From positions 41,471 through 105,470 of the forward strand of contig DJRP01000028.1 in the NCBI GenBank assembly GCA_002437815.1: DNA of 64,000 nucleotides, read 5' to 3'. How positions within the stretch are numbered: the stretch's first letter is position 1; each line of letters begins with the position of its first letter. Positions 1-64,000 of this stretch are shown here, piece after piece. The stretch is from Collinsella sp. UBA6357. GTDB lineage: Bacteria > Actinomycetota > Coriobacteriia > Coriobacteriales > Coriobacteriaceae. The notes under the pieces are model-generated. The model was not told the origin of the DNA and did not search any database. It was given only the letters and a program-made list of their open reading frames with translations. The position numbers and the translations under genes were made by a program.

Positions 1-665
1 CTATCTCCAAGGAGGCCGAGGCCCGCGCCGAGCGCATGGCCAACATCGAGCGCGCCATCAAGCTCCTTGACCTTAAGCCCAAGATGGAGCAGAAGGAGAT
101 GTCCGATCTTCTGGGCATGCGACTTCGTGAGCTCGATAGCCTGATGGCCGAGGCCGAGAAGGCCGACCTCGTGGGTCGTATCGACAGCGCTGAGGGCGAC
201 ATGCGCAAGATCGTCGTCTTCGCCGCCGAGGATGCGCTCGAGGGCCTGTCCGAGCTGGCCAACAAGAAGGAGAAGCTCCTCCCCGAGCTTTCCGTCGATG
301 AGGCCAACGAGTTCATGGCTCAGCTCGACCGCATCATCGCCCCGCTCGTGGCCATGGGCCTCGACGAGGATCGCGGTCCGCGTGGCGGCCGTGACGAGCG
401 TGGCGGCCGCGGTGGCGACCGTGGCGGCCGTGGCGGCTTCGGCGGCCGTGACTCCCGCGGTGGCGATCGCGGTGGCCGCGGTGGCGACCGTGGCGGCCGC
501 GGTGGCTTCGGCGGCGGTCGCGGTGGCGATCGCGGTGGCCGCGGCGGCTATGGTGATCGCGGTGGCAACCGCGGTGGCTTCGGTGGCAACCGTGGCGGCC
601 GTGACTCCCGTGGCGGCGATCGTGGCGGTCGCAACGGCGGCGGTTTCCGCGGCAACCGCTTCTAG
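1..665 (+). CDS. 5-prime-truncated CDS: MarR-like winged-helix protein with a long C-terminal Arg/Gly-rich (RGG/GAR-like) tail
   Basis: The frame is open from position 3 (ISKEAEARAER before M36), so the gene probably starts upstream of the window. There is a wHTH-like segment KEMSDLLGMRLRELDSLMAEAEKADLVGRIDSAEGDMRKIVV. The C-terminal ~95 aa are GGRGGDR/GGRGGFG-type repeats ending RGNRF*. A strong terminator follows. Confidence 0.6.
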   Translation, partial: ISKEAEARAERMANIERAIKLLDLKPKMEQKEMSDLLGMRLRELDSLMAEAEKADLVGRIDSAEGDMRKIVVFAAEDALEGLSELANKKEKLLPELSVDEANEFMAQLDRIIAPLVAMGLDEDRGPRGGRDERGGRGGDRGGRGGFGGRDSRGGDRGGRGGDRGGRGGFGGGRGGDRGGRGGYGDRGGNRGGFGGNRGGRDSRGGDRGGRNGGGFRGNRF

Positions 666-688
666 TTGCAATCGGATTTATCTCGCAT

Positions 689-727
689 AAAAATCCCGGT
701 GGTTATCACGCCACCGGGATTTTTTTA
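689..727. terminator. Bidirectional rho-independent terminator between the RGG-tail gene and pdxT
   Basis: Stem ATCCCGGTGG (693-702) pairs with CCACCGGGAT (711-720) around an 8-nt loop. An A-run lies upstream and TTTTTT at 721-726. Confidence 0.85.
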
Positions 728-760
728 TCGACTATTCGAAAACGACCTTATGCAGGCCCG

Positions 761-1348
761 TTAAAGCTTCAGGAACATCTCATGCAGACGGGGATCGCCG
801 TCGAGCTCGGGGTGAAAAGCGACACCCAGCTGGTTGCCCTGGCGAGCGGCGACGATTCTCCCGTCGACTTTGGTGAGGATTTCGACGCTGTCTCCGACCT
901 CGACGATGCGCGGTGCGCGGATGAACGTGAGTGGCACCTTGCCCTCGATCCCTGCGACCGGGGCCTGCGCATGGAAGCTGCCGAGCTGCCGCCCATACGC
1001 GTTTCGCTCGACGAGCACGTCCATGGTCGCGAGTCGTGGCGTGCCCTTATCGTCATGGGCGGCAAGGCGCTTCGCCAAGAGAATAAGACCCGCGCAGGTG
1101 CCAAGCACCGGCATCCCGTCAGCGATGCGGTCTCGCAGACCCTTGAGCATACCGAGCTCTTCAAGAAGCTTTCCCTGGACTGTTGACTCGCCTCCGGGGA
1201 GCACCAGGCGGTCAAAAGGTCGGTTGATATCCGCCGCTTGCCTCAGCTCGATACACTTTGCGCCCAGCATGGCGAGCTGGGCCTCATGCTCGTCAAATGC
1301 TCCCTGGACGGCGAGTACCGCGACCGTCTGGTCTGCAAAATCTGACAT
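761..1348 (-). CDS. pdxT: Pyridoxal 5-phosphate synthase glutaminase subunit PdxT
   Basis: 195 aa. It has the class I amidotransferase pattern VLAVQGAF..LVLPGGESTV..GTCAGLILLA..FHPE. An AAGGGGGA RBS precedes it, and it lies directly downstream of pdxS. Confidence 0.9.
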   Translation of the reverse strand: MSDFADQTVAVLAVQGAFDEHEAQLAMLGAKCIELRQAADINRPFDRLVLPGGESTVQGKLLEELGMLKGLRDRIADGMPVLGTCAGLILLAKRLAAHDDKGTPRLATMDVLVERNAYGRQLGSFHAQAPVAGIEGKVPLTFIRAPRIVEVGDSVEILTKVDGRIVAARQGNQLGVAFHPELDGDPRLHEMFLKL

Positions 1349-1393
1349 ATGGAATCCCCCTTGGTTTCGTCCACCCGCTCGAGGAGCTCGTTC

Positions 1394-2287
1394 TTAGCGT
1401 CCGCGCTCCTCCATGATGATCTCGATCTCGTCGGCGTTGATGCCGACCATCGCCTCGCCCAGGTCTTCCGAGAGCTCGGCGATCATCTTGGCATCGGTGT
1501 AGTTGGCGACGGCTTTGACGATGGCGGCAGCGCGCTTGGCAGGGTCTCCGCTCTTGAAGATGCCGGATCCCACAAAGACGCCCTCGGCACCGAGCCGCAT
1601 CATGAGGGCCGCGTCTGCCGGCGTCGCCACGCCGCCGGCGGCGAAATTCACGACGGGGAGCTTGGCGTGGGTGTGAACCTCGCGCACGAGCTCGACCGGA
1701 ACCTGCAGTTGTTTGGCGGCCTCGAAGAGCTCATCGTCGCGCAGGGCCACGACGTCGCGGATCTGCTTTTGGATCTTGCGCATGTGGCGTACGGCCTGGA
1801 CCACGTCGCCTGTGCCCGGTTCGCCCTTGGTGCGGATCATCGTGGCACCCTCGGCCACGCGTCGCAGTGCCTCGCCGAGGTCGCGCGCGCCGCAGACGAA
1901 CGGCACGTCGAACTGTGTCTTATCGATGTGATAGACGTCGTCGGCGGGGGAGAGCACCTCGGACTCGTCGATGTAGTCGATCTCGATCGCCTGCAGGATC
2001 TGTGCCTCGACGATATGGCCGATACGACACTTGGCCATGACGGGAATCGAGACGGCCTGCTGGATACCCTTAATCATCTTGGGATCGCTCATGCGGGAGA
2101 CACCGCCGGCGGCGCGGATGTCGGCCGGGATGCGCTCGAGCGCCATGACGGCGCAGGCGCCGGCCTCCTCGGCGATACGGGCCTGCTCGGGGGTGGTGAC
2201 GTCCATGATGACGCCGCCCTTGAGCATCTGGGCGAGCTCTCGGTTGAGTTTGACGCGCTCGCCGCGCGCGGTGGGATCGGTTGCCAT
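1394..2287 (-). CDS. pdxS: Pyridoxal 5-phosphate synthase lyase subunit PdxS
   Basis: 297 aa. It carries highly characteristic PdxS motifs: [58 protein letters not shown] is GAAGGAG. Confidence 0.95.
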
Positions 2288-2351
2288 GGTTGCTCCTTCT
2301 TCGAGGTTGGTGTCGCTTGGTCGAACATCCTAGAGGGAAGGTGGACATGGC

Positions 2352-2380
2352 AAAATATTCAATTTGGGAGATAATGACAA
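2352..2380 (-). promoter_or_regulatory. Candidate sigma70-type promoter of pdxST
   Basis: On the minus strand: TTGTCA (plus coordinates 2375-2380), a 17-nt spacer, then TATTTT (2352-2357). It lies about 65 nt upstream of the pdxS ATG. Confidence 0.45.
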
Positions 2381-2420
2381 GGCCAGACTAAGGCCAGTTT
2401 GAGTATACAGATAAGGCCAG
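2379..2420 (+). promoter_or_regulatory. Three direct repeats AAGGCCAG: candidate PdxR operator in the pdxS/pdxR divergent region
   Basis: AAGGCCAG occurs at 2379-2386, 2390-2397 and 2413-2420, with spacings of 11 and 23 bp. The first copy abuts the pdxST -35. The third lies just upstream of the pdxR ATG at 2432. Confidence 0.45.
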
Positions 2421-2431
2421 AAGGGCGTGAG

Positions 2432-3820
2432 ATGCTCGATTACAATTTGAACGAACGTGGATCCCTTACGCTGTACGAGTATATCTACCAGCGTATACGA
2501 GACGATATCGTCGATGGATCCATCGCTGCGGACGAGCATCTGCCTTCCAAGCGTACGCTTGCCGAACATCTAGCTACCAGTGTGATTACCATCGAGAATG
2601 CATATAGCCAGTTGGTTGCCGAAGGATATGTGTACACGCGACCGCGACAGGGGTTCTATGCAAGCGCCTTGCCCAAGACGCGCAGGGCTAAGCCTCGACA
2701 GGACGATGGCGAGCGGGATTCCTATTCACCGGTGGTTCGGGGGGCGGTGAAGGGCGGTTTACCCGCGCCGGCACCGCTCTCGCCCTCGGCGCTCGATGCG
2801 GCGCGGCTGTGGCAGCGTGCCCTCAGGGCGACGTTGACCTCAGAGGACGAGCGCGAGATCTTCGCTCCCGCTCCGGCCCAGGGCACGGAGCGGCTACGAG
2901 TCGCCATCGCGCGTCACTTGCGCGGTTCGCGCGGCATGAATGTCGATCCCGCGAACATCGTGGTCGGCGCCGGTGCGCAGCTGCTCGATACGATGCTCGT
3001 GCAGCTGCTGGGCCAAGAGCTGACCTATGCGGTCGAAGACCCCGGCTACCTGCGCCTCACGCATATCTACCAGGCAATGGGCTGCGAGGTGCGGCATATT
3101 CCGCTCGATGCCGAAGGTGTTTCTCTCGAGGCGCTTCGTTCGTCGGGCGCAGATGTGCTCCATCTGATGCCCTCGCATCAATATCCCACGGGGCTCGTCA
3201 CGTCGATCGCCCGTCGCTACGCCCTCATGAGCTGGGCTTCCGAGCGCTCGGGCCGCTATCTCATCGAGGATGACTTCGACTGCGAGTTTCGCCTCGCGGG
3301 ACGTCCTATCGCCCCGCTCGTCTCGATCGACGCGGCAGGTTCGGTCATCTACACCAACACGTTTTCGAAGAGCCTGTCCTCGGCGCTACGCTTGGCCTAC
3401 ATGGTGTTGCCGGATAAGCTCATGGCGCAGTTTGACCGCGATTTGGGCTTCTACGCCTCCTCGGTGAGTTCGATCGACCAGATCGCCTTGGCGCGTCTCC
3501 TTGAATCGGGAGAATACGAACGCCATGTGAGCCGTGTACGCAAGCGCGCCCGCGAGGCCCGTGACTGCATCGTGGACGCGGTCAAGCAGATTTGCTCTGA
3601 CGGGTCGATTGAGGTCGAGCATCCCGACGATGGCCTCTATTGCGTGCTTGCCGCCGAGGGTTCCGCGGCCGCCCGCATGACGGCGGATGCCATGCCGGTG
3701 ACACCGCTCGCCGATCATATATGGCGCGCGGAGAGTGCCGGTCCGGCGGACGGAAAGCGGCGTTTTCTGCTGCAGTATGAGCATGCCTCCGCGTTTGCCG
3801 AGGCCCTCCTCGGCGCATAG
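2432..3820 (+). CDS. pdxR: MocR-family regulator PdxR (GntR wHTH fused to a fold-type I aminotransferase-like domain)
   Basis: The N-terminus LYEYIYQRIRDDIVDGSIAADEHLPSKRTLAEHLATSVITIENAYSQLVAEGYVYTRPRQGFY is a GntR HTH. The C-terminal ~350 aa are aminotransferase-like (YTNTFSKSL). It is divergent from pdxST. I prefer the ATG at 2432 (AAGGG RBS) over the track TTG at 2399. Confidence 0.85.
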   Translation: MLDYNLNERGSLTLYEYIYQRIRDDIVDGSIAADEHLPSKRTLAEHLATSVITIENAYSQLVAEGYVYTRPRQGFYASALPKTRRAKPRQDDGERDSYSPVVRGAVKGGLPAPAPLSPSALDAARLWQRALRATLTSEDEREIFAPAPAQGTERLRVAIARHLRGSRGMNVDPANIVVGAGAQLLDTMLVQLLGQELTYAVEDPGYLRLTHIYQAMGCEVRHIPLDAEGVSLEALRSSGADVLHLMPSHQYPTGLVTSIARRYALMSWASERSGRYLIEDDFDCEFRLAGRPIAPLVSIDAAGSVIYTNTFSKSLSSALRLAYMVLPDKLMAQFDRDLGFYASSVSSIDQIALARLLESGEYERHVSRVRKRAREARDCIVDAVKQICSDGSIEVEHPDDGLYCVLAAEGSAAARMTADAMPVTPLADHIWRAESAGPADGKRRFLLQYEHASAFAEALLGA

Positions 3821-3838
3821 TCTCGGCATAAGGAAAAC

Positions 3839-3866
3839 GGGGCCGGCTCCTTAAGGAACCGGCCCC
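3839..3866. terminator. Hairpin terminator between convergent pdxR and rubrerythrin
   Basis: GGGGCCGG (3839-3846) pairs with CCGGCCCC (3859-3866). The minus-strand reading is followed by GTTTT. Confidence 0.6.
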
Positions 3867-3895
3867 ATCTAAAGGTGCGATATGGAAGCGTCGGT

Positions 3896-4456
3896 TTAGC
3901 CGAAGTAGCGCTTGAGCAGGCCCTCGAATGCCTTGCCGTGACGAGCCTCGTCGCGAGCCATCTCATGCACGGTGTCGTGGATTGCATCGAGGTTGGCGGC
4001 CTTGGCACGCTTGGCGAGGTCGGTCTTGCCGGCGGTGGCGCCGTTCTCGGCCTCGACACGCATCTCGAGGTTCTTCTTGGTGGAGTCGGTCACGACCTCA
4101 CCCAGCAGCTCGGCGAACTTGGCGGCGTGCTCGGCCTCCTCGTGAGCGGCCTTCTCGTAGTACAGGCCGACCTCGGGATAGCCCTCGCGATGGGCGACGC
4201 GCGCCATGGCGAGATACATACCGACCTCGGAGCACTCGCCCTCGAAGTTGGCACGCAGGTCGGCGACGATGTCCTCGGGGACACCCTCGGCCTTGCCGAC
4301 GCCCACGACATGCTCGGCAGCCCAGGTGAAGCCGCCCTCATCCTGCTTGAGGAAACGCGAACCCGGAACGCCGCACTGGGGGCACTTGAAATCCTCGGGC
4401 AGCTCGTCGCCGTCAAACTCTTCAACATAACCGCAAACGGGGCAAACAAACTTCAT
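3896..4456 (-). CDS. Reverse rubrerythrin (N-terminal rubredoxin-like domain, C-terminal ferritin-like diiron domain)
   Basis: [17 protein letters not shown] supplies the CxxC x2 motif. The diiron motifs [21 protein letters not shown] follow. I use the start at ATG 4456 rather than the track start at 4558. Confidence 0.85.
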
Positions 4457-4629
4457 GATTCGATCCCTTCGATCGATGGCGATGTGACGTATTGCCCGGT
4501 CCCTTATGGGCCCTCTCCGGGCGTGCGTCTTGACGAGTTCTATTATCCATAAATGCAACCAAATGTGAAGCCTATTAGGAATGATTTTTAATAAAACAAT
4601 TTAAGCGCCGCAATTCCCGCGTTTCGCCT

Positions 4630-5520
4630 TTAGCAGCGACCGCACAGCCCACAGCGTACGCAGCCGTTGCAGATCAGTTGGCTTCCGCAGGTATGGCACC
4701 ATTCATAGAAAGGTGGTTGCCAGAGCTCGGCACGGGGAACTTCAAGGCCCACCGGGTCACGAAGTTCCCATACGATCGAGCGTCCCCGATGCTGCAGCCC
4801 CGATTTCCAGGCCTGTTCGCTTTGCAGATTCTTATTGCGCAAATGGTAGGACTTTCCGTCTTTGACGAACACCGAGCCCGTCTCGATGAAGGCGAACGTC
4901 ACGTCGGCGCGCACGCATTCGCTGTAAAGCGCTTGAACCCACTCATAGTGGCAGGGTCGTGCGCCTCCGTAGTTTTCGCCGCCGACGATGACCTGTTCGA
5001 TGCCATGCTCGCCCAGGCAGCCCGGAGTTGCCGCTTCGATCGATGCGCTTCCGATATAGGGCGCGCACATCACGCCTCTATGCGCCGCGGGCGTCTCGAG
5101 CAGCAAGGGGATGCGCTCATTGGCACGTCTCTGGTTTTCGCACGTTACGTTGAGCATGACGTTTGGCCATCCCGCGCCCCAATCAGGTGGTAAACATGTG
5201 CTGAAGCGCTCCGGGCGCTTGGTCAGGATAAAGAACTTGACGTCGGGACGCTGACGGACGATCTCCCAAGCGGCGGGGCGCCATGGGTCGGCCTCGGGCA
5301 CCAAAAAGTCCGAGGTCATGCAGATGCGGAGCAGCTCGCCAGCCTGAACTTTATAGGATCCGTCGCGTCGTCTCTGCAAAGGGTAGTCGAAACTCGATTT
5401 CGAGCGTGTGACGACATGGGGGTCGATTCCGCGATGCTTGTCCATATAGAACATATAGCAGTTAGCGCAGCCTTCGCTGGCGGGCGTGCAACCATGCCAG
5501 GGGTTCCAGATGTCGTGCAT
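4630..5520 (-). CDS. DUF5131 (phage Gp37/Gp68) family protein with a Cys-rich C-terminal extension
   Basis: MHDIWNPWHGCTPASEGCANCYM matches the family N-terminal C-x6-C-x2-C signature. A GGGGAGG RBS sits before ATG 5520. The tail is CHTCGSQLICNGCVRCGLCGRC. Confidence 0.7.
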   Translation of the reverse strand: MHDIWNPWHGCTPASEGCANCYMFYMDKHRGIDPHVVTRSKSSFDYPLQRRRDGSYKVQAGELLRICMTSDFLVPEADPWRPAAWEIVRQRPDVKFFILTKRPERFSTCLPPDWGAGWPNVMLNVTCENQRRANERIPLLLETPAAHRGVMCAPYIGSASIEAATPGCLGEHGIEQVIVGGENYGGARPCHYEWVQALYSECVRADVTFAFIETGSVFVKDGKSYHLRNKNLQSEQAWKSGLQHRGRSIVWELRDPVGLEVPRAELWQPPFYEWCHTCGSQLICNGCVRCGLCGRC

Positions 5521-5716
5521 GCCCTGCGCCTCCCCGCGGTTCCTGTGTCGATCGGACGGTGTGCAGCATGGTAGCACCGCTCTTGAAATCGCAAAAAAGC
5601 GAGGTGCTTGTGTAAATGTTGATATGTAAACAAATAAGTAGTCTTCCATCGACGGTGGCGTTACAATCCCTCGGGTAAATGTTGATGTATTAACAAAAAA
5701 GAACCGAGGTTTGCCG

Positions 5717-6940
5717 ATGCGATGGGAGAAAAGATGCTGGTGCCGAATCTATCAGGTGGCATTTAGGGCTGTGTTGCCATTGCTTCCGTATCGCGAGCCG
5801 ATGCTCTTGGACAGTGTTGAGGGCGTTGCCGCGGCCCTCGGCGACCGGGGCATCAAAAGCGCTTTGCTGGTGACCGATCCCGGTATCGCGCGCTTGGGGC
5901 TGACGGGCACCCTTGAGCGTTCGCTTGCGAAGGCGGGTATCGGCTGCGCGATCTATTCGAAAACGCATGCTAATCCCACTGTGGAGGATGTCGAAGAGGC
6001 CGTGGCGCTTTACCGTGCACATAGATGCGAAGCCCTCATCGGCTTTGGTGGCGGATCGGCGATGGACTGTGCCAAGGGGGTCGGCGCGCGCATCGCCCAA
6101 CCTCGAAAATCGCTCGAAAAGATGCGCGGTCTTTTGCGCATCCACCGTCGTCTCCCGCTTTTGATTGCCGTTCCCACGACCGCCGGCACCGGCAGCGAGG
6201 TGACGCTTGCCGCGGTTATCACCGACAGCGAGACGCACTACAAATACCCGATCAACGATTTTGTGCTCATTCCCCGTATTGCGGTTCACGATCCTGCGCT
6301 CACGCTTGGCTTGCCGGCGTCCATCACGGGCCAAACGGGGATGGATGCCCTCACCCATGCCGTCGAGGCCTATATCGGTCGCAGCGCCACGTCCTATACG
6401 AGGCAAAACGCCCGCGAGGCGGTGCGGCTCATCCATGACAACCTGCTCGGCGCCTATGAGGACGGGTCGGATATCGAGGCCCGCAGCAGCATGCTCGAGG
6501 CTTCTTATCGGGCGGGTATCGCTTTTACGCAATCGTATGTAGGCTACGTGCACGCTATCGCGCACAGCCTGGGAGGCCAGTACGGCATCGCCCATGGGCT
6601 TGCCAATGCCATCATCTTGCCGCATATGTTGCGGGCCTACGGAGAGTCTGCACAGGCGAAGCTCGCCGAGCTCTCGCGCGCGGCAGACATCGCATCAGCG
6701 ACATCGAACGATAAAGAGGCGGCAGAGGCGTTTATCGCCTGGATTGAGCGCATGAACGCTAGGCTGGGGATTCCCGTCTACGTGGAGGACATTCGGCGTG
6801 CGGATATTCCTGTCATGGCTGCGCATGCCGACGCCGAGGCCAATCCGCTCTATCCGGTGCCACGCCTTATGGATCGCACGGAGCTGGAGCATATGTATGA
6901 GATCGTAGCCGGTCCTCATTTGATCAAGGAGGATGTATAG
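5717..6940 (+). CDS. Iron-containing (group III) alcohol dehydrogenase
   Basis: Motifs GFGGGSAMDCAKG, VPTTAGTGSEVT and GMDALTHAVEAY are present. ATG 5717 has a GAGG RBS; the track start is TTG 5711. The stop codon abuts the next gene's start. Confidence 0.85.
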   Translation: MRWEKRCWCRIYQVAFRAVLPLLPYREPMLLDSVEGVAAALGDRGIKSALLVTDPGIARLGLTGTLERSLAKAGIGCAIYSKTHANPTVEDVEEAVALYRAHRCEALIGFGGGSAMDCAKGVGARIAQPRKSLEKMRGLLRIHRRLPLLIAVPTTAGTGSEVTLAAVITDSETHYKYPINDFVLIPRIAVHDPALTLGLPASITGQTGMDALTHAVEAYIGRSATSYTRQNAREAVRLIHDNLLGAYEDGSDIEARSSMLEASYRAGIAFTQSYVGYVHAIAHSLGGQYGIAHGLANAIILPHMLRAYGESAQAKLAELSRAADIASATSNDKEAAEAFIAWIERMNARLGIPVYVEDIRRADIPVMAAHADAEANPLYPVPRLMDRTELEHMYEIVAGPHLIKEDV

Positions 6941-8320
6941 ATGGATGCAATGCAGATCGCGCAAATCGTCGAGCATCAGCGGACCTACTTCAAGACGCAC
7001 GCCACGTTTGATGTTGCCGAACGCAAACGGGCGCTGAAAGCGCTGCTTAAAGCGGTGCAGGCTCACGAGGATGATATCGCTGCGGCGCTTAAGGCCGATC
7101 TGGGAAAATCGCACGACGAGGCGTATATGTGCGAGATCGGTCTTTCACTGTCCGAGATCCGTTATCAGCTCGCGCACGTTGCCCGCTGGACACGACCCAA
7201 ACTTCGCCCCTGCGATCTTGCCAACGCCATAAGTGTGTGCAGCACGCGGCAGGTGCCCTATGGCGTGACGCTGATCATGGCACCGTGGAACTATCCGTTC
7301 CTGCTGACGCTCGAGCCGCTTGCCGGTGCGCTTGCGGCGGGAAACACCGTGGTGCTCAAGCCGAGCGCGTACGCACCGGCATCGAGTGCGGTGCTCCGGC
7401 AGATGTGCGAAGAAGCCTTTGACCCGCGGCTTGTGTGCGTGGTGGAGGGCGGTCGCGCCGAGAACACGGCTTTGCTCGATCAACGCTGGGACAACATCTT
7501 TTTCACCGGCGGCGTCCATGTGGGCAAGCTCGTCATGGAGCGCGCGAGCGCCAACCTCACGCCCGTCACACTCGAGCTCGGAGGCAAGAGCCCCTGCATC
7601 GTCGACGCCACCGCCAACTTGCGTGTGGCGGCGCGCCGCATCGCCTTTGGCAAATGGCTCAACGCCGGCCAGACCTGTGTGGCGCCCGATTACCTCATGG
7701 TCGAGACGCGCGTACACGATGAGCTCATCGCGCACATCAAGGAAGAGACGCGCCACATGTTCGGCGAGCGCCCGCTCGATAATCCTGACTACGGGCACAT
7801 GATCAGCGAGAAGCACTTCGAGCGCGTGATGGAGCTTATCGATCACGACAACGTGGTGCTCGGCGGGGGTTCGAGCCCCGAGTCGCTCAAGATCGAGCCG
7901 ACGATCCTCGATGGTGTCACTCCTGCGGACCCGGTGATGCAGGAGGAGATCTTCGGCCCGGTGCTGCCTGTGCTTACGTACGACACGCTCGATGAGGTCG
8001 AGCGCTTTGTGACGGAGCGGCCCACGCCGCTTGCGCTCTATATCTTTAGCGAGGACCGTGCTGTGCAGCAGCGCTTTACGCGATACGTGCCCTTTGGCGG
8101 CGGCTGCGTCAACGATACCATCATGCATCTCGCCACGAGCCATATGGGCTTTGGGGGCATGGGGGCGAGTGGCATGGGCCGCTATCACGGGCGCGAGAGC
8201 TTCGATACCTTCAGCCACAAGAAGAGTGTGGTCAATAAGGCGACATGGGTCGACATGCCGTTTCGCTACGCGCCGTATCACGCGTGGAAGAGCAAGTTCG
8301 TCCGTCTGTTTGTGCACTAG
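6941..8320 (+). CDS. Aldehyde dehydrogenase, class 3-like (NAD(P)+)
   Basis: 459 aa. Motifs PWNYPF, FTGG, ELGGKSP, GQTCVAPDY and EEIFGPVLP are present. Its ATG immediately follows the ADH stop, suggesting an operon. Confidence 0.85.
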   Translation: MDAMQIAQIVEHQRTYFKTHATFDVAERKRALKALLKAVQAHEDDIAAALKADLGKSHDEAYMCEIGLSLSEIRYQLAHVARWTRPKLRPCDLANAISVCSTRQVPYGVTLIMAPWNYPFLLTLEPLAGALAAGNTVVLKPSAYAPASSAVLRQMCEEAFDPRLVCVVEGGRAENTALLDQRWDNIFFTGGVHVGKLVMERASANLTPVTLELGGKSPCIVDATANLRVAARRIAFGKWLNAGQTCVAPDYLMVETRVHDELIAHIKEETRHMFGERPLDNPDYGHMISEKHFERVMELIDHDNVVLGGGSSPESLKIEPTILDGVTPADPVMQEEIFGPVLPVLTYDTLDEVERFVTERPTPLALYIFSEDRAVQQRFTRYVPFGGGCVNDTIMHLATSHMGFGGMGASGMGRYHGRESFDTFSHKKSVVNKATWVDMPFRYAPYHAWKSKFVRLFVH

Positions 8321-8485
8321 CGTCGGGCCGTGGCAGCGGCGCGGGACGTGGGCGGCCCGAGACCCGGCGTACCATCGCGCGCTCTTTGGAGGCCTTTTCG
8401 GATAGGGTGAATCGACCTCCGTGCCCATGCCCCGCATGCGGTAGAGTCTTGCCCTGAGCATGAAAACACGACGAAGGGCAAACCA

Positions 8486-9031
8486 ATGATGTGGTTCACC
8501 GCCGACCTTCATCTGGGCGACACGAATATCCTGCATGATATGGATCGACCGTTTTCCTCTGTCGAGGAGATGAACCGCAAGGTCATCGATGCCATCAACG
8601 AGAAGGTTGCCGAGGATGATCGCCTCTATATCCTGGGTGATTTCACGTATCGCCTTTCCATGGCGGAGGCCGTGCGCCTGCGCGAACGCATCGCGTGCCA
8701 AAACATCGTGCTCATTCGCGGCAACCATGATGGTGACTGGGAGGACTCCAAGGCCCCGGATATCTGGTCCGTCGTACGCGACTACCTCGAGATCGAACCG
8801 GGCTACGCCAAGGGTCACCGTCTGGTGCTAAGCCACTACCCCATGCTCAGCTGGAACGGCAAAGCGCGCGGCGCCATCATGCTTCATGGGCATATCCACA
8901 GCCGCGGTGAGCGCACCAACGCCCGCAACCGCGATCGCGAGCGCCCGATCCTGCGTTACGATGTGGGTCTGGACGCCAACGGCTACGTGCCGGTCAGTCG
9001 CGACCAGATCCTAAAGTTTTTCGGCCTGTAG
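8486..9031 (+). CDS. Metallophosphoesterase (calcineurin-like) family protein
   Basis: Motifs WFTADLHLGD, ILGDF, GNHD and GHIH are present. Confidence 0.75.
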   Translation: MMWFTADLHLGDTNILHDMDRPFSSVEEMNRKVIDAINEKVAEDDRLYILGDFTYRLSMAEAVRLRERIACQNIVLIRGNHDGDWEDSKAPDIWSVVRDYLEIEPGYAKGHRLVLSHYPMLSWNGKARGAIMLHGHIHSRGERTNARNRDRERPILRYDVGLDANGYVPVSRDQILKFFGL

Positions 9032-9045
9032 GGGATAGACAGCAC

Positions 9046-9879
9046 ATGCGCGCCATTCAACGCATCAACCATAACGCCGCAATCTGCGAGGACGGGGCCG
9101 GCCGCCAGCTTATCGCGCTGGGGCGCGGTATCGGCTTTGGTGATATGCCGCATGAGGTCGATCTCGATCTGGTGACGCGTACGTTCTACGGCATCGACAA
9201 GAAGTATCTGGCGTTTATCGACGAGGTCGATCCCGAGGTACTCGAGTTCTCGGCCCAGCTTGCCGATATCGTCACGGCGCAGGTGTCCTATGAGCTGAGC
9301 CCCAACCTGCCCATCACGCTCGCCGACCATATCCAGTTTGCCATCAAGCGCGCTCGCGACCATATGGTGATGGCGCTGCCGCTCGAGCAGGATCTAGAGC
9401 AGCTTCATCCCATCGAATATCGCATCGGGCAGATGGCCGTCAACGGAATCCAAAAGACCTTTAAGGTGCGCATGCCCAGCAAGGAGGCGGGCGGCATCGC
9501 CATGTCGATCATCAACGCGGCGGTTCGTCCCAGCGATCGGCGAGTGCTCGAGGAGCGCCGCGAGGAACGCCTGCTCGATAAGACGGTCGCAGTGATTGAA
9601 GATGAGCTGGGCGTCGGGGTCGATCGCTCGTCGTTTGCGTTCACGCGTTTTGCCACGCATGTGCGCTATCTGCTCGATCGCGTGGCAAAGGGCGAGCCCA
9701 TCGAGAGCGAGAATTCGGGACTGTATGACGTGATGGTCGAGCAGTATCCGACCGCCGCGCGCTGCGCCGGACGGATCGATGAGCTCGTTCAGGGTGCTTT
9801 TGGTGAACAGCTGTCGCGCGAAGAGCTCGTCTATCTCATCATGCACGTAAACCGCGTGGCGCAGGCGGCCGAGAAGTGA
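9046..9879 (+). CDS. BglG/LicT/SacY-family PRD-containing transcription antiterminator
   Basis: The N-terminal CAT domain reads RINHNAAICEDGAGRQLIALGRGIGFG, followed by two PRD-like halves. It lies directly upstream of a PTS EIIBC gene with a structured leader. Confidence 0.85.
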   Translation: MRAIQRINHNAAICEDGAGRQLIALGRGIGFGDMPHEVDLDLVTRTFYGIDKKYLAFIDEVDPEVLEFSAQLADIVTAQVSYELSPNLPITLADHIQFAIKRARDHMVMALPLEQDLEQLHPIEYRIGQMAVNGIQKTFKVRMPSKEAGGIAMSIINAAVRPSDRRVLEERREERLLDKTVAVIEDELGVGVDRSSFAFTRFATHVRYLLDRVAKGEPIESENSGLYDVMVEQYPTAARCAGRIDELVQGAFGEQLSREELVYLIMHVNRVAQAAEK

Positions 9880-9968
9880 TGCAGGACGCCGTTTGCGGAT
9901 AAAAACCGACCGTCTGCCGGCTTAATTTTGGACATGTTGGTGTTCTTGCGAGTAGAGTCGTTCTTGTG

Positions 9969-10061
9969 TTGGGTGTTACTCACGGCGCAGCTCCGAGAGG
10001 CACTACCGATTCTGCTGAGACCTGAGCTAGGTCTCTATCGGTTGTGCGTGGGGGCTTTTTT
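9969..10061 (+). promoter_or_regulatory. PTS leader: RAT-like sequence overlapping a long hairpin and T-run (candidate antiterminator target)
   Basis: GGGTGTTACTCACGGCGCAG...GGCACTACC resembles the RAT core (GTTACT...GCAG...GGCAnnACC) but with an insertion. Hairpin: ACCGAT/ATCGGT (10005-10 / 10037-42) encloses GAGACCT/AGGTCTC (10017-23 / 10029-35), with GCAC/GTGC outside. TTTTTT lies at 10056-61, 8 nt from the stem. Confidence 0.4.
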
Positions 10062-10185
10062 ATTGCCGATTCACCCTGAATTCCCCGTAATCGAATCCCT
10101 CGTTCAACCGATTCCGCATGATGCGCAGATGCGGATGGAATCGTGGTGGCCCAATGTCCGTTAGTCGGAAGAGAAGGGAATCGAC

Positions 10186-11634
10186 ATGGCTGTCGATAAC
10201 AAGAAGATCGCCGAGGACGTGCTTGCGGCCGTCGGTGGGGCCTCGAATATCACGAGCGCGACGCACTGCATGACGCGTCTGCGCTTGAACCTCAAGGACC
10301 AGTCCATCCCCAAAGACGATGAGATCAAGAAGATCAAGGGCGTGCTCGGCGCCCAGTGGTCGGGCGGCCAGTACCAGGTGATCATCGGCCAGAATGTGCC
10401 CAAGGTCTACGAGGCCGCGCTCGCACTCGGCGTGAAAGGCGAAGGTGCACTCGATGAGAATCTGGACGCGGGCGTCAAGGAGCCGCTGACGCCGAAGAGT
10501 GCGGCAAAGGCCGTCCTCAACTACGTCTCCAAGTCCGTCGTATCGCTGATTCCGATCATGCTCGCCGCCGCCATGTTCCGCACCGTTGCGGCGATCTGCG
10601 GACCCACCATGCTCAATATCTGGTCTACGGACAGCGAGATCTACAACCTGTTCAATAACTGGCTGTACAACGCAGGCTTCTACTTCATGCCGATATTCTT
10701 GGGATGGTCTGCTGCTAAGCAGCTTGGAGCCAGCCCCCAGCTCGGTATGATGCTCGGCGGCGTGCTCATCGCTCCCGAGCTGATGGATTTGGTGAACGCC
10801 GCCGCGGAGACCGGTGCGACTACGACCAGCGTGTACGGTTTGCCGGCGATGCTCAACAACTACAGCTCGACCGTGCTTCCCATCCTGCTTTGCGTGCCCG
10901 TCATGTGGCAGGTCGAGAAGTTTTTCAAGAAGGTTATCCCCGATGCGCTCGCCACGGTGTTCAATCCCTTCCTGACGATGCTCATCATGGTGCCTGTGTC
11001 CCTGTGCATCTTGGCTCCCATCGGCTCGGTGCTTGGTGACGGCTTGGGTAACTTCATGTTCTCGCTCGGAAACGCCGGCGGGATCGCTACGGTGGTCGCG
11101 ATCGCGATTATCGGTGGTTTCTGGGAGTTCTTCGTCATGACCGGCATGCACCAGGTGCTCATCACGCTCGGTATGGCCATGCTGGTCCAAAACGGGTTCG
11201 ATTCGTGCGTGTTTGCCGGCGCCATGGTCGCCTGCGCCGCCTCTTGGGGTATGGCCATGGGCGGTTTTCTCCGCATTCGCGAGAAAGAGGAGAAAAGCCA
11301 GATGCTCGGCTTCCTTATCTCTGCGTTCGTCGGCGGCGTGACCGAGCCCGTTCTCTACGGCTGCGGTTTCAAGTATCTGAGGACGTTTGCCGGCCTGATC
11401 GCCGGCGGTATCGCAGGCGGACTTGTGACGGCGCTGGCCGGTTGCAAGATTTACGTTATCGGCAACGCGAGCATCATCGCCGCCGTTGCCGCCTACGCCG
11501 GCGGCGGTACGGCGAACTTCGTGTGGGGCTGTGTGTCCCTTGCGGTGGCCTTTGTCGTGTCGGCTGTGGTGACCTACCTCTTCGGCTTCACCAAGGAGCA
11601 GCTGGCCGAAGATGCCGCTGCGGCCGAGGCATAA
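10186..11634 (+). CDS. PTS transporter subunit EIIBC, glucose/beta-glucoside superfamily (no EIIA domain)
   Basis: The EIIB motif NITSATHCMTRLRLNLKD is followed by a ~380-aa polytopic EIIC. Confidence 0.85.
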   Translation: MAVDNKKIAEDVLAAVGGASNITSATHCMTRLRLNLKDQSIPKDDEIKKIKGVLGAQWSGGQYQVIIGQNVPKVYEAALALGVKGEGALDENLDAGVKEPLTPKSAAKAVLNYVSKSVVSLIPIMLAAAMFRTVAAICGPTMLNIWSTDSEIYNLFNNWLYNAGFYFMPIFLGWSAAKQLGASPQLGMMLGGVLIAPELMDLVNAAAETGATTTSVYGLPAMLNNYSSTVLPILLCVPVMWQVEKFFKKVIPDALATVFNPFLTMLIMVPVSLCILAPIGSVLGDGLGNFMFSLGNAGGIATVVAIAIIGGFWEFFVMTGMHQVLITLGMAMLVQNGFDSCVFAGAMVACAASWGMAMGGFLRIREKEEKSQMLGFLISAFVGGVTEPVLYGCGFKYLRTFAGLIAGGIAGGLVTALAGCKIYVIGNASIIAAVAAYAGGGTANFVWGCVSLAVAFVVSAVVTYLFGFTKEQLAEDAAAAEA

Positions 11635-11720
11635 AGATCGATCTGTCTGCTATCGTTGCCAAGAAGGCTATGGCCGCCCACAGAAATGCGGGCGGCCGCT
11701 CATGTATAGAAGGAGCCGTC

Positions 11721-12485
11721 ATGAAACAGCTTTTGATCCGTGCCGATGATATCGGCTATTCGTATGCCGTCGATCTGGGAATCGCACGCGCCGTGAACGA
11801 GGGCCTCGTGCGCTCGGTGGGGCTTATGCCCAATATGCCCGAGGCCGCGCGGGGTTGGTCGCTTGTCGCTGACGCCGATATTGCCGTGGGTCAACATACC
11901 AACGTGTGCCTGGGAAAGCCCTGCGCCGACCCTGCACTCATCCCCAGCATGCTTGACGAACGCGGTGACTTCCATAGCAGCCGTACCTTCCGCGAGCACT
12001 ACAAGCGCGGCGAGGAGCTTGTGAGCTATGACGAGGCCGTTATCGAGATCGAGGCCCAGCATGATCGCTTTCTCGAGATCGTGGGCCGCGAGCCCGATTA
12101 CTTCGAGGCGCATGCCGTGATGAGCGACAACCTCAACCGCGCGATCGCCGACGTGGCAGCCGCACACGGGCTGCGCTGCCAGCCGGCGAGTTTCGACCCC
12201 ACGGCAAAGGTCCGTTGCGGCGACACGGACGTGCGCATGGTCATGCATTCGATGGAGCCGGGCTATGAGCCAAAGGCATCAATCATGGAGACGGTTCGCG
12301 GCATGGTCGACGGCGATACGGTGGTCTTTGTCTGCCATCCGGGCTATCTGGATCGTTTCATTCTCGAGCACAGCTCGCTCACGACCGACCGCACCAAAGA
12401 GGTCGATGCGCTCATCGACCCCGAACTTCGCGCCTGGCTTGAAGGGCAATCTGGCCTGCGGCTGATTGACTATCGCGAACTGTAG
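11721..12485 (+). CDS. ChbG/YdjC-family carbohydrate deacetylase
   Basis: MKQLLIRADDIGYSYAVDLGIARAVNEGLVRSVGLM and HPGY are present. An AGGAG RBS precedes ATG 11721. The 5-prime part of track ORF 11205-12485 overlaps the PTS gene and is rejected. Confidence 0.8.
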   Translation: MKQLLIRADDIGYSYAVDLGIARAVNEGLVRSVGLMPNMPEAARGWSLVADADIAVGQHTNVCLGKPCADPALIPSMLDERGDFHSSRTFREHYKRGEELVSYDEAVIEIEAQHDRFLEIVGREPDYFEAHAVMSDNLNRAIADVAAAHGLRCQPASFDPTAKVRCGDTDVRMVMHSMEPGYEPKASIMETVRGMVDGDTVVFVCHPGYLDRFILEHSSLTTDRTKEVDALIDPELRAWLEGQSGLRLIDYREL

Positions 12486-12496
12486 CGCATGCTGTT

Positions 12497-12535
12497 CGGC
12501 GTCGTTACCTGCATGGTGACGGCGCCGTTCTTTTT
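12497..12535 (+). terminator. Rho-independent terminator after the PTS-chbG operon
   Basis: A 13-bp stem CGGCGTCGTTACC/GGTGACGGCGCCG (two G-U pairs) has the loop TGCAT, followed by TTCTTTTT. Confidence 0.8.
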
Positions 12536-12592
12536 GTCCGCACGGGGCGCTAAAGTGTTGGCAGTCTGGAATACGGTTGCAGAGGAGCTGCC

Positions 12593-14446
12593 ATGAACGA
12601 GATCAAGTGTCCCCATTGCGGCGAGGTTTTCAAGGTCGATGCGTCCGGGTACGCCGATATCGTCAAGCAGGTGCGTGACGCTGAGTTTGCGCATGACGTG
12701 CACGAGCGCGAGGAGATTGCCCGGCGCGAGGGCACACAGGCGCTCGAGCTCGAGCGCTCCCAGGCGGCGGCGAACTTGCAGAAGGCTCTTGCCGAGCGTG
12801 ATGCCCAGATCGAACGCCTCAAGCACGAGGCGGCTTCGCAGCTGGCCGAGGCGCGTGCCAAGGGGGCGGCCGAGCTTACGGAGCAAAAGGGTGCCGCGGC
12901 CGCGGAGCTCGCGCGTGCGGTCGCTGATCGCGATGCCGAGCTTGCCGAGCTGCGCGCCAAGCTCGAGGCGGCGGCGGGAGAGCGTGAGGCGGCGCGCAAA
13001 CAGGCGGCCGCCGAGGCGCATGCTGCCGCGCAAAAGGATGCGGACGAGGAACGTGCCGCGGCACAGCAGGTTGCGGTCGAACTCCAACGTGAAGTCGACC
13101 GTCTGCGGGCGGAAGCCGCGCGCAATGCCGACGCCGTGAAGCTCGCAAAGGCCGCAGCACACGATGAGGCGCAGCAGGATCTCGCCGCCCGTGATGCTCA
13201 GATCGCCGAGCTCAAAGCGAAACTCGAAGCTGCCGATGGCGTGCGAGAGATGGCGTTGGCGCAGGCCGCGGCGGAAGCCGACCGCAAGGCTGCCGCGGCT
13301 CTTTCGGAGTCGGAGCGAAAGGCGGCCGATGGCCTTGCCGCAGCCCAGCGTGAGACCGAGGTCCTGCGCTCCCAACTCAAGATCCAGCAGAGCGAGGCTG
13401 CGGCCCATGAGGCCCAGGCCGTCGCCGCCGCCGAGCGGGAGCGCGACGAGGCACGTGCCAAGCTCACGAGCGAGCTCGCCGTGCGCGATTCGCGCGAGGA
13501 GCAGGCAAAGGCCGCCCATGAGCTCGAGCTCGCCCAGGCCAGGAGGGCGAGCGAGGAGCTCATTCGCTATAAGGACGAGGAAATCGAGCGTCTCAAGGAC
13601 ATGAAGGTGCGCCTGTCCACCAAAATGGTGGGCGAGAGCCTGGAGCAGCACTGCGAGACCGAGTTCAATCGTTTGCGCATGACGGCATTTCCTCATGCGT
13701 ATTTCGAGAAGGACAACGATGCGTCTGAGGGCACGAAGGGCGACTTCATCTTCCGTGAATGCGACGAGGCGGGCAACGAGATCATCTCCATCATGTTCGA
13801 GATGAAAAACGAGAACGATGAGACGGTGACCAAGCACAAGAACGAGGACTTCTTTAAAAAGCTCGACCACGATCGCAAGCAGAAGGGATGCGAGTATGCC
13901 GTGCTGTGCACGCTGCTCGAACCCGAGAGCGATTTTTACAACGCCGGTATCGTCGATGTGAGCTACCGCTACGAGAAGATGTATGTGATCCGCCCGCAGT
14001 TCTTTATCCCCATCATCACGCTGTTACGCAATGCCGCGCTTGGGTCGCTTCGCTACAAACAGGAACTTGCCGAATACAAGCAGCAGAATATCGACGTCAC
14101 GAACTTCGAGGCCAAGATGGAGAAGTTCAAAGACGGGTTCTCGCGCAACTACAACCTGGCGAGCAAACAGTTCGAGTCGGCCATCAAGGAGATTGATGCG
14201 GCCATCAAGCAGCTCGAGAAGACCAAGGACGATCTGCGCCGCAGCACCGAGAACCTGCGTCTGGCCCATAACAAGGCAGAAGATCTGACGATCCGCAAGC
14301 TCACTTGGGGCAACAAGACCATGAAGGCGGCGTTCGACGAGGCGCGTGAGGCGAGCCCGAAGGCTGGTGCAACGGATGACGCTGAGATGTCTGAGCAGTC
14401 TCCGGCGGTGGCTGACTCCTACGAGATCGGGGAAGATGGGGAATAA
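12593..14446 (+). CDS. DUF2130-family protein: N-terminal zinc ribbon, ~300-aa Ala/Glu-rich coiled coil, C-terminal PD-(D/E)xK-like module
   Basis: MNEIKCPHCGEVFKVDASGYADIVKQVRDAEF is the typical DUF2130 N-terminus. The C-terminal part carries GDFIFRE...ISIMFEMKNE. RBS is AGAGGAG. Confidence 0.7.
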   Translation: MNEIKCPHCGEVFKVDASGYADIVKQVRDAEFAHDVHEREEIARREGTQALELERSQAAANLQKALAERDAQIERLKHEAASQLAEARAKGAAELTEQKGAAAAELARAVADRDAELAELRAKLEAAAGEREAARKQAAAEAHAAAQKDADEERAAAQQVAVELQREVDRLRAEAARNADAVKLAKAAAHDEAQQDLAARDAQIAELKAKLEAADGVREMALAQAAAEADRKAAAALSESERKAADGLAAAQRETEVLRSQLKIQQSEAAAHEAQAVAAAERERDEARAKLTSELAVRDSREEQAKAAHELELAQARRASEELIRYKDEEIERLKDMKVRLSTKMVGESLEQHCETEFNRLRMTAFPHAYFEKDNDASEGTKGDFIFRECDEAGNEIISIMFEMKNENDETVTKHKNEDFFKKLDHDRKQKGCEYAVLCTLLEPESDFYNAGIVDVSYRYEKMYVIRPQFFIPIITLLRNAALGSLRYKQELAEYKQQNIDVTNFEAKMEKFKDGFSRNYNLASKQFESAIKEIDAAIKQLEKTKDDLRRSTENLRLAHNKAEDLTIRKLTWGNKTMKAAFDEAREASPKAGATDDAEMSEQSPAVADSYEIGEDGE

Positions 14447-14466
14447 TATTTTTTGAAAATTGTCAG

Positions 14467-14494
14467 TTGACTTCGCTTGAGTAAAGCGTATTAT
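14467..14494 (+). promoter_or_regulatory. Candidate sigma70-type promoter of the Ile-leader transcript
   Basis: TTGACT (14467-72), a 16-nt spacer, then TATTAT (14489-94). Confidence 0.55.
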
Positions 14495-14556
14495 CTCAGT
14501 CACATTACGGGAGCGGCACCTGTTGGTGCTGCCGGTCTTAGCAAGAGGTGTTTTGC

Positions 14557-14601
14557 ATGCGTCATATCGGCAACATTATTATTACCAGCATTATTAGCTA
14601 G
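14557..14601 (+). CDS. Leader peptide MRHIGNIIITSIIS (14 codons, 6 Ile)
   Basis: It is not in the ORF track because it is under 60 aa. An AGAGG RBS at 14544-48 lies 8 nt before the ATG. Five of the six Ile codons are ATT. The stop codon overlaps the first arm of the downstream alternative hairpins. Confidence 0.55.
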   Translation: MRHIGNIIITSIIS

Positions 14602-14684
14602 TACGGGTTGCCGATGATGGCTGCCCGTACGTTGCGGGCAGCCTAGTATACCGGAGGCTGCAATTTGCGGTCTCCGGTTTTTTG
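14601..14684 (+). promoter_or_regulatory. Attenuator: four mutually exclusive stem-loops ending in an intrinsic terminator
   Basis: Pairing 1:2 is GTACGGG (14601-07) with CCCGTAC (14624-30). Pairing 2:3 is GGCTGCCCG (14619-27) with CGGGCAGCC (14635-43). Pairing 3:4 is GCAGCC (14638-43) with GGCTGC (14656-61). Pairing 4:5 is CCGGAGGCTGC (14651-61) with GCGGTCTCCGG (14667-77), followed by TTTTTT (14678-83). Confidence 0.6.
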
Positions 14685-14748
14685 TTGCTCGCAATGTTTG
14701 TTATCGCGAATACCCCCTATCGATAAAATCATTGCGAAAGGAACAATC

Positions 14749-15558
14749 ATGTCCAACGTCAAACTCAACGCCAAGCAGAACGAGCTCGTCGAGGCCCTCT
14801 ACGGCGCCTACGTTAAAAACGACGCGGGCGAGAAGAACGAACCGCTCACCATGGCTGACTGGGAAGGTGTCGTCACCGATGATGACGCTGCCTATGCCGT
14901 ACAGGATGCCGTCATGGCCAAGAAAGGAGTTCCCGTTGCGGGCTACAAGGTCTCGTTGACATCCAAGGAAACCCAGGACATGTTCGATTCCGACTGTCCG
15001 CTCTATGGAGCGCAGGTCGCCGAGCGATTTTTTGCCTCGCCGGTGACGCTTTCGCTCAACCGTTTCAACGAGCCGCTCGTCGAGGTCGAGTTCTGCTTCC
15101 ATGCCAAGGAGGACCTGAGTGCGTCAGACTCGCTCGACGACCTGCTCTCCAAGTGCACCGTCGCGGCCGATATGGAGGTGCCCGATGCGCGCTTCGCTCA
15201 GTGGTTCCCCACGCTCTCCAAGTACCTCGTTATGAGCGACTGCGCCGTGGGCGGTTGCGTCGTCTACGGCAAGGAGGTCGACGGTAGCGAGCTCACGGTC
15301 GACGGTATGGCCGGCTACCATGCCAAGTGCTATCACGATGGCGCGTTCGTCAAGGAGGGCGACACCTCCGAGATCCTCGGCAATCCCGTCAAGTCGCTCC
15401 AGTGGCTCGTGGGCAAGCTCGAGAGCCAGGGCAAGCGCTTTACCCGTGGCATGCGCGTCTCCGTCGGCACCGTGTTCGTGCCCGTGGCGTTTACCAAGGG
15501 TGTCTGGACCGTCGAGTTCGATGGACCCTTCGGCAAGCTCGAGGTGACGGCCGAGTAG
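14749..15558 (+). CDS. FAH-fold hydratase/decarboxylase family protein (2-keto-4-pentenoate hydratase / MhpD-HpcG-like)
   Basis: 269 aa from ATG 14749. Its length and pattern (AYAVQDAV..GYKVSLTS..EVEF..) fit the MhpD/HpaH/4-oxalocrotonate decarboxylase family. The specific substrate is unknown. Confidence 0.6.
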   Translation: MSNVKLNAKQNELVEALYGAYVKNDAGEKNEPLTMADWEGVVTDDDAAYAVQDAVMAKKGVPVAGYKVSLTSKETQDMFDSDCPLYGAQVAERFFASPVTLSLNRFNEPLVEVEFCFHAKEDLSASDSLDDLLSKCTVAADMEVPDARFAQWFPTLSKYLVMSDCAVGGCVVYGKEVDGSELTVDGMAGYHAKCYHDGAFVKEGDTSEILGNPVKSLQWLVGKLESQGKRFTRGMRVSVGTVFVPVAFTKGVWTVEFDGPFGKLEVTAE

Positions 15559-15583
15559 ATGACCTTTGGGTTCAAATGAGCGA

Positions 15584-15620
15584 GGCGCCCTCGGTGAAAA
15601 ACCGAGGGCGCCCCGCTTTA
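15584..15620. terminator. Bidirectional terminator between the hydratase gene and the convergent helicase gene
   Basis: A perfect 11-bp stem GGCGCCCTCGG (15584-94) / CCGAGGGCGCC (15602-12) has the loop TGAAAAA. Confidence 0.75.
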
Positions 15621-15636
15621 TTCGGTTTGGCAGCCG

Positions 15637-18369
15637 TTACAGGTCTTCGAGCAGGTCCTCGATAAAGCCCACACGGTAGTTCTTGAAGATGACCTCGCCG
15701 CCGTCCTGGGTGGCATCGAGGTCGACGTCGCCCATGATGCCAAAGTCGTGGTCGCCGTCCTCGTCGGCGAAGATCTGGTGCACGTGCCACACGTGATCGC
15801 TCTTCTCGTCCGATTCGTCGATCGTGAACATCGCCGTCGAGTGAGCATCGCCATCGGTGAGGATTTCCTCATGCTGCTCGTGGTAGGTGTCGAGCGCCTT
15901 TTGCCAGCGCACCTCGCCCATACCCCACTCACTGTCGAGCTCTCCCAGGTCGCGCACGTGTCCGCGCGCGGCAAGCGTCACACGGCGGAAGAGGGCGTTG
16001 CGCACGAGCAGCGTGCATCCGCGGCGGTCGGCCACGACCTCGTCGATGCCCTTGGGCGGAGCGGCGTCGAGCGCGGCGGGGTTGCCGGCGTTCTCCCACT
16101 CGTCGACCAGGCTCGAGTCAACGGAGCGCACCACGAAACCGAGCCAGCTGATGATGTCGTTCAGGCGCTCGTCGCGTTTCTCGATGGGCACGGTACGGTC
16201 GAGAGAACGGTAGGCCTCGGCCAGGTAGCGCAGGAGGATGCCCTCTGAGCGGGCGATGCCGAGCTTTTGGATATAGCCCTTGAAGTCGCTTGCGCTCTCG
16301 AGCATATCGCGCAGGACGCTCTTGGGGGAGAGGCGGTAATCGTTGGCCCAGGGGACCTCTTGGCAGTATCTGTAAAATGCGGCATCGAGCAGGTCCTCGA
16401 GGGGCTTCTCATACGTGACGTCTTGGATGCGCTCGAGACGCTCTTCGTATTCGATGCCGTCCGCCTTCATCTCGGCCATGGCGCGGTCGCGGGCGGCGCG
16501 TTCCTGGGCGCGGAGCACCTGCTTGGGATCCTCGAGCGTGGCCTCGACCATAGAGATGAGGTCCATGGTGTAGGTCTCGCTCTCGGGATCGAGGAGCTCC
16601 AGCGCCGCGAGTAAAAACGGCGAGAGCGGTTGGTCGAGCGCGAAGTCGTCGGGCAGGTCGACGGTGAGGGCATAGTCGATGTCGGGCTCGGTGTCCGCAG
16701 ATGCTCCCGGCGCCGGCGGGACCTCCGTGCGCACGACGACGCCGGAATCGATGAGCGTGGCGAAGACCTCGTCAGCGCGAAGCTCGAGCTTGGTCTTCTC
16801 CTCGGGGGTCTGCAGACTCGTCTCGATCAGGTCGTGCACGCGGGCGCGTGCGTCGCCGCCTTGCTCCACCACGCTGATCACCATGGAATGTGTGATGCGA
16901 AGACGCGGCTTGAGCGTCTCGGGCTGCGTCTCGATCAGGCGCTGATAAGTCTGCTTATTCCAGGTTACAAAGCCCTCGGGTGCCTTTTTCTTCTTGATCT
17001 TGCGGAGCTTCTTGGGGTCGTCGCCCGCTTTGGCCATGAGCTTGGCGTTCTCGATCTCGTGTTCCGGTGCCTCGGCGATGACCATGCCCTCGGTGTCAAA
17101 GCCCGAGCGCCCGGCGCGACCGGCGATCTGGTGGAACTCGCGGGCGCGCAGGCGGCGCATCTTGTATCCGTCGAACTTGGTGAGCGCCGTGAGCAGCACG
17201 GTATGGATGGGCACGTTGATGCCGACGCCGAGCGTGTCGGTGCCGCAGATCACGGGCAGAAGGCCCTGCTGCGCCAAGCGCTCGACGAGCAGGCGGTAGC
17301 GCGGCAGCATGCCGGCGTGGTGCACGCCCACGCCGCAGCCGAGCAGGCGCTTCAGGATCTTGCCGAAGGCGGTCGAGAAGCTCGTGCCGCGGGAAGCCTC
17401 TTTGATGGCCTCGCGCTGCTCCTTAGTCGCGATGCCGAAGTTCGCAAGCGACTGGGCCGTGGAAAGTGCGGCGTCCTGGCTGAAGTGCACGATGTAGAGC
17501 GGGGCCTCGCCGCGGCGCATGGCGAGCTCGACGGTTCCCTCGATGGAGGTCGTGACGTAGTCATAGCTGAGCGGTACGGGGCGCGGCGCGTCGACGACGA
17601 GATCGCAGGCGGCACCGGTGTGCTCCTCGAGCGAGGCCGCGATGGCGGTGACGTCGCCGAGGGTGGCGCTCATGAGCATGAACTGCGTATGGGGAAGCGT
17701 GAGCAGAGGAACCTGCCAGGCCCAACCGCGGTCGGGGTCGGCGAAGTAATGGAACTCGTCCATGGCCACGCAGCCTACATCGGCACCCTCTCCTTCGCGC
17801 AGGGCGTCGTTGGCAAGGATCTCGGCCGTGCAGCAGATCACGGGTGCCTTGGTGTTGATGTGCGTGTCGCCCGTGATCATGCCTACATTGTCGCGGCCGA
17901 GCACCTGGACAAGGTCGAAAAACTTCTCGCTCACGAGCGCCTTGATGGGCGCGGTGTAGTAGCAGCGTTTGCCTTGGGCCATGCCCATGAAGAGCATGCC
18001 GAGTGCGACGAGCGACTTGCCCGATCCCGTGGGGGTGCCCAGGATCACGTGATCGCCGGCTGCGAGGTCCATGAGGGCTTCTTCCTGGTGGTCCCAGAGT
18101 TCGATTCCGCGCTCGGCCGTCCATTCGTAGAAGCGCTCGAACGCCTCGTCGGGGGCGAGCCAAGGCTCGGGCTCGCTGCCGTCCTCGGGCTCCCACCAGG
18201 TGGGGGAGAGGCTCCCGAGCGAGCCGAACTCCGCCTCGGTACCGGTGCCGCCGGCAAAGGAGCTCGCCGCGCCGGCGCCGGTGACGGGTGCTGCGCTCAC
18301 GGCAGAGTTTTGGTCGGTATCGGTTTTGTTTGATGCCATATCGCTGCTTTCTATCGTTTCATCTGTCAT
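15637..18369 (-). CDS. DEAD/DEAH-box SF2 helicase with a long C-terminal DUF3516-like region (actinobacterial Ski2-like type)
   Basis: 910 aa. Motif I is GTPTGSGKS, motif II is MDEFHY, and SAT and QIAGRAGRSG are present. About 400 aa follow the helicase core. Confidence 0.8.
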   Translation of the reverse strand: MTDETIESSDMASNKTDTDQNSAVSAAPVTGAGAASSFAGGTGTEAEFGSLGSLSPTWWEPEDGSEPEPWLAPDEAFERFYEWTAERGIELWDHQEEALMDLAAGDHVILGTPTGSGKSLVALGMLFMGMAQGKRCYYTAPIKALVSEKFFDLVQVLGRDNVGMITGDTHINTKAPVICCTAEILANDALREGEGADVGCVAMDEFHYFADPDRGWAWQVPLLTLPHTQFMLMSATLGDVTAIAASLEEHTGAACDLVVDAPRPVPLSYDYVTTSIEGTVELAMRRGEAPLYIVHFSQDAALSTAQSLANFGIATKEQREAIKEASRGTSFSTAFGKILKRLLGCGVGVHHAGMLPRYRLLVERLAQQGLLPVICGTDTLGVGINVPIHTVLLTALTKFDGYKMRRLRAREFHQIAGRAGRSGFDTEGMVIAEAPEHEIENAKLMAKAGDDPKKLRKIKKKKAPEGFVTWNKQTYQRLIETQPETLKPRLRITHSMVISVVEQGGDARARVHDLIETSLQTPEEKTKLELRADEVFATLIDSGVVVRTEVPPAPGASADTEPDIDYALTVDLPDDFALDQPLSPFLLAALELLDPESETYTMDLISMVEATLEDPKQVLRAQERAARDRAMAEMKADGIEYEERLERIQDVTYEKPLEDLLDAAFYRYCQEVPWANDYRLSPKSVLRDMLESASDFKGYIQKLGIARSEGILLRYLAEAYRSLDRTVPIEKRDERLNDIISWLGFVVRSVDSSLVDEWENAGNPAALDAAPPKGIDEVVADRRGCTLLVRNALFRRVTLAARGHVRDLGELDSEWGMGEVRWQKALDTYHEQHEEILTDGDAHSTAMFTIDESDEKSDHVWHVHQIFADEDGDHDFGIMGDVDLDATQDGGEVIFKNYRVGFIEDLLEDL

Positions 18370-18460
18370 TCATTATGGCGGAGCTCGCGGATGCCGGGCC
18401 GTAATGTCCGAAAATGCCGAATATCGTCGTGTAGGACACCATTACCAACGCTTTGTTTTG

Positions 18461-18582
18461 CGTTATGTGTAGGTTAAATCGGCCAAGCCGACTATACAGG
18501 TATCTCGACAGCATTTTACCTGCGAAAACGTGAGCGAAAGCCATCCTATATCCGGCCTATTTCCTTAGACCTACACATAACG
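18461..18582. repeat. Long-hairpin element copy A (122 bp)
   Basis: Terminal inverted repeats are CGTTATGTGTAGGT (18461-74) and ACCTACACATAACG (18569-82). Inner arms are partly complementary (GCCGACTATA / TATATCCGGC). The conserved centre ACCTGCG lies at 18518-24, exactly mid-element. The element sits 5 nt downstream of the stop of the 18587-19750 gene. Confidence 0.8.
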
Positions 18583-18586
18583 AAGA

Positions 18587-19750
18587 CTATCGTCTCTTTT
18601 GGCGACCTCGATCGCATCTCCAGCGTTCTTGAGTGCCGATTGTTTCCCAGTCGACGAAGATATTTCGCCGTAAATCGAGCTCAGCTTCCTTTTCCGTCGG
18701 CGTCTTGTCGCGAAACTCCATGGATATCTTCTCGAAGATCAGGCGCCTGAGGACATCAAATTGTTGCTGGCTTGATATTTGTTGATACGTGATAAAGACA
18801 ATCTCATAACCCATGGTAGACAGAGCGGTTGCTCTGTCGGCATCCGAGTCTTTAACTCCGCCGACTCCGTGCGAGATGCGCCCTTGACACTCAAGCGCCA
18901 GGTCATGCTCACCGTCCTCGGATGTCAAGTAGATATCGATATAGGCGCGTTTGTTCTTGCATAGTTTTCGAGCGTCGGCACTTAACATGACTTCGTGGTT
19001 GTTTGAGATCGATAAACCCTCCCCACCGCTCGACCTTGGTAAGAACAGCAGCAAAGAGAGCTGTGCCTCGAAGGGGGATGCCGTTACTCCCGAAACCATG
19101 TGGAAGGCGCTTGCGAGACGTTTGTTCCCACGAATGCCTCTCGTCGATTCGATGAATTTGCCAAGCTCATGCAGCTCGACGAGCGGGGCTCGCGACCAGA
19201 GGTTGCTGGGGGTTCCGTCATCGCCGGCGATGCGTTTCCATCCATCGACTCCCTTGGCCAGCTCCTGGCGATACGGGGCAAGGAGCTCCTCTATCGTGTC
19301 GCTCGGGTTGAAGATGGCAAAGGAGCCGCACATCTCATATATCGCCAGCGCGAGGCGTTCCGTCGTAACCGTGCTCGCAAGAGAGAGGAGCGTCATTTCC
19401 GGCGAAGTGACCTTGAAGTCATGCTCGGTTTCGCGTATCGATCCAAAGGGTAGATCGGCGCTGCACACCCTGTGCTTGAAACACTTTGCGTTCGTACGAT
19501 GCTTTGCGTTGGGGACCAGGATGTTGAGGGGAAAGCCTATCGCGTCCGTCAGGGTGAGATTCGAAGTGAGATCGCTGTGGTGGACATTCGATTCATCAAT
19601 CGTGACCATCGGCAGCAGCGAGAGTACCGGGGGTGGAATCCGGTAGTAGTTGAAAGCCGATATGTTGCAAAGCGTAATGTCCATGATGGACATAGCGTAC
19701 CCGCCGAGCGAGCATTCCAAAACGCTGGGGAGGGAGTGACCGTTTGGCAT
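18587..19750 (-). CDS. Orphan protein with a C-terminal DUF559/Vsr-like (PD-(D/E)xK) endonuclease-type domain, in a low-GC patch
   Basis: The C-terminus reads RAYIDIYLTSEDGEHDLALECQGRISHG...DADRATALSTMGYEIVFITYQQI. This fits the DUF559 pattern (D..w....vE.DG..H....D..R...L...G..v.R.t). The upstream part resembles the N-terminal regions that accompany DUF559 in actinobacterial proteins (VTSPEMTLLSLAS, SPFEAQLSLLL). The start is uncertain (ATG 19750, 19693 or 19684) and no clear RBS is visible. Confidence 0.55.
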   Translation of the reverse strand: MPNGHSLPSVLECSLGGYAMSIMDITLCNISAFNYYRIPPPVLSLLPMVTIDESNVHHSDLTSNLTLTDAIGFPLNILVPNAKHRTNAKCFKHRVCSADLPFGSIRETEHDFKVTSPEMTLLSLASTVTTERLALAIYEMCGSFAIFNPSDTIEELLAPYRQELAKGVDGWKRIAGDDGTPSNLWSRAPLVELHELGKFIESTRGIRGNKRLASAFHMVSGVTASPFEAQLSLLLFLPRSSGGEGLSISNNHEVMLSADARKLCKNKRAYIDIYLTSEDGEHDLALECQGRISHGVGGVKDSDADRATALSTMGYEIVFITYQQISSQQQFDVLRRLIFEKISMEFRDKTPTEKEAELDLRRNIFVDWETIGTQERWRCDRGRQKRR

Positions 19751-19834
19751 CGGCTAACGGGGGATACTTGACAACGGGGAGATGACCGCGGCAACGTGGG
19801 CGAAGGGAGCTGATTTTGAGCTGCTCGTTAGCCG
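19751..19834. repeat. 9-bp inverted repeat bracketing the 5-prime region of the orphan gene
   Basis: CGGCTAACG (19751-59) and CGTTAGCCG (19826-34) are separated by 66 nt. The repeat starts immediately upstream of ATG 19750. Confidence 0.5.
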
Positions 19835-19842
19835 GATCACCT

Positions 19843-19964
19843 TGTTATGTGTAGGTTTGTGGCCAACTGCTGAGTATTCATGAAAATGCTAAATCGTTGA
19901 CCTGCGGAAATATAGATCGAACATGGGCCATACCCGAGTAATTCGAATTGACCTACACATAACG
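19843..19964. repeat. Long-hairpin element copy B (122 bp)
   Basis: Terminal inverted repeats are (T)GTTATGTGTAGGT (19843-56) and ACCTACACATAACG (19951-64). The centre ACCTGCG lies at 19900-06. It aligns without gaps to copy A. It lies 40 nt downstream of the trmB stop. Confidence 0.8.
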
Positions 19965-20004
19965 TGAAATAATGTCGAACCAAGCTCGGTTTTGGGCGGC
20001 TTGG

Positions 20005-20850
20005 TTACCTGTTGGACTCCTGTGGAAGCGCGCTTTTGCCTTTACGGGCGCGGTTTATAAAGTTTTCAACGGCCTCTTCCATGCCGAGTGGCACATAGGT
20101 GAGGGAGTCGAGATCCCTCGGTAGGTAGCAGGCGAGGCTTTGCTCCTGTGTGCGTCCCGCGGCGATCTGCTCGTCCGCAGGTTCGGGGCCCGGTGTGGCG
20201 CAGATGCCGTGGACGGTGGCCCCCATCTCGTGGGTGCGGTGCTCATATTCGGTCTCGGGGTGCTCGGGGTGGTCCGCGCGCATGTCGTCACTTTCCCAGA
20301 CCGTCTCGTATCCTGCGGCGGCAAACTGCCCGCGCGCATAGTCGCGCAGGGGTTGGCTGTCCGTGCGGAGCGTCACGGTCGCGCCGACGGCGAGCAGCGG
20401 GCGGTACGACAGGAGCGCGTCGATGTAGACGAGCCGGCGTTTGGCGTGTCGCGCCTTGGGGCACGGCGTGGGAAAGTTGATCGTGATGGCATCGAGCTCA
20501 CCCGGGGCAAACAGCGCCGACAGCGAGGTTGCTCGGCGCGGCAGGACGATGGCGTTCGCGAGCCCCGCCTCGCAGATCTTCTGCGCGGCATAGGCGATGC
20601 AGATGGGCTCTTGATCAATGCCGATAAACAGTGCACGGGGCTCGCGCTGCGCTCTTTCGACAAGATAGGTGCCTTTACCGCATCCAAGATCGAGGTGGAC
20701 GCGGGCAGATGGGGCGTCGCCGATTGCCGCGCAGGCCTCGCGCCAGCGACCGCTATAGCATTCGGGCGTCATTTCGATTGCGCTGGCGTAGCGCTCCAAG
20801 CGCTCTTCGAGCACAAAGTTCTTGGGCGTTCGGACATGTACGGCTCCCAT
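20005..20850 (-). CDS. trmB: tRNA (guanine46-N7)-methyltransferase TrmB-like
   Basis: LDLGCGKGTYLVERAQREPRALFIGID and FPTPCPKARHAKRRL match the TrmB FPDPW..K..HKRR region. An AAGGAG RBS precedes ATG 20850. The track N-terminal extension is rejected. Confidence 0.75.
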   Translation of the reverse strand: MGAVHVRTPKNFVLEERLERYASAIEMTPECYSGRWREACAAIGDAPSARVHLDLGCGKGTYLVERAQREPRALFIGIDQEPICIAYAAQKICEAGLANAIVLPRRATSLSALFAPGELDAITINFPTPCPKARHAKRRLVYIDALLSYRPLLAVGATVTLRTDSQPLRDYARGQFAAAGYETVWESDDMRADHPEHPETEYEHRTHEMGATVHGICATPGPEPADEQIAAGRTQEQSLACYLPRDLDSLTYVPLGMEEAVENFINRARKGKSALPQESNR

Positions 20851-20893
20851 GGGGCTCCTTGTTTGAGTCTGAGTTGGGTGAAGGACAGCGACA

Positions 20894-21832
20894 CTACAGG
20901 CGCTTGAGGATGACGTAGCGGTTGAGATCGCCGGAGCGGCCGTCGGCATGGAAGCGCTCGAGTTCGCGCACAGGCACCTCTCCACTTTTGTAGAACGTTC
21001 GCACGCCACGCACCAGCTCGGTGATCTGCGCATCGTCGAAGTGGTGGCAGTACCGATAAGCGTGCCGATCGTTCTGCCAGCCGATTAAATGGTCGCCGGG
21101 CTCGAACTGCGTGGACTCATACCCCTCGAAAGGGGGTGCGAGCTCGGCGCGGGCCTCGGCGCGGACGGCCTTCTTGGCCATGCGCTCGTCGTTCATGAAC
21201 TCCCAGAAGCTGATGGCGATGACGCCTCCCGGGCGCGTCTGACGCACCAGCGCATCGAGCACACGCACGCGATACTCGCACGACGGCACGTGATGCATGA
21301 ACCCGAAGCACACCGTGATGTCTGCGAGCGGCGCGTCGAAGAGCGTATCGGGCGGGCAGGCGGGATTGAGCTTCATGAGGGCATCGAGGACATCGAGCTC
21401 CTGGAAATGCAAGTTGGGGATACGAAGGGCATGTCCGCGCGCATCGATGGCGAGGTCCTGACAAGAGTCGACGCCATAAAATTCAAGAGGGAACGTCTCG
21501 TCCATCTGTGGCGTATCGCGCGCGCCCTTGGCCGTAAGCAGACCGCCGGAGAGGAAATGCTCGAAGCGCATGTTGCCGCAAGCGAGGTCGAAGACGCGAA
21601 CGGGCCGCTCGATCTTATCGATATCGAGCTGCCTGATCGCGGTGTCCATGGTGCGGATCCATCCGGGCCATGGTGCCTGACGGGTATCCGAGAACGAAGC
21701 GGAATGTTCGCGATAGAACGTATTGTTGAGCTGGATGAGCGATGAGGCGAAATCGCGGTTCACGGCGCTCTGTCCTCCTGGCGGTCGCGTGGTTGCACTG
21801 GCTTCGACCATACTAACGCGTGACGACCGCAC
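20894..21832 (-). CDS. Class I SAM-dependent methyltransferase, Trm9/CmoM-like by motif reading
   Basis: Motif I is VFDLACGNMRF. FGFMHHVPSCEYRVRVLDALVRQTRPGGVIAISFWEF and YRYCHHFDDAQITELV resemble the Trm9 pattern (HH...RR..l.el.RvLkPGG...vW..EQ ... RYYH.F..gEL). The start is either GTG 21832 or ATG 21811. Confidence 0.6.
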   Translation of the reverse strand: MRSSRVSMVEASATTRPPGGQSAVNRDFASSLIQLNNTFYREHSASFSDTRQAPWPGWIRTMDTAIRQLDIDKIERPVRVFDLACGNMRFEHFLSGGLLTAKGARDTPQMDETFPLEFYGVDSCQDLAIDARGHALRIPNLHFQELDVLDALMKLNPACPPDTLFDAPLADITVCFGFMHHVPSCEYRVRVLDALVRQTRPGGVIAISFWEFMNDERMAKKAVRAEARAELAPPFEGYESTQFEPGDHLIGWQNDRHAYRYCHHFDDAQITELVRGVRTFYKSGEVPVRELERFHADGRSGDLNRYVILKRL

Positions 21833-22030
21833 GATTTGGCGAAGTGACTAAAATCGTTATGTGATTCATCATCTTCGCAGCTCATGGACCACGCAACCGC
21901 TGGTTGTCAAAACGCTCACCAGAATAGGTGGAGCGATTTGCGCGGTGGCGGATACATTATGAGGCGTCAAAGGTGCCTTGAGATCGAAGACCGCTCGGAC
22001 ATTCGCCCGGGCCCATGCATTGGAGGATAT

Positions 22031-22693
22031 ATGAACGTCGAGACGGCGCAACGACTTGCCGATCTTCGCCGCAGCAAGGGATATAGCCAAGAAGGGCTGG
22101 CACGCAAGCTCGGACTCTCACGTCAAGCGGTGAGCAAGTGGGAGCGGGCGGAGAGCTCTCCCGATACCGAGAACCTGATCGCGCTTGCCAAGCTCTATGG
22201 CGTGAGCCTGGACGAGCTTCTGAACCAGAGTGATGAGATCGAGGACGACATCGCGTTCGAGAACGAGGACCGGGCGCGTCAGCGCGAGGCGGAGGCGGCG
22301 GAGCGGGCCCGCACGCACGAGGCGGCGGCGCGGGCGACTGAGGCGGCGTCGCAGGCGAGCGATGCCGCGGCGAAGGCGGCCCAGGCGGCGAGTTGGAGCG
22401 CGCAGGCCGCGAATGCGGCGACGGCGACGGGCAACGCCAAACCTGAGAAGGGCCCGTTCCAGTCGTTCCCGTATTGGGCGGTCTGCTGGATTCTCTTCTT
22501 CGTGCTGTTCTTCGCGTTCGGTTTCGGTCCCTTCGCGGCGCTCATTTTCTTTACCATGCCCATCTACAAGTGGGTGGCGCGTTCGCTCGACGGTGACTGG
22601 GCGCGCGGCGATGCTCCCGCCGCGCCCGATTCCCCGGTGGCGGCTCCCGTCGTGCAGGGCGGTCAGGACGACGAGGGTGGTGAGAATCGATGA
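22031..22693 (+). CDS. XRE-family HTH protein with an Ala-rich linker and a C-terminal membrane segment
   Basis: The HTH reads LADLRRSKGYSQEGLARKLGLSRQAVSKWERAESSPDTENLIALAKLYGVSLDELL. The hydrophobic segment is FPYWAVCWILFFVLFFAFGFGPFAALIFFTMPIY. A GGAGGA RBS precedes ATG 22031. Confidence 0.8.
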   Translation: MNVETAQRLADLRRSKGYSQEGLARKLGLSRQAVSKWERAESSPDTENLIALAKLYGVSLDELLNQSDEIEDDIAFENEDRARQREAEAAERARTHEAAARATEAASQASDAAAKAAQAASWSAQAANAATATGNAKPEKGPFQSFPYWAVCWILFFVLFFAFGFGPFAALIFFTMPIYKWVARSLDGDWARGDAPAAPDSPVAAPVVQGGQDDEGGENR

Positions 22694-23568
22694 AGCTTTC
22701 GCACGAGTCGAAAATACGCTTGGGCGTGCTCGCTGCGTCGGCCGCGGCGCTTATCGTGGCAATGTGGGGACTGTCGTTCGCCCGGGGGCGCGCGGTCGAG
22801 AATTTCAATTTCCGCAACATCGCGAAATCCATCGGGGAGGATGTCGATAGTCCCGAGAGCCGCGGGTACGCTTCGATGTTCACGAAGTTGTCGAGCGCAT
22901 CGTTCGCCGCCGATACGGTGCAGGAGGTCGACTTCAATGTGTCCTCGGGCACCGTGAAGACCAAGATCGTCGATGGCGACGAGGTCACGGTGAGCGAGTC
23001 CGCCCATGTCAAGAAGGGCCTCAAGCCGGCGCGCGCGGCTACCAAGGGATTGGCGAGCGTTGAGAACGGCGTGCTCAAGATCTCGAAGTTCGACTACGAT
23101 GACGGGAGCGCGATCGGGCGCGTGGTGACAGTCGGTATCCCGCGCAAACTCGCAGGCAAGTTGAGCCGTATCAACCTGACCGTGGAGTCGGGGGATGTGA
23201 AGATCGATGGCCTGACGTGCAGCGAGCTCGATATGGTCGTGGAGTCCGGCGATGTCGAGTTCAACGGCAGCGTGACCAATAGCCTCGATATCCAACTCGA
23301 GTCGGGTGACGTGAAGGTGATCCTCGACCGTGCCCCCGCGACCGCGATGGACGTGACCGAGGGAAGCGGCGATGTCGAGATCTCCATTCCCGAGAAGACG
23401 GGGTTCACTGCCCAGCTCACGATCGAGAGCGGGGACTTCGAGAGCGATTTCCTCTCCAGCGAAATCGACGGGGATGACGTCTCGAACATGACGTTCGACA
23501 ACGGTGATAAATCGGCGACATATCGTTTCGATATCGATTCGGGGGATATGACGCTGGACTCCCATTAA
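22690..23568 (+). CDS. DUF4097-family beta-repeat protein (putative adhesin fold), membrane anchored
   Basis: It has an N-terminal TM segment and then repeated (V/I)ESGDV(K/E)(I/F) units. Its ATG overlaps the TGA of the XRE gene (ATGA). Confidence 0.75.
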   Translation: MKLSHESKIRLGVLAASAAALIVAMWGLSFARGRAVENFNFRNIAKSIGEDVDSPESRGYASMFTKLSSASFAADTVQEVDFNVSSGTVKTKIVDGDEVTVSESAHVKKGLKPARAATKGLASVENGVLKISKFDYDDGSAIGRVVTVGIPRKLAGKLSRINLTVESGDVKIDGLTCSELDMVVESGDVEFNGSVTNSLDIQLESGDVKVILDRAPATAMDVTEGSGDVEISIPEKTGFTAQLTIESGDFESDFLSSEIDGDDVSNMTFDNGDKSATYRFDIDSGDMTLDSH

Positions 23569-23661
23569 AAATCGGGCAATGGGGCCAATTTGCCTTATTC
23601 ATCGAGAGGTCGGGCGATGCCGCGTGCGGTATCGCCCGGCTTTCCCTTTACAATAAGAGCT

Positions 23662-25566
23662 ATGGAACAGATCATCTTGAACATACTCGAGGCTCTTCGT
23701 CGCGGCGAGACCGTGGACGACAAGGCCCTCGTCAAATTGATACATGCCGAGGCCCGCCGTGAGGGTGCTGACAAACGCGACTTGGCCAAACGACGGCTGC
23801 TGCCGTACTACCAGCGCGTCAAGCGTGACGAGCCGGAGCGCTGGGCCGCATGGGACGTGACACCCGAGCTTGAGCGCCGCTTACTCGAGACGCTCCGCAT
23901 GAAGCCGCGCCGCACGGCCTCGGGTGTGGCAACCATCACGGTTATCACCAAACCCTGGCCGTGCTCGGGCGACTGCCTCTTTTGCCCCAACGATCTCCGC
24001 ATGCCCAAGAGCTATCTTCATGCGGAGCCGGCGTGTGCCCGCGCGGAGCAGAACTGCTTCGATCCCTATCTCCAGGTGAGTGCACGCCTCACTGCGCTCA
24101 CGCAGATGGGGCACGCGACCGACAAGATCGAGCTCATCGTGCTCGGTGGCACTTGGAGCGACTATCCGCAGGAGTACCAGATTTGGTTTATCTCGGAGCT
24201 TTTTCGTGCGCTCAACGATGATGCCGTGGCGGGCATCGCTGCGAATCCCATGCTCGCGCGTCCCGGTATGAGTCGCGCCGAGGCGGGACGTCTACTCGAC
24301 GATGCGCCTGCGGACGCACTGCCGCCGGTGGTTGCCGAACGTCGTCAGCGCTATCGAGATGCCGGTATCGTTACGGATGAGGCTACGCTCGCGGCGGGCG
24401 TTGCCGTCGATCAAGCTAAGGTTGACGAGCGGGAGGGCGGCTACAACCGCGCCGTCCGTCGACTCTATGGCCCCGGCACGTCGTGGGGCGATGTCGCAAG
24501 CTGGCAGGTAGCGACGTCCGAAGAACTGGAGCGCCAGCAGCGCGCCAACGAGACGGCGCGCCATCGCGTGGTGGGGCTCGTGATCGAGACACGTCCCGAC
24601 GCCGTGACGTCGGAGTCCCTCACGCTCATCCGTCGCCTCGGTTGCACCAAGATCCAGATGGGCGTGCAGAGCCTCGATCAGCACCTGCTCGACATCAACG
24701 GTCGTCGCATCACGACGGCTCAGATCGAGCGGGCCTTCTCGCTCGCCCGTATCTTCGGTTTTAAGATCCACGCGCACTTTATGCTCAACCTGCTGGGGAG
24801 TACGCCCATGGGTGACAAACTCGACTACAACCGTTTTGTGACGGATGGGGCTTTTAGTCCCGACGAGGTCAAGCTCTATCCGTGTGCTCTTATCGAGGGC
24901 GCGCGTCTTGTAGGTTGCTATAAGCGCGGTGAATGGCGGCCTTATACCGAGGAAGAACTCCTCGACGTACTTGCGGACGATATCGTGGCGACGCCGGCGT
25001 TCTGCCGCATCAGCCGTATGATCCGTGATTTCAGCTCCGATGACATCATGGTCGGCAACAAAAAACCCAACTTACGCCAGCTTGTCGAGAATCGCTTGGC
25101 TGCGCATGGAAAAGGCGCTCGTGTGCACGAGATCCGTTTTCGCGAGATCGGTACGGGCCATGCAGATCTTACGACGCTTTCGCTCGAGGTCGTGTCGTAC
25201 GAGACACCGGTGACAAGCGAACGGTTTCTGCAATGGGTGACGCCAGAGGGCAAGATCGCCGGCTTTTTACGCCTGTCGCTCCCGAGTCAAACGTTTGTTT
25301 CCGAGCATGCAGATGAGCTCCCTGTTGCGTCCGGCGAGGCTATGATCCGCGAGGTACATGTGTATGGCATGGCGGCGCGTGTGGGCAAAGCCGGTCAGGC
25401 GGCGCAACATCACGGTCTGGGGCGCATGCTGGTCGAGCGGGCTTGCGGTGTCGCAAAGACGTCGGGCTATGCGCGCATCAACGTGATCAGTGCCATCGGC
25501 ACGCGTGAATACTATCGACATCTGGGGTTTGAGGACCACGGTCTCTATCAGCAAAAGGAGCTCTGA
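23662..25566 (+). CDS. elp3: Bacterial Elp3 homologue (radical SAM plus GNAT tRNA U34 carboxymethylation-type enzyme)
   Basis: RTASGVATITVITKPWPCSGDCLFCPNDLRMPKSYL supplies the CxxxxCxxC radical SAM cluster region. GVQSLD is present, and the C-terminal GNAT reads REVHVYG..GQAAQHHGLGRMLVERA. ATG 23662 is preferred. Confidence 0.85.
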   Translation: MEQIILNILEALRRGETVDDKALVKLIHAEARREGADKRDLAKRRLLPYYQRVKRDEPERWAAWDVTPELERRLLETLRMKPRRTASGVATITVITKPWPCSGDCLFCPNDLRMPKSYLHAEPACARAEQNCFDPYLQVSARLTALTQMGHATDKIELIVLGGTWSDYPQEYQIWFISELFRALNDDAVAGIAANPMLARPGMSRAEAGRLLDDAPADALPPVVAERRQRYRDAGIVTDEATLAAGVAVDQAKVDEREGGYNRAVRRLYGPGTSWGDVASWQVATSEELERQQRANETARHRVVGLVIETRPDAVTSESLTLIRRLGCTKIQMGVQSLDQHLLDINGRRITTAQIERAFSLARIFGFKIHAHFMLNLLGSTPMGDKLDYNRFVTDGAFSPDEVKLYPCALIEGARLVGCYKRGEWRPYTEEELLDVLADDIVATPAFCRISRMIRDFSSDDIMVGNKKPNLRQLVENRLAAHGKGARVHEIRFREIGTGHADLTTLSLEVVSYETPVTSERFLQWVTPEGKIAGFLRLSLPSQTFVSEHADELPVASGEAMIREVHVYGMAARVGKAGQAAQHHGLGRMLVERACGVAKTSGYARINVISAIGTREYYRHLGFEDHGLYQQKEL

Positions 25567-25571
25567 GCGCG

Positions 25572-26462
25572 ATGAAGAAGCTCAATGTTTCCGTGGCTGC
25601 TGCCGCAGGAGTTGCACTTGGCGCGGCGGCTTTGGGTGCGGCTGCCGTCGCGGTCCGGAGCGTCGTGTTGCAGGTGGCGCGCACGAGAACGGGCGTCGCA
25701 CGCGTCAAGACGATACGCGACGCACAGGGCGCCGAGGTGCGCGTGCTGGTGCAAGGCGGTGTCTACCAGAGCGCGACCTATGTGGGGGAGTGCTGGGCGG
25801 ATCCGGTATTTGCATACTACCGCGCTTTCGATGATGTCTTCGAGGCTGAGGGCGCCATGCGAAAGTCGTTCGGTCACGGCATCGACCGCGTGCTTATGCT
25901 GGGCGGTGGCGGCTTTGCCTACCCCAAGTTTGCGCTCACGCAGCACGATAAGCTCGAGATGGATGTCGTCGAATATGATGCCGAGATCACGCGTCTGGCA
26001 CGCCGGTGGTTCTTTTTGGACGAGCTGGAGCGCCGGATGGGCGTGCGTCTGCGGGTCATTACGGCAGAGGCGCGCTCCTATCTGGGCGTGACGGCCGTGG
26101 GACATCGCCGCTATGACGTGGTGGCAAGCGATTGCTTTGGCGGGGCGGAGCCCGTGCGCGAGCTTGCGACCGTCGAGGCGCTACGGCTCATCAAGAAGAC
26201 CCTCACGCCGGGCGGTATCTATGCGGCCAACATCGTGTCGCGCGACGGCGGTGCTGATGTCGCATTTCTGCGCGACTGCACGGCGACGGCGCTTAAGGTG
26301 TTTGAGCGTGCCTGGGTGGTGCCCTGTTCGGATGAGGATTTTGGCGGCGAGGAGAACTATCTTCTGTTTGCCTCCGATGGTGATTATGCCTTTGGGGAGG
26401 CCGTGCCCTTTGATGACGATTTCTTAGGTGAGGTGCTTCGCGACCCCGAGTCCTCGCTGTAG
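25572..26462 (+). CDS. Spermidine synthase-like class I methyltransferase-fold protein with an N-terminal membrane anchor
   Basis: MKKLNVSVAAAAGVALGAAALGAAAV is the anchor. VLMLGGGGFAYP and DVVEYDAEI are spermidine-synthase-like motifs. Confidence 0.6.
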   Translation: MKKLNVSVAAAAGVALGAAALGAAAVAVRSVVLQVARTRTGVARVKTIRDAQGAEVRVLVQGGVYQSATYVGECWADPVFAYYRAFDDVFEAEGAMRKSFGHGIDRVLMLGGGGFAYPKFALTQHDKLEMDVVEYDAEITRLARRWFFLDELERRMGVRLRVITAEARSYLGVTAVGHRRYDVVASDCFGGAEPVRELATVEALRLIKKTLTPGGIYAANIVSRDGGADVAFLRDCTATALKVFERAWVVPCSDEDFGGEENYLLFASDGDYAFGEAVPFDDDFLGEVLRDPESSL

Positions 26463-26483
26463 CGGTCGTTGCCAGCCTATTGA

Positions 26484-26519
26484 AATGGCGCAAACAGGGT
26501 CGGACTTGTTTGCGCCATT
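26484..26519. terminator. Bidirectional hairpin terminator between the convergent spermidine-synthase-like gene and the helicase gene
   Basis: A perfect 13-bp stem AATGGCGCAAACA (26484-96) / TGTTTGCGCCATT (26507-19). Confidence 0.7.
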
Positions 26520-26530
26520 GCTCTCTAGAG

Positions 26531-28963
26531 CTAGATGCGCCCGTGGGTATAGTCGTCCCGCCAGCCGATCACGCGTCGCCGCATCCCCTCGATATCGAGC
26601 ACGCCCTCGGCAAAGCCCTTGCGTACGAGCTCCTCGGGAACGAACTCGTCATAACGGTCGAAATAGGGAACTTCTCCCGGGTAGACGAGCTCGATGGGGT
26701 CGAATTCTTTCTCCGCCTCATCGGCAAGGACTTCGTAGAACGTCTCCTCGTCCGCTCGCATCTTGAACTGCATAAAGTACGGACGCGATGGATCGAGACC
26801 CTTGAGGCCGAGCTCGCCGGCGCACTTTATTTTGAGCATACGCTCAAGTGCTAGGAAGGCATAGCTTCCGAGCCAGGGAAAGAGCGCCCAGGTGTCGCCG
26901 CCCAGATTGATGAGCGGCTTTTTTCCTGCACCCGAGAGCTCAGCGGTATGACGTGCCTGCATGAGTCGCGCGCGGGCGTTACTCATGAGATAGGGGTAGG
27001 CATCGTGCTCGTTGAGGACACGCCGCATGCGCTCGAGCACATGGGTGTTGATATCGCCCGGGCAATCGCCAAAGTAGGCGGGTACGCGACCTTTGACTTG
27101 CGTGGCAAAGACCGTATGACGTTTCCAATCGACCTCCTCGACGATCCAGCAGTGGCCGGCGATGGCGATGCGCTCGCCGGGTGGTGGCGGATTCACGATC
27201 GTGCCGAGCTCGGCCGATTCGCTCCGCACCGTGAACTCCTCGTTTTCTTGGAACACGGCGTAGAACTTATAGCTGTTCGTGAGACGCTCGCCCGCGAGTC
27301 CCACGATGAGCCCGCCGCCTTCCGTTACCTGGATATGGTCGATCTCGATGAGATGGCGCAGCAGGATCCGGTAGTCATCGGCCGAGATGCGATGGAAGTA
27401 GCTGAGCGTGAGTACGCGTTGGGCGAGCTCTGCGGGGGTGAGTTCGCCGCAGCTCGCGAGCGTAGTCATGGTCTGGTGATAAAGCAGGCTGTAGGGGAGC
27501 CGGTCGAGATCAGGCGGCTCGACCCATTTCTCCTCGCGGTAGAGCTGGACGAGTGCGATTCCCTGAAGGAGTTTCCAGGGGATGGTTTCGGGCATCATGG
27601 TGCGGGGCTCGGGCTCCTCCTCGCGCATGACAAACCACATCTCGGGCGGCAGGTCGCGTCGGCCCGTGCGGCCCATGCGTTGCAAAAAGGAGCTCACCGT
27701 GAACGGCGCATCGATCTGGAAGGCGCGTTCGAGGCGACCGATGTCGATGCCGAGCTCGAGCGTGGAGGTGGTGACCGTCGTCTGGGCCTGCTCCTCGTCG
27801 CGCATGAGATCTTCGGCGGTCTCGCGGATTGAGGCGGAGAGGTTGCCGTGGTGGATAAGGAACCGATCGGGTTCGTGACGGCTCTCGCAATAGCTTCTGA
27901 GCATGGAGCAGACAGCCTCGGCCTCCTCGCGTGAGTTGGCAAAGACGAGGCATTTGCGGCCGCGCGTGTGCTCGAAGACGTAGCCGATACCGGGATCGGC
28001 GTTGTCGGGCGCGGTATCGGTTGGGTTGAGCAGCGTCTGCTCGGTTGCGCGGGGAATATCGACCTCGCCTTCGGGGGCAGAGGACCAACGATGGGCGTTG
28101 TCGGAGGAAGAGGGTGCGCCGTGGGCGGTCTCGCGTTCGTCGTCCGGGGCCGGTGCCCGCCCCGGCAACGCTGCGGGGTGGGCACTCTCGATGCGCTCGC
28201 AGGCGATGACCTCGGCCTCCTGCGGGCCTGTTGCCTCGAACCCGCGCTGTCGTGCCTGGGGACCGGAGTTATAGAAGTGCTCCATCGAGATGCGCCATAC
28301 GCGACGCGGCTCCTCGAAACGGGGGATGATGCAACCGCGTCCCGTCCCCTGCGAAAGGAAGTCCCCCGTGCGTTCCGGGTCGCCGATGGTTGCCGAAAGA
28401 CCGATACGGCGGGGCCGGACACCGGCCATGCGGGCGAGCCGCTCGATAAGGCAGAGCGTCTGGCCACCACGGTCGCCGCGCATGAGCGAATGGACCTCGT
28501 CGATCACGACATAGCGTAGATCGCAGAACATGCGGGGGATCGCCATATGCTTGTGGAGCAGGAGCGCCTCGAGGGATTCGGGCGTTATCTGGAGGATGCC
28601 GCTCGGATGCTTGATGAGCTTGGCCTTGTGCGATTGCGAGACATCGCCGTGCCAGTGCCAAATGGGGATGTCGGCCTCGGCGCACAGGTCGTTCAGACGC
28701 ACAAACTGATCATTGATGAGCGCCTTGAGGGGACCGATATAGAGTGCGCCCACGCTTATGGGCGGGTTTTCCCAAAACTCGGTCAGGATGGGAAAGAACG
28801 CGGCCTCGGTCTTGCCTGAGGCCGTCGAAGCCGTGAGCAAGACGTTTTCCTGCGTGTTGAATATGGCGTCTGCGGCGGCGACCTGGATGGATCTGAGATG
28901 TTCCCAGTCGTGCGCGTAGATAAAATCCTGGATAAACGGGGCATACCGATGAAAGGCGTTCAT
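26531..28963 (-). CDS. sngC: Lhr-like DEAD/DEAH helicase, third gene of the TerB-ATPase-helicase operon (SngC-like)
   Basis: 810 aa. Motif I is TASTASGKTEAAF, motif II is VVIDEVHSL, and GLSATIG and RMGRTGRR are present. A ~90-aa low-complexity insert (PAPDDERETAHGAPSSSDNAH...) lies between the two RecA lobes. Confidence 0.7.
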   Translation of the reverse strand: MNAFHRYAPFIQDFIYAHDWEHLRSIQVAAADAIFNTQENVLLTASTASGKTEAAFFPILTEFWENPPISVGALYIGPLKALINDQFVRLNDLCAEADIPIWHWHGDVSQSHKAKLIKHPSGILQITPESLEALLLHKHMAIPRMFCDLRYVVIDEVHSLMRGDRGGQTLCLIERLARMAGVRPRRIGLSATIGDPERTGDFLSQGTGRGCIIPRFEEPRRVWRISMEHFYNSGPQARQRGFEATGPQEAEVIACERIESAHPAALPGRAPAPDDERETAHGAPSSSDNAHRWSSAPEGEVDIPRATEQTLLNPTDTAPDNADPGIGYVFEHTRGRKCLVFANSREEAEAVCSMLRSYCESRHEPDRFLIHHGNLSASIRETAEDLMRDEEQAQTTVTTSTLELGIDIGRLERAFQIDAPFTVSSFLQRMGRTGRRDLPPEMWFVMREEEPEPRTMMPETIPWKLLQGIALVQLYREEKWVEPPDLDRLPYSLLYHQTMTTLASCGELTPAELAQRVLTLSYFHRISADDYRILLRHLIEIDHIQVTEGGGLIVGLAGERLTNSYKFYAVFQENEEFTVRSESAELGTIVNPPPPGERIAIAGHCWIVEEVDWKRHTVFATQVKGRVPAYFGDCPGDINTHVLERMRRVLNEHDAYPYLMSNARARLMQARHTAELSGAGKKPLINLGGDTWALFPWLGSYAFLALERMLKIKCAGELGLKGLDPSRPYFMQFKMRADEETFYEVLADEAEKEFDPIELVYPGEVPYFDRYDEFVPEELVRKGFAEGVLDIEGMRRRVIGWRDDYTHGRI

Positions 28964-29005
28964 ACGTTTTTGCTCTCTGCCTCCTACGCGGCAAACCGGC
29001 TGGGG

Positions 29006-30313
29006 CTAGATGGTGAACTCGGCGAAGTTGCGCTGACCGGGATCGTTGGAAACGGCAGGGCTCGTGGACGAATCGGTTGAGCTGTCGCCCCCCACGCTCT
29101 TGAGCAGCCCGGCTACGTCTGCATCGGGGTTTTGACACAGGATGTCCAACAGCTCGATGAAGTCACGGATGACCTCGCGCGGCGTGAGATGCGTATCGGC
29201 GCCCACGCGGCCGAACTCGATCTTGAGAAAATCTACGAGGTCGCTCTCGGTAAGGGTGGGATTCCAGCCAAAATAGCCGGCGTGGATCTGCATGAGTTTC
29301 TCGATGAGGACGAGTAGCTCTTCGTAGGTGAGCGGTTGCAGACGGATGATGGGCGCGAGCATGTCCTTGAGGTCCTCTCGGGCGAAACGGCCCTGCGTGA
29401 GACGGCTGCGGAGCGCTTCATAGGAGAAAACGCCGCGCCGCCGGTCCTCGATCGAGGTGGGTGTGCCACCCATGATCAACCCCAAGTACTGAGCCTTACC
29501 CTGTAACGTGTCGTTGTACATCGTGAGGATCTTCTCGTAGTTGTACTGACGCGTGATGGCGTTGGGGATCTTGTAAAGGTTCACGAGTTCATCGATGAGC
29601 ACGATCAAGCCTTTGTAGCCGCTGCAGACCAAGAAGCGCGCGAGCAGCTTGATGTAGTCATACCAATCGTCATCGCCGATGACGGTCGAGCTGCCGAGCT
29701 CTGCGCGGGCCTCGCTCTTGGTGCGGTACTCGCCGCGGAGCCACTTGGTCACACGGCTCATGGTTTCCTCGTCCCCCTCCGTGACGGCGGTGCGGTAACG
29801 ACGGAGCATGCGTGAGAAGTCGAACCCGTGCACCATCTCCTCAAGGGGTGCGAGTTGGGTGTTGATGGCCGCGTCGTCGGCTTCGGAGACGCTTGCGACC
29901 CAACGGTCCAAGATCAGGTTAAGCGCGCCGCCCTCGGGACGTGTCTTGGTCGAGACGTTGCGAATGAGTTCGCGATACGTTGCAAGGCCTTGGCCCTGGC
30001 CGCCCTGGAGGCGCCGCTCAGGCGAAAGGTCGGCATCGGCCACGACAAAGCCCTCTCCCATGGCGTGAGTACGGATGGTCTGGAGCAGAAAACTCTTGCC
30101 GGCGCCGTAGCGGCCCACGAGAAAGCGGAAACTCGCACCGCCATTCGCGATCAGGTCAAGGTCGGTGAGCAGCGCGCGGATCTCGACCTCGCGTCCCACG
30201 GTGATATAGGGTAGACCGATGCGCGGGACCACGCCGCCCTTAAGCGAGTTGATGATCACGGCGGCGACGCGCTTGGGCACACGGGGCGCCGTGGTTGCAA
30301 AAGTGTCATTCAT
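29006..30313 (-). CDS. sngB: BrxD/DUF2791-like P-loop ATPase (SngB-like)
   Basis: 435 aa. The N-terminus INSLKGGVVPRIGLPYITVGREVEI plus Walker A VGRYGAGKSFLL and Walker B LIVLIDEL fit the DUF2791 pattern. Its start overlaps the upstream gene's stop by 8 nt. Confidence 0.7.
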   Translation of the reverse strand: MNDTFATTAPRVPKRVAAVIINSLKGGVVPRIGLPYITVGREVEIRALLTDLDLIANGGASFRFLVGRYGAGKSFLLQTIRTHAMGEGFVVADADLSPERRLQGGQGQGLATYRELIRNVSTKTRPEGGALNLILDRWVASVSEADDAAINTQLAPLEEMVHGFDFSRMLRRYRTAVTEGDEETMSRVTKWLRGEYRTKSEARAELGSSTVIGDDDWYDYIKLLARFLVCSGYKGLIVLIDELVNLYKIPNAITRQYNYEKILTMYNDTLQGKAQYLGLIMGGTPTSIEDRRRGVFSYEALRSRLTQGRFAREDLKDMLAPIIRLQPLTYEELLVLIEKLMQIHAGYFGWNPTLTESDLVDFLKIEFGRVGADTHLTPREVIRDFIELLDILCQNPDADVAGLLKSVGGDSSTDSSTSPAVSNDPGQRNFAEFTI

Positions 30314-31982
30314 GTTCGATATATCCTCTCACGTCGCACTCGTAGTCTTCGATGAGCTGAGGCCCATGCTCTCCGAATTCGATCACGGTATCTCCGATCA
30401 GATCGAAAAGGGTTTCGTTGATGGCATCAACTATCATGTCCTCGGAGACGCTTGCCTGTTCGAGTCTCGCTTGCGCCGCCTGGCGGTCATGCTCCAGCAG
30501 TGCGGAAAGATAAGCTCGCTGGATGGTCTCGAGATCGCCCGGCCCGGTGGCAGAAAGGGCGCTTGGGGCAGGTGTCGCTTTGGATTCGGTTTCTTGCGCG
30601 ACCTCGGGCACGGCATCTTCTGCGAGTTTGGGAACGCGGTCCACGCCGTCGTTCTCGCGTTCCTCGTCGACCAGGAGCGCCTCGCACGTTTCGGCAGCAG
30701 CGCTCCTGATGTGCCCGAGCTTGCTGAGGTCGATGTCGATCTCGACCGGTTTGTGCGCATCGCTCCAAGCCAACCAGCTGTTGATCTCATCGTCGATGAA
30801 CTTTGCCAGGTACTTGGGAACGCTCTCCTCCTTAAGCGGGTGGGCAGGGTCGAGTCTGAGCCTCAGACGTTGATCGCAAGCTCGCATGATCGCGCCGAGC
30901 TTGCCGTTTTTTTGGCGGCTGCCGTGGATACGGGTGCACTCCCAAAATCCGTTCTGGCACCGGTAGACATGAATGGGGTCGAGCTTATAGACGCAGTCCT
31001 CATGACGCTCGGGAGAGAAGAACACGGCGGAGCCGAACATCGTGTACGGCATGGATGTTTCCTCCCCAAACAGACTGGCGATGATGCCGCTTTTGCGATG
31101 CGTGTCATAGTAACGCGCCGTGCGGACATAGACCGCGCAGACGATGTGGCGCAGGTCGCGATGATGCTCTCGATTGAGCCGTGAACCCGAGAGGTTGTAG
31201 CTCGAAAGGGCGTCGATGGCGTCTAAGAGGCGCTCCTCGCGAACGTCGTCGGGCGGTAGGGGCAACGTCGGCGTACTGTCTTTGCGGCGCTTGGATTGGG
31301 GCGTATCGACAAGCTCGGGCGCCTTGGAGGGGACGGTATCCCGCGCGGCTCGGCGGAGCTCCACAAGGGCGCGATCGAAGGAAACGGTCTTGGAATTTTT
31401 GAGCAGTTTGGGATCAAGCCCGTGGTACACGACGTAGTCTTGCAGCCAAATGCGGGCAAAGCGATCGATGCCGGGCTCGTACGTACGGTATTTCTGCCAA
31501 AAATCCCGTATCTTGGCAAAACCGTCCATAGAGTCGTGGACGCCTATCCCGCACAGAAGTTCATACAGGTAGACAAAAGCGAAAGAGGTCGAGGTCTCCT
31601 CGATCACGCCGCTGCGCACGCGGGCGCGCCACGTGAAGTAGCCGCGCAGCTGCCGGTCGCTCATGGCGTTGTAGGTGGGAAAGTGCGATTTGAACGTTCC
31701 GTTATAGGGACAGTCGTCTTCGAAATCGGCCATCATCAGGCCCTGACGGTAGAAGAGCTCGGCCTCCGATAACCATCGGCCGGCACCGCCTTTGGGATCC
31801 TCTTGCCAGCGCGATATGGCGCGCATCTTGCGATAGCGGTCGGGCAGGAAATTGGTCATCTGTCGACCGGTTTTGATGATGGGTTCATCACGATAGACCT
31901 CATCGCTGAACTGCGAATGAGGGCGCTTGCGCGCCTCTTCCATGATGCGTGAGATCAGTTCTTTGACATCGCGGTCCGCCAT
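30306..31982 (-). CDS. sngA: TerB-N / TerB-C domain protein (SngA-like)
   Basis: The region YRKMRAI...AELFYRQGLMMADFEDDCPY...PTYNAMSDRQLRGYFTWRARVRSG...FAFVYLYELL is typical of TerB N-terminal domain proteins. The C-terminal acidic part is TerB-C-like. A GGGAGG RBS lies 4 nt before ATG 31982, whereas the track start at 32018 lies upstream of the candidate -10. Confidence 0.65.
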   Translation of the reverse strand: MADRDVKELISRIMEEARKRPHSQFSDEVYRDEPIIKTGRQMTNFLPDRYRKMRAISRWQEDPKGGAGRWLSEAELFYRQGLMMADFEDDCPYNGTFKSHFPTYNAMSDRQLRGYFTWRARVRSGVIEETSTSFAFVYLYELLCGIGVHDSMDGFAKIRDFWQKYRTYEPGIDRFARIWLQDYVVYHGLDPKLLKNSKTVSFDRALVELRRAARDTVPSKAPELVDTPQSKRRKDSTPTLPLPPDDVREERLLDAIDALSSYNLSGSRLNREHHRDLRHIVCAVYVRTARYYDTHRKSGIIASLFGEETSMPYTMFGSAVFFSPERHEDCVYKLDPIHVYRCQNGFWECTRIHGSRQKNGKLGAIMRACDQRLRLRLDPAHPLKEESVPKYLAKFIDDEINSWLAWSDAHKPVEIDIDLSKLGHIRSAAAETCEALLVDEERENDGVDRVPKLAEDAVPEVAQETESKATPAPSALSATGPGDLETIQRAYLSALLEHDRQAAQARLEQASVSEDMIVDAINETLFDLIGDTVIEFGEHGPQLIEDYECDVRGYIEHE

Positions 31983-32020
31983 CGCACCTCCCTTTAGGCT
32001 CATCGTGGTCGTGACCATTT

Positions 32021-32029
32021 ATCATAGCA
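32021..32029 (-). promoter_or_regulatory. Candidate extended -10 (TGcTATGAT) for the TerB-ATPase-helicase operon
   Basis: The minus strand reads TGCTATGAT (plus coordinates 32021-32029), about 35 nt upstream of ATG 31982. There is no convincing -35. Confidence 0.3.
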
Positions 32030-32092
32030 TATGGCACAAACAGATGTTCGGCTTACAGGGTGTTGAGGATAGTTTGAAAAAAGCGAGGGAAC

Positions 32093-32809
32093 CTAGAAGA
32101 TCAGGGCATAGACTACCGCGACAACGACGGCGGGCAGCATGTTGGCGGTGCGAAACGTGTTCGGGCGGATGAGATTGACCCCGACGCAGAAGATGAGCAT
32201 CGATCCCACAAGCGAGAGGTCGGCAAGCGCCGCTTTGGTCATAAGGGGCGCGAGCGCCCCGGCAAACAGCGTGATCGAGCCCTGAAAGATCGCGACGGGT
32301 AGCGCCGAGAAGATACAACCGCGACCAAGCGAGGCCGTCATGGTGCATACGATGATGCAGTCGAGTGCGCCTTTGAGCGCAAGCGTCGACCAGTCGCCGA
32401 GCAGACCGTCTTGAATCGAGCCCACGATGGCCATGGCACCGATGCATACGGTGAGCGAGGCCGAGACGAAGGCATTGGTGAATCCGACATCGTCCGAGCT
32501 CCCCGTCCTGCGTTTGAGCCATTCGCCCAGTCGCTCGATTGCCGATTCGATATCCAAAAACTCGCCGATAAGCGACCCCAAGGCAAACGAGACGATGAGC
32601 ATGGTGGTCCCCGTCGCGGACAACTTACCCGCTTGGATGACGAGCATCTGTTCCATCGTTCCTGCGAGCCCTATGAAAAGCACGCAGAGTCCGGACGCCT
32701 TCATGAGGGTGTCCTGGATGCGCGGGGTGATGAAGCGCCCGCCGGCAAGCCCCAGAAGGCCGCCGGCGACCAAAAGACCAACATTGATAAGCGTTCCCAG
32801 ACCGGGCAT
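32093..32809 (-). CDS. DUF554 (YdfK/YqgA-like) membrane protein
   Basis: MPGLGTLINVGLLVAGGLLG... The protein is polytopic and 238 aa from ATG 32809, with a GGAG RBS. Confidence 0.75.
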   Translation of the reverse strand: MPGLGTLINVGLLVAGGLLGLAGGRFITPRIQDTLMKASGLCVLFIGLAGTMEQMLVIQAGKLSATGTTMLIVSFALGSLIGEFLDIESAIERLGEWLKRRTGSSDDVGFTNAFVSASLTVCIGAMAIVGSIQDGLLGDWSTLALKGALDCIIVCTMTASLGRGCIFSALPVAIFQGSITLFAGALAPLMTKAALADLSLVGSMLIFCVGVNLIRPNTFRTANMLPAVVVAVVYALIF

Positions 32810-32891
32810 ATTCGTCTCCGACCGTCGTGCGTATTGAACATAGATGTCGCACACGATGGTATCGGTCGCGTTGGACGCCGTCCAGCGATCG

Positions 32892-34304
32892 CTAAGAGAG
32901 TATGGGGGTGAAACCGAAGACAAGGGTCATGAGCCGCTGGGGCTCCTCGATAGCGGCCGCTATGGTTTGGGCGTCTCGGGCGCGGTCGAACCCGACGAGC
33001 TCGACGGTGCAGGCAACGTCTTCATATGCTAAGACGCGGCGGCGCTGGACCAGCTTGGTACCGTCGAACATCTCGGTCTTGGTCCCATCGCTAGAGGTTT
33101 CATAGAGATGGAGCAACGCTTTGGTAGCACTGTCGCTGACCGAGATTTCCTCGATATCGTCGCTGGCGCCCATGGCGCCGATGATGGTGTAGATCTCGGG
33201 CGCCACGACCTCGCCGGAAGGAAGGTATTCCAGCTGGAATGTCTTGGGTAGCGTGATCAGGGCGCCTTTTCTCTTTGGGCTGGTAGCCCGGACGCCCGTT
33301 GACGAGGGGTCGAGCGACTGTGTCTGATCGGTTGCCACAAATGCGACGAAGTTCTCAACACCCTTACTCGATGGGGATTGATCATCCTGGGCGGCAGCGG
33401 TCGTCTCCAAAGTCTTGCCGCCGTCGGAAACCATGATGGTTTCCTGAGCCGTTTTTGATACGGCAGCCGAAACGCTCGAGGACATCTCGGGTTCGGGAGG
33501 ATTGGCCCTGGCCCTTTCGTCGTCGCTGCCTTTGCTTTCGGTCGTCCGATCGGCGGAACCGATGTTATCGGTTGCATCGGGAACAAGCTCGATCGCCCCG
33601 CATCCGCTCCAGGTCAGTTGCGTAAGCACGGCGTCTGCGGCGATCGACGTCGATTCGCGTCGGGCGCCAACCGTACCTGCATAATTCTGCGCATCTTGTT
33701 GCAGCCCGCTCAGCAACGACGCAAGCCCCGATCGCTCCTTCGTATCGCCTGCATGGGCGATACGAAAGGGGATCGCGCCTCGGGCTGCGGCGGTCGTGCC
33801 GCTCTTATATGCTCGGATATAGGCCGTGAACGCTATATCCGAATCGTCGGTGTCGAGGCAACCGATCGCGATGCCGCCGCCGTTTTCATAGAACGTTGCG
33901 GGCGCGAGGACCACCGTCCCTCCGGCGGATGAATCGACCTCAAGATCTTCGACGGAAAGCTCGAGGTCGCAGACATCCCCGTCGGCATCGATGGCGACGG
34001 CGCTCCAGCGGCAGATGACGCTTCCCGTTTGCATGCCCTTGCTACGAGAGTGACGGTCGATATCCACGACTATCGATCCATCACTTGCGCGTTGCCGTAG
34101 GCAGCCCGCGGTCGTGACCTCTGCATTCTTGAACGTGAACGCCGCCGCATCGATACGGATGATTTCCTCCGAGACGAACGAGTCGTCAGAGGCGGTGGAC
34201 GCGGGCAAAGGTGCCGCCATGGCCGGGGCGGGGTGGACCGCGGGCGTGCCGAGAGCGAGCACGCAACATAGCGTCGCCGCCGCAACGTGAACCTTCGAAG
34301 CCAT
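32892..34304 (-). CDS. Secreted 470-aa protein of unknown function (last gene of the surface operon)
   Basis: The signal peptide is MASKVHVAAATLCCVLALGTPAVHPAPAMA. An AGGAG RBS precedes ATG 34304. I recognised no family. Confidence 0.6.
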   Translation of the reverse strand: MASKVHVAAATLCCVLALGTPAVHPAPAMAAPLPASTASDDSFVSEEIIRIDAAAFTFKNAEVTTAGCLRQRASDGSIVVDIDRHSRSKGMQTGSVICRWSAVAIDADGDVCDLELSVEDLEVDSSAGGTVVLAPATFYENGGGIAIGCLDTDDSDIAFTAYIRAYKSGTTAAARGAIPFRIAHAGDTKERSGLASLLSGLQQDAQNYAGTVGARRESTSIAADAVLTQLTWSGCGAIELVPDATDNIGSADRTTESKGSDDERARANPPEPEMSSSVSAAVSKTAQETIMVSDGGKTLETTAAAQDDQSPSSKGVENFVAFVATDQTQSLDPSSTGVRATSPKRKGALITLPKTFQLEYLPSGEVVAPEIYTIIGAMGASDDIEEISVSDSATKALLHLYETSSDGTKTEMFDGTKLVQRRRVLAYEDVACTVELVGFDRARDAQTIAAAIEEPQRLMTLVFGFTPILS

Positions 34305-34346
34305 GGCGTCTCCTTTCGTTCGCGCCCGTCGGGCGCACATGGCGGG

Positions 34347-34610
34347 TTAGTGCGTGCGTGTGAAATGTATTCCGAGTGCGAGTGCGCCCGTGCTTGCGAT
34401 GCACAGCGCGGCGGCGTCGCCAAGTTCCCTGTCGCCTGTTTGCGCAAGCGGTTCGCGGCGACGGTCGGTATCTTCGAGTCGCGAAAGGTCGACCGTCACC
34501 GTTGTCGTTCCCTGAGGGGGAGCCGGTTCTTGGGCGGTTGCCATCGCCGGTGTCGCGAGCAACGCGACGGATAGTGTGAGCGCAGTGAGGGCGCTAGCTC
34601 TGGTGCGCAC
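34347..34610 (-). CDS. 87-aa mini sortase substrate: signal peptide, ~37-aa mature part, LAQTG motif, TM helix, basic tail
   Basis: MRTRASALTALTLSVALLATPAMATAQE ... EPLAQTGD ... AAALCIASTGALALGIHF-TRTH. The GTG start overlaps the stop of the upstream gene by 17 nt. Confidence 0.6.
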   Translation of the reverse strand: MRTRASALTALTLSVALLATPAMATAQEPAPPQGTTTVTVDLSRLEDTDRRREPLAQTGDRELGDAAALCIASTGALALGIHFTRTH

Positions 34611-35193
34611 CGGGCTCGACCGTCCAGGTGATCTGTGCTACCTGGTCACCCTTGGCATCTACATGCAGGATATCGCGGGTCACGCGGGCAACGTTGCCGC
34701 TCGTGGACAGCTTGATCTTGTCCGAGCCTCCCTCGATGCCCTGATAGCCCATGTCAAAGTTGGCATTGTGCGAAAGGTCGATACCGGAGCCCTGAGTCGC
34801 CGCGTAGGCATCTTGAAGTGCCGCTGTCGGCCCCACCTTGAAATCGATGGAGTTCTTTGCCTTGCCGCTCTTGGCACTGGCCTCGATGGTCCAGATCTGG
34901 TTGCCCGTGATTTTCATGTTGGTCACGTGCAGCCCGTAGGCCGACAGATTCTCGATGACGGTGGCGTCGGCGGAGGGGCCGGTCAGCGTGCCATCGGCTG
35001 CGGCCACAAAGGGGATGATGGTCGGTACTTTGAAGGCTACATTATCGATATTGGTCTTGATGGTCACTTCGGTTGTTCCGGTTCGCTCCGCCGCGACCGC
35101 GGGCGTCGGTGCGCCTGCGGCGACGAGCGCGAGAGCGAGTCCCGCGCCGATGGCAAGTGCCTTGCCTGCATGTCGGTTGCGTTCGATGGTCAT
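34594..35193 (-). CDS. Secreted 199-aa beta-rich protein, WxL-like C-terminus
   Basis: The signal peptide is MTIERNRHAGKALAIGAGLALALVAAGAPTPAVAAE. NVAFKVPTIIPF and the C-terminal VAQITWTVEPG resemble WxL-domain surface proteins. This is a motif reading only. Confidence 0.55.
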   Translation of the reverse strand: MTIERNRHAGKALAIGAGLALALVAAGAPTPAVAAERTGTTEVTIKTNIDNVAFKVPTIIPFVAAADGTLTGPSADATVIENLSAYGLHVTNMKITGNQIWTIEASAKSGKAKNSIDFKVGPTAALQDAYAATQGSGIDLSHNANFDMGYQGIEGGSDKIKLSTSGNVARVTRDILHVDAKGDQVAQITWTVEPGAHQS

Positions 35194-35281
35194 GATCTTT
35201 CCTTTCTATCTGCGATGCCGGTTTATCGACACCGGGGGACCGGGATGAGAGGGGCATGTGCGTGATGAGGGTTTGCGGGAT

Positions 35282-35788
35282 CTATGCGTGCGCGACTTGC
35301 ACCTTGATGCGGGTGGGGTTGCCGTGCTCGTCAAAAGTCTTGCTGTCGAGCGCCTGGATCTCGATTGACGCCTCGCCTTCGGCAATGTCGCCGGCGGGGC
35401 AGGTCTCCACGGTCTTGCCCACCTCGACCACTCCGGACTCGTAGATCGTCTGCTCGTCTTGGATTACCCGAAAGCGCTGCGGAAACTTATTGCCGTCCAC
35501 GTTCCTGACGTTCACGCGCATCGTTCCGTCATCGTTGATCTGCACGACCGGTGCGACCGATATGGTCATCATGTTCTCGCGAACGGAGGCATCGAGCTCT
35601 TCTTGGATCTGCTTGCGCGTCTTGTCGTCGGCCGCGGTGACCGAGGTGCCGACCTCGGCCACGGGACGCGACTGCCAGGCGAACAGGCCGACGGCGGATA
35701 GCGCGCAAACGATAGCCAGTCCCAGCAGGACAAGACGCTTCTTGCGGCTGAGCCCCAGCGGTGCGCGGCGCTTGGCGTCATTGCTCAT
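35282..35788 (-). CDS. 168-aa N-terminally membrane-anchored extracytoplasmic protein
   Basis: RKKRLVLLGLAIVCALSAVGLFAW is the anchor, followed by a beta-rich domain. Its ATG overlaps the stop of the upstream 98-aa gene (ATGA). Confidence 0.6.
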   Translation of the reverse strand: MSNDAKRRAPLGLSRKKRLVLLGLAIVCALSAVGLFAWQSRPVAEVGTSVTAADDKTRKQIQEELDASVRENMMTISVAPVVQINDDGTMRVNVRNVDGNKFPQRFRVIQDEQTIYESGVVEVGKTVETCPAGDIAEGEASIEIQALDSKTFDEHGNPTRIKVQVAHA

Positions 35789-36081
35789 GCCGCGCCCTTT
35801 CCGGCGTAGACCTGTGCAAAGGTTGCCGGGTCGGCTCCAAAAAGCGTATGGAGCGCAATGCGGCGCGCGCTGATTTTTTCGTCGAAGTCTGCTCCCAAAT
35901 CGATCCCGTGGATATTGGCGATGTGATGGGCAAGAGCCGACATCGACTCGATATCAGATGCCTGGTCGCTGGTGATGTGATAGACCTCCGTGTCGGGAAA
36001 AGCCTCTTCGTCGAAGGGCATGCTGTAGATGTCGTCGTCGATTTGGATCGCGATGCCGAAGTTGGGCCAATAGAGTGCCAT
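35785..36081 (-). CDS. 98-aa cytoplasmic protein, first gene of the surface operon
   Basis: A GAGGAGG RBS precedes ATG 36081. MALYWPNFGIAIQIDDD faintly resembles the DUF559 core (D..WP....vE.DG). The track N-terminal extension is rejected. Confidence 0.5.
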   Translation of the reverse strand: MALYWPNFGIAIQIDDDIYSMPFDEEAFPDTEVYHITSDQASDIESMSALAHHIANIHGIDLGADFDEKISARRIALHTLFGADPATFAQVYAGKGAA

Positions 36082-36423
36082 ATGAGCCTCCTCGCTGTTT
36101 TCCGCCGACGCGGTTCTGTCGGCTGTTGGGGCGAGCCTAACAGCCGCTTCTGGGCATCGAGCTGACCAAATGCTGTGCAGTTTTCTATCTCTGCAGCTCA
36201 GAACCCACGTTTTTTGAAGAAAGATTTTCAAATCGATTCAAGGTCGTCTTGTGGAGCGGACGCGGTCGGCTTTCGCTTGCCGCTCGGCGGCGATCTCTAT
36301 CCGTCTGGCGAAATCTCAAAACGTAAAAACCCGGATTGTGAAGACGATTCATATAACGACGCGGTTTATGTTGCGGTAACATTTGCCTGCAAACACTGCA
36401 GTTAACTAAAGGGGAGAGACGGC

Positions 36424-38022
36424 ATGCTTGCATCTATCAAACCTTTCTCGGAAGAGTTCGAGGAGTACGGACGAGACGAATCGCGAAGCGTCGGCGAGGC
36501 GCAGAGCATCTCGTTCCCAAAGGATGAGGACGAGGTCCGTGCTATCCTGCGCGAGCTTCACGCGCAGGGATGCCCGATCACGGTTCAAGGCGCCCGTACC
36601 GGCCTCGCTGCGGGGGCGGTTCCTCATGGCGGTCACGTGCTCAACACCTCGCATATGAACCGTTATCTGGGTATGCGATGCGAGGGCGAGGCGTTTTATC
36701 TGCGTCTCCAGTCGGGCGTGGTGCTCTCCGAGCTCCGCAAGCAGCTGGCGCGCAAGACGCTTGCCACCGAGGGGTGGGACGATGCATCCCTTGCCGCCTA
36801 TCGTGCGTTTCAGGAGGCACCCGAACAGTTCTTTCCCACCGATCCCACCGAATCGTCGGCTTGTCTGGGCGGCATGGCTGCCTGCAACGCCTCGGGTGCA
36901 CGGAGCTATGCCTATGGTCCCATGCGCCCGCACGTGACGGCTTTGCGCGTGGCTTTGGCCGATGGGGACATCTTGGCGCTCCAGCGCGATAAGGTGCATG
37001 CCCACGGGCGACGCCTGACCCTTGTCACTGAGTCCGGCCATGTTCTTGAGCTCGAGCTTCCCACCTATAAGATGCCTCAGACCAAGAATGCCTCGGGCTA
37101 CTATGTCGATGATGATATGGATGCGATCGATCTGTTTATCGGGGCCTGCGGCACCTTTGGCGTGATCACCGAGCTCGAGATCGCTCTCATGCCTGCGCCT
37201 CCGGTGGTATGGGGCGTCAATTGCTTCTTTGAGAGCGAAGATGCCGCGGTTGCGTTTACCCAGGCGGTGCGTCCAGTGCTTCCCTGTGCCACGGCGATCG
37301 AGTATTTCGATGCGGGCGCCCTTGATATCTTGCGCCATCAGCGCGACTGCTCCACGGCGTTCGCGGCGCTTCCCAGTCTCGATCCCGATGCCAAGGTCTG
37401 TGTCTATGTCGAGCTCGATTGCGAGAGCGGACAACAGGCGATGGCGGCGCTGTACCGTTTGGAGGACGTTATCGTTCGGGCGGGTGGGGATGCTCGCATG
37501 ACCTGGGTCGCGCGCAACAATATCGATTGCGAGTGCCAGCGATTCTTTCGCCATGCGGTTCCCGAGAGCGTCAACATGCTCATCGACGAGCGCCGCCGGA
37601 CCGATCCCACCATCACCAAGCTGGGGTCTGACATGTCCGTGCCCGACGAGCATCTGGCAGACGTTGTCGAACTATACCGTCGCACGCTGGCCGAAGCGGG
37701 GCTCGAATCGGCGGCATGGGGGCATATCGGCGACAACCACCTGCACGTGAACATCTTGCCGCGCGATGCGGCCGACTATGCGCGCGGCGGCGAGCTGTTC
37801 GCCGCCTGGGCCGCACGGGTCACCGCCATGGGCGGGGCCGTTTCGGCCGAACACGGCGTGGGCAAGCTCAAGGCCGGTTTTCTCGAGATCATGTACGGCC
37901 GCGACGCCATGATCGAGTCGGCGCGCCTCAAGCTCCAGCTCGATCCCAAAGGACAGTTTGGACGTGGCAATCTGTTTGGCGAGAAACTCTTGGATGGCCT
38001 TTTGAAGAAAGGGGGCGAATGA
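36424..38022 (+). CDS. FAD-linked oxidase (GlcD/LctD-like 2-hydroxyacid dehydrogenase)
   Basis: The FAD-binding PCMH-type N-terminus reads FPKDEDEVRAILRELHAQGCPITVQGARTGLAGGAV-like. The C-terminal GG.VSAEHGVGKLK motif is present. It lies immediately upstream of etfBA. Confidence 0.75.
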   Translation: MLASIKPFSEEFEEYGRDESRSVGEAQSISFPKDEDEVRAILRELHAQGCPITVQGARTGLAAGAVPHGGHVLNTSHMNRYLGMRCEGEAFYLRLQSGVVLSELRKQLARKTLATEGWDDASLAAYRAFQEAPEQFFPTDPTESSACLGGMAACNASGARSYAYGPMRPHVTALRVALADGDILALQRDKVHAHGRRLTLVTESGHVLELELPTYKMPQTKNASGYYVDDDMDAIDLFIGACGTFGVITELEIALMPAPPVVWGVNCFFESEDAAVAFTQAVRPVLPCATAIEYFDAGALDILRHQRDCSTAFAALPSLDPDAKVCVYVELDCESGQQAMAALYRLEDVIVRAGGDARMTWVARNNIDCECQRFFRHAVPESVNMLIDERRRTDPTITKLGSDMSVPDEHLADVVELYRRTLAEAGLESAAWGHIGDNHLHVNILPRDAADYARGGELFAAWAARVTAMGGAVSAEHGVGKLKAGFLEIMYGRDAMIESARLKLQLDPKGQFGRGNLFGEKLLDGLLKKGGE

Positions 38023-38023
38023 G

Positions 38024-38881
38024 ATGACGATCGCATGCGGAGAAGAGACCGACCTGCATATCATCGTCTGCGTCAAAGCGGTGCCCGGCAGCACCGAGGT
38101 CAAGATGGATCCCCAGACCAATACCATCGTGCGAGACGGCAGACAAGCCGTCATCAACCCGTTTGATGCGAGCGCGCTGGAATGCGCCCTGGCGCTTAAG
38201 GACGACTTTACCGATTTCGATGAGTGCATGCCGCTCAAGGTGCGGGTGAGCGTGATATCGATGGGTATTCCTGCGACCGAGACGCTTTTGCGTGACTGTA
38301 TCGCCCGCGGCGCGGACCATGCCGTCCTTTTGACCGACCGCGCCTTCGCCGGTGCCGATACCCTTGCCACGGCCTATGCGCTCGCGCGCGGCATCGATTG
38401 GATCGAAGAGCATATCGAGCCCTATGACCTGTTGATCTGCGGCAAGATGGCGGTGGACGGCGATACGGCTCAGATCGGGCCCGAGCTCGCGTCGATCTTC
38501 GATTTGCCATGCGTGACCGATGTGAAGAGCATCCCGTCTGCCGGCCTTGGGGTCCAGCCGACGCTTAGCCTGATTCATGGCGGCGATGCGGGCGATGAAA
38601 CCGTTTACATGGACACACCCTGTGCCATGACGGTGGCCAAGGAAATCGGCCAGCTGCGCATGCCGAGCATTGCAGGCATTCGCAGGGCCGAGAAAGAGAC
38701 GGTGCACGTGCTGTCCGCGTCGGACATCGGTGCCGATTCCGCTCGCTGCGGGCTTTCCGGTTCGCCGACCCAGGTCGTCCGTTCGTTTGTCCCCGAGCGC
38801 GCCAACAAGGGCATCGAGATCGCGGGCACGGCGGTCGAGCAGGCCGAACGTTTGGTGAAGATTATCGAGGGGATGGCATAG
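38024..38881 (+). CDS. etfB: Electron transfer flavoprotein beta subunit
   Basis: IIVCVKAVPGSTEVKMDPQTNTIVRDGRQAVINPFDASALECAL is present. It starts 1 nt after the upstream stop. Confidence 0.85.
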   Translation: MTIACGEETDLHIIVCVKAVPGSTEVKMDPQTNTIVRDGRQAVINPFDASALECALALKDDFTDFDECMPLKVRVSVISMGIPATETLLRDCIARGADHAVLLTDRAFAGADTLATAYALARGIDWIEEHIEPYDLLICGKMAVDGDTAQIGPELASIFDLPCVTDVKSIPSAGLGVQPTLSLIHGGDAGDETVYMDTPCAMTVAKEIGQLRMPSIAGIRRAEKETVHVLSASDIGADSARCGLSGSPTQVVRSFVPERANKGIEIAGTAVEQAERLVKIIEGMA

Positions 38882-40087
38882 ATGAGCGGACTTCTTATCG
38901 ATAGCGATGCCTGCATCGGTTGCGGGCGTTGCGCCAAAGCCTGCGCTTCGGGAGGAATCGTCGTGGAGGGCCAACGTCCGAACCGTCGGGCGCGTGCGAC
39001 CGAGTCGTGTGTTCTGTGCGGAAGCTGCGTCGATGCCTGTCCGGTCAATGCGATTTCCATCGAACGCGACGAGGCCGTCGATGTAGTCGACCTGGATGCC
39101 TATCGCGATATTTGGGTGTTCGTGCAGACCGACGAGTCCGATGCGGTGGCGCCGGTTGCCTATGAGCTCGTCGGCAAGGCGCGCAAGCTTGCCGACGAGC
39201 GGGGATGCCATCTTGTCACTTTGATGGGCGCGAGCCCGGCGGCCTCGCTTTCGCATTGCGAGCATCTGATTTATGCGGGCGCCGACACGGTTGTCGTGTG
39301 CCGCGATGAGCGACTCGTCCGCAACGAGTCCGAGGTCTATGCGCGCCTTGTCTGCGATTTGGCCGTCGAGCGCAAGCCCGAGATTATCCTGTATGGTGCC
39401 ACGGCGTTCGGTCGCGAGCTCGCTCCGCGCGTCGCCGCGCATCTTCAGACGGGGCTTACCGCCGACTGCACGGTTCTTGCGATGGATCCCCAGACGGGCC
39501 TTCTGCAACAGACGCGCCCCGCTTTTGGCGGCAATCTCATGGCTACGATCATCTGCCCGGCGCATCGTCCCCAGATGGCTACGGTTCGCCCCGGTATCTT
39601 CAAGACACCTGCCCTCGATTACACGCGTTCGGGAAACGTCGTGCAGGTTTCGTTGGACTCCGAGGTTAAGTCTCGCGTGCATCTCTTGGATGCTGCCGAG
39701 GTGTCGGACGAGGTCCCGATCACCCAAGCCGATCGTCTGGTCGTGGTCGGCCGCGGCATCGGTTCCAAGAAGAATCTGGCGCTCATGCGCGATCTCGCCG
39801 GTGCCCTCGGGGCCGAACTCGGCTGCACCCGTCCGGTTGTCGAGGCCGGTTGGTTGCCATATCGCCATCAGGTGGGACAGACCGGCGTCACCGTCTCGCC
39901 CAAGTTACTTCTGAGCATCGGCGTTTCGGGCGCCATCCAGCATGTTGCCGGAATCGGTGGGGCCGAGTGCATTATCGCTGTCAACGAGGATCCCGATGCA
40001 CCCATCTTCGATGTCGCCCGGTACAAGGTGGTGGGCGATGCCATGGAGGTCGCGCAGGAGCTGCTTGATCGACTCAAAGATCGTTGA
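38882..40087 (+). CDS. etfA: Electron transfer flavoprotein alpha subunit with an N-terminal 2x[4Fe-4S] ferredoxin domain
   Basis: CIGCGRCAKAC and CVLCGSCVDACP supply the two cluster motifs. The EtfA core (GISGAIQHVAG-like: IGVSGAIQHVAGI) follows. Confidence 0.85.
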   Translation: MSGLLIDSDACIGCGRCAKACASGGIVVEGQRPNRRARATESCVLCGSCVDACPVNAISIERDEAVDVVDLDAYRDIWVFVQTDESDAVAPVAYELVGKARKLADERGCHLVTLMGASPAASLSHCEHLIYAGADTVVVCRDERLVRNESEVYARLVCDLAVERKPEIILYGATAFGRELAPRVAAHLQTGLTADCTVLAMDPQTGLLQQTRPAFGGNLMATIICPAHRPQMATVRPGIFKTPALDYTRSGNVVQVSLDSEVKSRVHLLDAAEVSDEVPITQADRLVVVGRGIGSKKNLALMRDLAGALGAELGCTRPVVEAGWLPYRHQVGQTGVTVSPKLLLSIGVSGAIQHVAGIGGAECIIAVNEDPDAPIFDVARYKVVGDAMEVAQELLDRLKDR

Positions 40088-40140
40088 GATTCGATTTTCC
40101 AAGTTCGCCTTTGGGATCGATGGTTCAAATGACAGATGGA

Positions 40141-40177
40141 ACGCCCGGTATTCTTTACGAATGCCGGGCGTTTCGTT
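40141..40177. terminator. Hairpin between convergent etfA and the HD-domain gene
   Basis: CGCCCGGTA (40142-50) pairs with ATGCCGGGCG (40161-70), followed by TTTCGTT. Confidence 0.5.
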
Positions 40178-40190
40178 GGAAACTCGAATC

Positions 40191-41006
40191 TCAGCGGTGG
40201 GAGGTGAGCCAATGGCGCAGCTCGGCGCGCATGTTATTCCAAATCACTTGGGTTGTGGGATCGGTAAAGGGTTCGACGATACCGAACGGGGCGTCGAGCA
40301 GGCGATATAGGTGGCCTTGCTCGCGGGCGAGGTCACGGCTCGAGACGAACTCGAGCTCGAACATGAAGCAAATAAGGCCGACGAGGAAGTCGGCCGGTTC
40401 ATGGCGCTCGGTGCGGGCGATGCAGCGGTGCTCGGCAAACGCCCGTTGCGTGTCAGCCGAGATGCCGCTTTGTAAAAATGCCTGCTCATCCATTTTGAGG
40501 ATAGTGGCGACGGAGCTGTCGGCGATATTGCGCATGATGTCGAGTTTGTCGCCATCGCGCACGATGGCGCAAAAGCGCCGCGTGCGCGCATCGAGATTCG
40601 AGGGCAGGCGAAAATCGCTATGGAAGGCGATGCTCGCACGGATAAGGGCGTCTTCGCCGTCCCGGTCGACAAAGTTGCGGATGCTCGTCGCGGCGGGCGC
40701 ATCGGCGGGATTTTCACCGAAGAGAACCTTGACGCCGAGTTCGGCGTGGCTCATGCTCTCGGCATCCTTGAACGTGTCCCAACGACGTAGCTGCTCAAAG
40801 CGACCTATATCGTGCAGAAGGCCGCAGAGCCATGCGAGATCGACATCCGCCGTCGTCCAGTCTTCGCGGCGAGCGATGGTTTCGCAGGCTTCTGCCACAT
40901 GATAGGTATGGTCGATCTTGAGGGCGATGCGAGGATTGGCGCTATCGTAGGCGTCGGTATAACGTTTGAATTCGGAGCGTGCTTGCTCGCGATCGAATCT
41001 GTACAT
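40191..41006 (-). CDS. HD-domain phosphohydrolase family protein
   Basis: HTYHVAE...GLLHDIGR supplies the H...HD motif. ATG 41006 is preferred over the track start at 41102. Confidence 0.7.
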   Translation of the reverse strand: MYRFDREQARSEFKRYTDAYDSANPRIALKIDHTYHVAEACETIARREDWTTADVDLAWLCGLLHDIGRFEQLRRWDTFKDAESMSHAELGVKVLFGENPADAPAATSIRNFVDRDGEDALIRASIAFHSDFRLPSNLDARTRRFCAIVRDGDKLDIMRNIADSSVATILKMDEQAFLQSGISADTQRAFAEHRCIARTERHEPADFLVGLICFMFELEFVSSRDLAREQGHLYRLLDAPFGIVEPFTDPTTQVIWNNMRAELRHWLTSHR

Positions 41007-41126
41007 GGTTGCCCCTTTGCTGCCTTTCTCATTCTGCATGTGATTGTAGGGCAGGTAGTCATCCCAAAGCTCATTTCCTCCTTGCGCTAGAATGTCTGGC
41101 ACTTTATTCGCTAAGAGGAGGTGCGT

Positions 41127-41822
41127 ATGCTCGTAAGAATTTTCAAGATGGCCTGGCCCATCCTGCTGTCATATGTCGCCGTCGGCGTTGCCTGCGGCGT
41201 GCTCGAGTCGCAAGCAGGTATGGAGCCCTGGATGGGCTTTGTGCTGGGGGCGACGTTTCTTACCGGTTCGGGCCAGTTCATGATGAGCAACCTTTGGATG
41301 GCGGGCGTTCCGATCCCCTCCATGCTCGTAAGCCTGGCGGCTGTTTCCTCGCGCTTTGCCCTCTATTCCGCATCGCTGGCGCCCCATCTCGCGCAGGCAT
41401 CTCGTATGGAGGCATTGGCGACATGTGCGACCCTTACCGAAGAAGGGTATGGGCTCAGCCTCTCTCAGTTCGTTACGGCTCAAGATTGGACGGCGCGCCA
41501 TGCTTTCGTCCTTAACGTCATGGGTCTCCTAACGTGGTCGTCATCTTGTGCGATTGGAATCGCCTTGGGGTCGATCGTGGATATCCCGACTGCTGTTGCC
41601 GGATTTGCCTGTACCTCGCTGTTTATCTACCTGCTTTTGTCTCAACGTCTGACACGGGGCAACGCGGTTGCCGTCTGCGCGGCAGTACTTGCCGTGACCG
41701 TCTGCAAGTGCACGGGGGTATCGGCGGTCGCCGTCCCCATCGGCGCGCTCGCGGGCGTCGTCTGCGCCCTCGGTTTCGGTGCGGTCTCGCACCAAAAGGA
41801 GGACGGTCATGCCGCTTCGTGA
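41127..41822 (+). CDS. azlC: AzlC-family branched-chain amino acid exporter subunit
   Basis: AWPILLSYVAVGVACGVL and FLTGSGQFMM are present. An AAGAGGAGG RBS precedes ATG 41127; the track start is GTG 41121. Confidence 0.8.
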   Translation: MLVRIFKMAWPILLSYVAVGVACGVLESQAGMEPWMGFVLGATFLTGSGQFMMSNLWMAGVPIPSMLVSLAAVSSRFALYSASLAPHLAQASRMEALATCATLTEEGYGLSLSQFVTAQDWTARHAFVLNVMGLLTWSSSCAIGIALGSIVDIPTAVAGFACTSLFIYLLLSQRLTRGNAVAVCAAVLAVTVCKCTGVSAVAVPIGALAGVVCALGFGAVSHQKEDGHAAS

Positions 41823-42132
41823 CTTTCTTGTCCTCTGGCTCGTCTCATGGGCCGTTATCGCCTTCTTTCGCATCGCTCCCGCCTTCGCGCTCCGTGGACG
41901 TCCCCTGTCTCCGCGTGTGGTCGAAGCGCTCGGATACATCCCACCTGCGGCCTTCGCGGCACTTGTCGCCAACGATCTCGTGTCTCCCGGCGCCTTCTTC
42001 TCAGGTCTCTGGCCTGCGCTGCTGCCTTGGACCGCTGCGGCCTTTGTGATTGCTGTCGCCCTTAAGACCAGATCGATGCTGTGGTGCTGCGTGTCCGGTG
42101 TGGTCTGCTATGTGCTGCTGAGCATGATCTGA
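41809..42132 (+). CDS. azlD: AzlD-family small membrane protein
   Basis: 107 aa and hydrophobic. An AAAGGAGGA RBS precedes it, and it overlaps the azlC end by 14 nt. Confidence 0.75.
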   Translation: MPLRDFLVLWLVSWAVIAFFRIAPAFALRGRPLSPRVVEALGYIPPAAFAALVANDLVSPGAFFSGLWPALLPWTAAAFVIAVALKTRSMLWCCVSGVVCYVLLSMI

Positions 42133-42260
42133 CGCGAGCGCCTGGGCATCTGTGATTTTCGCACTCCGATGGTCTGTTGTTTCTGCTACCATAGTCAAAC
42201 TTTACTTAGGCAAAGCATGACGTGGTGTTTTGTACCACAGATGCGGAATTGGGGGATTCC

Positions 42261-43280
42261 ATGACAGAGACGACGGCTACCGAACGTAAACGATTCAAGG
42301 TTCCGCGTATCCCGGGCGATATCATGATCTATCCCATGATCGTGGGCCTGCTGCTCAACACGTTTTGTCCTCAGGTCTTTGAGATCGGCGGCTTCTTCAC
42401 GGCTGCCTGCCGCGGGGGTTCCAACACCATCGTCGCGGCGATTCTGCTCTTTGTGGGCGCCGGAATCTCGTTCAAGTCCACGCCGGGCGCCATCAAGACC
42501 GGAATCGTCGTCCTGATCCCTAAGCTCGTGGTGGCTGCCGCCCTCGGATTGGGTGTCGCGTACTTCTTTAACGATAACTTCCTGGGGCTGTCTTCGGTCT
42601 CCGTCATCGGTGGTATCACCTTCTGCAACATGGCGCTCTATACGGGCATCATGGGCGAATTCGGCGATGAGTCCGAGCAGGGCGCCGTCGGTATCCTGTT
42701 CTTTACTGCCGGTCCCGCCGTCACCATGATCATCCTGGGCGTCTCCGGCCTTGCGAATATTCCCGTCGGCACCATCATCGGCTCCATCTTGCCGCTCGTG
42801 ATCGGTATGGTGCTCGGCAATCTGTTTCCGTTCATCAAGAATCTGCTTGTCCCCGGCACGAATCCCGCGATCGCCGTCATCGGTTTCCAGCTCGGTGCCT
42901 CGATGAGCCTGTCGAGCTTTATCACGGGCGGTATCTCGGGCATCTTGCTCGGCCTCATCACGTTGTTTGTGGTCGGACCCATCACGTTCGCCTTTGAGCG
43001 CCTGTGCGGCGGTAACGGCAAGGCGGCCGTCGCCTGTTCCACCATTGCCGGCACGGCTATGACCACGCCGGTGGCCCTTGCCGAGGTTGCCCCGCGTTAT
43101 GCCGAGCTCGCGCCCACGGCGTATGCCCAGATCGCAACCGCCGTCATCATCACGGCCGTCGCGGCACCTATCCTTACCGGCTGGGTCGACAAGAAGTTCT
43201 GCCGCGGCAAGGAGGATCTCTCCGTTCCTGGTATCGAGGCTATCGAGGAGTCCGTCGCCAGGGACGTTGACGGCGAATAG
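42261..43280 (+). CDS. kdgT: 2-keto-3-deoxygluconate permease (KdgT) family transporter
   Basis: FKVPRIPGDIMIYPMIVGLLLNTFCP...ILLFVGAGISF is the typical KdgT N-terminus. The start is ATG 42261. Confidence 0.75.
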   Translation: MTETTATERKRFKVPRIPGDIMIYPMIVGLLLNTFCPQVFEIGGFFTAACRGGSNTIVAAILLFVGAGISFKSTPGAIKTGIVVLIPKLVVAAALGLGVAYFFNDNFLGLSSVSVIGGITFCNMALYTGIMGEFGDESEQGAVGILFFTAGPAVTMIILGVSGLANIPVGTIIGSILPLVIGMVLGNLFPFIKNLLVPGTNPAIAVIGFQLGASMSLSSFITGGISGILLGLITLFVVGPITFAFERLCGGNGKAAVACSTIAGTAMTTPVALAEVAPRYAELAPTAYAQIATAVIITAVAAPILTGWVDKKFCRGKEDLSVPGIEAIEESVARDVDGE

Positions 43281-43305
43281 GTTGTCGTATCTCGTTAAAC
43301 GTATA

Positions 43306-43345
43306 CCGCCCGCCCGCTGCCTGCGCAGGGGACGGGCGGTTTTTT
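43306..43345 (+). terminator. Rho-independent terminator after kdgT
   Basis: CCGCCCG (43306-12) pairs with CGGGCGG (43333-39), with inner CCC/GGG and CTGC/GCAG pairs. TTTTTT follows at 43340-45. Confidence 0.8.
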
Positions 43346-43393
43346 GTCTGCGGTATCGAGTTTGCGTGGGCGGCAACGCCTGGCTTGCACGAT

Positions 43394-44335
43394 CTAGCTA
43401 ATGGAGCGTCGCGGACGGTTGACGATGACGATGCCCGCGCATACCAGCACAAGCGCAGCCGCGACGACAAACGGGCTGGTACCCGCGCCCTCGCCGAGCA
43501 GGACCGCAGATAGCATCACGCCAAACACGGGATTCATGAAGCCGAAGACGCTCACACGGCTTACCGGGTTGACGCGCAGCAGACATGACCACAGCGAATA
43601 TGCCACCGCGGAGATAAAGGCCATGTAGGTCAGGAGCGCGGTGGCGGGCAGAGGCTTGGCCGGGGTCAGATGTCCGCCAGTCGCCAGGGCGATGCCGGTG
43701 AGTACGATGCCTCCAACAAAAAACTGCCATCCCGAGAGCAAGACCCCGTTGTGATCACGCGAAAAGATGCCGATCAGGCAGGTCGACAGGGCACCGGCCA
43801 CGGTTGAAGCCAGAATCAGACCCTCGCCGTCGAGCGCAAAGCCGAAGGTACCCGAGCTGCCGCTCAGGTTGACGAGTGCAACGCCGGCAAAGCCGACGAC
43901 GCATCCCGCGATCTTAGTGGCATCGAGCTTCTCGGTTCGAAAGAGCAGTGCGGCGAAGAGAATCGCCAAGAAGTTTGCGCTCGCTTCGATAATGGAGCTC
44001 GACATGGCGCTCGCCTTGGATAGGCCAAGGTAGAAGAACAGGTATTGGCCGATCGTCTGAAAAAGCGAGAGGATGCAGATGGGCCTGAGGTCGCGGCGTG
44101 CGGGCACCAGGGCGCGGCGCTGCGCGAGGCTCATCCCCACGATGACGAGGATGCCCGCGAGCGTGAAGCGCAGTCCCGCAAAGAGAAGCTGCGACGCGCT
44201 GTCGTCAGCGGCGATACCAAAGAGCGCATATCCGATTTTGATGCAGGGGAACGCCGATCCCCATAAGGCGCAGCAGATCAAGCAACCCAGCACGAGCCCT
44301 GTCGTGGTGGCAAAAAACGGTGTACGGCGTTGCAT
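43394..44335 (-). CDS. DMT-superfamily (EamA-like) transporter
   Basis: It is a ten-TM-like duplicated EamA pattern with ALWGSAFPCIK. A GGAAGGA RBS precedes ATG 44335. Confidence 0.75.
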   Translation of the reverse strand: MQRRTPFFATTTGLVLGCLICCALWGSAFPCIKIGYALFGIAADDSASQLLFAGLRFTLAGILVIVGMSLAQRRALVPARRDLRPICILSLFQTIGQYLFFYLGLSKASAMSSSIIEASANFLAILFAALLFRTEKLDATKIAGCVVGFAGVALVNLSGSSGTFGFALDGEGLILASTVAGALSTCLIGIFSRDHNGVLLSGWQFFVGGIVLTGIALATGGHLTPAKPLPATALLTYMAFISAVAYSLWSCLLRVNPVSRVSVFGFMNPVFGVMLSAVLLGEGAGTSPFVVAAALVLVCAGIVIVNRPRRSIS

Positions 44336-44435
44336 GGTGTCCTTCCGGTCGACTGACGGCATGAAAAGCGCCCGCCGTCGACGTGTGCGACGGCGGGCGC
44401 ATGACCCGTGGGGATTGTACCGCGAGCGGAGAGCT

Positions 44436-47400
44436 TTAGGCGAAGTACGCCACGCCGCTCTCGAAGATCGGCATGAACTTATCGCCGGCGACATGCTCCG
44501 GCACGTTCATGTAGAGGTTGTCGCCGCGCCGCTCGGCGTGGCCCATCTTGCCAAAGACGCGACCGTCAGGGCTCGTGATACCTTCGATGGCAAGCGCGGA
44601 GCCGTTGGGGTTGACGGCGAGGTCCATGCTGGGCTTGCCGTCCTCGCCCACGTACTGCGTGGCGATCTGGCCGTTGTCGATCAGCTGCGCGAGCATCTCG
44701 TCGTTGGCGACAAAGCGGCCCTCGCCGTGGCTGATCGCGACAGTGTAGGGGTCGTCGAGGCTGCACTGCGAGAGCCAGGGGGAGAGGTTCGATGCGATGC
44801 GCGTGCGCACGAGGCGGCTCTGGTGGCGGCCGATGGTGTTGAAGGTGAGCGTGGGCGCATCGGGGGTGGCGTCGACGATGTCACCATAAGGGACGAGACC
44901 CAGCTTGATGAGCGCCTGGAAACCGTTGCAGATGCCGAGCATCAGGCCGTCACGTTTCTGCAGCAGCTCGCGCACGGCTTCGGTGACCTCGGGCGCGCGG
45001 AAGAACGCCGTGATGAACTTGGCGGAGCCGTCGGGCTCGTCGCCACCGGAGAAGCCGCCGGGGATCATGACGATCTGACTCTCGCTGATGCGGCGGGCGA
45101 GCTCATGGGTGCTCTCGGCGACAGCCTCGGGCGTGAGGTTGTTGATCACGAAGGTGTCGGCCGCGGCGCCGGCGGCACGGAAGGCGCGTGCGGTGTCGTA
45201 TTCGCAGTTGTTGCCCGGGAACACGGGAATGATCGCACGGGGTTTGGCGAAGTTCTCGCCGCTGTACACGTGGATGTCCTTGGTGCGGAAGTCGACCGCG
45301 GATACCTCCACGAGCGGCGTCTCCTCCGTCACCGAGCGATACGGGAACACGGGCTCGATGGCGCCCTCCCACGCGTCCTGAAGTTCGGCCAACTCGATGA
45401 CCTCGGAGCCGGTGTCGATCACATAGGCCTCGACGGTGGTGCCGAGCGGCTCGACGACGATGCCCTCGGCCTCTGGGAGCTCGGCATCTTCGGCGAGCTC
45501 GACGATAAAACTGCCGTAGAGCGGGCAGAAGAGGCTCTCGACGTCGACATCCTCGGCAAGCTCGATACCGATACCGTTGCCTACGCACATCTTGAACAGG
45601 CTCTCGGCACCACAGCCGTAGCCGGGCGTGGAGATGGCGAGGGCGGAGCCGGCAGCGGCGAGCGCCTCGACGGCATCGAGCGCGGCGATGAGCTGATGGG
45701 CGTCGGGACGATGGTCGTCAGCATAGGTCGCGGGCGCGATGCGCACCACGCGGTGCGCGAGCCCCTTGAACTCGGGAGAGACGGCACGGTCGGCGCGTCC
45801 GGTGGAGACGGCGAAGGAGACGAGGGTCGGCGGGACATCGATCTCGGTGTCGCCGAGCTCGAAGGAGCCGCTCATCGAGTCCTTGCCGCCGATGGCGCCG
45901 ACCTCGAGGTCGATCTGGGCATCGAGAGCGCCAAGCACGGCCGCGACGGGCTTGCCCCAGCGCTCGGGAATGTCACGCAGCCGCTCGAAGTACTCCTGGA
46001 AGGAGAGATAGGCGTTCTTGCGGCTAAAGCCAGCGGCCACGAGCTTCGAGACGGACTCGACGACGGAGAGGTAGGCGCCGGCGTACTGGTCGGCTTCCAT
46101 GAGGTAGGGATTGAAGCCCCAGGCCATGGCGCTCGCCGTGGTGGTCTCACCGTCCACGGGGAACTTCGCGACCATCGCCTCGCTCGGCGTGAGCTGGTTT
46201 TTGCCACCGAAGGGCATGAGCACCGTGGCGGCGCCGATGGTGGAGTCGAAGCGCTCGGAGAGGCCCTTGTTGGAGGCGACGTTGAGGTCGGTCACGAGCG
46301 ACGTCATGCGATCGGCCAGGGTCTCGCCCGCCCAAGAGGGCTGCCAGACGGAGCGTGCGACGGCATGCGCCTTCTGGTGCTTGGGCGCACCGTTGGAGTT
46401 GAGGAACGCGCGCGACAGGTCGACAATGGCGACGCCCATCCAGGCCATGCGCATGCGCGGCTCGGCGGTGACCTCGGCGATCACCGTGGCTTCGAGGTTC
46501 TCCTCGGCGGCGTAGCCCAAAAACTCCTCGACGTCCTCGTCGGCGACGGCGCAGGCCATGCGCTCCTGGGATTCGCTGATGGCGAGCTCGGTGCCGTCGA
46601 GACCGTCGTACTTCTTGGTCACGGTGTCAAGGTCGACATAGAGGCCGTCGGCAAGCTCGCCCACGGCGACCGAGACGCCGCCCGCGCCAAAGTCGTTGCA
46701 GCGCTTGATGAGGCGGCAGGCGTCACCGCGGCGGAAGAGCCTCTGGAGCTTGCGCTCGACGGGTGCGTTGCCCTTCTGGACCTCGGCACCCGACGTCTCG
46801 ATGGACTCGGTGTTCTGCGTCTTGGAGGAGCCGGTGGCGCCGCCGATGCCATCGCGGCCGGTGCGGCCGCCGAGCAGGATGATCTTGTCGGTGGGGGCGG
46901 GGCACTCGCGGCGCACGTGATCGGCCGGGGTGGCACCCACCACGGCGCCGACCTCCATGCGCTTGGCGGTGTAGCCGGGGTGGTAGAGCTCGTTGACCTG
47001 GCCGGTCGCGAGTCCGATCTGGTTGCCGTAGCTCGCGTAGCCTGCGGCGGCCGTCGTCACGATCTTGCGCTGGGGGAGCTTCCCCTCGAGCGTCTCGGCG
47101 ACGGGCACGGTGGGGTCGGAGGCGCCGGTCACGCGCATGGCCTGGTAGACGTAGCTGCGGCCCGAGAGCGGGTCGCGGATCGCGCCGCCGATGCACGTGG
47201 CGGCGCCACCGAACGGTTCGATCTCGGTGGGGTGGTTGTGCGTCTCGTTCTTAAAGAGGAACAACCAGTCCTGGTCCTCGCCGTCCACGTCGACCTTGAC
47301 CTTGACGGTGCAGGCGTTGATCTCCTCGGACTCGTCGAGACCCGTGAGCTTGCCGGTCTTCTTGAGATACTTGGCGCCGATGGTGCCCATGTCCATGAGG

Positions 47401-48188
47401 CAGACGGGCTTCTCGTCGCGGCCAAGCTCATGGCGCATGGCCATGTAACGGTCGAATGCGGCCTGGACGGTTGCGTCATCGATCTTCACATCGTCGAGCA
47501 CGGTGCCGAAGGTCGTGTGGCGGCAGTGGTCGGACCAGTAGGTGTCGATCACACGGATCTCGGTGATGGTGGGGTCGCGGTCCTCATCGCGGAAATATTG
47601 CTGACAGAAGGCGATATCCGCCTCGTCCATGGCGAGGCCGCGCTCGGCGATGAAAGCGGCGAGCGCGGCTCCATCGAGCTCGCGGAAACCTTCGAGCACC
47701 TCGACGGGCTGAGGCTCCGGGGTATCGACCTTAAGCGTTTTGGGCTTCTCGAGCGACGCGATGCGTGCCTCGACGGGGTTCACCACGTAGTGCTTGACGG
47801 TTTCGATGTCATCGTCTGTGAGCGCGCCCTCGAGGATATAGACCTTGGCGGAGCGAACATCGGGACGCTCGCCCTGCGAGATGAGCTGCACGCACTCGCT
47901 CGCGGAGTCGGCGCGCTGGTCGAACTGCCCGGGCAGGAACTCGACGGCGAAGACGGTGCCGTCGGTCGCGGGGAGCTCGTCGTAGGTCACATCGACCTGG
48001 GGCTCGCTGAAGACGGTGGGTACGCAGGAGCGGAAGAGCTCTTGCGTGATGCCCTCGACGTCATAGCGGTTGATGATCCTCAGGGTCTCGATGCCCTTGA
48101 TGCCGAGGATCTCGGCGAGCTCGCCTTTGAGCTGCTGAGCCTCGACGTCGAACCCGGGTTTCTTCTCCACGTAGATACGAGAGACCAT
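44436..48188 (-). CDS. purL: Phosphoribosylformylglycinamidine synthase, single-chain large PurL
   Basis: 1250 aa from ATG 48188 (AAGGAAGG RBS). It contains the N-terminal PurS-like domain, the FGAM synthetase core and the C-terminal glutaminase (GICNGFQAL, ISHGEGRF). Confidence 0.95.
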   Translation of the reverse strand: MVSRIYVEKKPGFDVEAQQLKGELAEILGIKGIETLRIINRYDVEGITQELFRSCVPTVFSEPQVDVTYDELPATDGTVFAVEFLPGQFDQRADSASECVQLISQGERPDVRSAKVYILEGALTDDDIETVKHYVVNPVEARIASLEKPKTLKVDTPEPQPVEVLEGFRELDGAALAAFIAERGLAMDEADIAFCQQYFRDEDRDPTITEIRVIDTYWSDHCRHTTFGTVLDDVKIDDATVQAAFDRYMAMRHELGRDEKPVCLMDMGTIGAKYLKKTGKLTGLDESEEINACTVKVKVDVDGEDQDWLFLFKNETHNHPTEIEPFGGAATCIGGAIRDPLSGRSYVYQAMRVTGASDPTVPVAETLEGKLPQRKIVTTAAAGYASYGNQIGLATGQVNELYHPGYTAKRMEVGAVVGATPADHVRRECPAPTDKIILLGGRTGRDGIGGATGSSKTQNTESIETSGAEVQKGNAPVERKLQRLFRRGDACRLIKRCNDFGAGGVSVAVGELADGLYVDLDTVTKKYDGLDGTELAISESQERMACAVADEDVEEFLGYAAEENLEATVIAEVTAEPRMRMAWMGVAIVDLSRAFLNSNGAPKHQKAHAVARSVWQPSWAGETLADRMTSLVTDLNVASNKGLSERFDSTIGAATVLMPFGGKNQLTPSEAMVAKFPVDGETTTASAMAWGFNPYLMEADQYAGAYLSVVESVSKLVAAGFSRKNAYLSFQEYFERLRDIPERWGKPVAAVLGALDAQIDLEVGAIGGKDSMSGSFELGDTEIDVPPTLVSFAVSTGRADRAVSPEFKGLAHRVVRIAPATYADDHRPDAHQLIAALDAVEALAAAGSALAISTPGYGCGAESLFKMCVGNGIGIELAEDVDVESLFCPLYGSFIVELAEDAELPEAEGIVVEPLGTTVEAYVIDTGSEVIELAELQDAWEGAIEPVFPYRSVTEETPLVEVSAVDFRTKDIHVYSGENFAKPRAIIPVFPGNNCEYDTARAFRAAGAAADTFVINNLTPEAVAESTHELARRISESQIVMIPGGFSGGDEPDGSAKFITAFFRAPEVTEAVRELLQKRDGLMLGICNGFQALIKLGLVPYGDIVDATPDAPTLTFNTIGRHQSRLVRTRIASNLSPWLSQCSLDDPYTVAISHGEGRFVANDEMLAQLIDNGQIATQYVGEDGKPSMDLAVNPNGSALAIEGITSPDGRVFGKMGHAERRGDNLYMNVPEHVAGDKFMPIFESGVAYFA

Positions 48189-48375
48189 TGGTTCCTGCCT
48201 TCCTTGTCGGCCATTCGGTCGTCGTCGCCTGCGGCGGCGGTCGGTGTGCGCGGGCAGGGCCCGGCTGCCGCCTTCAGCCGCATGGTTGATAAACTCCAAT
48301 ATGATACGACAGGGCGCGGGCGCCGCGAGCCATCGCGGGTGCTAGAGTGGGGCGTTAACAAGAGAAAGGCATCCT

Positions 48376-49947
48376 ATGGCATTCGTTTCACTCGCCGTCA
48401 TCGCGCTTGTAGCCTTCGCGAGCCCCTTCATCGCAACGGCCATTCCTGGCAAGCCCGTCCCCGAGACCGTCTTTTTGTTGATTTTCGGTGCGGTGCTTGG
48501 GCCGCACATGGCTGGTATCATCCACGTGGATGTCGAAGTCTCGCTCGTCTCCGAGCTCGGTCTGGCATTCCTCTTCTTGCTTGCCGGTTTCGAGATCGAC
48601 CCCAAGAACATCACGGGAGCCGAGGGCCGCTACGGGCTGGGCACCTGGGTTGTCACCTTCGGCATCGCCTGGCTTGCCGTGCGCTTCACACCGTGGTTCT
48701 CGGTCAGCCATTTCGACGGCATCGCCGTTACGTTGGCGCTCACCTCGACGGCGCTCGGTACGCTGGTGCCCATCCTGCGCGAGCGCTCACTTATCGGCAC
48801 GCGCGTGGGCGACTCGATCCTAGCGTATGGCACCTGGGGCGAGCTGGGGCCGGTGCTCGCCATGTCCGTGCTGCTCTCGGCCCGCACGGGAATCGAGACG
48901 CTCGTCGTCCTCGGGATCTTCCTTGCCGCCTGCGTCGTGCTCGCGGTGGTACCGGGGCGCTCCAAGCGCGCGGGACACCGCTTCTTCGCTTTTGTCGAGG
49001 AGCGCGCGAACACCACGTCACAGACGTTCGTGCGGCTCACGGTGCTCATTCTCGTTGTGCTCGTGGCCCTCTCGGCCGTCTTCGATCTCGATATCGTGCT
49101 TGGCGCCTTCGCGGCCGGTTTCGTGCTTCGCTATATCATCCCGCAAGGCGACCACACGCTCGAGACCAAGCTTGACGGCCTCGCCTACGGTTTTCTGATC
49201 CCGGTGTTCTTCACCGTCTCGGGTGCCAAGATCGACCTCACAGTCGTCGCTTCCAAGCCGGTCATGCTCGTGGGCTTCATCGTGGCGCTGCTGCTCGTGC
49301 GCGCCGTGCCCATCATCGTTTCCATGCGCGTGTGCCCCGTCACGCGCGACGTCACCATGCACGGTCGCGTCACCGTGGCGCTCTATTGCACCACGGCACT
49401 GCCCATCATCGTCGCCGTTACGAGTGTGGCCGTGAATGCCGGGGCGCTCTCGCAGGCGACGGCATCAGTCATGGTGGCGGCCGGTGCCGTCACCGTCTTT
49501 CTCATGCCGTTCTTGGCGCAGCTCACCTATCGCGTGGTCGACGCCAAGCCCGCCGAGGCGGTGGCGGAGGTCGTCGAGCACCCGGGGGACGCCGTGCGGA
49601 TCCTGCAGGCGCATCATGACCTCGCGCGCCTGTTGGCCCGCGAGCACAAGCTGTTGACCTCGCACGGTTTCGGTCGCGAATATGACGGCGTGCCCACGCT
49701 CGATGCAATCGCCGAGCATCTTTCGGACGAGGCTGTGGCAGAGGGCGCGCGCCGCATCGACGAGCGTATCGTCCATGCGGCGCACCAGCTCGCCGAGAAG
49801 ACCTACGGCGACGAGGTCGACCTTGAGGGACTTACGGCTCGCGAGCGCCGCCGCCTCGAGCGCGCCCAGCTCGCGGTACGCGAATACCGCCGCCGCATGG
49901 AGGAGCTGTACCGTCAGGAGGATGCCAAGGGCCCCGTTGACCGCTAA
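48376..49947 (+). CDS. Cation:proton antiporter (CPA2-like) with a ~120-aa cytoplasmic C-terminal tail
   Basis: LIFGAVLGPH...ELGLAFLFLLAGFEID matches the Na_H_exchanger pattern, with about 11-12 TM segments. Confidence 0.75.
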   Translation: MAFVSLAVIALVAFASPFIATAIPGKPVPETVFLLIFGAVLGPHMAGIIHVDVEVSLVSELGLAFLFLLAGFEIDPKNITGAEGRYGLGTWVVTFGIAWLAVRFTPWFSVSHFDGIAVTLALTSTALGTLVPILRERSLIGTRVGDSILAYGTWGELGPVLAMSVLLSARTGIETLVVLGIFLAACVVLAVVPGRSKRAGHRFFAFVEERANTTSQTFVRLTVLILVVLVALSAVFDLDIVLGAFAAGFVLRYIIPQGDHTLETKLDGLAYGFLIPVFFTVSGAKIDLTVVASKPVMLVGFIVALLLVRAVPIIVSMRVCPVTRDVTMHGRVTVALYCTTALPIIVAVTSVAVNAGALSQATASVMVAAGAVTVFLMPFLAQLTYRVVDAKPAEAVAEVVEHPGDAVRILQAHHDLARLLAREHKLLTSHGFGREYDGVPTLDAIAEHLSDEAVAEGARRIDERIVHAAHQLAEKTYGDEVDLEGLTARERRRLERAQLAVREYRRRMEELYRQEDAKGPVDR

Positions 49948-49975
49948 CTGGCGACAGAAGCCGCATCGTCCTTAA

Positions 49976-50098
49976 GCAAGTGAGTGGACTTTTTGGAGCC
50001 AGCCGAGTATGGTTCACATTCTATTTGACGTTTCCGCAGGTAGGGACGTTTCTATATCTCGGCTTATTCGAGACATTGCGAATAGTCCACTCACTTGC
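49976..50098. repeat. Long-hairpin element copy C (123 bp), opposite orientation, different outer stem
   Basis: Terminal inverted repeats are GCAAGTGAGTGGACT (49976-90) and AGTCCACTCACTTGC (50084-98). Inner arms are GCCGAGTAT / TATATCTCGGC. The centre TTTCCGCAGGT (50031-41) is the reverse complement of the A/B centre ACCTGCGGAAA. It lies 28 nt downstream of the antiporter stop. Confidence 0.8.
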
Positions 50099-50120
50099 AT
50101 AGGAAGACTGCCCAAAGGAC

Positions 50121-50162
50121 GCAAAAGAGGGCGCCGCATCGCAACCATGCGATGCGGCGCCC
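50121..50162 (-). terminator. Rho-independent terminator of hom
   Basis: A perfect 15-bp stem GGGCGCCGCATCGCA (50129-43) / TGCGATGCGGCGCCC (50148-62). The minus-strand reading is followed by CTCTTTTGC. Confidence 0.8.
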
Positions 50163-50193
50163 CTTTCGCGTCGGTTCTGTGGCGAGGAGCTCG

Positions 50194-51537
50194 CTAGTTG
50201 GCCATCACGCCGTCGGTCCAGGCCTCGACGTTCTCGATGCGCAGGACGTTGGCGACCTCGGCCACGCAATCCGCATCGGCGAGCTCGGCGGCCGCGGCCT
50301 GGATGTTCTTCTCGAGCGCGCGGTGCGTCAGGAAGATGACCGAGCAGGTGTCCGACACGCCGCTCTTGCCGTCCTCGACCTGGTTGATCAGGCTGATCGA
50401 GATGTCGTGCTTCGCAAAGACGTCGACGGTCTCGGAGAGCGCGCCCACGCGATCGGCGACCTTCAGACGCACATAGTATTTGGTCTCGAGCTCGTCCATC
50501 GGCTTGAAGGCGAGGTTGTGGCCGAAAGGCTCGCTTTCGGGCAACGGTGCCACGCCGCGGCTGATCGTCTCGGAAAGCGACAGGATGTCGCCGACGACGG
50601 CGCTCGCGGTGGGGAAGGAGCCCGCGCCCGCGCCGTAGAACATGGTCTCGCCCACGGCGTCGCCCACCACGTAGACGGCGTTCATGGCGCCGTTGACCTT
50701 GGCAAGCATGTGGTCGGCCGGGATGAGCGTGGGATGCACGCGCACATCGACGCCATCCGCGGTGTTGCGGGCGATGCCGAGCAGCTTGATGGTGTATCCG
50801 AGGTCGTGTGCCTGCGCGATGTCCTCGGCCGCGATGGTGCGGATGCCCTGCTGGTAGACATCGTCGGTCGTCACGCGCGTACCGAAGCCGATGGAGGCCA
50901 GGATCGCCGTCTTGCTCGCGGCGTCGAAGCCGTCAACGTCGGCCGAGGGGTCGGCCTCGGCGTAGCCCTTGGCCTGCGCGTCGGCGAGCACGTCGGCGTA
51001 GTCGGCACCCTCGGCGTCCATGCGCGAGAGGATGTAGTTGGTGGTGCCGTTCAAGATGCCGGCGATGGTGAGGATCTTGTTGCCCACGAGGTCGTGCTCG
51101 AGCGTGCTCACGATGGGGATGCCGCCGCCGCAGCTCGCCTCGCACTTGAGCTGCACGCCGCACTCGCGCGCCTTGGCGGCGAGCGTTTCGACGTGGCGGC
51201 CGAGCAGCGCCTTGTTGGCGGAAACGACATGCTTGCCGTTCTCGAACGCTGCGTTGAAGATCTCGGTCGCCGGGTGCTCGCCACCGATGAGCTCGACGAC
51301 GATATCGACCTCGGGGTCGGTCACGACGTCGTGCCAGTCCGAGGTGAACGCCTCGCGCTCAACGCCGGCGGCCTCGGCCTGCTCCCAGGCGAGCGCGCAG
51401 GCGCGCGTCAGCTTGAGATCGATGCCGTATGCGGCGAGGTATTCATCATGATGGCTCTTGATAAGACGGGCGACGCCGCCGCCGACGGTACCCAAGCCAA
51501 TGAGGCCGACGTGTACGGTGCGCAGATTCTCTGCCAT
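50194..51537 (-). CDS. hom: Homoserine dehydrogenase (with a C-terminal ACT domain)
   Basis: VGLIGLGTVGGGV, ANKALL, GILNGTTNYIL and GYAEADPS.DV.G.DAA.K are present. An AAGGAG RBS precedes ATG 51537. Confidence 0.9.
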   Translation of the reverse strand: MAENLRTVHVGLIGLGTVGGGVARLIKSHHDEYLAAYGIDLKLTRACALAWEQAEAAGVEREAFTSDWHDVVTDPEVDIVVELIGGEHPATEIFNAAFENGKHVVSANKALLGRHVETLAAKARECGVQLKCEASCGGGIPIVSTLEHDLVGNKILTIAGILNGTTNYILSRMDAEGADYADVLADAQAKGYAEADPSADVDGFDAASKTAILASIGFGTRVTTDDVYQQGIRTIAAEDIAQAHDLGYTIKLLGIARNTADGVDVRVHPTLIPADHMLAKVNGAMNAVYVVGDAVGETMFYGAGAGSFPTASAVVGDILSLSETISRGVAPLPESEPFGHNLAFKPMDELETKYYVRLKVADRVGALSETVDVFAKHDISISLINQVEDGKSGVSDTCSVIFLTHRALEKNIQAAAAELADADCVAEVANVLRIENVEAWTDGVMAN

Positions 51538-51797
51538 GGGGTGCTCCTTTGCGAAAATCCGGATGGATCGGGTGCTGATGGATAAGGTTGTACGCATTCT
51601 AGCGTGAACACGGACCCCGGGCACGCCCCGCTTTGGAATAGACGGGCAGCCACCCCTGAAATGCTGCGGAAATATTGGAAACACGCTGGTTACATGCGCT
51701 GCCGCGTAACAAATCGTTCACGTTTGCCCCATAGCATCTCTCGATGTACCGCACAAAGGCCGCGCTACTTGCTCGGCCCCGACGGATGGGGGATACC

Positions 51798-52964
51798 ATG
51801 ACCTGTCTCAACCATGCACTCGATCGCAGACATTTTCTAGGCGGTGTCGCCGCGCTTGGCAGCACCGCGCTGCTCGCTGGCTGCTCTTCGGGGGCGACGG
51901 ATGACGGTTCCGGCTCCGATGACGGATCGTTCAAGATCGGTATGATCGGCCCTCTTACGGGCGCGGCGGCCACTTACGGCGTCTCGGCCGAGCAGGGCGC
52001 CAAACTCGCCGTCAAGGACTTCTCGACCAAGTCGCTTAAGCTCGTGCTTAAATCCGAGGACGATGTCGCCGACGGCGAGAAGGCCATCAATGCGTTCAAC
52101 ACGCTTGCCGACTGGGGCATGCAGGCGCTTGTGGGCCCTGTTACCACCGGTGCGGCCGTTGCCGTCTCGGGCGAGATCTCCGATGACATGCTCATGATCA
52201 CGCCGTCGGCATCCTCGCTCGATGTCACCAAGGGCAAGTCGACGGTTTTCCAGGTGTGCTTTACCGACCCCACGATGGGCACGAGCGCCGCTAAGTTCTT
52301 GGCGGAGAAATACGCTGACCAAAAGATCGCCCTGTTCTACAACGCGGGCGACACCTACAGCTCGGGTGTGGCGGACGCCTTTGCCGCGCAGGCCAAGAAG
52401 TCCAAGCTCGACGTCGTGGCGACGGAGACCTTCAAAGACGATTCGTCCACAAGCTTCACCACGCAGCTCACCTCGGTCAAGGAGGCCGGTGCCACGCTCA
52501 TCTTTGCACCGATTTACTACACGCCCGCCTCGGTTCTGCTTAAAAATGCGAGCGACATGGGCTACGACATGACGCTCATGGGCACCGACGGTATGGACGG
52601 TTTGCTTTCGGTCGAGGGCTTCGACACTTCGCTTGCCGAGGGCGTGCTGCTCATGACCCCGTTCTCCGCCGATGACGAGAAAAACGCCGACTTCGTCAAG
52701 GCGTACCAAGATGAGTACGGCGAGACGCCCAACCAGTTCGCCGCCGACGCCTACGATTGCGTGCATGCCATCGTCGAGGCGATCGATAAGGCCGGTATCG
52801 ATACGGCGGGCGCGGGATCCGATATCGCCACGGACCTTGCGAAAGCGATGCGCAAGATCAAGATCGACGGGTTGACCGGTGAGCTTTCGTGGAACGACAA
52901 GGGTCAGGTCGAGAAGCCCGCCACGGCCTATGTCATCCAGGACGGCAAATACATCGCGGCGTAG
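51798..52964 (+). CDS. Liv-type (PBP1) ABC substrate-binding lipoprotein, paralogue 1
   Basis: The twin-arginine plus lipobox signal is DRRHFLGGVAALGSTALLAGC. FKIGMIGPLTGAAATYG is present. The start is ATG 51798. Confidence 0.8.
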   Translation: MTCLNHALDRRHFLGGVAALGSTALLAGCSSGATDDGSGSDDGSFKIGMIGPLTGAAATYGVSAEQGAKLAVKDFSTKSLKLVLKSEDDVADGEKAINAFNTLADWGMQALVGPVTTGAAVAVSGEISDDMLMITPSASSLDVTKGKSTVFQVCFTDPTMGTSAAKFLAEKYADQKIALFYNAGDTYSSGVADAFAAQAKKSKLDVVATETFKDDSSTSFTTQLTSVKEAGATLIFAPIYYTPASVLLKNASDMGYDMTLMGTDGMDGLLSVEGFDTSLAEGVLLMTPFSADDEKNADFVKAYQDEYGETPNQFAADAYDCVHAIVEAIDKAGIDTAGAGSDIATDLAKAMRKIKIDGLTGELSWNDKGQVEKPATAYVIQDGKYIAA

Positions 52965-53241
52965 CGGCCGCGAAAGAGGACTTTCAACCCGCGGGGTGTT
53001 TAAACACGGCAAGGTGTCTTGTAACAAAATGGAAACATTACTTTCACACATTAAAGTGCCAAAACTTGCATAAATATCGCTAGATATAAGAATTCCTGAA
53101 TATTTGCGTCTAACGAGAAATTAATTCGAAATAGACGGCACTGTCGCAGGCTAAAGCGTCTACTATTTTGCGAACGCCGAACACGGCGCAGGATGGTTTG
53201 TCGGGCAAAGAACGCCCGACGAGAATTGAGAGGAGAGCCGC

Positions 53242-54435
53242 ATGTCGAGCCTCACCGGTAAGTCATTCAACCCTGTTATGAATCGCAGGAGCGTTATCGC
53301 GAGCGCAGCAGGTCTGGGGGCTACGGCTATTCTAGCCGGTTGCTCCTCCAACGGCGGAGATTCCAAGTCCGGTTCCGCTTCCGAGGGCGGTACCTTCAAG
53401 ATCGGCACCATCGGACCGCTGACCGGTGCCGCCGCCTCCTACGGCAAGTCCGTCACCCAGGGCGTCGAGCTCGGTTGCAAGGACTTCTCCACCAAGAGCC
53501 TGAAACTCACCAGTAAGGCCGAGGATGACGTCGCCGACGGCGAGAAGTCCGTCAACGCCTTCAATAACCTCTGCGACTGGGGCATGCAAGCTCTTGTCGG
53601 CCCCACCACCACCGGTGCGTCGGTTGCCGTCGCCGAGGAGTGCGCCAAGGACCCCAAGATGTTCATGATCACCCCGTCCGCGTCCTCCACGGACGTCACC
53701 AAGGGCAAGGACAACGTCTTCCAGGTCTGCTTCACCGATCCCAACCAGGGCGTCAACGCCGCCAAGTTCCTTGCCGACAAGTATCCCGACGAGAAGTACG
53801 TCCTGTTCTACAACTCCGGCGACGCATACTCCTCGGGTATCGCCGACGCCTTCAAGGCCCAGGCAAAGAAGTCTAAGCTTGAGGTTGTTGACGTGGAGAC
53901 CTTCAAGGACGATTCCGCCACCAGCTTCACCAACCAGTTGACCAAGGCCAAGGAGGCTGGCGCCACCATGATCTTCGCGCCAATCTACTATACTCCGGCG
54001 TCTGTCCTGCTCAAGAACGCCAAGGACATGGGCTATGACGTCAAGATGATGGGTTGCGACGGCATGGACGGCATCTTGGGCGTCGAGGGCTTCGATACCT
54101 CTCTCGCCGAGGGCCTGCTGCTCATGACCCCGTTCTCCGCCGACGACGAGAAGAATGCTGACTTCGTCAACGCCTATAAGGACAAGTACGGCGAGACGCC
54201 CGACCAGTTTGCCGCCGATGCCTATGATGGCGTGCATGCCGTGGCCGAGGCTCTGAAAGAGGCCGGCCTGGGTGCTGATGCCGATGCGACCGAGGTGGCC
54301 GAGAAGCTGTCCGAGGCTATGCGCAAGATCAAGGTCGAGGGCCTCACGGGCAACCTTTCCTGGAACGATAAGGGCCAGGTGCAGAAGGATCCCACGGCTT
54401 ATGTCATCACCGACGGCAAGTACGTACAGGCCTAA
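53242..54435 (+). CDS. Liv-type (PBP1) ABC substrate-binding lipoprotein, paralogue 2
   Basis: The signal is NRRSVIASAAGLGATAILAGC. The protein is colinear with paralogue 1 along its full length, with many identical blocks (FQVCFTDP, IFAPIYYTPASVLLKNA, LLMTPFSADDEKNADFV). Confidence 0.8.
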   Translation: MSSLTGKSFNPVMNRRSVIASAAGLGATAILAGCSSNGGDSKSGSASEGGTFKIGTIGPLTGAAASYGKSVTQGVELGCKDFSTKSLKLTSKAEDDVADGEKSVNAFNNLCDWGMQALVGPTTTGASVAVAEECAKDPKMFMITPSASSTDVTKGKDNVFQVCFTDPNQGVNAAKFLADKYPDEKYVLFYNSGDAYSSGIADAFKAQAKKSKLEVVDVETFKDDSATSFTNQLTKAKEAGATMIFAPIYYTPASVLLKNAKDMGYDVKMMGCDGMDGILGVEGFDTSLAEGLLLMTPFSADDEKNADFVNAYKDKYGETPDQFAADAYDGVHAVAEALKEAGLGADADATEVAEKLSEAMRKIKVEGLTGNLSWNDKGQVQKDPTAYVITDGKYVQA

Positions 54436-54466
54436 TCGACCGCCTTACATAGTGCGGTTTTGAGTC

Positions 54467-54498
54467 CAAGCAGGAAAGGTCCGAGCCTTTCCTGCTTG
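54467..54498 (+). promoter_or_regulatory. Strong intra-operon hairpin between the binding-protein gene and the permease genes
   Basis: A perfect 13-bp stem CAAGCAGGAAAGG (54467-79) / CCTTTCCTGCTTG (54486-98). There is no T-run, so it is probably an mRNA stabiliser or partial terminator. Confidence 0.5.
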
Positions 54499-54574
54499 CT
54501 TCATATCGGGGGGCGGTGTAACGCCTCTGTTTCAGAAACGTATCTGTAACCAATTCGAAAGGGGGATGTGGAAC

Positions 54575-55456
54575 ATGACGGTCTTTATCCAATATCTGGT
54601 CAACGGCCTGTCCATGGGCAGCGTTTACGCCATCATCGCGTTGGGCTACACCATGGTGTACGGCATCGCCAAGATGCTCAACTTCGCCCATGGCGATGTC
54701 ATCATGGTCGGCGCCTACGTCTCGTTCTGCGCAACGTCCTATATCGGTCTGCCGGGCTGGGTCTCGGTGATTCTGTCCTGCGTGGTCTGTACCGTGCTCG
54801 GTGTGCTCATCGAGGGCTTGGCTTACAAACCGCTGCGCCAGGCCGGTCCGCTCGCCGTTCTCATCACCGCTATCGGCGTCTCCTACTTTCTGCAGAACGC
54901 CGCGCAGCTGCTGTGGGGTGCTACGCCCAAGAACTTCACCTCGCTTATCACGTTCCCGGTGCCTGAGTTCTTGGCACGCTACAACGTGAGCGCCGTTTCG
55001 CTCGTCACCATCTTCGCATGCCTTGTCATCATGGCAGGTCTTATGTTCTTCACGGGCAAGACCAAGATGGGCAAGGCCATGCGCGCCGTGTCCGAGGATA
55101 AGGCGGCGGCGCAGCTCATGGGCATCAACGTCAACCGCACCATCTCGATGACGTTTGCCATCGGGTCGGCCCTTGCCGCCATCGCCGGCGTGCTGCTGTG
55201 CTCCTACTCGCCGGTGCTTCAGCCCACCACGGGTGCCATGCCCGGTATCAAGGCCTTCACGGCCGCCGTCTTCGGTGGTATCGGTTCGATCCCCGGTGCC
55301 TTTGTCGGCGGAATCCTTATCGGCATCATCGAAGCCATGGCACAGGCTTACATCTCCACGAGCCTGGCCAACTCCATCGTGTTCGCCGTGCTGATCGTCG
55401 TCCTGCTCGTCAAGCCTGCCGGCCTCCTGGGCAAGTATGTTCCGGAGAAGGTGTAG
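54575..55456 (+). CDS. livH: Branched-chain amino acid ABC permease LivH-type
   Basis: MTVFIQYLVNGLSMGSVYAIIALGYTMVYGIAKMLNFAHGD is present. Confidence 0.85.
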   Translation: MTVFIQYLVNGLSMGSVYAIIALGYTMVYGIAKMLNFAHGDVIMVGAYVSFCATSYIGLPGWVSVILSCVVCTVLGVLIEGLAYKPLRQAGPLAVLITAIGVSYFLQNAAQLLWGATPKNFTSLITFPVPEFLARYNVSAVSLVTIFACLVIMAGLMFFTGKTKMGKAMRAVSEDKAAAQLMGINVNRTISMTFAIGSALAAIAGVLLCSYSPVLQPTTGAMPGIKAFTAAVFGGIGSIPGAFVGGILIGIIEAMAQAYISTSLANSIVFAVLIVVLLVKPAGLLGKYVPEKV

Positions 55457-56542
55457 GTGTCTCATATGAAATTCCTCAAAGACAAGCAGACCCGTCACGA
55501 CTTCGTGACCTACGGGCTGTGTATCCTGGCGTTTGCCATCGTGTTTTTTATGCAATCAAGCCATATGATTCCGCGCATGATCGCCGGTCAGTTGGTTCCC
55601 ATCACGGCCTATATCGTCATGGCCATCTCGCTCAACCTCGTCGTGGGCGTTGCGGGCGATCTGTCGCTCGGCCATGCGGGCTTTATGAGTGTCGGTGCCT
55701 ATACGGGCATTGTCACGGCCGTGGCGCTCGAGAGCTCCGTTCCCTCCGACCCCATTCGTCTTGTGATCTCCATTGTGGTCGGTGCCGTGGCCGCCGCCAT
55801 CTTGGGTGCGCTCATCGGTATCCCCGTCCTGCGCCTGCGTGGTGACTACCTGGCTATCGTGACCCTCGCTTTCGGCGAGATCATTAAAGAAGTCGTTACC
55901 TGCCTTATCGTCGGTGTCGACTCCAACGGCCTGCACGTGATCTTTAACATCAGCGGCAACTCGACGGTTGACGATCTACACCTGCTGTCTGATGGAACGG
56001 CCATCATCAAGGGCGCTCAGGGCGCCTCGGGTGTGTCGACGTATTCCACGTTTGTCGCCGGCGCCATCTTGGTGCTGATCGCGCTCGTGATCGTGCTCAA
56101 CCTGGTCCGCAGCCGCACCGGTCGCGCCATCATGGCCGTCCGCGACAACCAGATCGCAGCCGAGTCCGTCGGCATCTCCGTCACCAAGTATCGTATGGTC
56201 GCCTTCGTGGTCTCCGCGGCGCTTGCCGGTGCCGCAGGAGCGCTGTTTGGCGGCAACTTCTCGCAGCTGTCTGCTACCAAGTTCGACTTCAACACCTCGA
56301 TCCTCATCCTTGTGTTCGTCGTCCTGGGCGGTCTGGGCAACATGCGCGGTTCCGTTATCGCTGCGGCATTGCTCACCATTCTGCCGGAGGCACTGCGTCA
56401 GTTCTCCGACTACCGCATGCTCATCTATGCCATCGTTTTGATCCTGGTCATGCTGTTCACCAACAACCCACAGCTTAAGGCCATGATCGAGCGGTTCAAA
56501 TCAAAGGGAAAGAAGAAGGAGGTGGCCTGCGATGCCAAGTAA
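55457..56542 (+). CDS. livM: Branched-chain amino acid ABC permease LivM-type
   Basis: SLNLVVGVAGDLSLGHAGFMSVGAY is present. The GTG start directly follows the livH stop. Confidence 0.85.
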   Translation: MSHMKFLKDKQTRHDFVTYGLCILAFAIVFFMQSSHMIPRMIAGQLVPITAYIVMAISLNLVVGVAGDLSLGHAGFMSVGAYTGIVTAVALESSVPSDPIRLVISIVVGAVAAAILGALIGIPVLRLRGDYLAIVTLAFGEIIKEVVTCLIVGVDSNGLHVIFNISGNSTVDDLHLLSDGTAIIKGAQGASGVSTYSTFVAGAILVLIALVIVLNLVRSRTGRAIMAVRDNQIAAESVGISVTKYRMVAFVVSAALAGAAGALFGGNFSQLSATKFDFNTSILILVFVVLGGLGNMRGSVIAAALLTILPEALRQFSDYRMLIYAIVLILVMLFTNNPQLKAMIERFKSKGKKKEVACDAK

Positions 56543-57392
56543 GTTCGAATTCAAGAAGGGCAAGATGGTTCCGTATCCTTCCGGCGCCATCGTCCCCGAT
56601 CGCGATCTGGGGGAGCGCCCCGCACTTGAGTGCATCCATCTGGGCATTGAGTTCGGCGGCCTCAAAGCGGTCGATGACTTCAGCCTTACGATCGGCAAGA
56701 CCGAGATCGCCGGCCTGATCGGCCCCAACGGCGCCGGCAAGACCACAGTTTTCAATCTGCTCACCAAGGTCTATCAGCCTACGCACGGCACGATCCTCCT
56801 CGACGGCGAGGATACCTCCGGCAAGACCGTCAGCCAGGTCAACCGCATGGGTATCGCCCGTACGTTCCAAAACATTCGCCTGTTCGATACTATGTCCGTC
56901 GAGGACAACGTCAAGGTCGGCCTTCATAACCAGGAGAAGTACTCCGGCGTCGAAGGCGTGCTCCGCCTGCCCACGTACTGGAAACATGAGAAGGCGGCCC
57001 ACGAGCGCGCCATGGAGCTGCTCTCTATCTTCGATATGGAGCACCTCGCCAACGAGCAGGCCGGTTCGTTGCCCTACGGCGCCCAGCGACGTCTCGAGAT
57101 CGTCCGCGCCCTTGCGACCAACCCCAAGCTGTTGCTGCTCGACGAGCCGGCGGCCGGCATGAACCCGTCCGAGACGGCCGAGCTCATGGAGAACATCGTC
57201 AAGATCCGCGATACCTTCGGTATCGCGATCATGCTTATCGAGCATGATATGTCGCTCGTCATGAATATCTGCGAGGGCATCTGCGTACTCAACTTCGGCA
57301 AAGTTATCGCCAAGGGTACGGCGCAGGAGATCCAAAACAACGAGGCCGTCATCGAGGCCTATCTGGGCAAGCAGGACAAGGGGGAGAACTAA
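56532..57392 (+). CDS. livG: ABC ATP-binding protein LivG-type
   Basis: Walker A is GPNGAGKTT. LSYG-like LPYGAQRRLEI and LLLLDEPAAG are present. It overlaps livM by 11 nt. Confidence 0.85.
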   Translation: MPSKFEFKKGKMVPYPSGAIVPDRDLGERPALECIHLGIEFGGLKAVDDFSLTIGKTEIAGLIGPNGAGKTTVFNLLTKVYQPTHGTILLDGEDTSGKTVSQVNRMGIARTFQNIRLFDTMSVEDNVKVGLHNQEKYSGVEGVLRLPTYWKHEKAAHERAMELLSIFDMEHLANEQAGSLPYGAQRRLEIVRALATNPKLLLLDEPAAGMNPSETAELMENIVKIRDTFGIAIMLIEHDMSLVMNICEGICVLNFGKVIAKGTAQEIQNNEAVIEAYLGKQDKGEN

Positions 57393-58106
57393 ATGGCAGA
57401 TCCGATGCTTTCCGTCTATAACATCAATGTCTGGTACGGTGCCATCCACGCCATCAAAAACATCTCCTTCGAGGTCAACGAGGGCGAGATCGTGGCGCTT
57501 ATCGGGGCCAACGGCGCCGGCAAGTCGACGACGCTCAAAACCGTTTCGGGGCTTTTGCGCTCCAAGACCGGTTCCATCAAGTTCATGGGCGAGGACATTA
57601 CCCATGCACCGGCAGATAAACTGGTCGGCAAGGGTTTGGCGCAGGTTCCGGAGGGTCGCCGTGCCTTTTTGGAAATGACGGTTGAGGAAAACCTCGAGAT
57701 GGGTGCCTATACGCAACCTAAATCGACCGTCGCCCCGGGTATCGAGCGCGTCTATGATCAGTTCCCGCGCCTGAAGGAGCGCCGTCGTCAGGTTGCCGGC
57801 ACACTTTCGGGCGGCGAGCAGCAGATGCTCGTGATGGGTCGCGCTCTTATGAGCAACCCTAAGCTGCTCATGCTCGACGAGCCTTCTATGGGTTTGGCAC
57901 CGATTCTCATCGAGCAGATCTTCCAGATCGTCGAGGATCTGCACAAGGCCGGAACCACGGTTCTTCTGGTAGAACAGAACGCCCAGATGGCGCTCTCGAT
58001 CGCCACGCGCGGTTATGTACTCGAGACCGGCAACATTACCATGACCGGAACCGGTCAAGAGCTGCTGCACGACGATAACGTGCGCAAGGCCTATCTCGGC
58101 GGCTAA
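57393..58106 (+). CDS. livF: ABC ATP-binding protein LivF-type
   Basis: GANGAGKST, LSGGEQQML and LLMLDEPSMGL are present. It starts right after the livG stop. Confidence 0.85.
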   Translation: MADPMLSVYNINVWYGAIHAIKNISFEVNEGEIVALIGANGAGKSTTLKTVSGLLRSKTGSIKFMGEDITHAPADKLVGKGLAQVPEGRRAFLEMTVEENLEMGAYTQPKSTVAPGIERVYDQFPRLKERRRQVAGTLSGGEQQMLVMGRALMSNPKLLMLDEPSMGLAPILIEQIFQIVEDLHKAGTTVLLVEQNAQMALSIATRGYVLETGNITMTGTGQELLHDDNVRKAYLGG

Positions 58107-58150
58107 CGAGTCGACGCTGCGCGACATTCGAGGTTACATGATGCCATCTA

Positions 58151-58192
58151 AAGGGCGGGGCATGGCCATGGGGTCTGTGCCCCGCCCTTTTC
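58151..58192 (+). terminator. Rho-independent terminator after the liv operon
   Basis: AAGGGCGGGGCA (58151-62) pairs with TGCCCCGCCCTT (58178-89), followed by TTTTC. Confidence 0.8.
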
Positions 58193-58307
58193 ATATCGAT
58201 CTGCACGCTCTCGGCGCCGTTCGCCCCTGTCTGCCCATCTTGGAAATATCCATGCATTGCTATATTGTTCAGCGATGATGAAGGTACGTCTTCCTGGAGG
58301 TCCATAG

Positions 58308-58985
58308 ATGCTGTACGAATTCTGTGCCGAGAACTTCGAACGGGTGCCCGCTGCCATCATGGGCGGTGCCGGGCGCATCGAGCTCTGCGACAACCTCGCC
58401 GTGGGCGGCACGACGCCTTCCATCGGTACCATCCAAATGGTCACTGACTATTGCCATGATCACCAAACGCTCGTGTTCTGCATGGTTCGCCCCCGTGGTG
58501 GGGACTTTTGCTATACCGATGCCGAGCTCGACGTGATGGATCTTGACCTGTGCGCCGCGTGCGGCCTTGGTGTCGATGGTGTCGTATTCGGCTGCGTTGC
58601 GAACAGCAGGGGGTCGAACGTCATCGACGAGCGCGCCCTCAGCCGTCTCATGGAGGCAGTTTCGGATGCCCGCGCCGCTCGCGATGGCGAGACGCTCGGC
58701 ATCACGTTCCATATGGCCTTCGACACCCTTGGGCCGGAGGCCCAACTCGATGCCATCGACATGCTCGCCGACTGCGGTGTCACCCGCGTTCTCACGCACG
58801 GTGGCGCCTCGGGCACGCCGATCGAGGAAAACCTCGGTCATCTCTCCAAACTTATCGAGTACGCTGGGGATCGTCTGACGATTCTGCCGGGTGGCGGCAT
58901 CACCACCGCCAACCGCGATGCGGTCGCCGCGGCGCTCGGCGTGGAAGAGCTCCATGGTACCGGGATCGTTTCTCTGGAGGGCTAG
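58308..58985 (+). CDS. cutC: CutC-family copper homeostasis protein
   Basis: EFCAENFERVPAAIMGGAGRIELCDNLAVGGTTPS and MVRPRGGDFCY are present. Confidence 0.85.
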   Translation: MLYEFCAENFERVPAAIMGGAGRIELCDNLAVGGTTPSIGTIQMVTDYCHDHQTLVFCMVRPRGGDFCYTDAELDVMDLDLCAACGLGVDGVVFGCVANSRGSNVIDERALSRLMEAVSDARAARDGETLGITFHMAFDTLGPEAQLDAIDMLADCGVTRVLTHGGASGTPIEENLGHLSKLIEYAGDRLTILPGGGITTANRDAVAAALGVEELHGTGIVSLEG

Positions 58986-58989
58986 AACC

Positions 58990-59787
58990 ATGGCACTTGT
59001 CTTTGACGTCAAGCAGGCAAGCGGTAAACCCGACGACAACCGCCGTCCGGGGACGTCATGTCCGTTTTGCGACGTCAAGGGGCTGCGGAACATCATTCGT
59101 CGCGAAGGTGACTGTATCTGGCTTCAAAACAAATTCAGGACGTTGCGCGACACCTGTCAGACGGTGCTGATCGAGTCTGCCGCACATGAAGCCGATTTGA
59201 CGTCTTATGCGCCAGATGAGCTGCATCATATCGTGCGGTTTGCCCTCGGCTGCTGGCAGCAGATGATAGATTCGCGCCAGTATCGAAGCGTGCTCATGTA
59301 CAAGAACAAGGGGCCGCTTTCGGGCGGTAGTCTCGTGCACCCACACATGCAGATCGTGGGGCTGAAGCATGAGGACGGTTGCGCGGCATTGAGCTCCAAG
59401 AATTTTTCAGGTATCGACGTTTGGTCTCGCGGACGCGTCTCGGTCAATATCTCGACCGAGCCCATCATGGGTTTTTTCGAGGTCAACATCATGGCGCCGC
59501 AGGGCATAGCCTCAAGTGCTGCAGCGCGCGATATCACCGATACCGACCGGTTCGCCGACGCCATTCAGGCCGCGCTTCGCTACATCCTCGATGAGCATCA
59601 TGGCGGTCAGGCAGAATCCTACAATCTCTTCTTCTACCATATCGATGGCAAGACGATCGCCAAGGCTCTTCCACGCTGGGTGGTTTCGCCTTACTTTGTC
59701 GGTTATCGTCTGGCCCAAGTCAACGCGGAGACCACACTCGATAGAGATGCAGAGGCTCTCTCTGCTCGCCTATCTGTGCTTCGTTAA
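58990..59787 (+). CDS. DUF4931 / GalT-like HIT-superfamily nucleotidyltransferase-type protein
   Basis: The CPFCD zinc knuckle and the HPHMQIV (HxHxQ) motif are present. The start is ATG 58990, 4 nt after the cutC stop. Confidence 0.6.
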   Translation: MALVFDVKQASGKPDDNRRPGTSCPFCDVKGLRNIIRREGDCIWLQNKFRTLRDTCQTVLIESAAHEADLTSYAPDELHHIVRFALGCWQQMIDSRQYRSVLMYKNKGPLSGGSLVHPHMQIVGLKHEDGCAALSSKNFSGIDVWSRGRVSVNISTEPIMGFFEVNIMAPQGIASSAAARDITDTDRFADAIQAALRYILDEHHGGQAESYNLFFYHIDGKTIAKALPRWVVSPYFVGYRLAQVNAETTLDRDAEALSARLSVLR

Positions 59788-59821
59788 GCGCATTGGTGCC
59801 AAGGATGGGCAGAGGGACTCT

Positions 59822-60817
59822 CTATTTGAGTTTGATGCGTGCGGCGTCGACCAAGGCGCGCTGACGCTTGCGCTCTTCGCCGGTCAGCTGTTCGAAAGCG
59901 TGGCCGATCAGTGAGGCCAGGACTTGTTGGAACAAGGTGCCGCACATCACGGGAAAGACGACTTCGCCGGGAAAATACTGTGTGGCGATCACGGCGCCCG
60001 ATGAGATGTTGCGCATGCCGCACGTGAAGGTCATCGTAGTTGTCTCGCTGTAGGGCAGGTGAAGAAGACGCGCTGCCAGCAATCCGACGGCAAAGCCCCC
60101 TATGGCAAAGCACAGGATAAAGAGCGCGACAAGCAGACGCTCGCTATTCATGTGCAGCACGTAGGGGCTCATGGCGGTCGAGTTCGAGGCGATCACGCCC
60201 ATCATCATAAATTTACATGCCGGAGAGAGCGTGGGGGAGAGCTTCTCGTGTCCCCAGCCGTGGGTGAGTTCGTTTACCACGATCCCCAGCACGGCGGGAA
60301 CGGCGATCATAAAGGTCATGTTCTTCATCATGCTCGGCACATCGATCGAGACGGTGGCTCCCAAGAGGAGCTTGAGCGTGAACGGGATCGTCACCGGCGA
60401 GATGACTGACGACGTGAGAATGATGGTGAGGGCGAGCGGGCCGTTTCCGCCGAACATGCTGATCCACATAAAGGCGGTTACCGCCACGGGGACGCTGTAT
60501 TCGAGCACGATGCCGCAGACAAGATTGGGGTTGGAGCCAAAGAGCAACGACCCGAGCGTGTGGGCCGCAAGGGGTATGACGATGCTCGAGACCAACAACG
60601 CAAGAATCAGATGAAGGGGACGACGGAAGACCTCAACCACCTGACGGAAGGTGTTGCTGAGTGCACCTTGAAAGGTCATAAAGGCGAATAGCGTGGGGAC
60701 AATGGGCTTCAAAACACCGATCTGGTGCGGAAGCAGCACGCCGAGCACCACGCAGATCGGCACGATAACCTGCATGTGGCTCGCGAGGTACTTTCCCAGT
60801 CCAATCCATCGCTTCAT
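59822..60817 (-). CDS. Bile acid:sodium symporter (BASS/SBF) family transporter
   Basis: 331 aa and polytopic. MTFQGALSNTF, GIVLEYSVPVAV and CGMRNISSGAVIA fit the SBF-like pattern. Confidence 0.7.
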   Translation of the reverse strand: MKRWIGLGKYLASHMQVIVPICVVLGVLLPHQIGVLKPIVPTLFAFMTFQGALSNTFRQVVEVFRRPLHLILALLVSSIVIPLAAHTLGSLLFGSNPNLVCGIVLEYSVPVAVTAFMWISMFGGNGPLALTIILTSSVISPVTIPFTLKLLLGATVSIDVPSMMKNMTFMIAVPAVLGIVVNELTHGWGHEKLSPTLSPACKFMMMGVIASNSTAMSPYVLHMNSERLLVALFILCFAIGGFAVGLLAARLLHLPYSETTTMTFTCGMRNISSGAVIATQYFPGEVVFPVMCGTLFQQVLASLIGHAFEQLTGEERKRQRALVDAARIKLK

Positions 60818-61096
60818 ATATGTCTGTGGCCCTTTCTATATAAGCTCAAATTTGTATCGATATCCTAGACGTTGGAGTGCGTGAGCGTCGTCGGTATTCC
60901 AGATTGTTTCAAGGCCATTACCGCCTTTATCTATATCGAACGGCCTTGCGACGGCAAAGATCTGAGTCCGTTCGGCACGTTATAATCAATTCGTTCAACT
61001 GATCCGCCTGCCGCAGCAGGCGACAACCTAAAGGACTCACTGCCATGAACCGTGAACTGCATCACGGCGGCCTGCCCCTTTCGGGGGTGGGTGCGC

Positions 61097-64000
61097 ATGC
61101 CATCGCTTAAGACTACCCATCGCTGGTCCGTTGCAAAGCAGAATCCCGAGCTCGAGAAGCAGCTTTCCGCGGGGCTTGGCGTGCCGGCGCTCGTCGCGCG
61201 CATCATGGTCGCCCGCGGTATCGATTCGATAGAGCAGGGGCAGCTATTCCTGACTCCCTCGCTCGACCGCGACTGGGCCGACCCGCTCATCATTCCCGGG
61301 ATGGCTGGGGTGGCCGACCGTATCGAGGCCGCCGTGCGCAACGGCGAGCGTATTGCGATCTTCGGCGATTTCGATGTTGACGGTATCACTTCGACCTGTT
61401 TGCTCACCGAGGCGCTTCGGGCGCTCGGGGGTACGGTCGTTCCGTTCATTCCACATCGGTTCGATGAGGGCTACGGTCTTTCGCGGGCAGCGCTCGACCG
61501 CGTGGTCCAGCTTGCCGACCCTCAACTTATCGTGACCGTCGACAACGGTATCTCTGCCAAGGGCGAGGTCTCCTATCTCGAAGGCCTTGGTATCGACCTG
61601 GTGGTAACCGACCACCACGAGCCCTCCGATCAGGTGCCTCGGGGCGTGCCGCTGACCGACCCCAAGCTTGTGGACGGGGGGCCGTCACGTGAACTGGCGG
61701 GAGCCGGCGTGGCGCTCAAACTCGTCCAGGTGCTGGGCGAGCGCCTTGGCAAGCCATCGCTGTGGCGTTCTCTTATCGAGGTAGCGGCACTTGGCACCGT
61801 CTCGGACATGATGCCGCTCACGCCCGAGAACCGCGCGCTTGTCGCCGAGGGTATCCAGCAGATGCGTGTGACGGCGCGTCCGGGCTATATTGCACTTGCC
61901 GCGCTCACCAAGACCGATCTTTCGACCATCACGGCCGATGGGCTCTCGTTTTCGCTCATTCCCCGCCTGAACGCCGCCGGACGCATGGCCGACCCCAAAC
62001 TGGCCCTTGATTTGCTTTTGGCGCGTGATCCCGTTGAGGCTGCATCTCTTGCGGCGCAGCTTGAGGACATCAATCGCCAGCGCCGCGAGATCGAGGCTGA
62101 CCTGACGCGCGATGCCATTGCCAAGGTCGAGCAGACCTACGATGGCGGCCGGGCTATCGTCGTGGGCGGTGAGGGCTGGCATGAGGGTGTCAAAGGCATC
62201 GTCGCAAGTCGTTTGGTCAACCGTTACCACGTCCCGGCGCTGCTCTTCTCGATTGAAGATGGCATCGCGCGTGGATCGGGCCGCTCGGTGGGCAAGGTCA
62301 ACCTCTTCGATGCCGTCGAGCGTTGCTCGGACCTGCTGATTCGCCGGGGCGGGCATGCGGGCGCCGTCGGTGTGACCATCGAGGCGTCCAAGCTCGATGA
62401 GTTCCGCCGTCGCCTCGCTGCCGTCCTGTCGGAGCTTCCGGCTGAGGATTTTGAGGATACCCAGGAGGTGGCCGCGACGGTCAAGCTTTCTGAGCTCGAT
62501 ATCGCGACCATCGAGCAGGTTTCGCGTCTGGAGCCCTTCGGGCAGGGCAACAAGGTGCCGCTGCTTGCGGCTACCGGCGTCACGATGGCCGACCGCGCCG
62601 TGGTGGGCAAGACCGGTGAGCATATGCGCTTCATCGCTACCGACGGCGCTTCGAGCGTCGCGGCTATCATGTTCCGTGTTCCGCAGATCGATCGGATGAT
62701 TGCATGCGATAGCGCTGTCGACCTTGTGTTCGAGGCCGTGGCAGAGCATTGGCAGGGGCGCGTCAAACCCAAACTCATGGTCAAAGATATCCTGGCGTGC
62801 GACGCCTCGCCGGTTGCAATCGAGGATCCCTCATGCGAGCTCAACCGCGAGACACGCTCGCCGGAGGAGCATTTGCATATGGAGTCGCGGCGTCGCGATA
62901 TGCTTGCCCAGCTATCTTATCCCGAGCTCACGCGCTCGCTTATTCACTCCTTCATAGGAACCAACCAGCCTCATCCGGCACAGACCGAGGCACTCGATGC
63001 GCTTGCGGCGCACGAGAGCACCCTTGCCGTCATGGGAACGGGTCGGGGAAAATCGCTCATCTTCCACGTGCATGCTGCGCGCGAGGCGATCCTGCGCGGG
63101 CAGGCGAGCATTTTCGTCTATCCGCTTCGTGCCCTGGTGGCCGATCAGGCGTTCCACCTCTCGCAGAAGATGGCCCAGCTCGGTATCGGCGTGGGTGTGC
63201 TCACGGGCGAGACGCTTGAACCGGCTCGTGACGCGGTTTTTGCCGGCTTGGCTGCCGGATCCATCGGTATCGTGCTCACCACGCCCGAGTTCCTCTTGCT
63301 CCACCGCGAGCGATTTGCTCGGTCGGGGCGTGTGGGGTTCGTCGTTGTCGATGAGGCCCATCACGCCGGCCTTGCCAAGGGCGGGGATCGTAGCGCCTAT
63401 CTCGAGATGCCCCAGATTCTATCGGCCCTAGGTGATCCCGTGGTCCTCGCAACCACGGCGACGGCGACCGCGCCTGTCGTGGCTGAGCTCGCTCGCGTGC
63501 TTCCGGTGACGCGCACTGTTGTTGACGAGACGGTGCGCGAGAACCTTGAGGTCGAGGACGACCGCGATCTTTCCGGCCGGGAGAACCGTCTCGTTTCCAT
63601 CGTCGCCACGGGCGAGAAGTGCGTCATATATGTCAATTCACGCGACCAGTCCGTGGCCCTTGCCCGCACGCTGCGCAAGCGTATCCCCGATTGCGCGCCG
63701 CGTATCGCCTTTTACAACGCCGGGCTCACGCGTCCGGATCGGCATCGCGTCGAGGACGCCTTTCGCGACGGGGAGCTCTCTTGCATCGTGTCGACCTCGG
63801 CCTTCGGTGAGGGTGTCAACCTTCCCGATATCCGGCATGTGGTGCTCTATCACATGCCGTTCGGCGCCATCGAGTTCAACCAGATGAGCGGCCGGGCCGG
63901 GCGTGACGGAAAGCCCGCGCTCATCCATCTGCTCTACTCGTCGCGCGATGCACGCATCAACGAGCGTCTGCTCGATTGCTACGCCCCCGAGCGCGACGAG
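61097..64000 (+). CDS. recJ: 3-prime-truncated CDS: RecJ ssDNA exonuclease fused in frame to a RecQ-like SF2 helicase
   Basis: It is absent from the ORF track because there is no stop in the window. I translated frame 2 by hand from ATG 61097 to 64000 and found no stop. The RecJ part carries IAIFGDFDVDGITS, VDNGI, VVTDHH and RRGGHAGAVG. From about 62900 the helicase part carries AVMGTGRGKSLIF, VVVDEAHH, ATTATA and FNQMSGRAGRDG. Confidence 0.8.
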   Translation, partial: MPSLKTTHRWSVAKQNPELEKQLSAGLGVPALVARIMVARGIDSIEQGQLFLTPSLDRDWADPLIIPGMAGVADRIEAAVRNGERIAIFGDFDVDGITSTCLLTEALRALGGTVVPFIPHRFDEGYGLSRAALDRVVQLADPQLIVTVDNGISAKGEVSYLEGLGIDLVVTDHHEPSDQVPRGVPLTDPKLVDGGPSRELAGAGVALKLVQVLGERLGKPSLWRSLIEVAALGTVSDMMPLTPENRALVAEGIQQMRVTARPGYIALAALTKTDLSTITADGLSFSLIPRLNAAGRMADPKLALDLLLARDPVEAASLAAQLEDINRQRREIEADLTRDAIAKVEQTYDGGRAIVVGGEGWHEGVKGIVASRLVNRYHVPALLFSIEDGIARGSGRSVGKVNLFDAVERCSDLLIRRGGHAGAVGVTIEASKLDEFRRRLAAVLSELPAEDFEDTQEVAATVKLSELDIATIEQVSRLEPFGQGNKVPLLAATGVTMADRAVVGKTGEHMRFIATDGASSVAAIMFRVPQIDRMIACDSAVDLVFEAVAEHWQGRVKPKLMVKDILACDASPVAIEDPSCELNRETRSPEEHLHMESRRRDMLAQLSYPELTRSLIHSFIGTNQPHPAQTEALDALAAHESTLAVMGTGRGKSLIFHVHAAREAILRGQASIFVYPLRALVADQAFHLSQKMAQLGIGVGVLTGETLEPARDAVFAGLAAGSIGIVLTTPEFLLLHRERFARSGRVGFVVVDEAHHAGLAKGGDRSAYLEMPQILSALGDPVVLATTATATAPVVAELARVLPVTRTVVDETVRENLEVEDDRDLSGRENRLVSIVATGEKCVIYVNSRDQSVALARTLRKRIPDCAPRIAFYNAGLTRPDRHRVEDAFRDGELSCIVSTSAFGEGVNLPDIRHVVLYHMPFGAIEFNQMSGRAGRDGKPALIHLLYSSRDARINERLLDCYAPERDE

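Follow-up and report, generated by a model that had tools for sequence, protein, structure and literature searches.

The closest described counterparts of the element analysed here are the enterobacterial his, ilvGMEDA/ilvBN and thr leaders. They have in common with the present locus a promoter, a short leader rich in cognate codons, mutually exclusive hairpins and a terminator, and in both cases the choice between the two sets of pairings depends on where the stop codon lies. The correspondence extends to the six segments (A-F) of the his leader, as in both systems A:B, C:D and E:F go with termination and B:C and D:E with read-through. Nevertheless, there is no sequence or covariance-model similarity to the enterobacterial leaders and the host is a Gram-positive member of the Coriobacteriia. 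Moreover, the leader described here contains Ile codons only, arranged in pairs and triplets, rather than a long run or a mixture of Ile, Val, Leu and Thr codons, and it precedes a single gene that is not recognised as biosynthetic.

Within the same phylum, the ilvB leaders of Corynebacterium, Mycobacterium and Streptomyces precede ilvBNC and carry mixed Ile/Val/Leu codons (PMC1262725); the Corynebacterium ilvB uORF is also described as the ilvB-II motif (PMC10272879). As in our locus, they include a short ORF with codons for branched-chain amino acids, and a terminator hairpin with a poly-U tract either follows this ORF or is overlapped by it. The present element differs from them in that it lies before an MhpD-like hydratase gene, has Ile codons only and possesses a complete antiterminator chain that is backed by covariation. 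The case of Streptomyces coelicolor illustrates that actinobacterial look-alikes can mislead: mutation of the codons in its attenuator-like ilvB leader left regulation unchanged, and the leader did not act like a classical attenuator (PMC1262725). For the Coriobacteriia we found no leader-peptide attenuator in the literature searched, in agreement with the original prediction that was followed up here, whose author was aware of none.

The element is located in the genome of Collinsella sp. UBA6357, within the window (the whole stretch of 64,000 nucleotides that was analysed), and its features are collected in Table 1. Judged by its sequence and by folding models it is a leader-peptide attenuator of the classical class, with a promoter and leader ORF of its own, clustered cognate codons, an intrinsic terminator, a linked antiterminator and, in silico, the appropriate footprint geometry. 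We consider it highly likely that it represents a ribosome-mediated transcription attenuator that senses charged tRNA-Ile and controls a single, almost Ile-free MhpD/HpcG-like gene. The leader very probably switches this downstream gene on under isoleucine shortage.

Table 1. Features of the leader region, its alternative helices and the regulated gene (positions are those of the window).
Feature	Position	Strand	Details
Sigma-70-type promoter	14467-14494	+	-35 TTGACT 14467-72, 16-nt spacer, -10 TATTAT 14489-94
GC-rich 5' hairpin	14513-14532	+	8-bp stem GCGGCACC/GGUGCUGC (folding)
Leader Shine-Dalgarno	14543-14548	+	AAGAGG, 8 nt 5' of ATG
Leader ORF	14557-14601	+	MRHIGNIIITSIIS + stop; 14 codons, ATG at 14557
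Leader Ile codons	14566; 14575/78/81; 14590/93	+	ATC; ATT x3; ATT x2
Segment A	14560-14574	+	inside leader coding region; pairs with B, core helix 14565-74
Segments B' and B	14601-14619	+	B' 14601-08 (partner C), B 14607-19 (partner A); start is last stop-codon base
Segments C' and C	14619-14630	+	C' 14619-29 (partner D), C 14623-30 (partner B')
Segments D and D'	14633-14644	+	D 14633-43 (partner C'), D' 14638-44 (partner E)
Intrinsic terminator	14650-14684	+	E' 14650-62, loop, F 14666-78, T-run 14679-84
Helix A:B	14565-74 with 14607-16		UAUCGGCAAC/GUUGCCGAUG, 10 bp; -12.2 kcal/mol
Helix B':C	14601-08 with 14623-30		GUACGGGU/GCCCGUAC, 8 bp including one G-U; -12.6 kcal/mol
Helix C':D	14619-29 with 14633-43		11 bp, 3-nt loop; -22.1 kcal/mol
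Helix D':E (antiterminator)	14638-44 with 14655-61		7 bp; -11.8 kcal/mol
Helix E':F (terminator)	14650-62 with 14666-78		13 pairs, 8 GC, then TTTTTT; -22.8 kcal/mol
Post-terminator stem	14682-14746	+	core 14689-96 with 14730-37; brackets hydratase Shine-Dalgarno AAGGA 14738-42
MhpD/HpcG-family hydratase/decarboxylase-like gene	14749-15558	+	269 aa, monocistronic
Terminator after hydratase gene	15584-15612

The promoter, the Shine-Dalgarno sequence and the 14-codon ORF were all recovered at the positions where they had been predicted. The promoter agrees with the consensus at 10 of 12 positions and is the sole promoter-like match on the + strand between 12000 and 19000. Between the predicted transcription start and the leader Shine-Dalgarno sequence sits the GC-rich 5' hairpin; by eye, the orthologous leaders discussed below have a GC-rich hairpin in the equivalent position. 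The leader reads ATG CGT CAT ATC GGC AAC ATT ATT ATT ACC AGC ATT ATT AGC TAG, and 6 of its 14 codons specify Ile (counted as 6 in 13 codons, where the ORFs of the window have 4.7% Ile, p = 1.4e-5). The prediction that five of the six would be ATT in a neighbourhood that favours ATC holds as well: ATT makes up only 11.5% of the Ile codons in 39 long ORFs (ATT 93, ATC 617, ATA 102; p = 1.1e-4 for the 5/6 of the leader) and the ATT:ATC ratios in the neighbouring genes are 3:20, 0:1 and 0:42. No second ORF in the window (ATG-started, 6-40 codons, at least 4 Ile) came near the Ile density of the leader, and the regions upstream of the LivJ-like binding-protein genes (51744-, 53242-) lack both a leader ORF and a terminator-like match on the + strand.

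The transcript can form five successive mutually exclusive helices, the last of which is the 13-bp terminator with its run of six T residues. Helix A:B joins leader codons 3-6 to the segment directly after the stop codon. At the other end of the chain, segment E (14655-61) is contained in the 5' arm E' of the terminator; terminator and antiterminator are mutually exclusive. Four of the helices had been predicted. B':C and D':E are present, with 8 bp (including one G-U) and 7 bp, respectively; C':D is present too, yet with 11 bp rather than 9, and the stem that precedes TTTTTT has 13 pairs where 11 bp had been proposed. Helix A:B had been missed; it supplies the terminating state in the absence of translation and makes the layout his-like. 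The proposed ribosome-mediated Ile attenuator is supported in everything that it predicts for the sequence, and the arrangement has six segments. The suggested folding of 14500-14700 yielded a z-score of -7.0, which was equalled by 0 of 200 shuffles. Folding also suggested UACGGG (14506-11) as a second partner of C; this candidate was rejected as it is not conserved in three of the related leaders (L001, L002 and L005).

Whether ribosome position could flip the structure was modelled by thermodynamic folding under a ribosome footprint, using nascent transcripts without the 3' terminator arm of 14 leaders (that of the window and 13 orthologous ones). With the ribosome stalled at the first II pair the antiterminator was formed in 11/12 and 12/13 leaders, and with the ribosome at the stop codon the C':D form was obtained in 11/14 (9/14 without a ribosome), leaders without C':D under either of the latter masks being ambiguous. 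Both halves of the predicted switch were thus reproduced. A single ribosome at the last two Ile codons mostly led to predicted termination. When segment A was covered in addition, stalls at the last II pair sequestered the terminator arm in 14/14 and 11/13 leaders, against only 2/14 for a ribosome at the stop codon. The role of the conserved last II pair is explained only in part.

For the window, the decision-point energies are -24.4 kcal/mol for B':C plus D':E, -22.1 for C':D alone and -34.3 for A:B plus C':D. C':D is much stronger than B':C and could displace it. In the complete transcript, the minimum-energy fold consists of A:B, C':D and the terminator under every ribosome mask, so that a switch governed by thermodynamics alone on the full-length RNA was rejected and the nascent transcripts were modelled instead. 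As the terminator form is always the minimum, read-through must be decided kinetically, as in other attenuators, and would need a kinetic trap; we infer that the choice is made before the 3' terminator arm is synthesized.

The following course of events would be consistent with these data. Transcription would start from the leader promoter and the leader, which is presumably translated, would be read while the polymerase makes six segments with two modes of pairing. When isoleucine is sufficient, the ribosome would reach the stop codon (14599-14601) and cover B'; in the absence of translation, A:B would form instead and give the terminating state. With B' covered or A:B formed, C':D would form and lock up D', E':F would follow and transcription would stop at the T-run. 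When isoleucine is short, the ribosome would stall on the ATT/ATC codons and cover A, leaving B' free. Such stalling should flip the structure: B':C would form and prevent C':D, and D' would pair with E, allowing read-through into the hydratase gene. In addition, A:B may act as a pause or synchronisation hairpin.

The decisive evidence that the arrangement is more than a product of chance is its conservation in orthologous loci, a search for which had been proposed together with the prediction. The comparative set comprises 13 related loci of the Atopobiaceae (Coriobacteriia) that carry the orthologous gene, which together with the window gives 14 leaders from about six lineages. All 13 keep the -35 box, the Shine-Dalgarno sequence, the ORF, the hairpins, the T-run terminator and both RNA conformations, while their neighbourhoods are otherwise unrelated. 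More specifically, 14/14 leaders have a TTGAC -35 box, and the leader ATG follows it at a distance of 67-108 nt. Each orthologous leader shows a purine-rich stretch resembling a Shine-Dalgarno sequence before the ATG, the ATG is invariant among the aligned leaders, and in every leader the stop codon is followed by B' at a distance of 0-4 nt. The orthologous ORFs have 13-16 codons and end in II-x-x-II-(S/R)-stop, apart from one variant that ends in IIICR (L083). In one further lineage of the Atopobiaceae (L085/L086) the gene is preceded by a plain promoter, and the leader is missing.

Both conformations are also reflected in the covariation, which was evaluated on an alignment (A2) that was not fitted to any structure. 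In the terminating conformation 75.6% of the cells were paired, compared with 35-46% when the partners were slid; 13 pairs were changed on both sides and the covariation score was reached by 0 of 500 shuffles. For the antiterminating conformation (B':C, D':E) the corresponding values were 82.8% against 38-54%, with 6 pairs changed on both sides and again 0 of 500 shuffles. Helix A:B covaries, for instance in L006 (CATCTGCA/TGCAGATG) and L007 (CATCAACC/GGTTGGTG), and D':E shows compensatory changes (columns 94:115: AU 6, GC 4, GU 1). It might be argued that the terminator merely serves to end the upstream DUF2130 gene (12593-14446) and that the Ile-rich ORF and the pairings are coincidental, considering that the element is intergenic and lies 240 nt downstream of that gene. 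However, the promoter separates the DUF2130 gene from the leader, and the upstream neighbours differ between loci (an oxidoreductase, a mechanosensitive channel, an HTH_5 regulator and others), whereas leader and terminator always accompany the hydratase gene. Together with the enrichment statistics and the covariation, the comparative data effectively refute such a coincidence, to which we attach practically no probability.

The region behind the terminator could point to another level of control. The stem that brackets the hydratase Shine-Dalgarno sequence (-18.7 kcal/mol, z = -2.5) may add a translational layer, although the evidence for this is weak. Segment D can also pair with 14684-97, and some actinobacterial T-boxes and leaders are known to act translationally (PMC9413887, PMC1262725). 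Translation of the leader might exert the Ile-dependent control without the intrinsic terminator, by affecting the access of Rho, the stability of the mRNA or the start of translation at the hydratase Shine-Dalgarno sequence. We nevertheless judge this to be very improbable: the GC-rich stem and the T-run are present in 13/13 orthologous leaders and the 5' arm of the stem exactly partners D', whereas the post-terminator stem is weak and its pair GCTCGCAATG...CATTGCGAAAGGA is kept in the closest relatives only (L001-L005, by eye).

A comparison with the known RNA families did not reveal a relative of the element. No Rfam family was reached at gathering thresholds in the whole window, be it a T-box or a His, Leu, Trp or other leader, and at permissive thresholds the best match in the region was Thr_leader (RF00506), whose score of 17.6 bits (E = 4.5) lies below its gathering score of 55. 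A metagenome scan with ATTATYNNNNNNATTATYNGCTAG for leaders of this type in front of other genes returned at least 120 matches, mostly on AT-rich contigs; among the matches listed none was a leader, and the best candidate (L124) was rejected, being inside a coding region.

The product of the regulated gene carries '2-keto-4-pentenoate hydratase' as its sole annotation. It shares full-length homology with the family of MhpD, HpcG (HpaH) and 4-oxalocrotonate decarboxylase (E about 1e-12 for PDB 2eb4 and 1sv6 and 7e-22 for the profile), including the Lys and three Glu residues: K67, E112, E114 and E143 are (near-)invariant and align with the GxK and EVE...E(L/V)xDAR motifs of 2eb4 and 1sv6. From the HpcG and MhpD structures we take these residues to be the metal/catalytic site. 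In contrast to the members of that family, this hydratase is found outside an aromatic-degradation cluster, is essentially devoid of Ile and is predicted to be under Ile control. It stays far below the NCBIfam equivalog cut-offs for HpaH, MhpD, DmpE and DmpH (73.5 vs 351.5, 53.1 vs 408.8, 51.4 vs 350 and 37.1 vs 350.6 bits). The protein has a single Ile in 269 residues (p = 3.4e-5), and the median among 120 homologues is 0. Such 'low cognate bias' is known for enzymes that have to be made when the cell is starved of their cognate amino acid (PMC4209129), and the near-absence of Ile in the hydratase is an extreme of it.

A second association with isoleucine was found in the Lactobacillaceae, where the orthologous genes have a T-box directly upstream (Rfam matches; core motif in 68/71 loci). 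Its specifier was AUC (Ile) in all 15 alignments read. Both this codon and the AUU/AUC codons of the leader are decoded by tRNA-Ile(GAU). The Ile-specific T-boxes on the orthologues demonstrate by an independent route that the charging of tRNA-Ile is the relevant signal. The two systems (the T-box being RF00230) are alike in this signal, in the terminator/antiterminator output and in the gene family, but a T-box binds the uncharged tRNA directly, whereas the attenuator would rely on ribosome stalling at the Ile codons. In lactobacilli, the gene that follows often encodes an Ile-poor L- or D-2-hydroxyacid dehydrogenase, and an Ile-poor aminotransferase also flanks the hydratase gene.

The fact that the lactobacilli employ a direct RNA sensor raises the question whether the leader might do the same, as a riboswitch or as a switch that binds a protein or a tRNA, detecting its ligand directly, with a short ORF that is incidental and untranslated. 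The structure is indeed very stable (z = -7) and conserved, and the nucleotide sequence of the ATTATT...ATTATT stretch shows high conservation. This stretch is, however, essentially unpaired in both conformations, so that its conservation is not explained by structure. Moreover, the regulatory Ile positions (46 ATT, 19 ATC, 0 ATA) change only synonymously between ATT and ATC, while the intervening codons change amino acid (T/A, S/T/A/V). Given also the invariant ATG, the Shine-Dalgarno sequence in all leaders, the stop codon that always abuts B' and the lack of an Rfam or T-box match in the region, direct sensing appears highly improbable.

An equally low probability is assigned to a role of the peptide itself, either as a nascent arrest peptide (ermCL/tnaC-like) that senses a drug or metabolite in the ribosome tunnel or as a functional hydrophobic micropeptide. 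The C-terminal IITSIIS/IIASIIR is conserved and the last residue is limited to S or R, as might be expected of such a peptide, yet the positions before the Ile pairs and between them are free to vary and the variant L083, with its shifted pattern (IIICR), has kept the hairpin logic. In addition, an Ile-specific T-box fills the same job in lactobacilli, and the regulated protein, which is Ile-free, agrees with isoleucine starvation rather than with a drug response; the gene behind the leader is not a resistance gene. Ribosome-mediated attenuation in response to charged tRNA-Ile remains the best explanation.

The attenuation mechanism as such is of the textbook kind, and the comparative support is unusually complete, as both conformations covary and the stop-codon spacing is conserved. 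The greater value of the regulation lies in the clue that it provides to the function of the gene. The presence of two unrelated RNA sensors in two phyla, on top of a protein purged of Ile, constitutes strong and directly testable evidence for an enzyme of isoleucine supply in lactic-acid bacteria of the gut, the oral cavity and food. A role of the hydratase in isoleucine supply is likely and previously undescribed; in the literature searched we found neither a T-box nor an isoleucine link for this hydratase. We tentatively propose, at somewhat less than an even chance, that the Atopobiaceae attenuator and the Lactobacillaceae Ile T-box define an isoleucine-starvation module in which the enzyme converts a 2-oxo or 2-hydroxy acid to 2-oxo-3-methylvalerate, the precursor of Ile. 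Metal-assisted enolisation or C3 epimerisation of 2-oxo-3-methylvalerate is a candidate for the step involved; alternatively, an unsaturated 2-oxo acid might be hydrated or dehydrated.

Many of the lactic-acid bacteria from these habitats are believed to rely on an outside supply of branched-chain amino acids. If the proposal is true, lactic-acid bacteria that are auxotrophic for Ile would have in this enzyme a means of salvaging isoleucine. The locus presents a natural case of a sensor swap, T-box versus leader peptide, on one orthologous gene, and two phyla would then have wired one enzyme to the charging of tRNA-Ile via two unrelated RNA mechanisms.

The element at 14467-14684 is very probably an isoleucine-sensing, ribosome-mediated attenuator, as the original prediction held on the basis of sequence, and fits best among the classical leader-peptide transcription attenuators. 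This reading is supported by conservation of the leader, covariation, ribosome-masked folding and the presence of Ile T-boxes on orthologous genes. The predicted promoter TTGACT-16-TATTAT (14467-14494), downstream of a DUF2130 gene (12593-14446), was confirmed with 10/12 consensus positions matched, and the promoter scan returned no other + strand promoter-like match in 12000-19000. The proposed ribosome binding site corresponds to a Shine-Dalgarno AAGAGG at 14543-48, 8 nt ahead of the ATG at 14557, and the 14-codon Ile-rich ORF reads exactly as first described. A GC-rich 8-bp hairpin (14513-14532) lies close to where the transcript is predicted to begin, ahead of the Shine-Dalgarno site; by eye, orthologous leaders have one in the same position, and it might serve as 5'-end stabilisation or as a pause element.

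The isoleucine content of the leader (6/13 codons) is unusual (p = 1.4e-5), and no other ATG-started ORF of 6-40 codons with at least four Ile in the window approaches its density. The suspected ATT bias also held: five of the six Ile codons are ATT, which is unusual (p = 1.1e-4) because the 39 long ORFs of the window use 93 ATT, 617 ATC and 102 ATA. The ATT preference might leave the regulatory stretch free of structure, or else slow decoding via G:U wobble. The regulated ORF starts 65 nt past the T-run and has a terminator of its own (15584-15612), beyond which lies a convergent helicase gene; the regulated unit is thus a single gene.

Features of the attenuator region (window positions) and leader peptides of orthologous loci (L numbers). 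Segments A to F are successive pairing stretches of the leader RNA; primes denote overlapping versions.
Feature	Position	Strand	Details
Leader ORF	14557-14601	+	ATG CGT CAT ATC GGC AAC ATT ATT ATT ACC AGC ATT ATT AGC TAG = MRHIGNIIITSIIS
Helix A:B	14565-74 with 14607-16		UAUCGGCAAC/GUUGCCGAUG; -12.2 kcal/mol
Helix B':C	14601-08 with 14623-30		8 bp; -12.6 kcal/mol
Helix C':D	14619-29 with 14633-43		11 bp; -22.1 kcal/mol
Helix D':E	14638-44 with 14655-61		7 bp; -11.8 kcal/mol
Helix E':F	14650-62 with 14666-78		13 bp; -22.8 kcal/mol
Terminator-like hairpin	14650-14678	+	13 pairs, then TTTTTT
Regulated ORF	14749-15558	+	269 aa
Leader peptide, L001			MNYNGNIIITSIIS
Leader peptide, L002, L003, L005			MRNIGNNIITSIIS
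Leader peptide, L006			MRTICINIASIIS
Leader peptide, L007			MSRINHSIEIIATIIS
Leader peptide, L008			MSRINNAIEIIAAIIS
Leader peptide, L009			MFNPQDRIITSIIR
Leader peptide, L081			MLNPQDRIITSIIR
Leader peptide, L083			MRSISTIFSSIIICR
Leader peptide, L087			MQNVNINIIASIIR
Leader peptide, L088			MNCTMNTFEIIAVIIS
Leader peptide, L090			MWHVNAIIIASIIR

An exhaustive stem search recovered all four pairings that had been proposed (1:2, 2:3, 3:4 and 4:5, here B':C, C':D, D':E and E':F) and a fifth that had been missed, A:B, which joins leader codons 3-6 to the segment just past the stop codon. Folding of 14500-14700, the check suggested earlier, gave z = -7.0. A:B, C':D and E':F form the terminating set and B':C and D':E the antiterminating set. 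B':C plus D':E (-24.4 kcal/mol) is slightly ahead of C':D alone at the decision point, whereas A:B plus C':D wins at -34.3 kcal/mol when A is free. Whatever stretch the ribosome masks, the full-length transcript has its energy minimum in A:B, C':D and the terminator, and therefore the decision must be kinetic, as it is for trp and his attenuation.

Nascent transcripts were thus folded up to the terminator loop, with the 3' arm not yet made and with a masked ribosome footprint that reached 18 nt upstream and 11 nt downstream of the first base in the A-site codon. Stalling on the Ile codons had been proposed to favour 1:2 and 3:4, and in the model a ribosome at the first II pair indeed gives B':C and D':E (11/12 and 12/13 leaders). 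With the ribosome at the stop codon, the position proposed to favour 2:3, C':D is predicted in 11/14 leaders, the remainder being ambiguous; with no ribosome, A:B plus C':D is predicted in 9/14. When segment A is covered too, for example by a trailing ribosome, a stall at the last II pair would tie up 5 nt or more of the terminator 5' arm in 14/14 and 11/13 leaders, and a ribosome at the stop codon would do so in only 2/14. The six-segment attenuation logic established for the his leader of Salmonella and E. coli is shared by the element, which resembles the classical enterobacterial attenuators in mode of working and layout. It differs from the Rfam leader families in matching none of their models; across the whole window no family reached the Rfam gathering score.

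Homologues of the hydratase form two groups, an Atopobiaceae-like one (Olsenella, Parolsenella; 70-97% identity) and a Lactobacillaceae one (51-62%), for which we retrieved 80 genomic loci and nine more via six protein look-ups. The arrangement of leader and hairpins, which the original prediction suggested seeking in relatives, precedes the hydratase gene in 13 assessable Atopobiaceae loci, with different neighbours in almost every lineage. These leaders have a TTGAC -35 box 67-108 nt 5' of the ATG, a Shine-Dalgarno site and a 13-16-codon ORF, followed by the hairpins and a T-run terminator. Ile positions vary only between ATT and ATC (46 ATT, 19 ATC, 0 ATA), the amino acids encoded between them change, and segment B' starts 0-4 nt past the stop codon. 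Such a pattern is typical of an ORF that is translated and whose Ile codon identity and stop position are what counts.

Both conformations, taken from the window sequence, are also conserved, with compensatory changes, in A2, a plain MAFFT alignment of 14 leaders (about six lineages) fitted to no structure. In the terminating conformation 75.6% of cells are paired versus 35-46% with partners slid by 1-3 columns, and 13 pairs changed on both sides (covariation score 0.254, reached by 0/500 shuffles). The antiterminating conformation has 82.8% paired versus 38-54%, with six pairs changed on both sides (0.264, 0/500 shuffles). For instance, A:B reads AUCGGCAAC/GUUGCCGAU in the window, CAUCUGCA/UGCAGAUG in L006 and CAUCAACC/GGUUGGUG in L007, and one D':E pair is A-U in six leaders and G-C in four.

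The element is wholly absent from one Atopobiaceae lineage (L085/L086), where the hydratase gene stands behind a plain TTGACA promoter (1300-1500) with neither leader ORF nor terminator. In the Olsenella uli group (L007, L008, about 2950-3010) the terminator-to-gene spacer is 158-261 nt versus 35-90 nt elsewhere, and the hydratases (P0009-P0035, 283 aa) carry a 14-residue Cys-rich N-terminal extension (MSENESCCCSCATTKPA...). Atopobiaceae-type loci with hydratases 80-88% identical to that of the window occur on contigs labelled Collinsella, Oribacterium and Faecalibacterium prausnitzii (L001, L004, L005, L006), which are probably mis-assigned or mislabelled metagenome bins. Downstream of the window's terminator a stem at 14682-14746 (core UCGCAAUG/CAUUGCGA, 14689-96 with 14730-37; -18.7 kcal/mol, z = -2.5; conserved in L001-L005 only) brackets the hydratase Shine-Dalgarno site, and the D stretch 14629-42 can form a 14-bp helix, G-U pairs included, with 14684-97; together these may form a second, translational control layer.

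In the Lactobacillaceae the orthologue lies directly behind a T-box (Rfam RF00230, 63-127 bits, 15 loci examined), and the core motif GGTGGTACCGCG occurs within 650 nt upstream in 68/71 loci (at most two mismatches). The three bases ahead of the conserved purine on the 3' side of the specifier loop were read as the specifier, which is the isoleucine codon AUC in 15/15 alignments. Judged from these codons, T-box and AUU/AUC leader both monitor tRNA-Ile(GAU); thus, two unrelated RNA mechanisms in two phyla would connect the same gene family to the same signal. A second T-box, downstream of the hydratase gene of Lactobacillus sp. Sy-1 (L043, 4296-4542), serves a different downstream gene, because its specifier is AUG (Met).

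The sequence places the 269-aa product within the MhpD/HpcG (HpaH)/4-oxalocrotonate decarboxylase family as a distant member: its matches to NCBIfam models fall far under the equivalog cut-offs, PDB entries 2eb4 and 1sv6 match with E of about 1e-12, and the GxK lysine and EVE...ExxDAR glutamates of these are kept. It contains one Ile in 269 residues versus 12.6 expected (p = 3.4e-5). Indeed, the family is essentially isoleucine-free: the 120 homologues (P0001-P0120; Atopobiaceae, Lactobacillaceae) have a median of 0 Ile versus medians of 28 Val and 28 Leu. In Ile-richer homologues the residues mostly lie in fused C-terminal regions or in N-terminal extensions, the latter likely miscalled starts. 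The exception is P0036, whose five internal Ile are the most of any correctly delimited homologue and which belongs to the attenuator-less lineage L085/L086; this single case would fit relaxed selection in a lineage that lacks Ile control. The depletion is an extreme case of low cognate bias, the known tendency of enzymes required when an amino acid runs short to contain little of that amino acid (PMC4209129).

The gene partners share this trait. In 14 Lactobacillaceae loci an Ldh-family gene comes after the hydratase gene on its strand, and in 6 loci a PanE/ApbA-family gene does; a class I/II aminotransferase gene is nearby in 18 loci (examples among L010-L080: L033 3845-4789, L012 1375-2313, L027 1132-2334). 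Their Ile shares are 0.6%, 1.6% and 3.0%, respectively, versus 6.15% for other ORFs of the same loci. Hydratase and partners resemble a module for isoleucine starvation that works on 2-oxo or 2-hydroxy acids. The depletion suggests, rather than proves, a function in isoleucine salvage or supply involving such acids. Within the window, the tandem LivJ-like (Peripla_BP_6) genes 51744-52964 and 53242-54435, separated by an AT-rich 278-nt spacer, have upstream neither a leader ORF (by eye) nor a + strand terminator-like match (scan), and therefore the Ile attenuator is not general to the window's candidate branched-chain transporter genes.

In the actinobacterial genera Corynebacterium, Mycobacterium and Streptomyces, leader-peptide candidates have been reported ahead of trp, ilvB, leuA and cys genes (PMC1262725; PMC10272879), and the genomes analysed in PMC1262725 included no Coriobacteriia. 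When the codons of the S. coelicolor ilvB leader were mutated, it failed to act as a classical attenuator would (PMC1262725), which by analogy is a warning for the attenuator reading of the present element. In line with the original prediction, the literature searched gave no description of a leader-peptide attenuator for Coriobacteriia. It also gave no link of the hydratase family to isoleucine or T-boxes. The proposed isoleucine attenuator is noteworthy for its taxon and for the completeness of its comparative support. Above all, on sequence grounds, it would place an isoleucine-free, uncharacterised family of enzymes within the response to isoleucine starvation.

Follow-up and report, generated by a model that had tools for sequence, protein, structure and literature searches.

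The window analysed here, a 64-kb stretch of DNA from Collinsella sp. UBA6357 (contig DJRP01000028.1), contains a 1.5-kb module between trmB and a DUF3516 helicase gene. In this module, a single gene (X) is bracketed by two 122-bp copies of a palindromic element (E), giving the arrangement E-X-E. Gene X is encoded on the minus strand (18587-19750) as an ORF of 387 aa, or 365 aa from the family-conserved start Met23 at 19684. Element E-A (18461-18582, plus strand) is located downstream of X and element E-B (19843-19964, plus strand) upstream, and they score 76.6 and 76.1 bits, respectively, with the R1 covariance model. E-A comprises outer arms (18461-18474 and 18569-18582), inner boxes (18490-18497 and 18546-18553), and a core, TTACCTGCGAAAACG (18516-18530). 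The corresponding parts of E-B are at 19844-19856 and 19951-19964, 19872-19879 and 19928-19935, and 19898-19912 (core TGACCTGCGGAAATA). On the left, E-B is separated from the trmB stop codon (TAA, 20005-20007) by 40 nt (19965-20004) that include a small terminator-like hairpin (19976-19988), the distance given in the preliminary description; E-A lies 4 nt from the TAG of the 387-aa ORF. On the right, a spacer (18369-18460) extends from E-A to the helicase start and includes a conserved promoter-like box of the helicase gene, CCGCCATAATG, which is also kept in alleles lacking the module. The GC content of the module is 47-58%, compared with 62-68% in the flanks.

The coordinates and lengths first reported for the two units hold, as do their ungapped alignment, the central ACCTGCG (18518-24 and 19900-06), and the lack of a T-run after either copy. 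The shared 13-14-bp termini are perfect terminal inverted repeats. In the window, the arms GTTATGTGTAGGT and ACCTACACATAAC have exactly four matches, and allowing up to 2 mismatches adds none; 0.33 occurrences are expected by chance, and none of 100 shuffles gave four. The interiors of A and B are identical at 40 of 93 positions (23.5 ± 4.2 in shuffles), and the sequence outside the units does not align, contrary to what a local duplication including the flanks, named in the preliminary description as a refuting case, would give. The imperfect hairpin of ~55 bp proposed there was not borne out: Watson-Crick pairs in symmetric register are found at 17 of 47 (A) and 12 of 47 (B) interior positions, which is near chance, and these position-wise counts rule out one long continuous hairpin. 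The interior is modular, consisting of a core and inner boxes that pair inside the arms (GACTATAC/CTATATCC in A and GAGTATTC/CCATACCC in B), and is not a single long stem. In the predicted folds, the 13-14-bp outer stem alone is stable (z = -4.6 for A and -3.0 for B). A promoter scan of the A/B region found no sigma-70-like site, and terminator-like matches were at chance level.

A and B are two members of a family of palindromic intergenic elements of 115-165 bp distributed in Collinsella and other Coriobacteriia. The family is apparently undescribed; our literature search found nothing on MITE or REP elements of Collinsella or on DUF559 proteins with flanking repeats. As outer arms, its members have perfect terminal inverted repeats of 13-32 bp, with a sequence specific to each lineage or subfamily. 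Inside these are inner boxes (GAGTAGAC/GTCTACTC) and an asymmetric core (TGACCTGCGGTTTTG), both conserved, and the spacers between these modules are unconstrained and drift freely. The arms, inner boxes, and core frequently contain GTAG/CTAC motifs; instead of forming an unpaired tag, GTAG falls within the arms and boxes. Pairing in the 19-bp outer helix reaches 96%, with both-sided changes at 19 of 19 pairs and no one-sided (G:U) change at 16 of the 19; the orthologous elements of loci L016, L018, and L053 show three compensated substitutions and one intermediate. The near absence of G:U in covarying arm pairs points to a constraint at the DNA level, and the protein-binding or cruciform DNA considered among the first candidate identities is compatible with, and favoured by, the strict Watson-Crick arms and the variable core orientation. 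Identity between A and B is 91% in the arms, 73% in the core, 72% in the inner boxes, and 26% (random level) in the spacers. The corresponding values for L028 and L031, where the dS of X is 1.56, are 100%, 87%, 72%, and 33%. By this measure, purifying selection is acting on the modules of E. The core faces either way with respect to its neighbouring genes, depending on the locus, and L028/L031 is the only pair of orthologous elements with opposite interior orientation. Frequent flip-flop inversion of the interior can be discarded, as six independent assemblies of the module are 100% identical and 55 solo loci share one orientation. An exact-seed search for inverted repeats overlooked many copies of E, and the covariance model at default filters overlooked diverged solo copies, which were found using the core motif.

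The gene between the two copies, initially regarded as an orphan, is a DUF559/MTES_1575 nuclease gene that had been overlooked as the key partner of E and is bracketed by E across the family. The C-terminal domain of X is a PD-(D/E)XK nuclease with invariant D272, E287-C-Q289, H294, D303, and R306, matching the DUF559 signature D ... E-x-(D/Q)-G-x-x-H ... D-x-x-R ... G. In Pfam, 24 of 28 X family members match MTES_1575, 13 of 28 match DUF559, and no other domain is detected; the window protein scores 21.2 bits against MTES_1575, below the gathering score of 38.2. Foldseek matches in the PDB are weak (none at E ≤ 0.001), and the nucleases among them are TnsA, R2 endonuclease, I-Bth0305I, and Hjc, all with the PD-(D/E)XK fold. 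The N-terminal ~245 aa have no recognised fold match in the same search. X has no matches in NCBIfam or PADLOC, only a chance match to a PDB sequence profile, and no relative in the viral contigs searched. The X family comprises 510 clusters (50% identity) at E < 1e-30 and 3817 at E < 1e-3. With dN/dS values of 0.10-0.27, X is, by its substitution pattern, a functional gene under purifying selection.

E directly adjoins X in 13 of 15 X clades throughout the Coriobacteriia. The 82 X-centred loci (671 kb) contain about 45 E matches, all except three of which are immediately upstream or downstream of X. X is flanked by two elements with four identical arms in L007, L013, and L014 (CGGTTATAGGTAGGT), L185 (CGGTTATGTGTAGGT), L012 (ACGGTTTCCGGTAGCC), L187, L008 (32-bp arms), L015, and L020. 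The arms are thus identical four times per module and differ between X clades, with their sequence shifting stepwise with the clade. The window and L185 share the same 13-mer arm despite only 57% identity between their X proteins, and even an X homologue with 24% identity has a 227-nt palindrome 30 nt past its stop codon. In L015 and L020, three elements in a row bracket X and SAM methyltransferases. In the largest X clade (C. aerofaciens), X is intact and constrained and the flanking E is absent or degenerate; since X is kept there without proper flanking copies, it has a role that does not need them. Each X clade occupies a conserved context, and movement is accordingly rare.

The trmB-helicase site is polymorphic. 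X is absent from all 80 metagenomic loci encoding a helicase with 93-96% identity; 72 of these span the trmB-helicase gap, 17 as empty alleles and 55 with a solo E. Removal of E-X-E from L185 leaves a gap of 103 nt, and the empty alleles measure 94-118 nt. The solo-E and empty alleles differ by 207 nt, more than the 127-nt element alone. Neither blastn nor a profile search detected a remnant of X next to the solo element in the C. aerofaciens loci. Alignment of the joined flanks to empty alleles gave no nucleotide-level junction because the intergenic DNA is too diverged, and no direct repeat indicative of a target-site duplication was seen beside any copy examined.

A third copy in the window, E-C (49974-50100, minus strand), is a solo element of another subfamily (R1 57.6 bits, E 1e-13) with arms GCAAGTGAGTGGACT (49976-49990 and 50084-50098) and a core on the minus strand (50029-50043). 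It lies between convergent Na+/H+ exchanger and homoserine dehydrogenase genes, in a gap that holds other genes in relatives. An empty allele was sought via homoserine dehydrogenase orthologues, among which synteny downstream of hom is not conserved. Arms like those of E-C are found at a different locus in C. aerofaciens, and arms AAGTGAGTRGAC at different loci in two species. A 291-kb piece of a C. aerofaciens chromosome (NZ_OY725717.1) carries three copies with arms CATCTRCTACNTTTG at three loci and one other copy. Copies of E are few, at a density of roughly 1 per 60-70 kb, and solo copies come to about one per 70 kb in this chromosome piece. All copies of E are intergenic, mostly just past stop codons. 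Neither the solo copy of the window nor those of C. aerofaciens have arms like those flanking any X examined. The sole partner with matching arms is E-X-E, and X is not a known transposase. The REP- or MITE-like family suggested in the preliminary description is supported by a third copy in the window, dozens beside homologous genes in other Coriobacteriia, solo copies at the trmB-helicase site in relatives, and the solos dispersed in the C. aerofaciens chromosome piece. The structure-preserving substitutions by which it proposed to judge the family are present as compensatory changes in all 19 arm pairs.

We propose, as a tentative reading to which we give a little less than an even chance, that E-X-E is an insertion module resembling REPtrons and TIRtrons, with X acting on hairpin or cruciform ends. 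The arms would work at the DNA level, forming hairpins in single-stranded DNA or a cruciform, and X would recognise and cut the structured ends of E. Through this cutting, the module, and in trans the gene-less solo copies, may be inserted, copied, or maintained, in parallel with the action of RAYT or TIRYT proteins on the REPs or TIRs that flank their own genes. Recombination between the two flanking copies could delete X and leave a solo E. The action of X on E, the hairpin or cruciform substrate, and the mode of movement are what we infer. A bolder version, which we consider rather unlikely, is that X is the founding member of a new kind of DNA-mobilising enzyme, a DUF559/Vsr-like PD-(D/E)XK nuclease that would recognise palindromic ends folded as hairpins or cruciforms and would move or copy E-X-E and solo E. 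To our knowledge, no stand-alone PD-(D/E)XK transposase has been described.

In REPtrons and TIRtrons, cognate REPs or long TIRs lie on both sides of a RAYT or TIRYT gene (PMC3733652, PMC8266576). Like them, E-X-E has a single-copy gene between palindromic repeats, and copies lacking the gene are dispersed through intergenic regions. The repeats around the gene are its own cognate ones and differ between paralogous modules, the modules are mostly inherited vertically, and GTAG/CTAC motifs are frequent. Actinomycetota, the host phylum of E, is not among the phyla with GTAG REPs listed in PMC3733652. In contrast to the HUH/Y1 transposase of REPtrons, X is a PD-(D/E)XK (DUF559/MTES_1575) nuclease, and while REPs are 20-40-bp GTAG-tagged stem-loops that number from tens to thousands, E measures 115-165 bp and has two inverted-repeat tiers and a conserved core; its copy number is in the tens, not hundreds.

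Correia/NEMIS elements of Neisseria and ERIC/IRU elements of enterobacteria are MITEs. E is similar to them as a non-coding sequence (~100-160 bp in those elements) whose terminal inverted repeats enclose a conserved centre, in its intergenic and often co-transcribed positions, in its insertion/deletion polymorphism among strains, and in the dispersal of copies of one subfamily at unrelated loci. It differs from them in that neither a target-site duplication nor an IS with a matching DDE transposase was seen, the arms differ from lineage to lineage through compensated changes, and the element has a strong physical tie to one gene. X shares its nuclease fold with the free-standing, Vsr-like homing endonuclease I-Bth0305I (PDB 3r3p) as well as presence or absence at one conserved intergenic site, and it diverges faster than neighbouring genes (X is 50-57% and the helicase 84-88% identical for the two loci measured, L007 and L012). 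However, the structural similarity is weak, many chromosomal sites are held by different X clades, and known homing endonuclease genes are not characterised by flanking palindromes.

Among the alternatives, the elements may be structural palindromes serving the host as 3'-end insulators, stabilisers of mRNA ends, or sites for nucleoid proteins at the core. X would then be a nuclease gene with a selfish or defensive life of its own, for instance that of a free-standing homing endonuclease, that prefers landing beside E or is tolerated only if insulated by it and does not mobilise it. This reading, which we consider fairly improbable, accords with the positions of E after stop codons, with the family-wide conservation of the core and inner boxes but not the arms, as expected for a conserved host factor, with the selection on X lacking E in its largest clade, and with the presence/absence pattern and weak I-Bth0305I-like fold of X. 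It leaves unexplained why four identical arms lie beside one X with random spacers and why the arms change stepwise with the X clade, and the elements have no T-runs. Moreover, the core is variably oriented with respect to its neighbouring genes, which argues against a strand-specific role in transcripts, and the absence of E from the orthologous gaps of close relatives indicates that it is not needed there.

Strand also bears on the idea that E is a structured RNA, a 3'-UTR element or small RNA transcribed with the upstream gene, which we regard as very unlikely. Although both window copies are just past stop codons in the same sense, their folds are stabler than shuffles, and the paired regions covary, there is almost no G:U in the 19 covarying pairs, the orientation relative to the upstream gene flips among loci (even between the orthologous L028 and L031), and the arms score high on both strands with the covariance model. 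At permissive thresholds, Rfam gave no match to A or B, and its sole hit in 17000-21500 was a chance-level NLPC-P60 match elsewhere. The 3'-UTR RNA entertained in the preliminary description is therefore disfavoured. Another proposal is that E is an attC-like, CALIN-like, or other site-specific recombination site, with X as one exchangeable cassette and the recombinase encoded elsewhere. Integron attC sites are imperfect palindromes in which outer and inner boxes pair on either side of a variable middle, and their structure is conserved above sequence; E has a similar length (115-165 bp) and box layout, the three-element rows of L015 and L020 enclose different genes (X and SAM methyltransferases), and the E-C gap is filled by other genes in relatives. 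We nevertheless hold this proposal to be distinctly unlikely, because the window termini (5'-GTTATGT...ACATAAC-3') are the reverse of attC RYYYAAC...GTTRRRY and these motifs are absent in other subfamilies, the cores are not co-oriented in the arrays (forward/reverse/forward in L015 and reverse/reverse/forward in L020), no Pfam integrase domain occurs in the seven neighbouring ORFs within ~6 kb of the module, and the bracketed gene is nearly always X, unlike the diverse cassettes of integrons. Finally, chance similarity or a simple local duplication of A and B has a negligible probability: only two copies in the window have these exact arms, but the shuffles, the non-aligning flanks, and the occurrence of the family in many genomes refute it.

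Much work in Proteobacteria has dealt with palindromic intergenic repeats and the "domesticated" enzymes that partner them. For the Coriobacteriia, our literature search found no description of such repeats; Collinsella is an abundant genus of the human gut. The module connects a nuclease family that is widespread but uncharacterised with a defined DNA element as its candidate substrate. Should X have no action on E, the elements would still mark variable loci and strain-level indels in Collinsella. If X does act on E, the module would represent an independent invention of the lifestyle of a repeat plus a single-copy enzyme, using a restriction-endonuclease fold. Mobilisation of E by X would amount to a REPtron-like system with an entirely different catalytic fold and would provide the first function for part of the large DUF559 family.

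The two copies of the palindromic intergenic element, designated E, are 122 nt each (copy A, 18461-18582; copy B, 19843-19964) and have the 5' end (C/T)GTTATGTGTAGGT and the 3' end ACCTACACATAACG. These lengths and end sequences agree with the preliminary description, and its gapless alignment of A and B, with ACCTGCG common to both centres, was also confirmed. With up to two mismatches allowed, the 64-kb window has four matches to the 13-mer of the arms, all of them at the four A/B arm positions; 0.33 occurrences are expected by chance, and no shuffle gave four. Interior identity is 40/93, compared with 23.5 ± 4.2 in shuffles. The proposed ~55-bp imperfect hairpin was not upheld, as interior pairing in the symmetric register is just 17/47 (A) and 12/47 (B) and the folds retain only the outer stem. 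The DNA outside the two units cannot be aligned, and the pair is therefore not a duplication carrying its flanks. Both chance and local duplication, the latter raised in the preliminary description as an alternative, are thus refuted as explanations of A and B.

A and B enclose gene X (18587-19750, minus strand), and the resulting 1.5-kb E-X-E module lies between a trmB-like methyltransferase gene (20005-21033, minus) and a DEAD/DUF3516 helicase gene (15637-18369, minus). Its GC content is 47-58%, compared with 62-68% on both sides. Methyltransferase-like genes adjoin the module, namely trmB and 20894-21832. The start of X that is conserved family-wide is Met23 (19684). The window protein has a weak Pfam match to REase_MTES_1575; among 28 homologues, 24 match MTES_1575 and 13 match DUF559, and the DUF559-type motif D...ECQG..H...D..R is invariant. 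Structural matches to the AlphaFold model (pLDDT 86.8) are weak, none with E <= 0.001, and the nucleases among them are of the PD-(D/E)XK type (R2 endonuclease, TnsA, I-Bth0305I, and Hjc). Profile searches of X against NCBIfam, PADLOC, and PDB gave no match. In seven pairs the dN/dS of X is 0.10-0.27, which shows purifying selection, and the X family comprises 510 clusters at 50% identity (E < 1e-30). Homologues are restricted to Coriobacteriia, chiefly Collinsella; species-representative genomes contain at least 582 such loci. Five Collinsella-type X contigs (L017, L021, L023, L028, and L031) lie inside bins titled Oscillospiraceae, Ruminococcus, or Bacteroidaceae, which probably reflects binning error rather than transfer.

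Alignment of 26-30 elements revealed a common plan: an outer arm, a spacer of ~12-15 nt, the inner box GAGTAGAC, ~22 nt, the core TGACCTGCGGTTTTG, ~22 nt, the inner box GTCTACTC, a spacer, and the second outer arm. The 19 pairs of the outer helix are 96% paired (~35% in slid controls); every pair has two-sided changes, and 16 have no one-sided (G:U-type) change. Orthologous single elements at L016, L018, and L053 are three compensated arm substitutions apart, with L018 as the intermediate. Identity between A and B is 91% in the arms, 73% in the core, 72% in the inner boxes, and 26% in the spacers; the values for L028 and L031, whose X genes have a dS of 1.56, are 100%, 87%, 72%, and 33%, respectively. 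E is therefore under modular purifying selection at the DNA level, and both strands of its arms are constrained, in sequence as well as in complementarity. From these sequence comparisons, the constraint on the arms points to DNA rather than RNA, whether as a hairpin, a cruciform, or symmetric sites for protein, and an RNA element is disfavoured. The orientation of the core relative to X differs among loci and is inverted between orthologous L028 and L031; it is constant within clades and within the window strain.

E-X-E is a conserved module found at different sites in different X clades. In X-centred loci totalling 671 kb, the covariance model of E detected ~45 elements, of which only three do not directly adjoin X. 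An element lies next to X in 13 of the 15 X clades; in the large C. aerofaciens clade there is none, or just a degenerate one downstream. The trmB-X-helicase context of the window recurs in L007, L013, and L014 (X 53% identical; arms CGGTTATAGGTAGGT). In L185, where X is 57% identical, the arms are CGGTTATGTGTAGGT, and the 13-mer arm is shared with the window despite this protein divergence; the arms of L012 and L187 are of the GGTTTCCGGTAGCC type. L008 has a different context, PNPOx-X-leuB, and 32-bp perfect arms. Each L008 element is preceded by TATACGAAGTT (2176-2186 and 3614-3624), and the repeated unit therefore exceeds the palindrome on one side; this 11-mer is identical to part of a loxP arm, probably by coincidence. 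L015 (915-5775) and L020 (3796-7056) carry three elements apiece, the additional ones bracketing SAM-dependent methyltransferase genes; the bracketed segments of L015 also hold a 365-aa ORF without a Pfam match. A 227-nt palindrome in L179 (20891-21117; NZ_OY725717.1), with 52-nt arms that are 79% complementary, lies 30 nt past the stop of a hypothetical protein 24% identical to X, which suggests that the gene-plus-palindrome pairing reaches distant relatives.

Presence of the module at the window site is polymorphic. A helicase 93-96% identical to that of the window is present in 80 metagenomic loci, none of which has X; these loci are nearer to the window than X-bearing L007 and L012 (84-88%). 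The trmB-helicase gap is spanned by 72 of them: it is empty in 17 (93-118 or 196 nt), and 55 hold a solo element, that is, E without X, with arms AAGTGAGTAGACTTTTT within a 207-nt additional segment and no detectable X remnant beside it. L185 minus its E-X-E measures 103 nt, near the empty-gap lengths. Surplus sequence around the solo (L104 4690-4754 and equivalents), ~65 nt on the left and ~15-35 nt on the right, is not in the empty alleles and matched no other fetched sequence.

The E family of palindromic repeats is dispersed and low in copy number, and it divides into subfamilies. A third window copy (49974-50100; 57.6 bits with the covariance model, filters off) was overlooked by terminus searching because its arms, GCAAGTGAGTGGACT, differ; they resemble a C. 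aerofaciens solo. It sits between Na+/H+ exchanger and homoserine dehydrogenase genes, in a variable gap (49948-50193; L173-L177) that holds an adh_short or peptidase C1 gene in relatives and only the solo in the window. This copy is followed by a strong, bidirectional terminator-like hairpin rich in GC (50120-50170). Two short palindromes (33813-33842, 14.7 bits; 33739-33766, 10.1 bits) score equally on both strands in the covariance model and are excluded from the family by length. Four solos, three with arms CATCTRCTACNTTTG, occur in 291 kb of C. aerofaciens NZ_OY725717.1, about one per 70 kb. This sequence (L179-L184) is listed in PLSDB as 'plasmid 6' (899,693 bp) and encodes recA, rho, topoisomerase I, ribosomal proteins, and tRNA synthetases; despite its label, it is evidently a chromosome piece.

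In the favoured reading, X would act on the structured ends of E, and solos would come from trans-mobilisation or from recombination between flanking copies. E-X-E would then function like REPtrons and TIRtrons, in which a RAYT or TIRYT gene is flanked by its own cognate REPs or TIRs (PMC3733652), but with an enzyme that has a restriction-endonuclease fold. Several observations count against mobilisation of E by X: no target-site duplication and no cognate X for the solos were seen, X is retained without E in one clade, and movement of E or E-X-E is evidently rare. Alternatively, E may be palindromes that serve the host and X an unrelated selfish nuclease. E as attC-like cassette sites is another rival, but the elements lack the defining motifs and co-orientation of such sites.

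Our literature search found no description of E elements, nor of cognate palindromes on both sides of a DUF559-type gene. In a more novel reading, which we hold tentatively and consider rather unlikely, X would be a new type of mobilising nuclease.

What the first reader, a model, noticed from the sequence alone, without database searches (positions are those of the whole stretch)
26531..31982. TerB / BrxD-like ATPase / Lhr-like helicase operon: a Shango-type (SngABC) candidate anti-phage system in a Coriobacteriia-like genome
**Seen in the sequence**
- Three co-directional minus-strand genes are tightly packed. Genes 1 and 2 overlap by 8 nt, and genes 2 and 3 are separated by 42 nt.
- The unit has its own candidate extended -10 at 32021-29 and a perfect 13-bp terminator at 26484-26519.
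- Gene 1 (558 aa) has the TerB-N-type block ...PTYNAMSDRQLRGYFTWRARVRSG...FAFVYLYELL and an acidic TerB-C-like tail.
- Gene 2 (435 aa) is a DUF2791/BrxD-type P-loop protein (GRYGAGKSFLL, LIVLIDEL).
- Gene 3 (810 aa) is an Lhr-like DEVH helicase. It has an unusual ~90-aa low-complexity insert (about 27990-28270) between the RecA lobes.

**Established knowledge**
- The TerB + ATPase + helicase trio was predicted as a DNA-processing/defence module by Anantharaman, Iyer and Aravind.
- It was later validated as the Shango system in E. coli and P. aeruginosa.

**Inference**
- This is a divergent Shango in a Gram-positive gut actinobacterium.
- It is embedded among housekeeping genes, with no integrase and no visible GC shift. 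As far as I know, that setting has not been experimentally explored.
Basis: partly seen in the sequence, partly recalled or inferred. Interest (0 to 1): 0.7.

Follow-up and report, generated by a model that had tools for sequence, protein, structure and literature searches.

The report
Shango anti-phage operon fixed in Collinsella
The three genes are a textbook copy of the known Shango anti-phage system (TerB-like protein, ATPase, helicase), but in the gut bacterium Collinsella it sits at one fixed chromosomal place in every relative examined, which is unusual for a defence system and has already been mentioned in print.

Summary
The three minus-strand genes are sngA (30306-31982), sngB (29006-30313) and sngC (26531-28963).

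**Family membership**
- They match the PADLOC Shango models at full length: SngA 1e-75, SngB 1e-169, SngC 4e-274.
- These scores are far above the next-best BREX models, BrxD and BrxHI.
- The Pfam domains are TerB_N plus TerB_C, BrxC_BrxD, and DEAD plus Helicase_C.
- The A-B-C order, the gene overlap, the catalytic motifs, the hairpin and the extended -10 element are all present.

**Organism and context**
- The organism is Collinsella or a close relative.
- No other defence gene, integrase or tRNA was found in the 64 kb.

- The trio is not a variable island. It lies between the same two genes in 77 of 77 Collinsella species loci that reach far enough.
- It is also present in every same-species metagenome contig found.
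- It is intact everywhere and under strong purifying selection (dN/dS 0.04-0.12).
- Its synonymous divergence is roughly that of its neighbours, higher only for sngA against the window.
- Elsewhere the same trio is mobile, on plasmids and IMG/VR contigs.

**Verdict**
- A 2025 preprint already notes Shango as a core-genome exception in gut Actinobacteriota.
- This is an ordinary new member of a known kind.
- Neither its defence role nor its mechanism has been tested.

The parts
30306..31982 (-). sngA: 558-aa TerB_N + conserved middle region + acidic linker + TerB_C protein
   Evidence: Pfam TerB_N 9e-29 and TerB_C 9e-17. PADLOC SngA 9.7e-76 over profile 53-525 of 528. The start at 31982 follows a GGGAGG Shine-Dalgarno sequence. 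The folded parts have dN/dS of about 0.04 and the linkers 0.20-0.23. The middle region (aa ~246-420) has no Pfam hit.
29006..30313 (-). sngB: 435-aa BrxD-family P-loop ATPase
   Evidence: Pfam BrxC_BrxD 3e-151. PADLOC SngB 1.1e-169 against BrxD 1.2e-42. NCBIfam BREX_BrxD scores 145 bits against a cut-off of 350, so that model is not met. The Walker A (GAGKS) and Walker B (VLIDE) blocks are 100% conserved across the Collinsella orthologues.
26531..28963 (-). sngC: 810-aa Lhr-core-type SF2 DEVH helicase
   Evidence: PADLOC SngC 3.8e-274 against BrxHI 7.8e-120. Pfam DEAD plus Helicase_C. A family profile matches Lhr-core 5V9X at 1e-68 through RecA1, RecA2, the winged helix and domain 4. Motifs I, II, III and VI are invariant in 81 sequences.
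27989..28270 (-). Expanded low-complexity linker between the two RecA lobes of SngC (aa 232-325)
   Evidence: The segment aa 225-335 is 111 aa, against a family median of 36.5 aa and a maximum of 90 aa. It is present in all Collinsella orthologues but is the least conserved part, at 0.42-0.73 identity. Its composition is rich in A, P, E, S, G, R and D.
32021..32029 (-). Candidate extended -10 element TGCTATGAT upstream of sngA
   Evidence: Read directly. No -35 element is present, and the consensus scan did not call it. Read-through from the upstream DUF554 gene is not excluded.
26484..26519 (.). 13-bp perfect hairpin between the convergent sngC and spermidine-synthase-like genes
   Evidence: Sequence. 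RNA fold -29.1 kcal/mol, z = -4.5. It has no U-tract, so its function as a terminator is inferred.

Best explanation
This is a canonical three-gene Shango system (sngA-sngB-sngC). An ancestor of Collinsella acquired it, and it has since been inherited vertically at one fixed chromosomal site, between a spermidine-synthase-like gene and a DUF554 membrane-protein gene. It has been kept intact by strong purifying selection.

**Shown here**
- Family membership of all three proteins.
- Gene order and intact catalytic motifs.
- Fixation, synteny and the selection regime.

**Inferred from homologues tested in P. aeruginosa and E. coli**
- It protects against phages.

**Proposed mechanism (inference only; the literature gives none)**
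- SngA, the TerB_N/TerB_C protein, is the sensor or scaffold. It may respond to a membrane- or infection-linked cue.
- SngB, the BrxD-family P-loop ATPase, is the ATP-driven switch or assembly factor.
- SngC, an Lhr-core-type SF2 translocase/helicase, is the effector that acts on phage DNA or on replication intermediates.
- No nuclease domain was found in any of the three proteins. Interference would therefore work by unwinding or remodelling, or by handing substrates to host nucleases.
For: **Membership**
- PADLOC SngA 1e-75, SngB 1e-169 and SngC 4e-274. Each is the top hit and covers nearly the whole model.
- Pfam TerB_N plus TerB_C, BrxC_BrxD, and DEAD plus Helicase_C.
- The SngC family profile matches Lhr-core 5V9X across four domains.
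- The same A-B-C colinear, tightly packed order occurs in 45 of 50 distant metagenome loci and 4 of 4 IMG/VR loci. It also occurs on a Clostridium estertheticum plasmid.
- The helicase and Walker motifs are invariant.

**Conservation in Collinsella**
- The trio is present in 77 of 77 Collinsella species loci that extend past the flank.
- The genes are full length in 70/70 (SngC), 64/64 (SngB) and 61/61 (SngA).
- Every same-species contig found also carries the trio.
- dN/dS is 0.04-0.05 for SngC, 0.04-0.07 for SngB and 0.11-0.12 for SngA. The flanking genes give 0.05-0.10. Within the C. aerofaciens group dS matches the flanks for all three genes. Against the window it matches for sngB and sngC but is higher for sngA (2.1 against 1.1-1.7).

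**Literature**
- Anti-phage activity of Shango was shown experimentally in PMC10250203 and 10.1101/2022.05.11.491447.
- Shango is noted as core in gut Actinobacteriota in 10.1101/2024.12.11.627901.
Against: - No experiment exists for this or any Gram-positive Shango in the papers found.
- The locus is not in a defence island, and no other defence gene lies within 64 kb.
- It shows no presence/absence polymorphism at all, which is atypical for defence systems.
- There is no sign of diversifying selection, even in SngA.
- The protection reported for tested Shango systems was modest, 10- to 100-fold.
- The mechanistic roles of the three proteins are conjecture. A 2025 preprint still calls the role of TerB proteins in defence unclear.
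- The AlphaFold model of SngA was unusable.
Confidence: 0.8

Rival explanations
1. The system is a domesticated housekeeping module. In Collinsella the TerB-ATPase-helicase trio would no longer serve mainly in phage defence, or never did. It would instead act as a core DNA-processing or stress-response complex. This is the kind of role originally proposed for TerB-associated helicase/ATPase operons, a proposal cited through.
For: - The locus is fixed, syntenic and intact in 77 of 77 species loci and in all same-species contigs.
- Purifying selection is as strong as on the neighbouring housekeeping genes, and dS is close to theirs.
- There is no diversifying selection in SngA.
- The neighbours are metabolic or housekeeping genes, with no mobile-element genes and no other defence system.
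- GC and GC3 match the rest of the genome.
Against: - No housekeeping role is known for any Shango homologue.
- Tested homologues give phage protection.
- Outside Collinsella the family is patchy and mobile. It is on plasmids (690 records with an SngB- or BrxD-like gene, 541 of them conjugative), beside a relaxase gene, and on IMG/VR contigs.
- Core status does not exclude immunity. RM and Cas systems are also often core.
Confidence: 0.15
2. The genes are a remnant or accessory pair of a BREX system (BrxD ATPase plus BrxHI helicase) that happens to lie next to a TerB protein.
For: The second-best PADLOC hits are BrxD (1e-42) and BrxHI (8e-120). The Pfam family is named BrxC_BrxD. SngC and BrxHI fall in one SF2 clade (PMC12278908).
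Against: - The Shango models outscore the BREX models by more than 400 bits for both proteins.
- NCBIfam BREX_BrxD scores 145 bits against a cut-off of 350.
- No PglX, PglZ or BrxA/B/C-like gene appears among the ORFs scanned across the 64 kb.
- The TerB partner is translationally coupled to the ATPase gene through an 8-nt overlap.
Confidence: 0.02
3. The helicase is an ordinary Lhr or ligase-associated DNA-repair helicase, and the neighbouring genes are unrelated to it.
For: The closest solved structures are Lhr-core 5V9X and 7LHL. The best NCBIfam hit is the ligase-associated DEXH helicase.
Against: - All Lhr-type NCBIfam models fall far below their cut-offs, for example 191 bits against 850.
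- No ligase or phosphoesterase gene lies nearby.
- The helicase gene co-occurs with sngA and sngB in 45 of 50 distant loci.
Confidence: 0.02

Closest known systems
Shango (SngA/SngB/SngC) of P. aeruginosa PA14 and E. coli (Johnson et al. 2023, PMC10250203; Millman et al. 2022, 10.1101/2022.05.11.491447)
   Same: It has the same three protein families in the same order: TerB-like protein, BrxD-type ATPase and DEAD/DEAH helicase. All three match the HMMs built from those systems at full length, and all ATPase and helicase motifs are intact.
   Different: - The host is a Gram-positive gut actinobacterium.
- In P. aeruginosa, Shango is one of many alternative occupants of a variable hotspot, cDHS1. 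Here it is the only occupant of a fixed site, present in every relative.
- The SngC inter-lobe linker is about 75 aa longer than the family median.
- It is untested experimentally.
BREX accessory genes BrxD and BrxHI
   Same: The ATPase belongs to the same Pfam family, BrxC_BrxD. The helicase falls in the same SF2 clade as BrxHI.
   Different: There is no PglX methyltransferase, PglZ phosphatase or BrxA/B/C gene. A TerB_N/TerB_C protein takes their place. The BREX-specific models score far lower, or below their cut-offs.
Lhr-core helicase (M. smegmatis, PDB 5V9X)
   Same: It has the four-domain core: RecA1, RecA2, winged helix and domain 4. The profile match is 1e-68 over about 530 profile positions.
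   Different: SngC has a separate C-terminal region of about 165 profile positions with no solved relative. It also has the expanded inter-lobe linker. It is encoded in an operon with SngA and SngB rather than in a DNA-repair context.
Other TerB-containing defence systems (Bunzi, Dionysus)
   Same: Each includes a TerB-type protein as a presumed sensor or membrane-surveillance component.
   Different: Their partners are membrane or pore-forming effectors, not an ATPase-helicase pair. SngA here shows no obvious transmembrane stretch on reading (no predictor was run).

Membership tests
Shango (SngABC) | SngA: a protein with TerB_N and TerB_C domains that matches the SngA model | tested here: met
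   Pfam TerB_N 9e-29 and TerB_C 9e-17. PADLOC SngA 9.7e-76 was the only PADLOC hit and covers profile 53-525 of 528.
Shango (SngABC) | SngB: a BrxD-family P-loop ATPase that matches SngB better than BrxD | tested here: met
   PADLOC SngB 563 bits against BrxD 145 bits. Walker A GAGKS and Walker B VLIDE are intact and invariant in the orthologues.
Shango (SngABC) | SngC: a DEAD/DEAH SF2 helicase that matches SngC better than BrxHI or other defence helicases | tested here: met
   PADLOC SngC 910 bits against BrxHI 399 bits. GKT, DEVH, SAT and QRxGRxGR motifs are present and invariant in an 81-sequence alignment.
Shango (SngABC) | The three genes are adjacent and co-directional | tested here: met
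   The sngA-sngB overlap is 8 nt and the sngB-sngC gap is 42 nt. The same A-B-C order occurs in 45 of 50 distant loci and on a plasmid.
Shango (SngABC) | Confers protection against phage infection | not testable with these tools
   Only homologues from P. aeruginosa and E. coli were tested. No data exist for Collinsella.
Shango (SngABC) | Typical but not defining: accessory distribution, in defence islands or on mobile elements | tested here: not met
   The locus is fixed in 77 of 77 species loci and in all same-species contigs. No defence or mobility genes lie in the 64 kb. The HRGM2 preprint notes the same exception.
BREX | PglX methyltransferase, PglZ phosphatase and BrxC present with BrxD/BrxHI | tested here: not met
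   None was found among the ORFs scanned over the window. NCBIfam BREX_BrxD scores 145 bits against a cut-off of 350.
Lhr / ligase-associated DEXH helicase | Score above the curated NCBIfam equivalog cut-off | tested here: not met
   TIGR04121 scores 191 bits against 850. PRK13767 scores 159 against 849. PRK09751 scores 80 against 1496. Only the core fold is shared.

The most novel reading that the evidence does not exclude
In Collinsella, Shango has been domesticated into an indispensable core function, either a constitutive genome-guarding system or a DNA-processing/stress complex. A system that is mobile and dispensable elsewhere would then have been frozen at one site across a very large radiation of gut species (771 Collinsella species in HRGM2). 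Its lineage-specific long SngC linker would be part of that adaptation.
Probability: 0.15. Interest if true: 0.6.

Novelty: new member of a known kind. Interest (0 to 1): 0.3.

Why it matters
- It gives a clean, well-bounded Gram-positive Shango operon of 5.5 kb, with its likely promoter and a hairpin, for anyone who wants to test the system outside Proteobacteria.
- It documents at locus level a point the literature states in one sentence: in gut Actinobacteriota, Shango behaves as a core, vertically inherited gene set rather than as an accessory island.
- That contrast within one family is a natural experiment. The trio is mobile on plasmids and in hotspots elsewhere but frozen in Collinsella. 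It could show why some immune systems become fixed, or whether Shango has a second, non-immune role.
- It does not reveal a new system or a new mechanism.

Tried and rejected
- **SngA structure.** AlphaFold2 on SngA with an alignment of 17 Collinsella sequences gave a mean pLDDT of 42, so the model was unusable and no fold search was run. The available homologue list was saturated by Collinsella orthologues at about 68% identity.
- **SngA middle region.** A Pfam scan of residues about 226-437 at E up to 10 found nothing.
- **Solved structures.** Sequence searches found none for SngA. For SngB they found only a spurious designed-repeat match.
- **Anantharaman, Iyer and Aravind 2012.** The paper could not be retrieved. 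It is cited only through the papers that cite it.
- **Partial BREX.** Considered and rejected on the scores and the missing PglX/PglZ genes.
- **Ordinary Lhr repair helicase.** Considered and rejected on the NCBIfam cut-offs.
- **Recent horizontal acquisition.** Considered and rejected. GC and GC3 match the genome. dS is close to that of the flanks, higher only for sngA against the window.
- **Arms-race evolution of SngA.** Considered and rejected. Its lower identity (66-68%) comes from disordered linkers, and the folded parts have dN/dS of about 0.04.
- **Consensus scans.** Both are visible in the sequence, but their function is unproven.


Full report
**1. The observation**

The region holds three co-directional minus-strand ORFs: 26531-28963 (810 aa), 29006-30313 (435 aa) and 30306-32018.
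- The third gene most likely starts at the ATG at 31982, giving 558 aa. That ATG is preceded by AAGGGAGGTG. The upstream ATG at 32018 lies only 3 nt after the candidate -10 element.
- Gene callers on public contigs also give 558 aa.

The expression signals are visible but unproven.
- TGCTATGAT lies at 32029-32021. There is no -35 element, and the consensus scan did not call a promoter there.
- The 13-bp perfect hairpin at 26484-26519 is real. It is much more stable than shuffled sequence, at -29.1 kcal/mol with z = -4.5.
- The hairpin lacks a U-tract and lies between convergent genes.

GC content is flat across the operon, and GC3 is like that of the neighbours.

**2. What the proteins are**

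| Gene | Pfam | Best PADLOC model | Next-best PADLOC model |
|---|---|---|---|
| sngA | TerB_N 9e-29, TerB_C 9e-17 | SngA 9.7e-76 (only hit) | none |
| sngB | BrxC_BrxD 3e-151 | SngB 1.1e-169 | BrxD 1e-42 |
| sngC | DEAD, Helicase_C | SngC 3.8e-274 | BrxHI 8e-120 |

- Each best PADLOC hit covers nearly the whole profile.
- The NCBIfam models for BrxD and for Lhr-type helicases all fall far below their curated cut-offs.
- An 81-sequence family profile of SngC matches the Lhr-core structure 5V9X at 1e-68, through both RecA lobes, the winged helix and domain 4. The last ~165 profile positions have no solved relative.
- The helicase motifs and the Walker motifs are invariant.
- No nuclease domain was found in any of the three proteins.
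- The middle region of SngA (about residues 246-420) is conserved but matches no Pfam family.

**3. The SngC insert**

- Residues 225-335 span 111 aa. The median is 36.5 aa and the maximum 90 aa among 104 full-length representatives of the family.
- The insert is low-complexity sequence, rich in A, P, E, S, G, R and D.
- It is present in every Collinsella orthologue but is the least conserved part of the protein.
- It is best read as an expanded, probably disordered inter-lobe linker, at the extreme of a length-variable region.

**4. Organism and context**

- The neighbouring ELP3-like radical-SAM gene is 85-86% identical at the protein level to 80 loci from GTDB species. Nearly all are labelled Collinsella or Coriobacteriaceae.
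- The 64-kb window otherwise encodes metabolic and housekeeping functions. These include PdxS/T, Fe-ADH, aldehyde dehydrogenase, a PTS system, PurL, homoserine dehydrogenase, a Liv-type ABC transporter, ETF/FAD-oxidase and others.
- No integrase or transposase was seen. There is no tRNA gene and no Rfam hit.
- No neighbouring protein gave more than a generic domain-level PADLOC hit.
- No PglX or PglZ gene is present, so this is not BREX.

**5. The main added result: the locus is fixed**

- In every one of the 77 Collinsella species loci whose contig reaches beyond the spermidine-synthase-like gene, sngC is present at the same place.
- Where the contig continues, sngB, sngA and the DUF554 gene follow.
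- All copies not cut by a contig end are single full-length matches without frameshifts: 70 of 70 for sngC, 64 of 64 for sngB and 61 of 61 for sngA.
- Within the window's own species, every metagenome contig that carries the exact flanking proteins also carries the trio.

Nei-Gojobori estimates:

| Gene | dN/dS | dS within the C. aerofaciens group | dS against the window |
|---|---|---|---|
| sngC | 0.04-0.05 | 0.37 | 1.2 |
| sngB | 0.04-0.07 | 0.30 | 1.0 |
| sngA | 0.11-0.12 | 0.38 | 2.1 |
| Flanking genes (ELP3-like, spermidine-synthase-like, DUF554) | 0.05-0.10 | 0.31-0.44 | 1.1-1.7 |

- Within the group, synonymous divergence of the three genes falls in the range of the flanking genes. Against the window this also holds for sngB and sngC; sngA is higher.
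- This indicates vertical co-inheritance rather than recent transfer.
- The lower identity of SngA (66-68%) is confined to disordered linkers. Its TerB_N and middle regions have dN/dS of about 0.04.
- Synteny with the ELP3-like and spermidine-synthase-like genes extends to a more distant relative, L102, whose ELP3-like gene is 67% identical. In that locus an unrelated gene has been inserted between sngB and sngC.

**6. Elsewhere the family is mobile and patchy**

- The next-closest SngC clusters come from a Lachnospiraceae MAG (67% identity), then a cyanobacterium and Christensenellaceae (45-50%).
- Loci whose SngC is 59-69% identical lack the Collinsella flanking genes.
- The colinear A-B-C trio recurs in 45 of 50 diverse metagenome loci and in 4 of 4 IMG/VR contigs.
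- SngB-like genes, some of which may be BrxD, occur on 690 plasmid records, 541 of them conjugative.
- One complete trio lies beside a relaxase gene on a Clostridium estertheticum plasmid.
- None occurs in the GenBank phage records.

**7. Literature**

- Shango was validated as an anti-phage system in P. aeruginosa. PA14 genes expressed in PAO1 gave 10- to 100-fold effects and strong protection in liquid culture (PMC10250203).
- It was also validated in E. coli (10.1101/2022.05.11.491447). Both papers credit the earlier TerB prediction by Anantharaman et al. 2012.
- SngC groups with BrxHI, DruE and DpdJ in a distinct SF2 clade (PMC12278908).
- How TerB proteins act in defence was still called unclear in 2025 (10.1101/2025.09.30.679545).
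- The HRGM2 gut catalogue ran DefenseFinder on 155,211 genomes. [quoted passage not shown] That catalogue contains 771 Collinsella species, so its exception very probably reflects this locus.

**8. Interpretation**

- Membership in Shango is established by every sequence-level criterion.
- The defence function and the mechanism are inferred.
- My working model is that SngA is the sensor or scaffold, SngB the ATP-dependent switch, and SngC an Lhr-type translocase acting on phage DNA or replication intermediates. With no nuclease of its own, the system would interfere by unwinding or remodelling, or through host nucleases.
- The main rival is that the system has taken on a housekeeping DNA-processing or stress role in Collinsella. 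The absolute fixation, the strong constraint and the non-island context support this rival. Nothing positive demonstrates it. I give it about 0.15.

**9. Verdict**

- This is a new member of a known kind that standard tools already detect. Its one unusual property, core status, is already mentioned in the literature.
- Interest is low to moderate.

Noticed in passing
window 61052-64000 (+), runs off the window end: A single long ORF combines the RecJ domains (DHH, DHHA1, RecJ_OB) with a DEAD/Helicase_C SF2 helicase module. This would be a RecJ-helicase fusion.
   Followed up: no
window 32892-36081 (-): Four consecutive genes of 470, 199, 168 and 98 aa lie directly upstream of the DUF554 gene and have no Pfam hit on record (PADLOC scanned only for the first two). 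The 470-aa protein is only 36-39% identical to its counterparts in the C. aerofaciens group, while the neighbouring genes are 84-88% identical. This may be a fast-evolving cluster of surface proteins.
   Followed up: partly
window 12593-19750: This stretch holds a DUF2130 protein (617 aa) and a 910-aa DEAD plus DUF3516 helicase. It also holds a 387-aa protein with a weak, sub-threshold REase_MTES_1575 hit. PADLOC gave only generic helicase-core matches.
   Followed up: partly
window 4630-5520 (-): A lone DUF5131 gene (phage Gp37/Gp68 family, 1e-36) sits among metabolic genes, with no other phage-like gene nearby.
   Followed up: no
L007 12942-14141 (also L060, L082): In three Collinsella species a gene for a 399-aa MFS-like membrane transporter is inserted between the spermidine-synthase-like gene and sngC. 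The Shango genes remain intact.
   Followed up: partly
L102 4216-5850: In a more distant relative (SngC 78% identical, ELP3-like 67%), an oppositely oriented 544-aa Fe-S/hydrogenase-like gene splits sngB from sngC. Both genes stay full length.
   Followed up: partly
L179, L180, L182, L183 (IMG/VR) and L193 (plasmid NZ_CP086238.1): Complete colinear Shango trios occur on contigs classified as viral. One also occurs on a Clostridium estertheticum plasmid next to a relaxase gene. None occurs in 50,697 GenBank phage records.
   Followed up: partly
window 22031-23568 (+): An Xre-type HTH protein (220 aa) overlaps a DUF4097 protein (292 aa). The HTH part is 94% conserved across Collinsella, but the DUF4097 part is only about 30% identical.
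   Followed up: no
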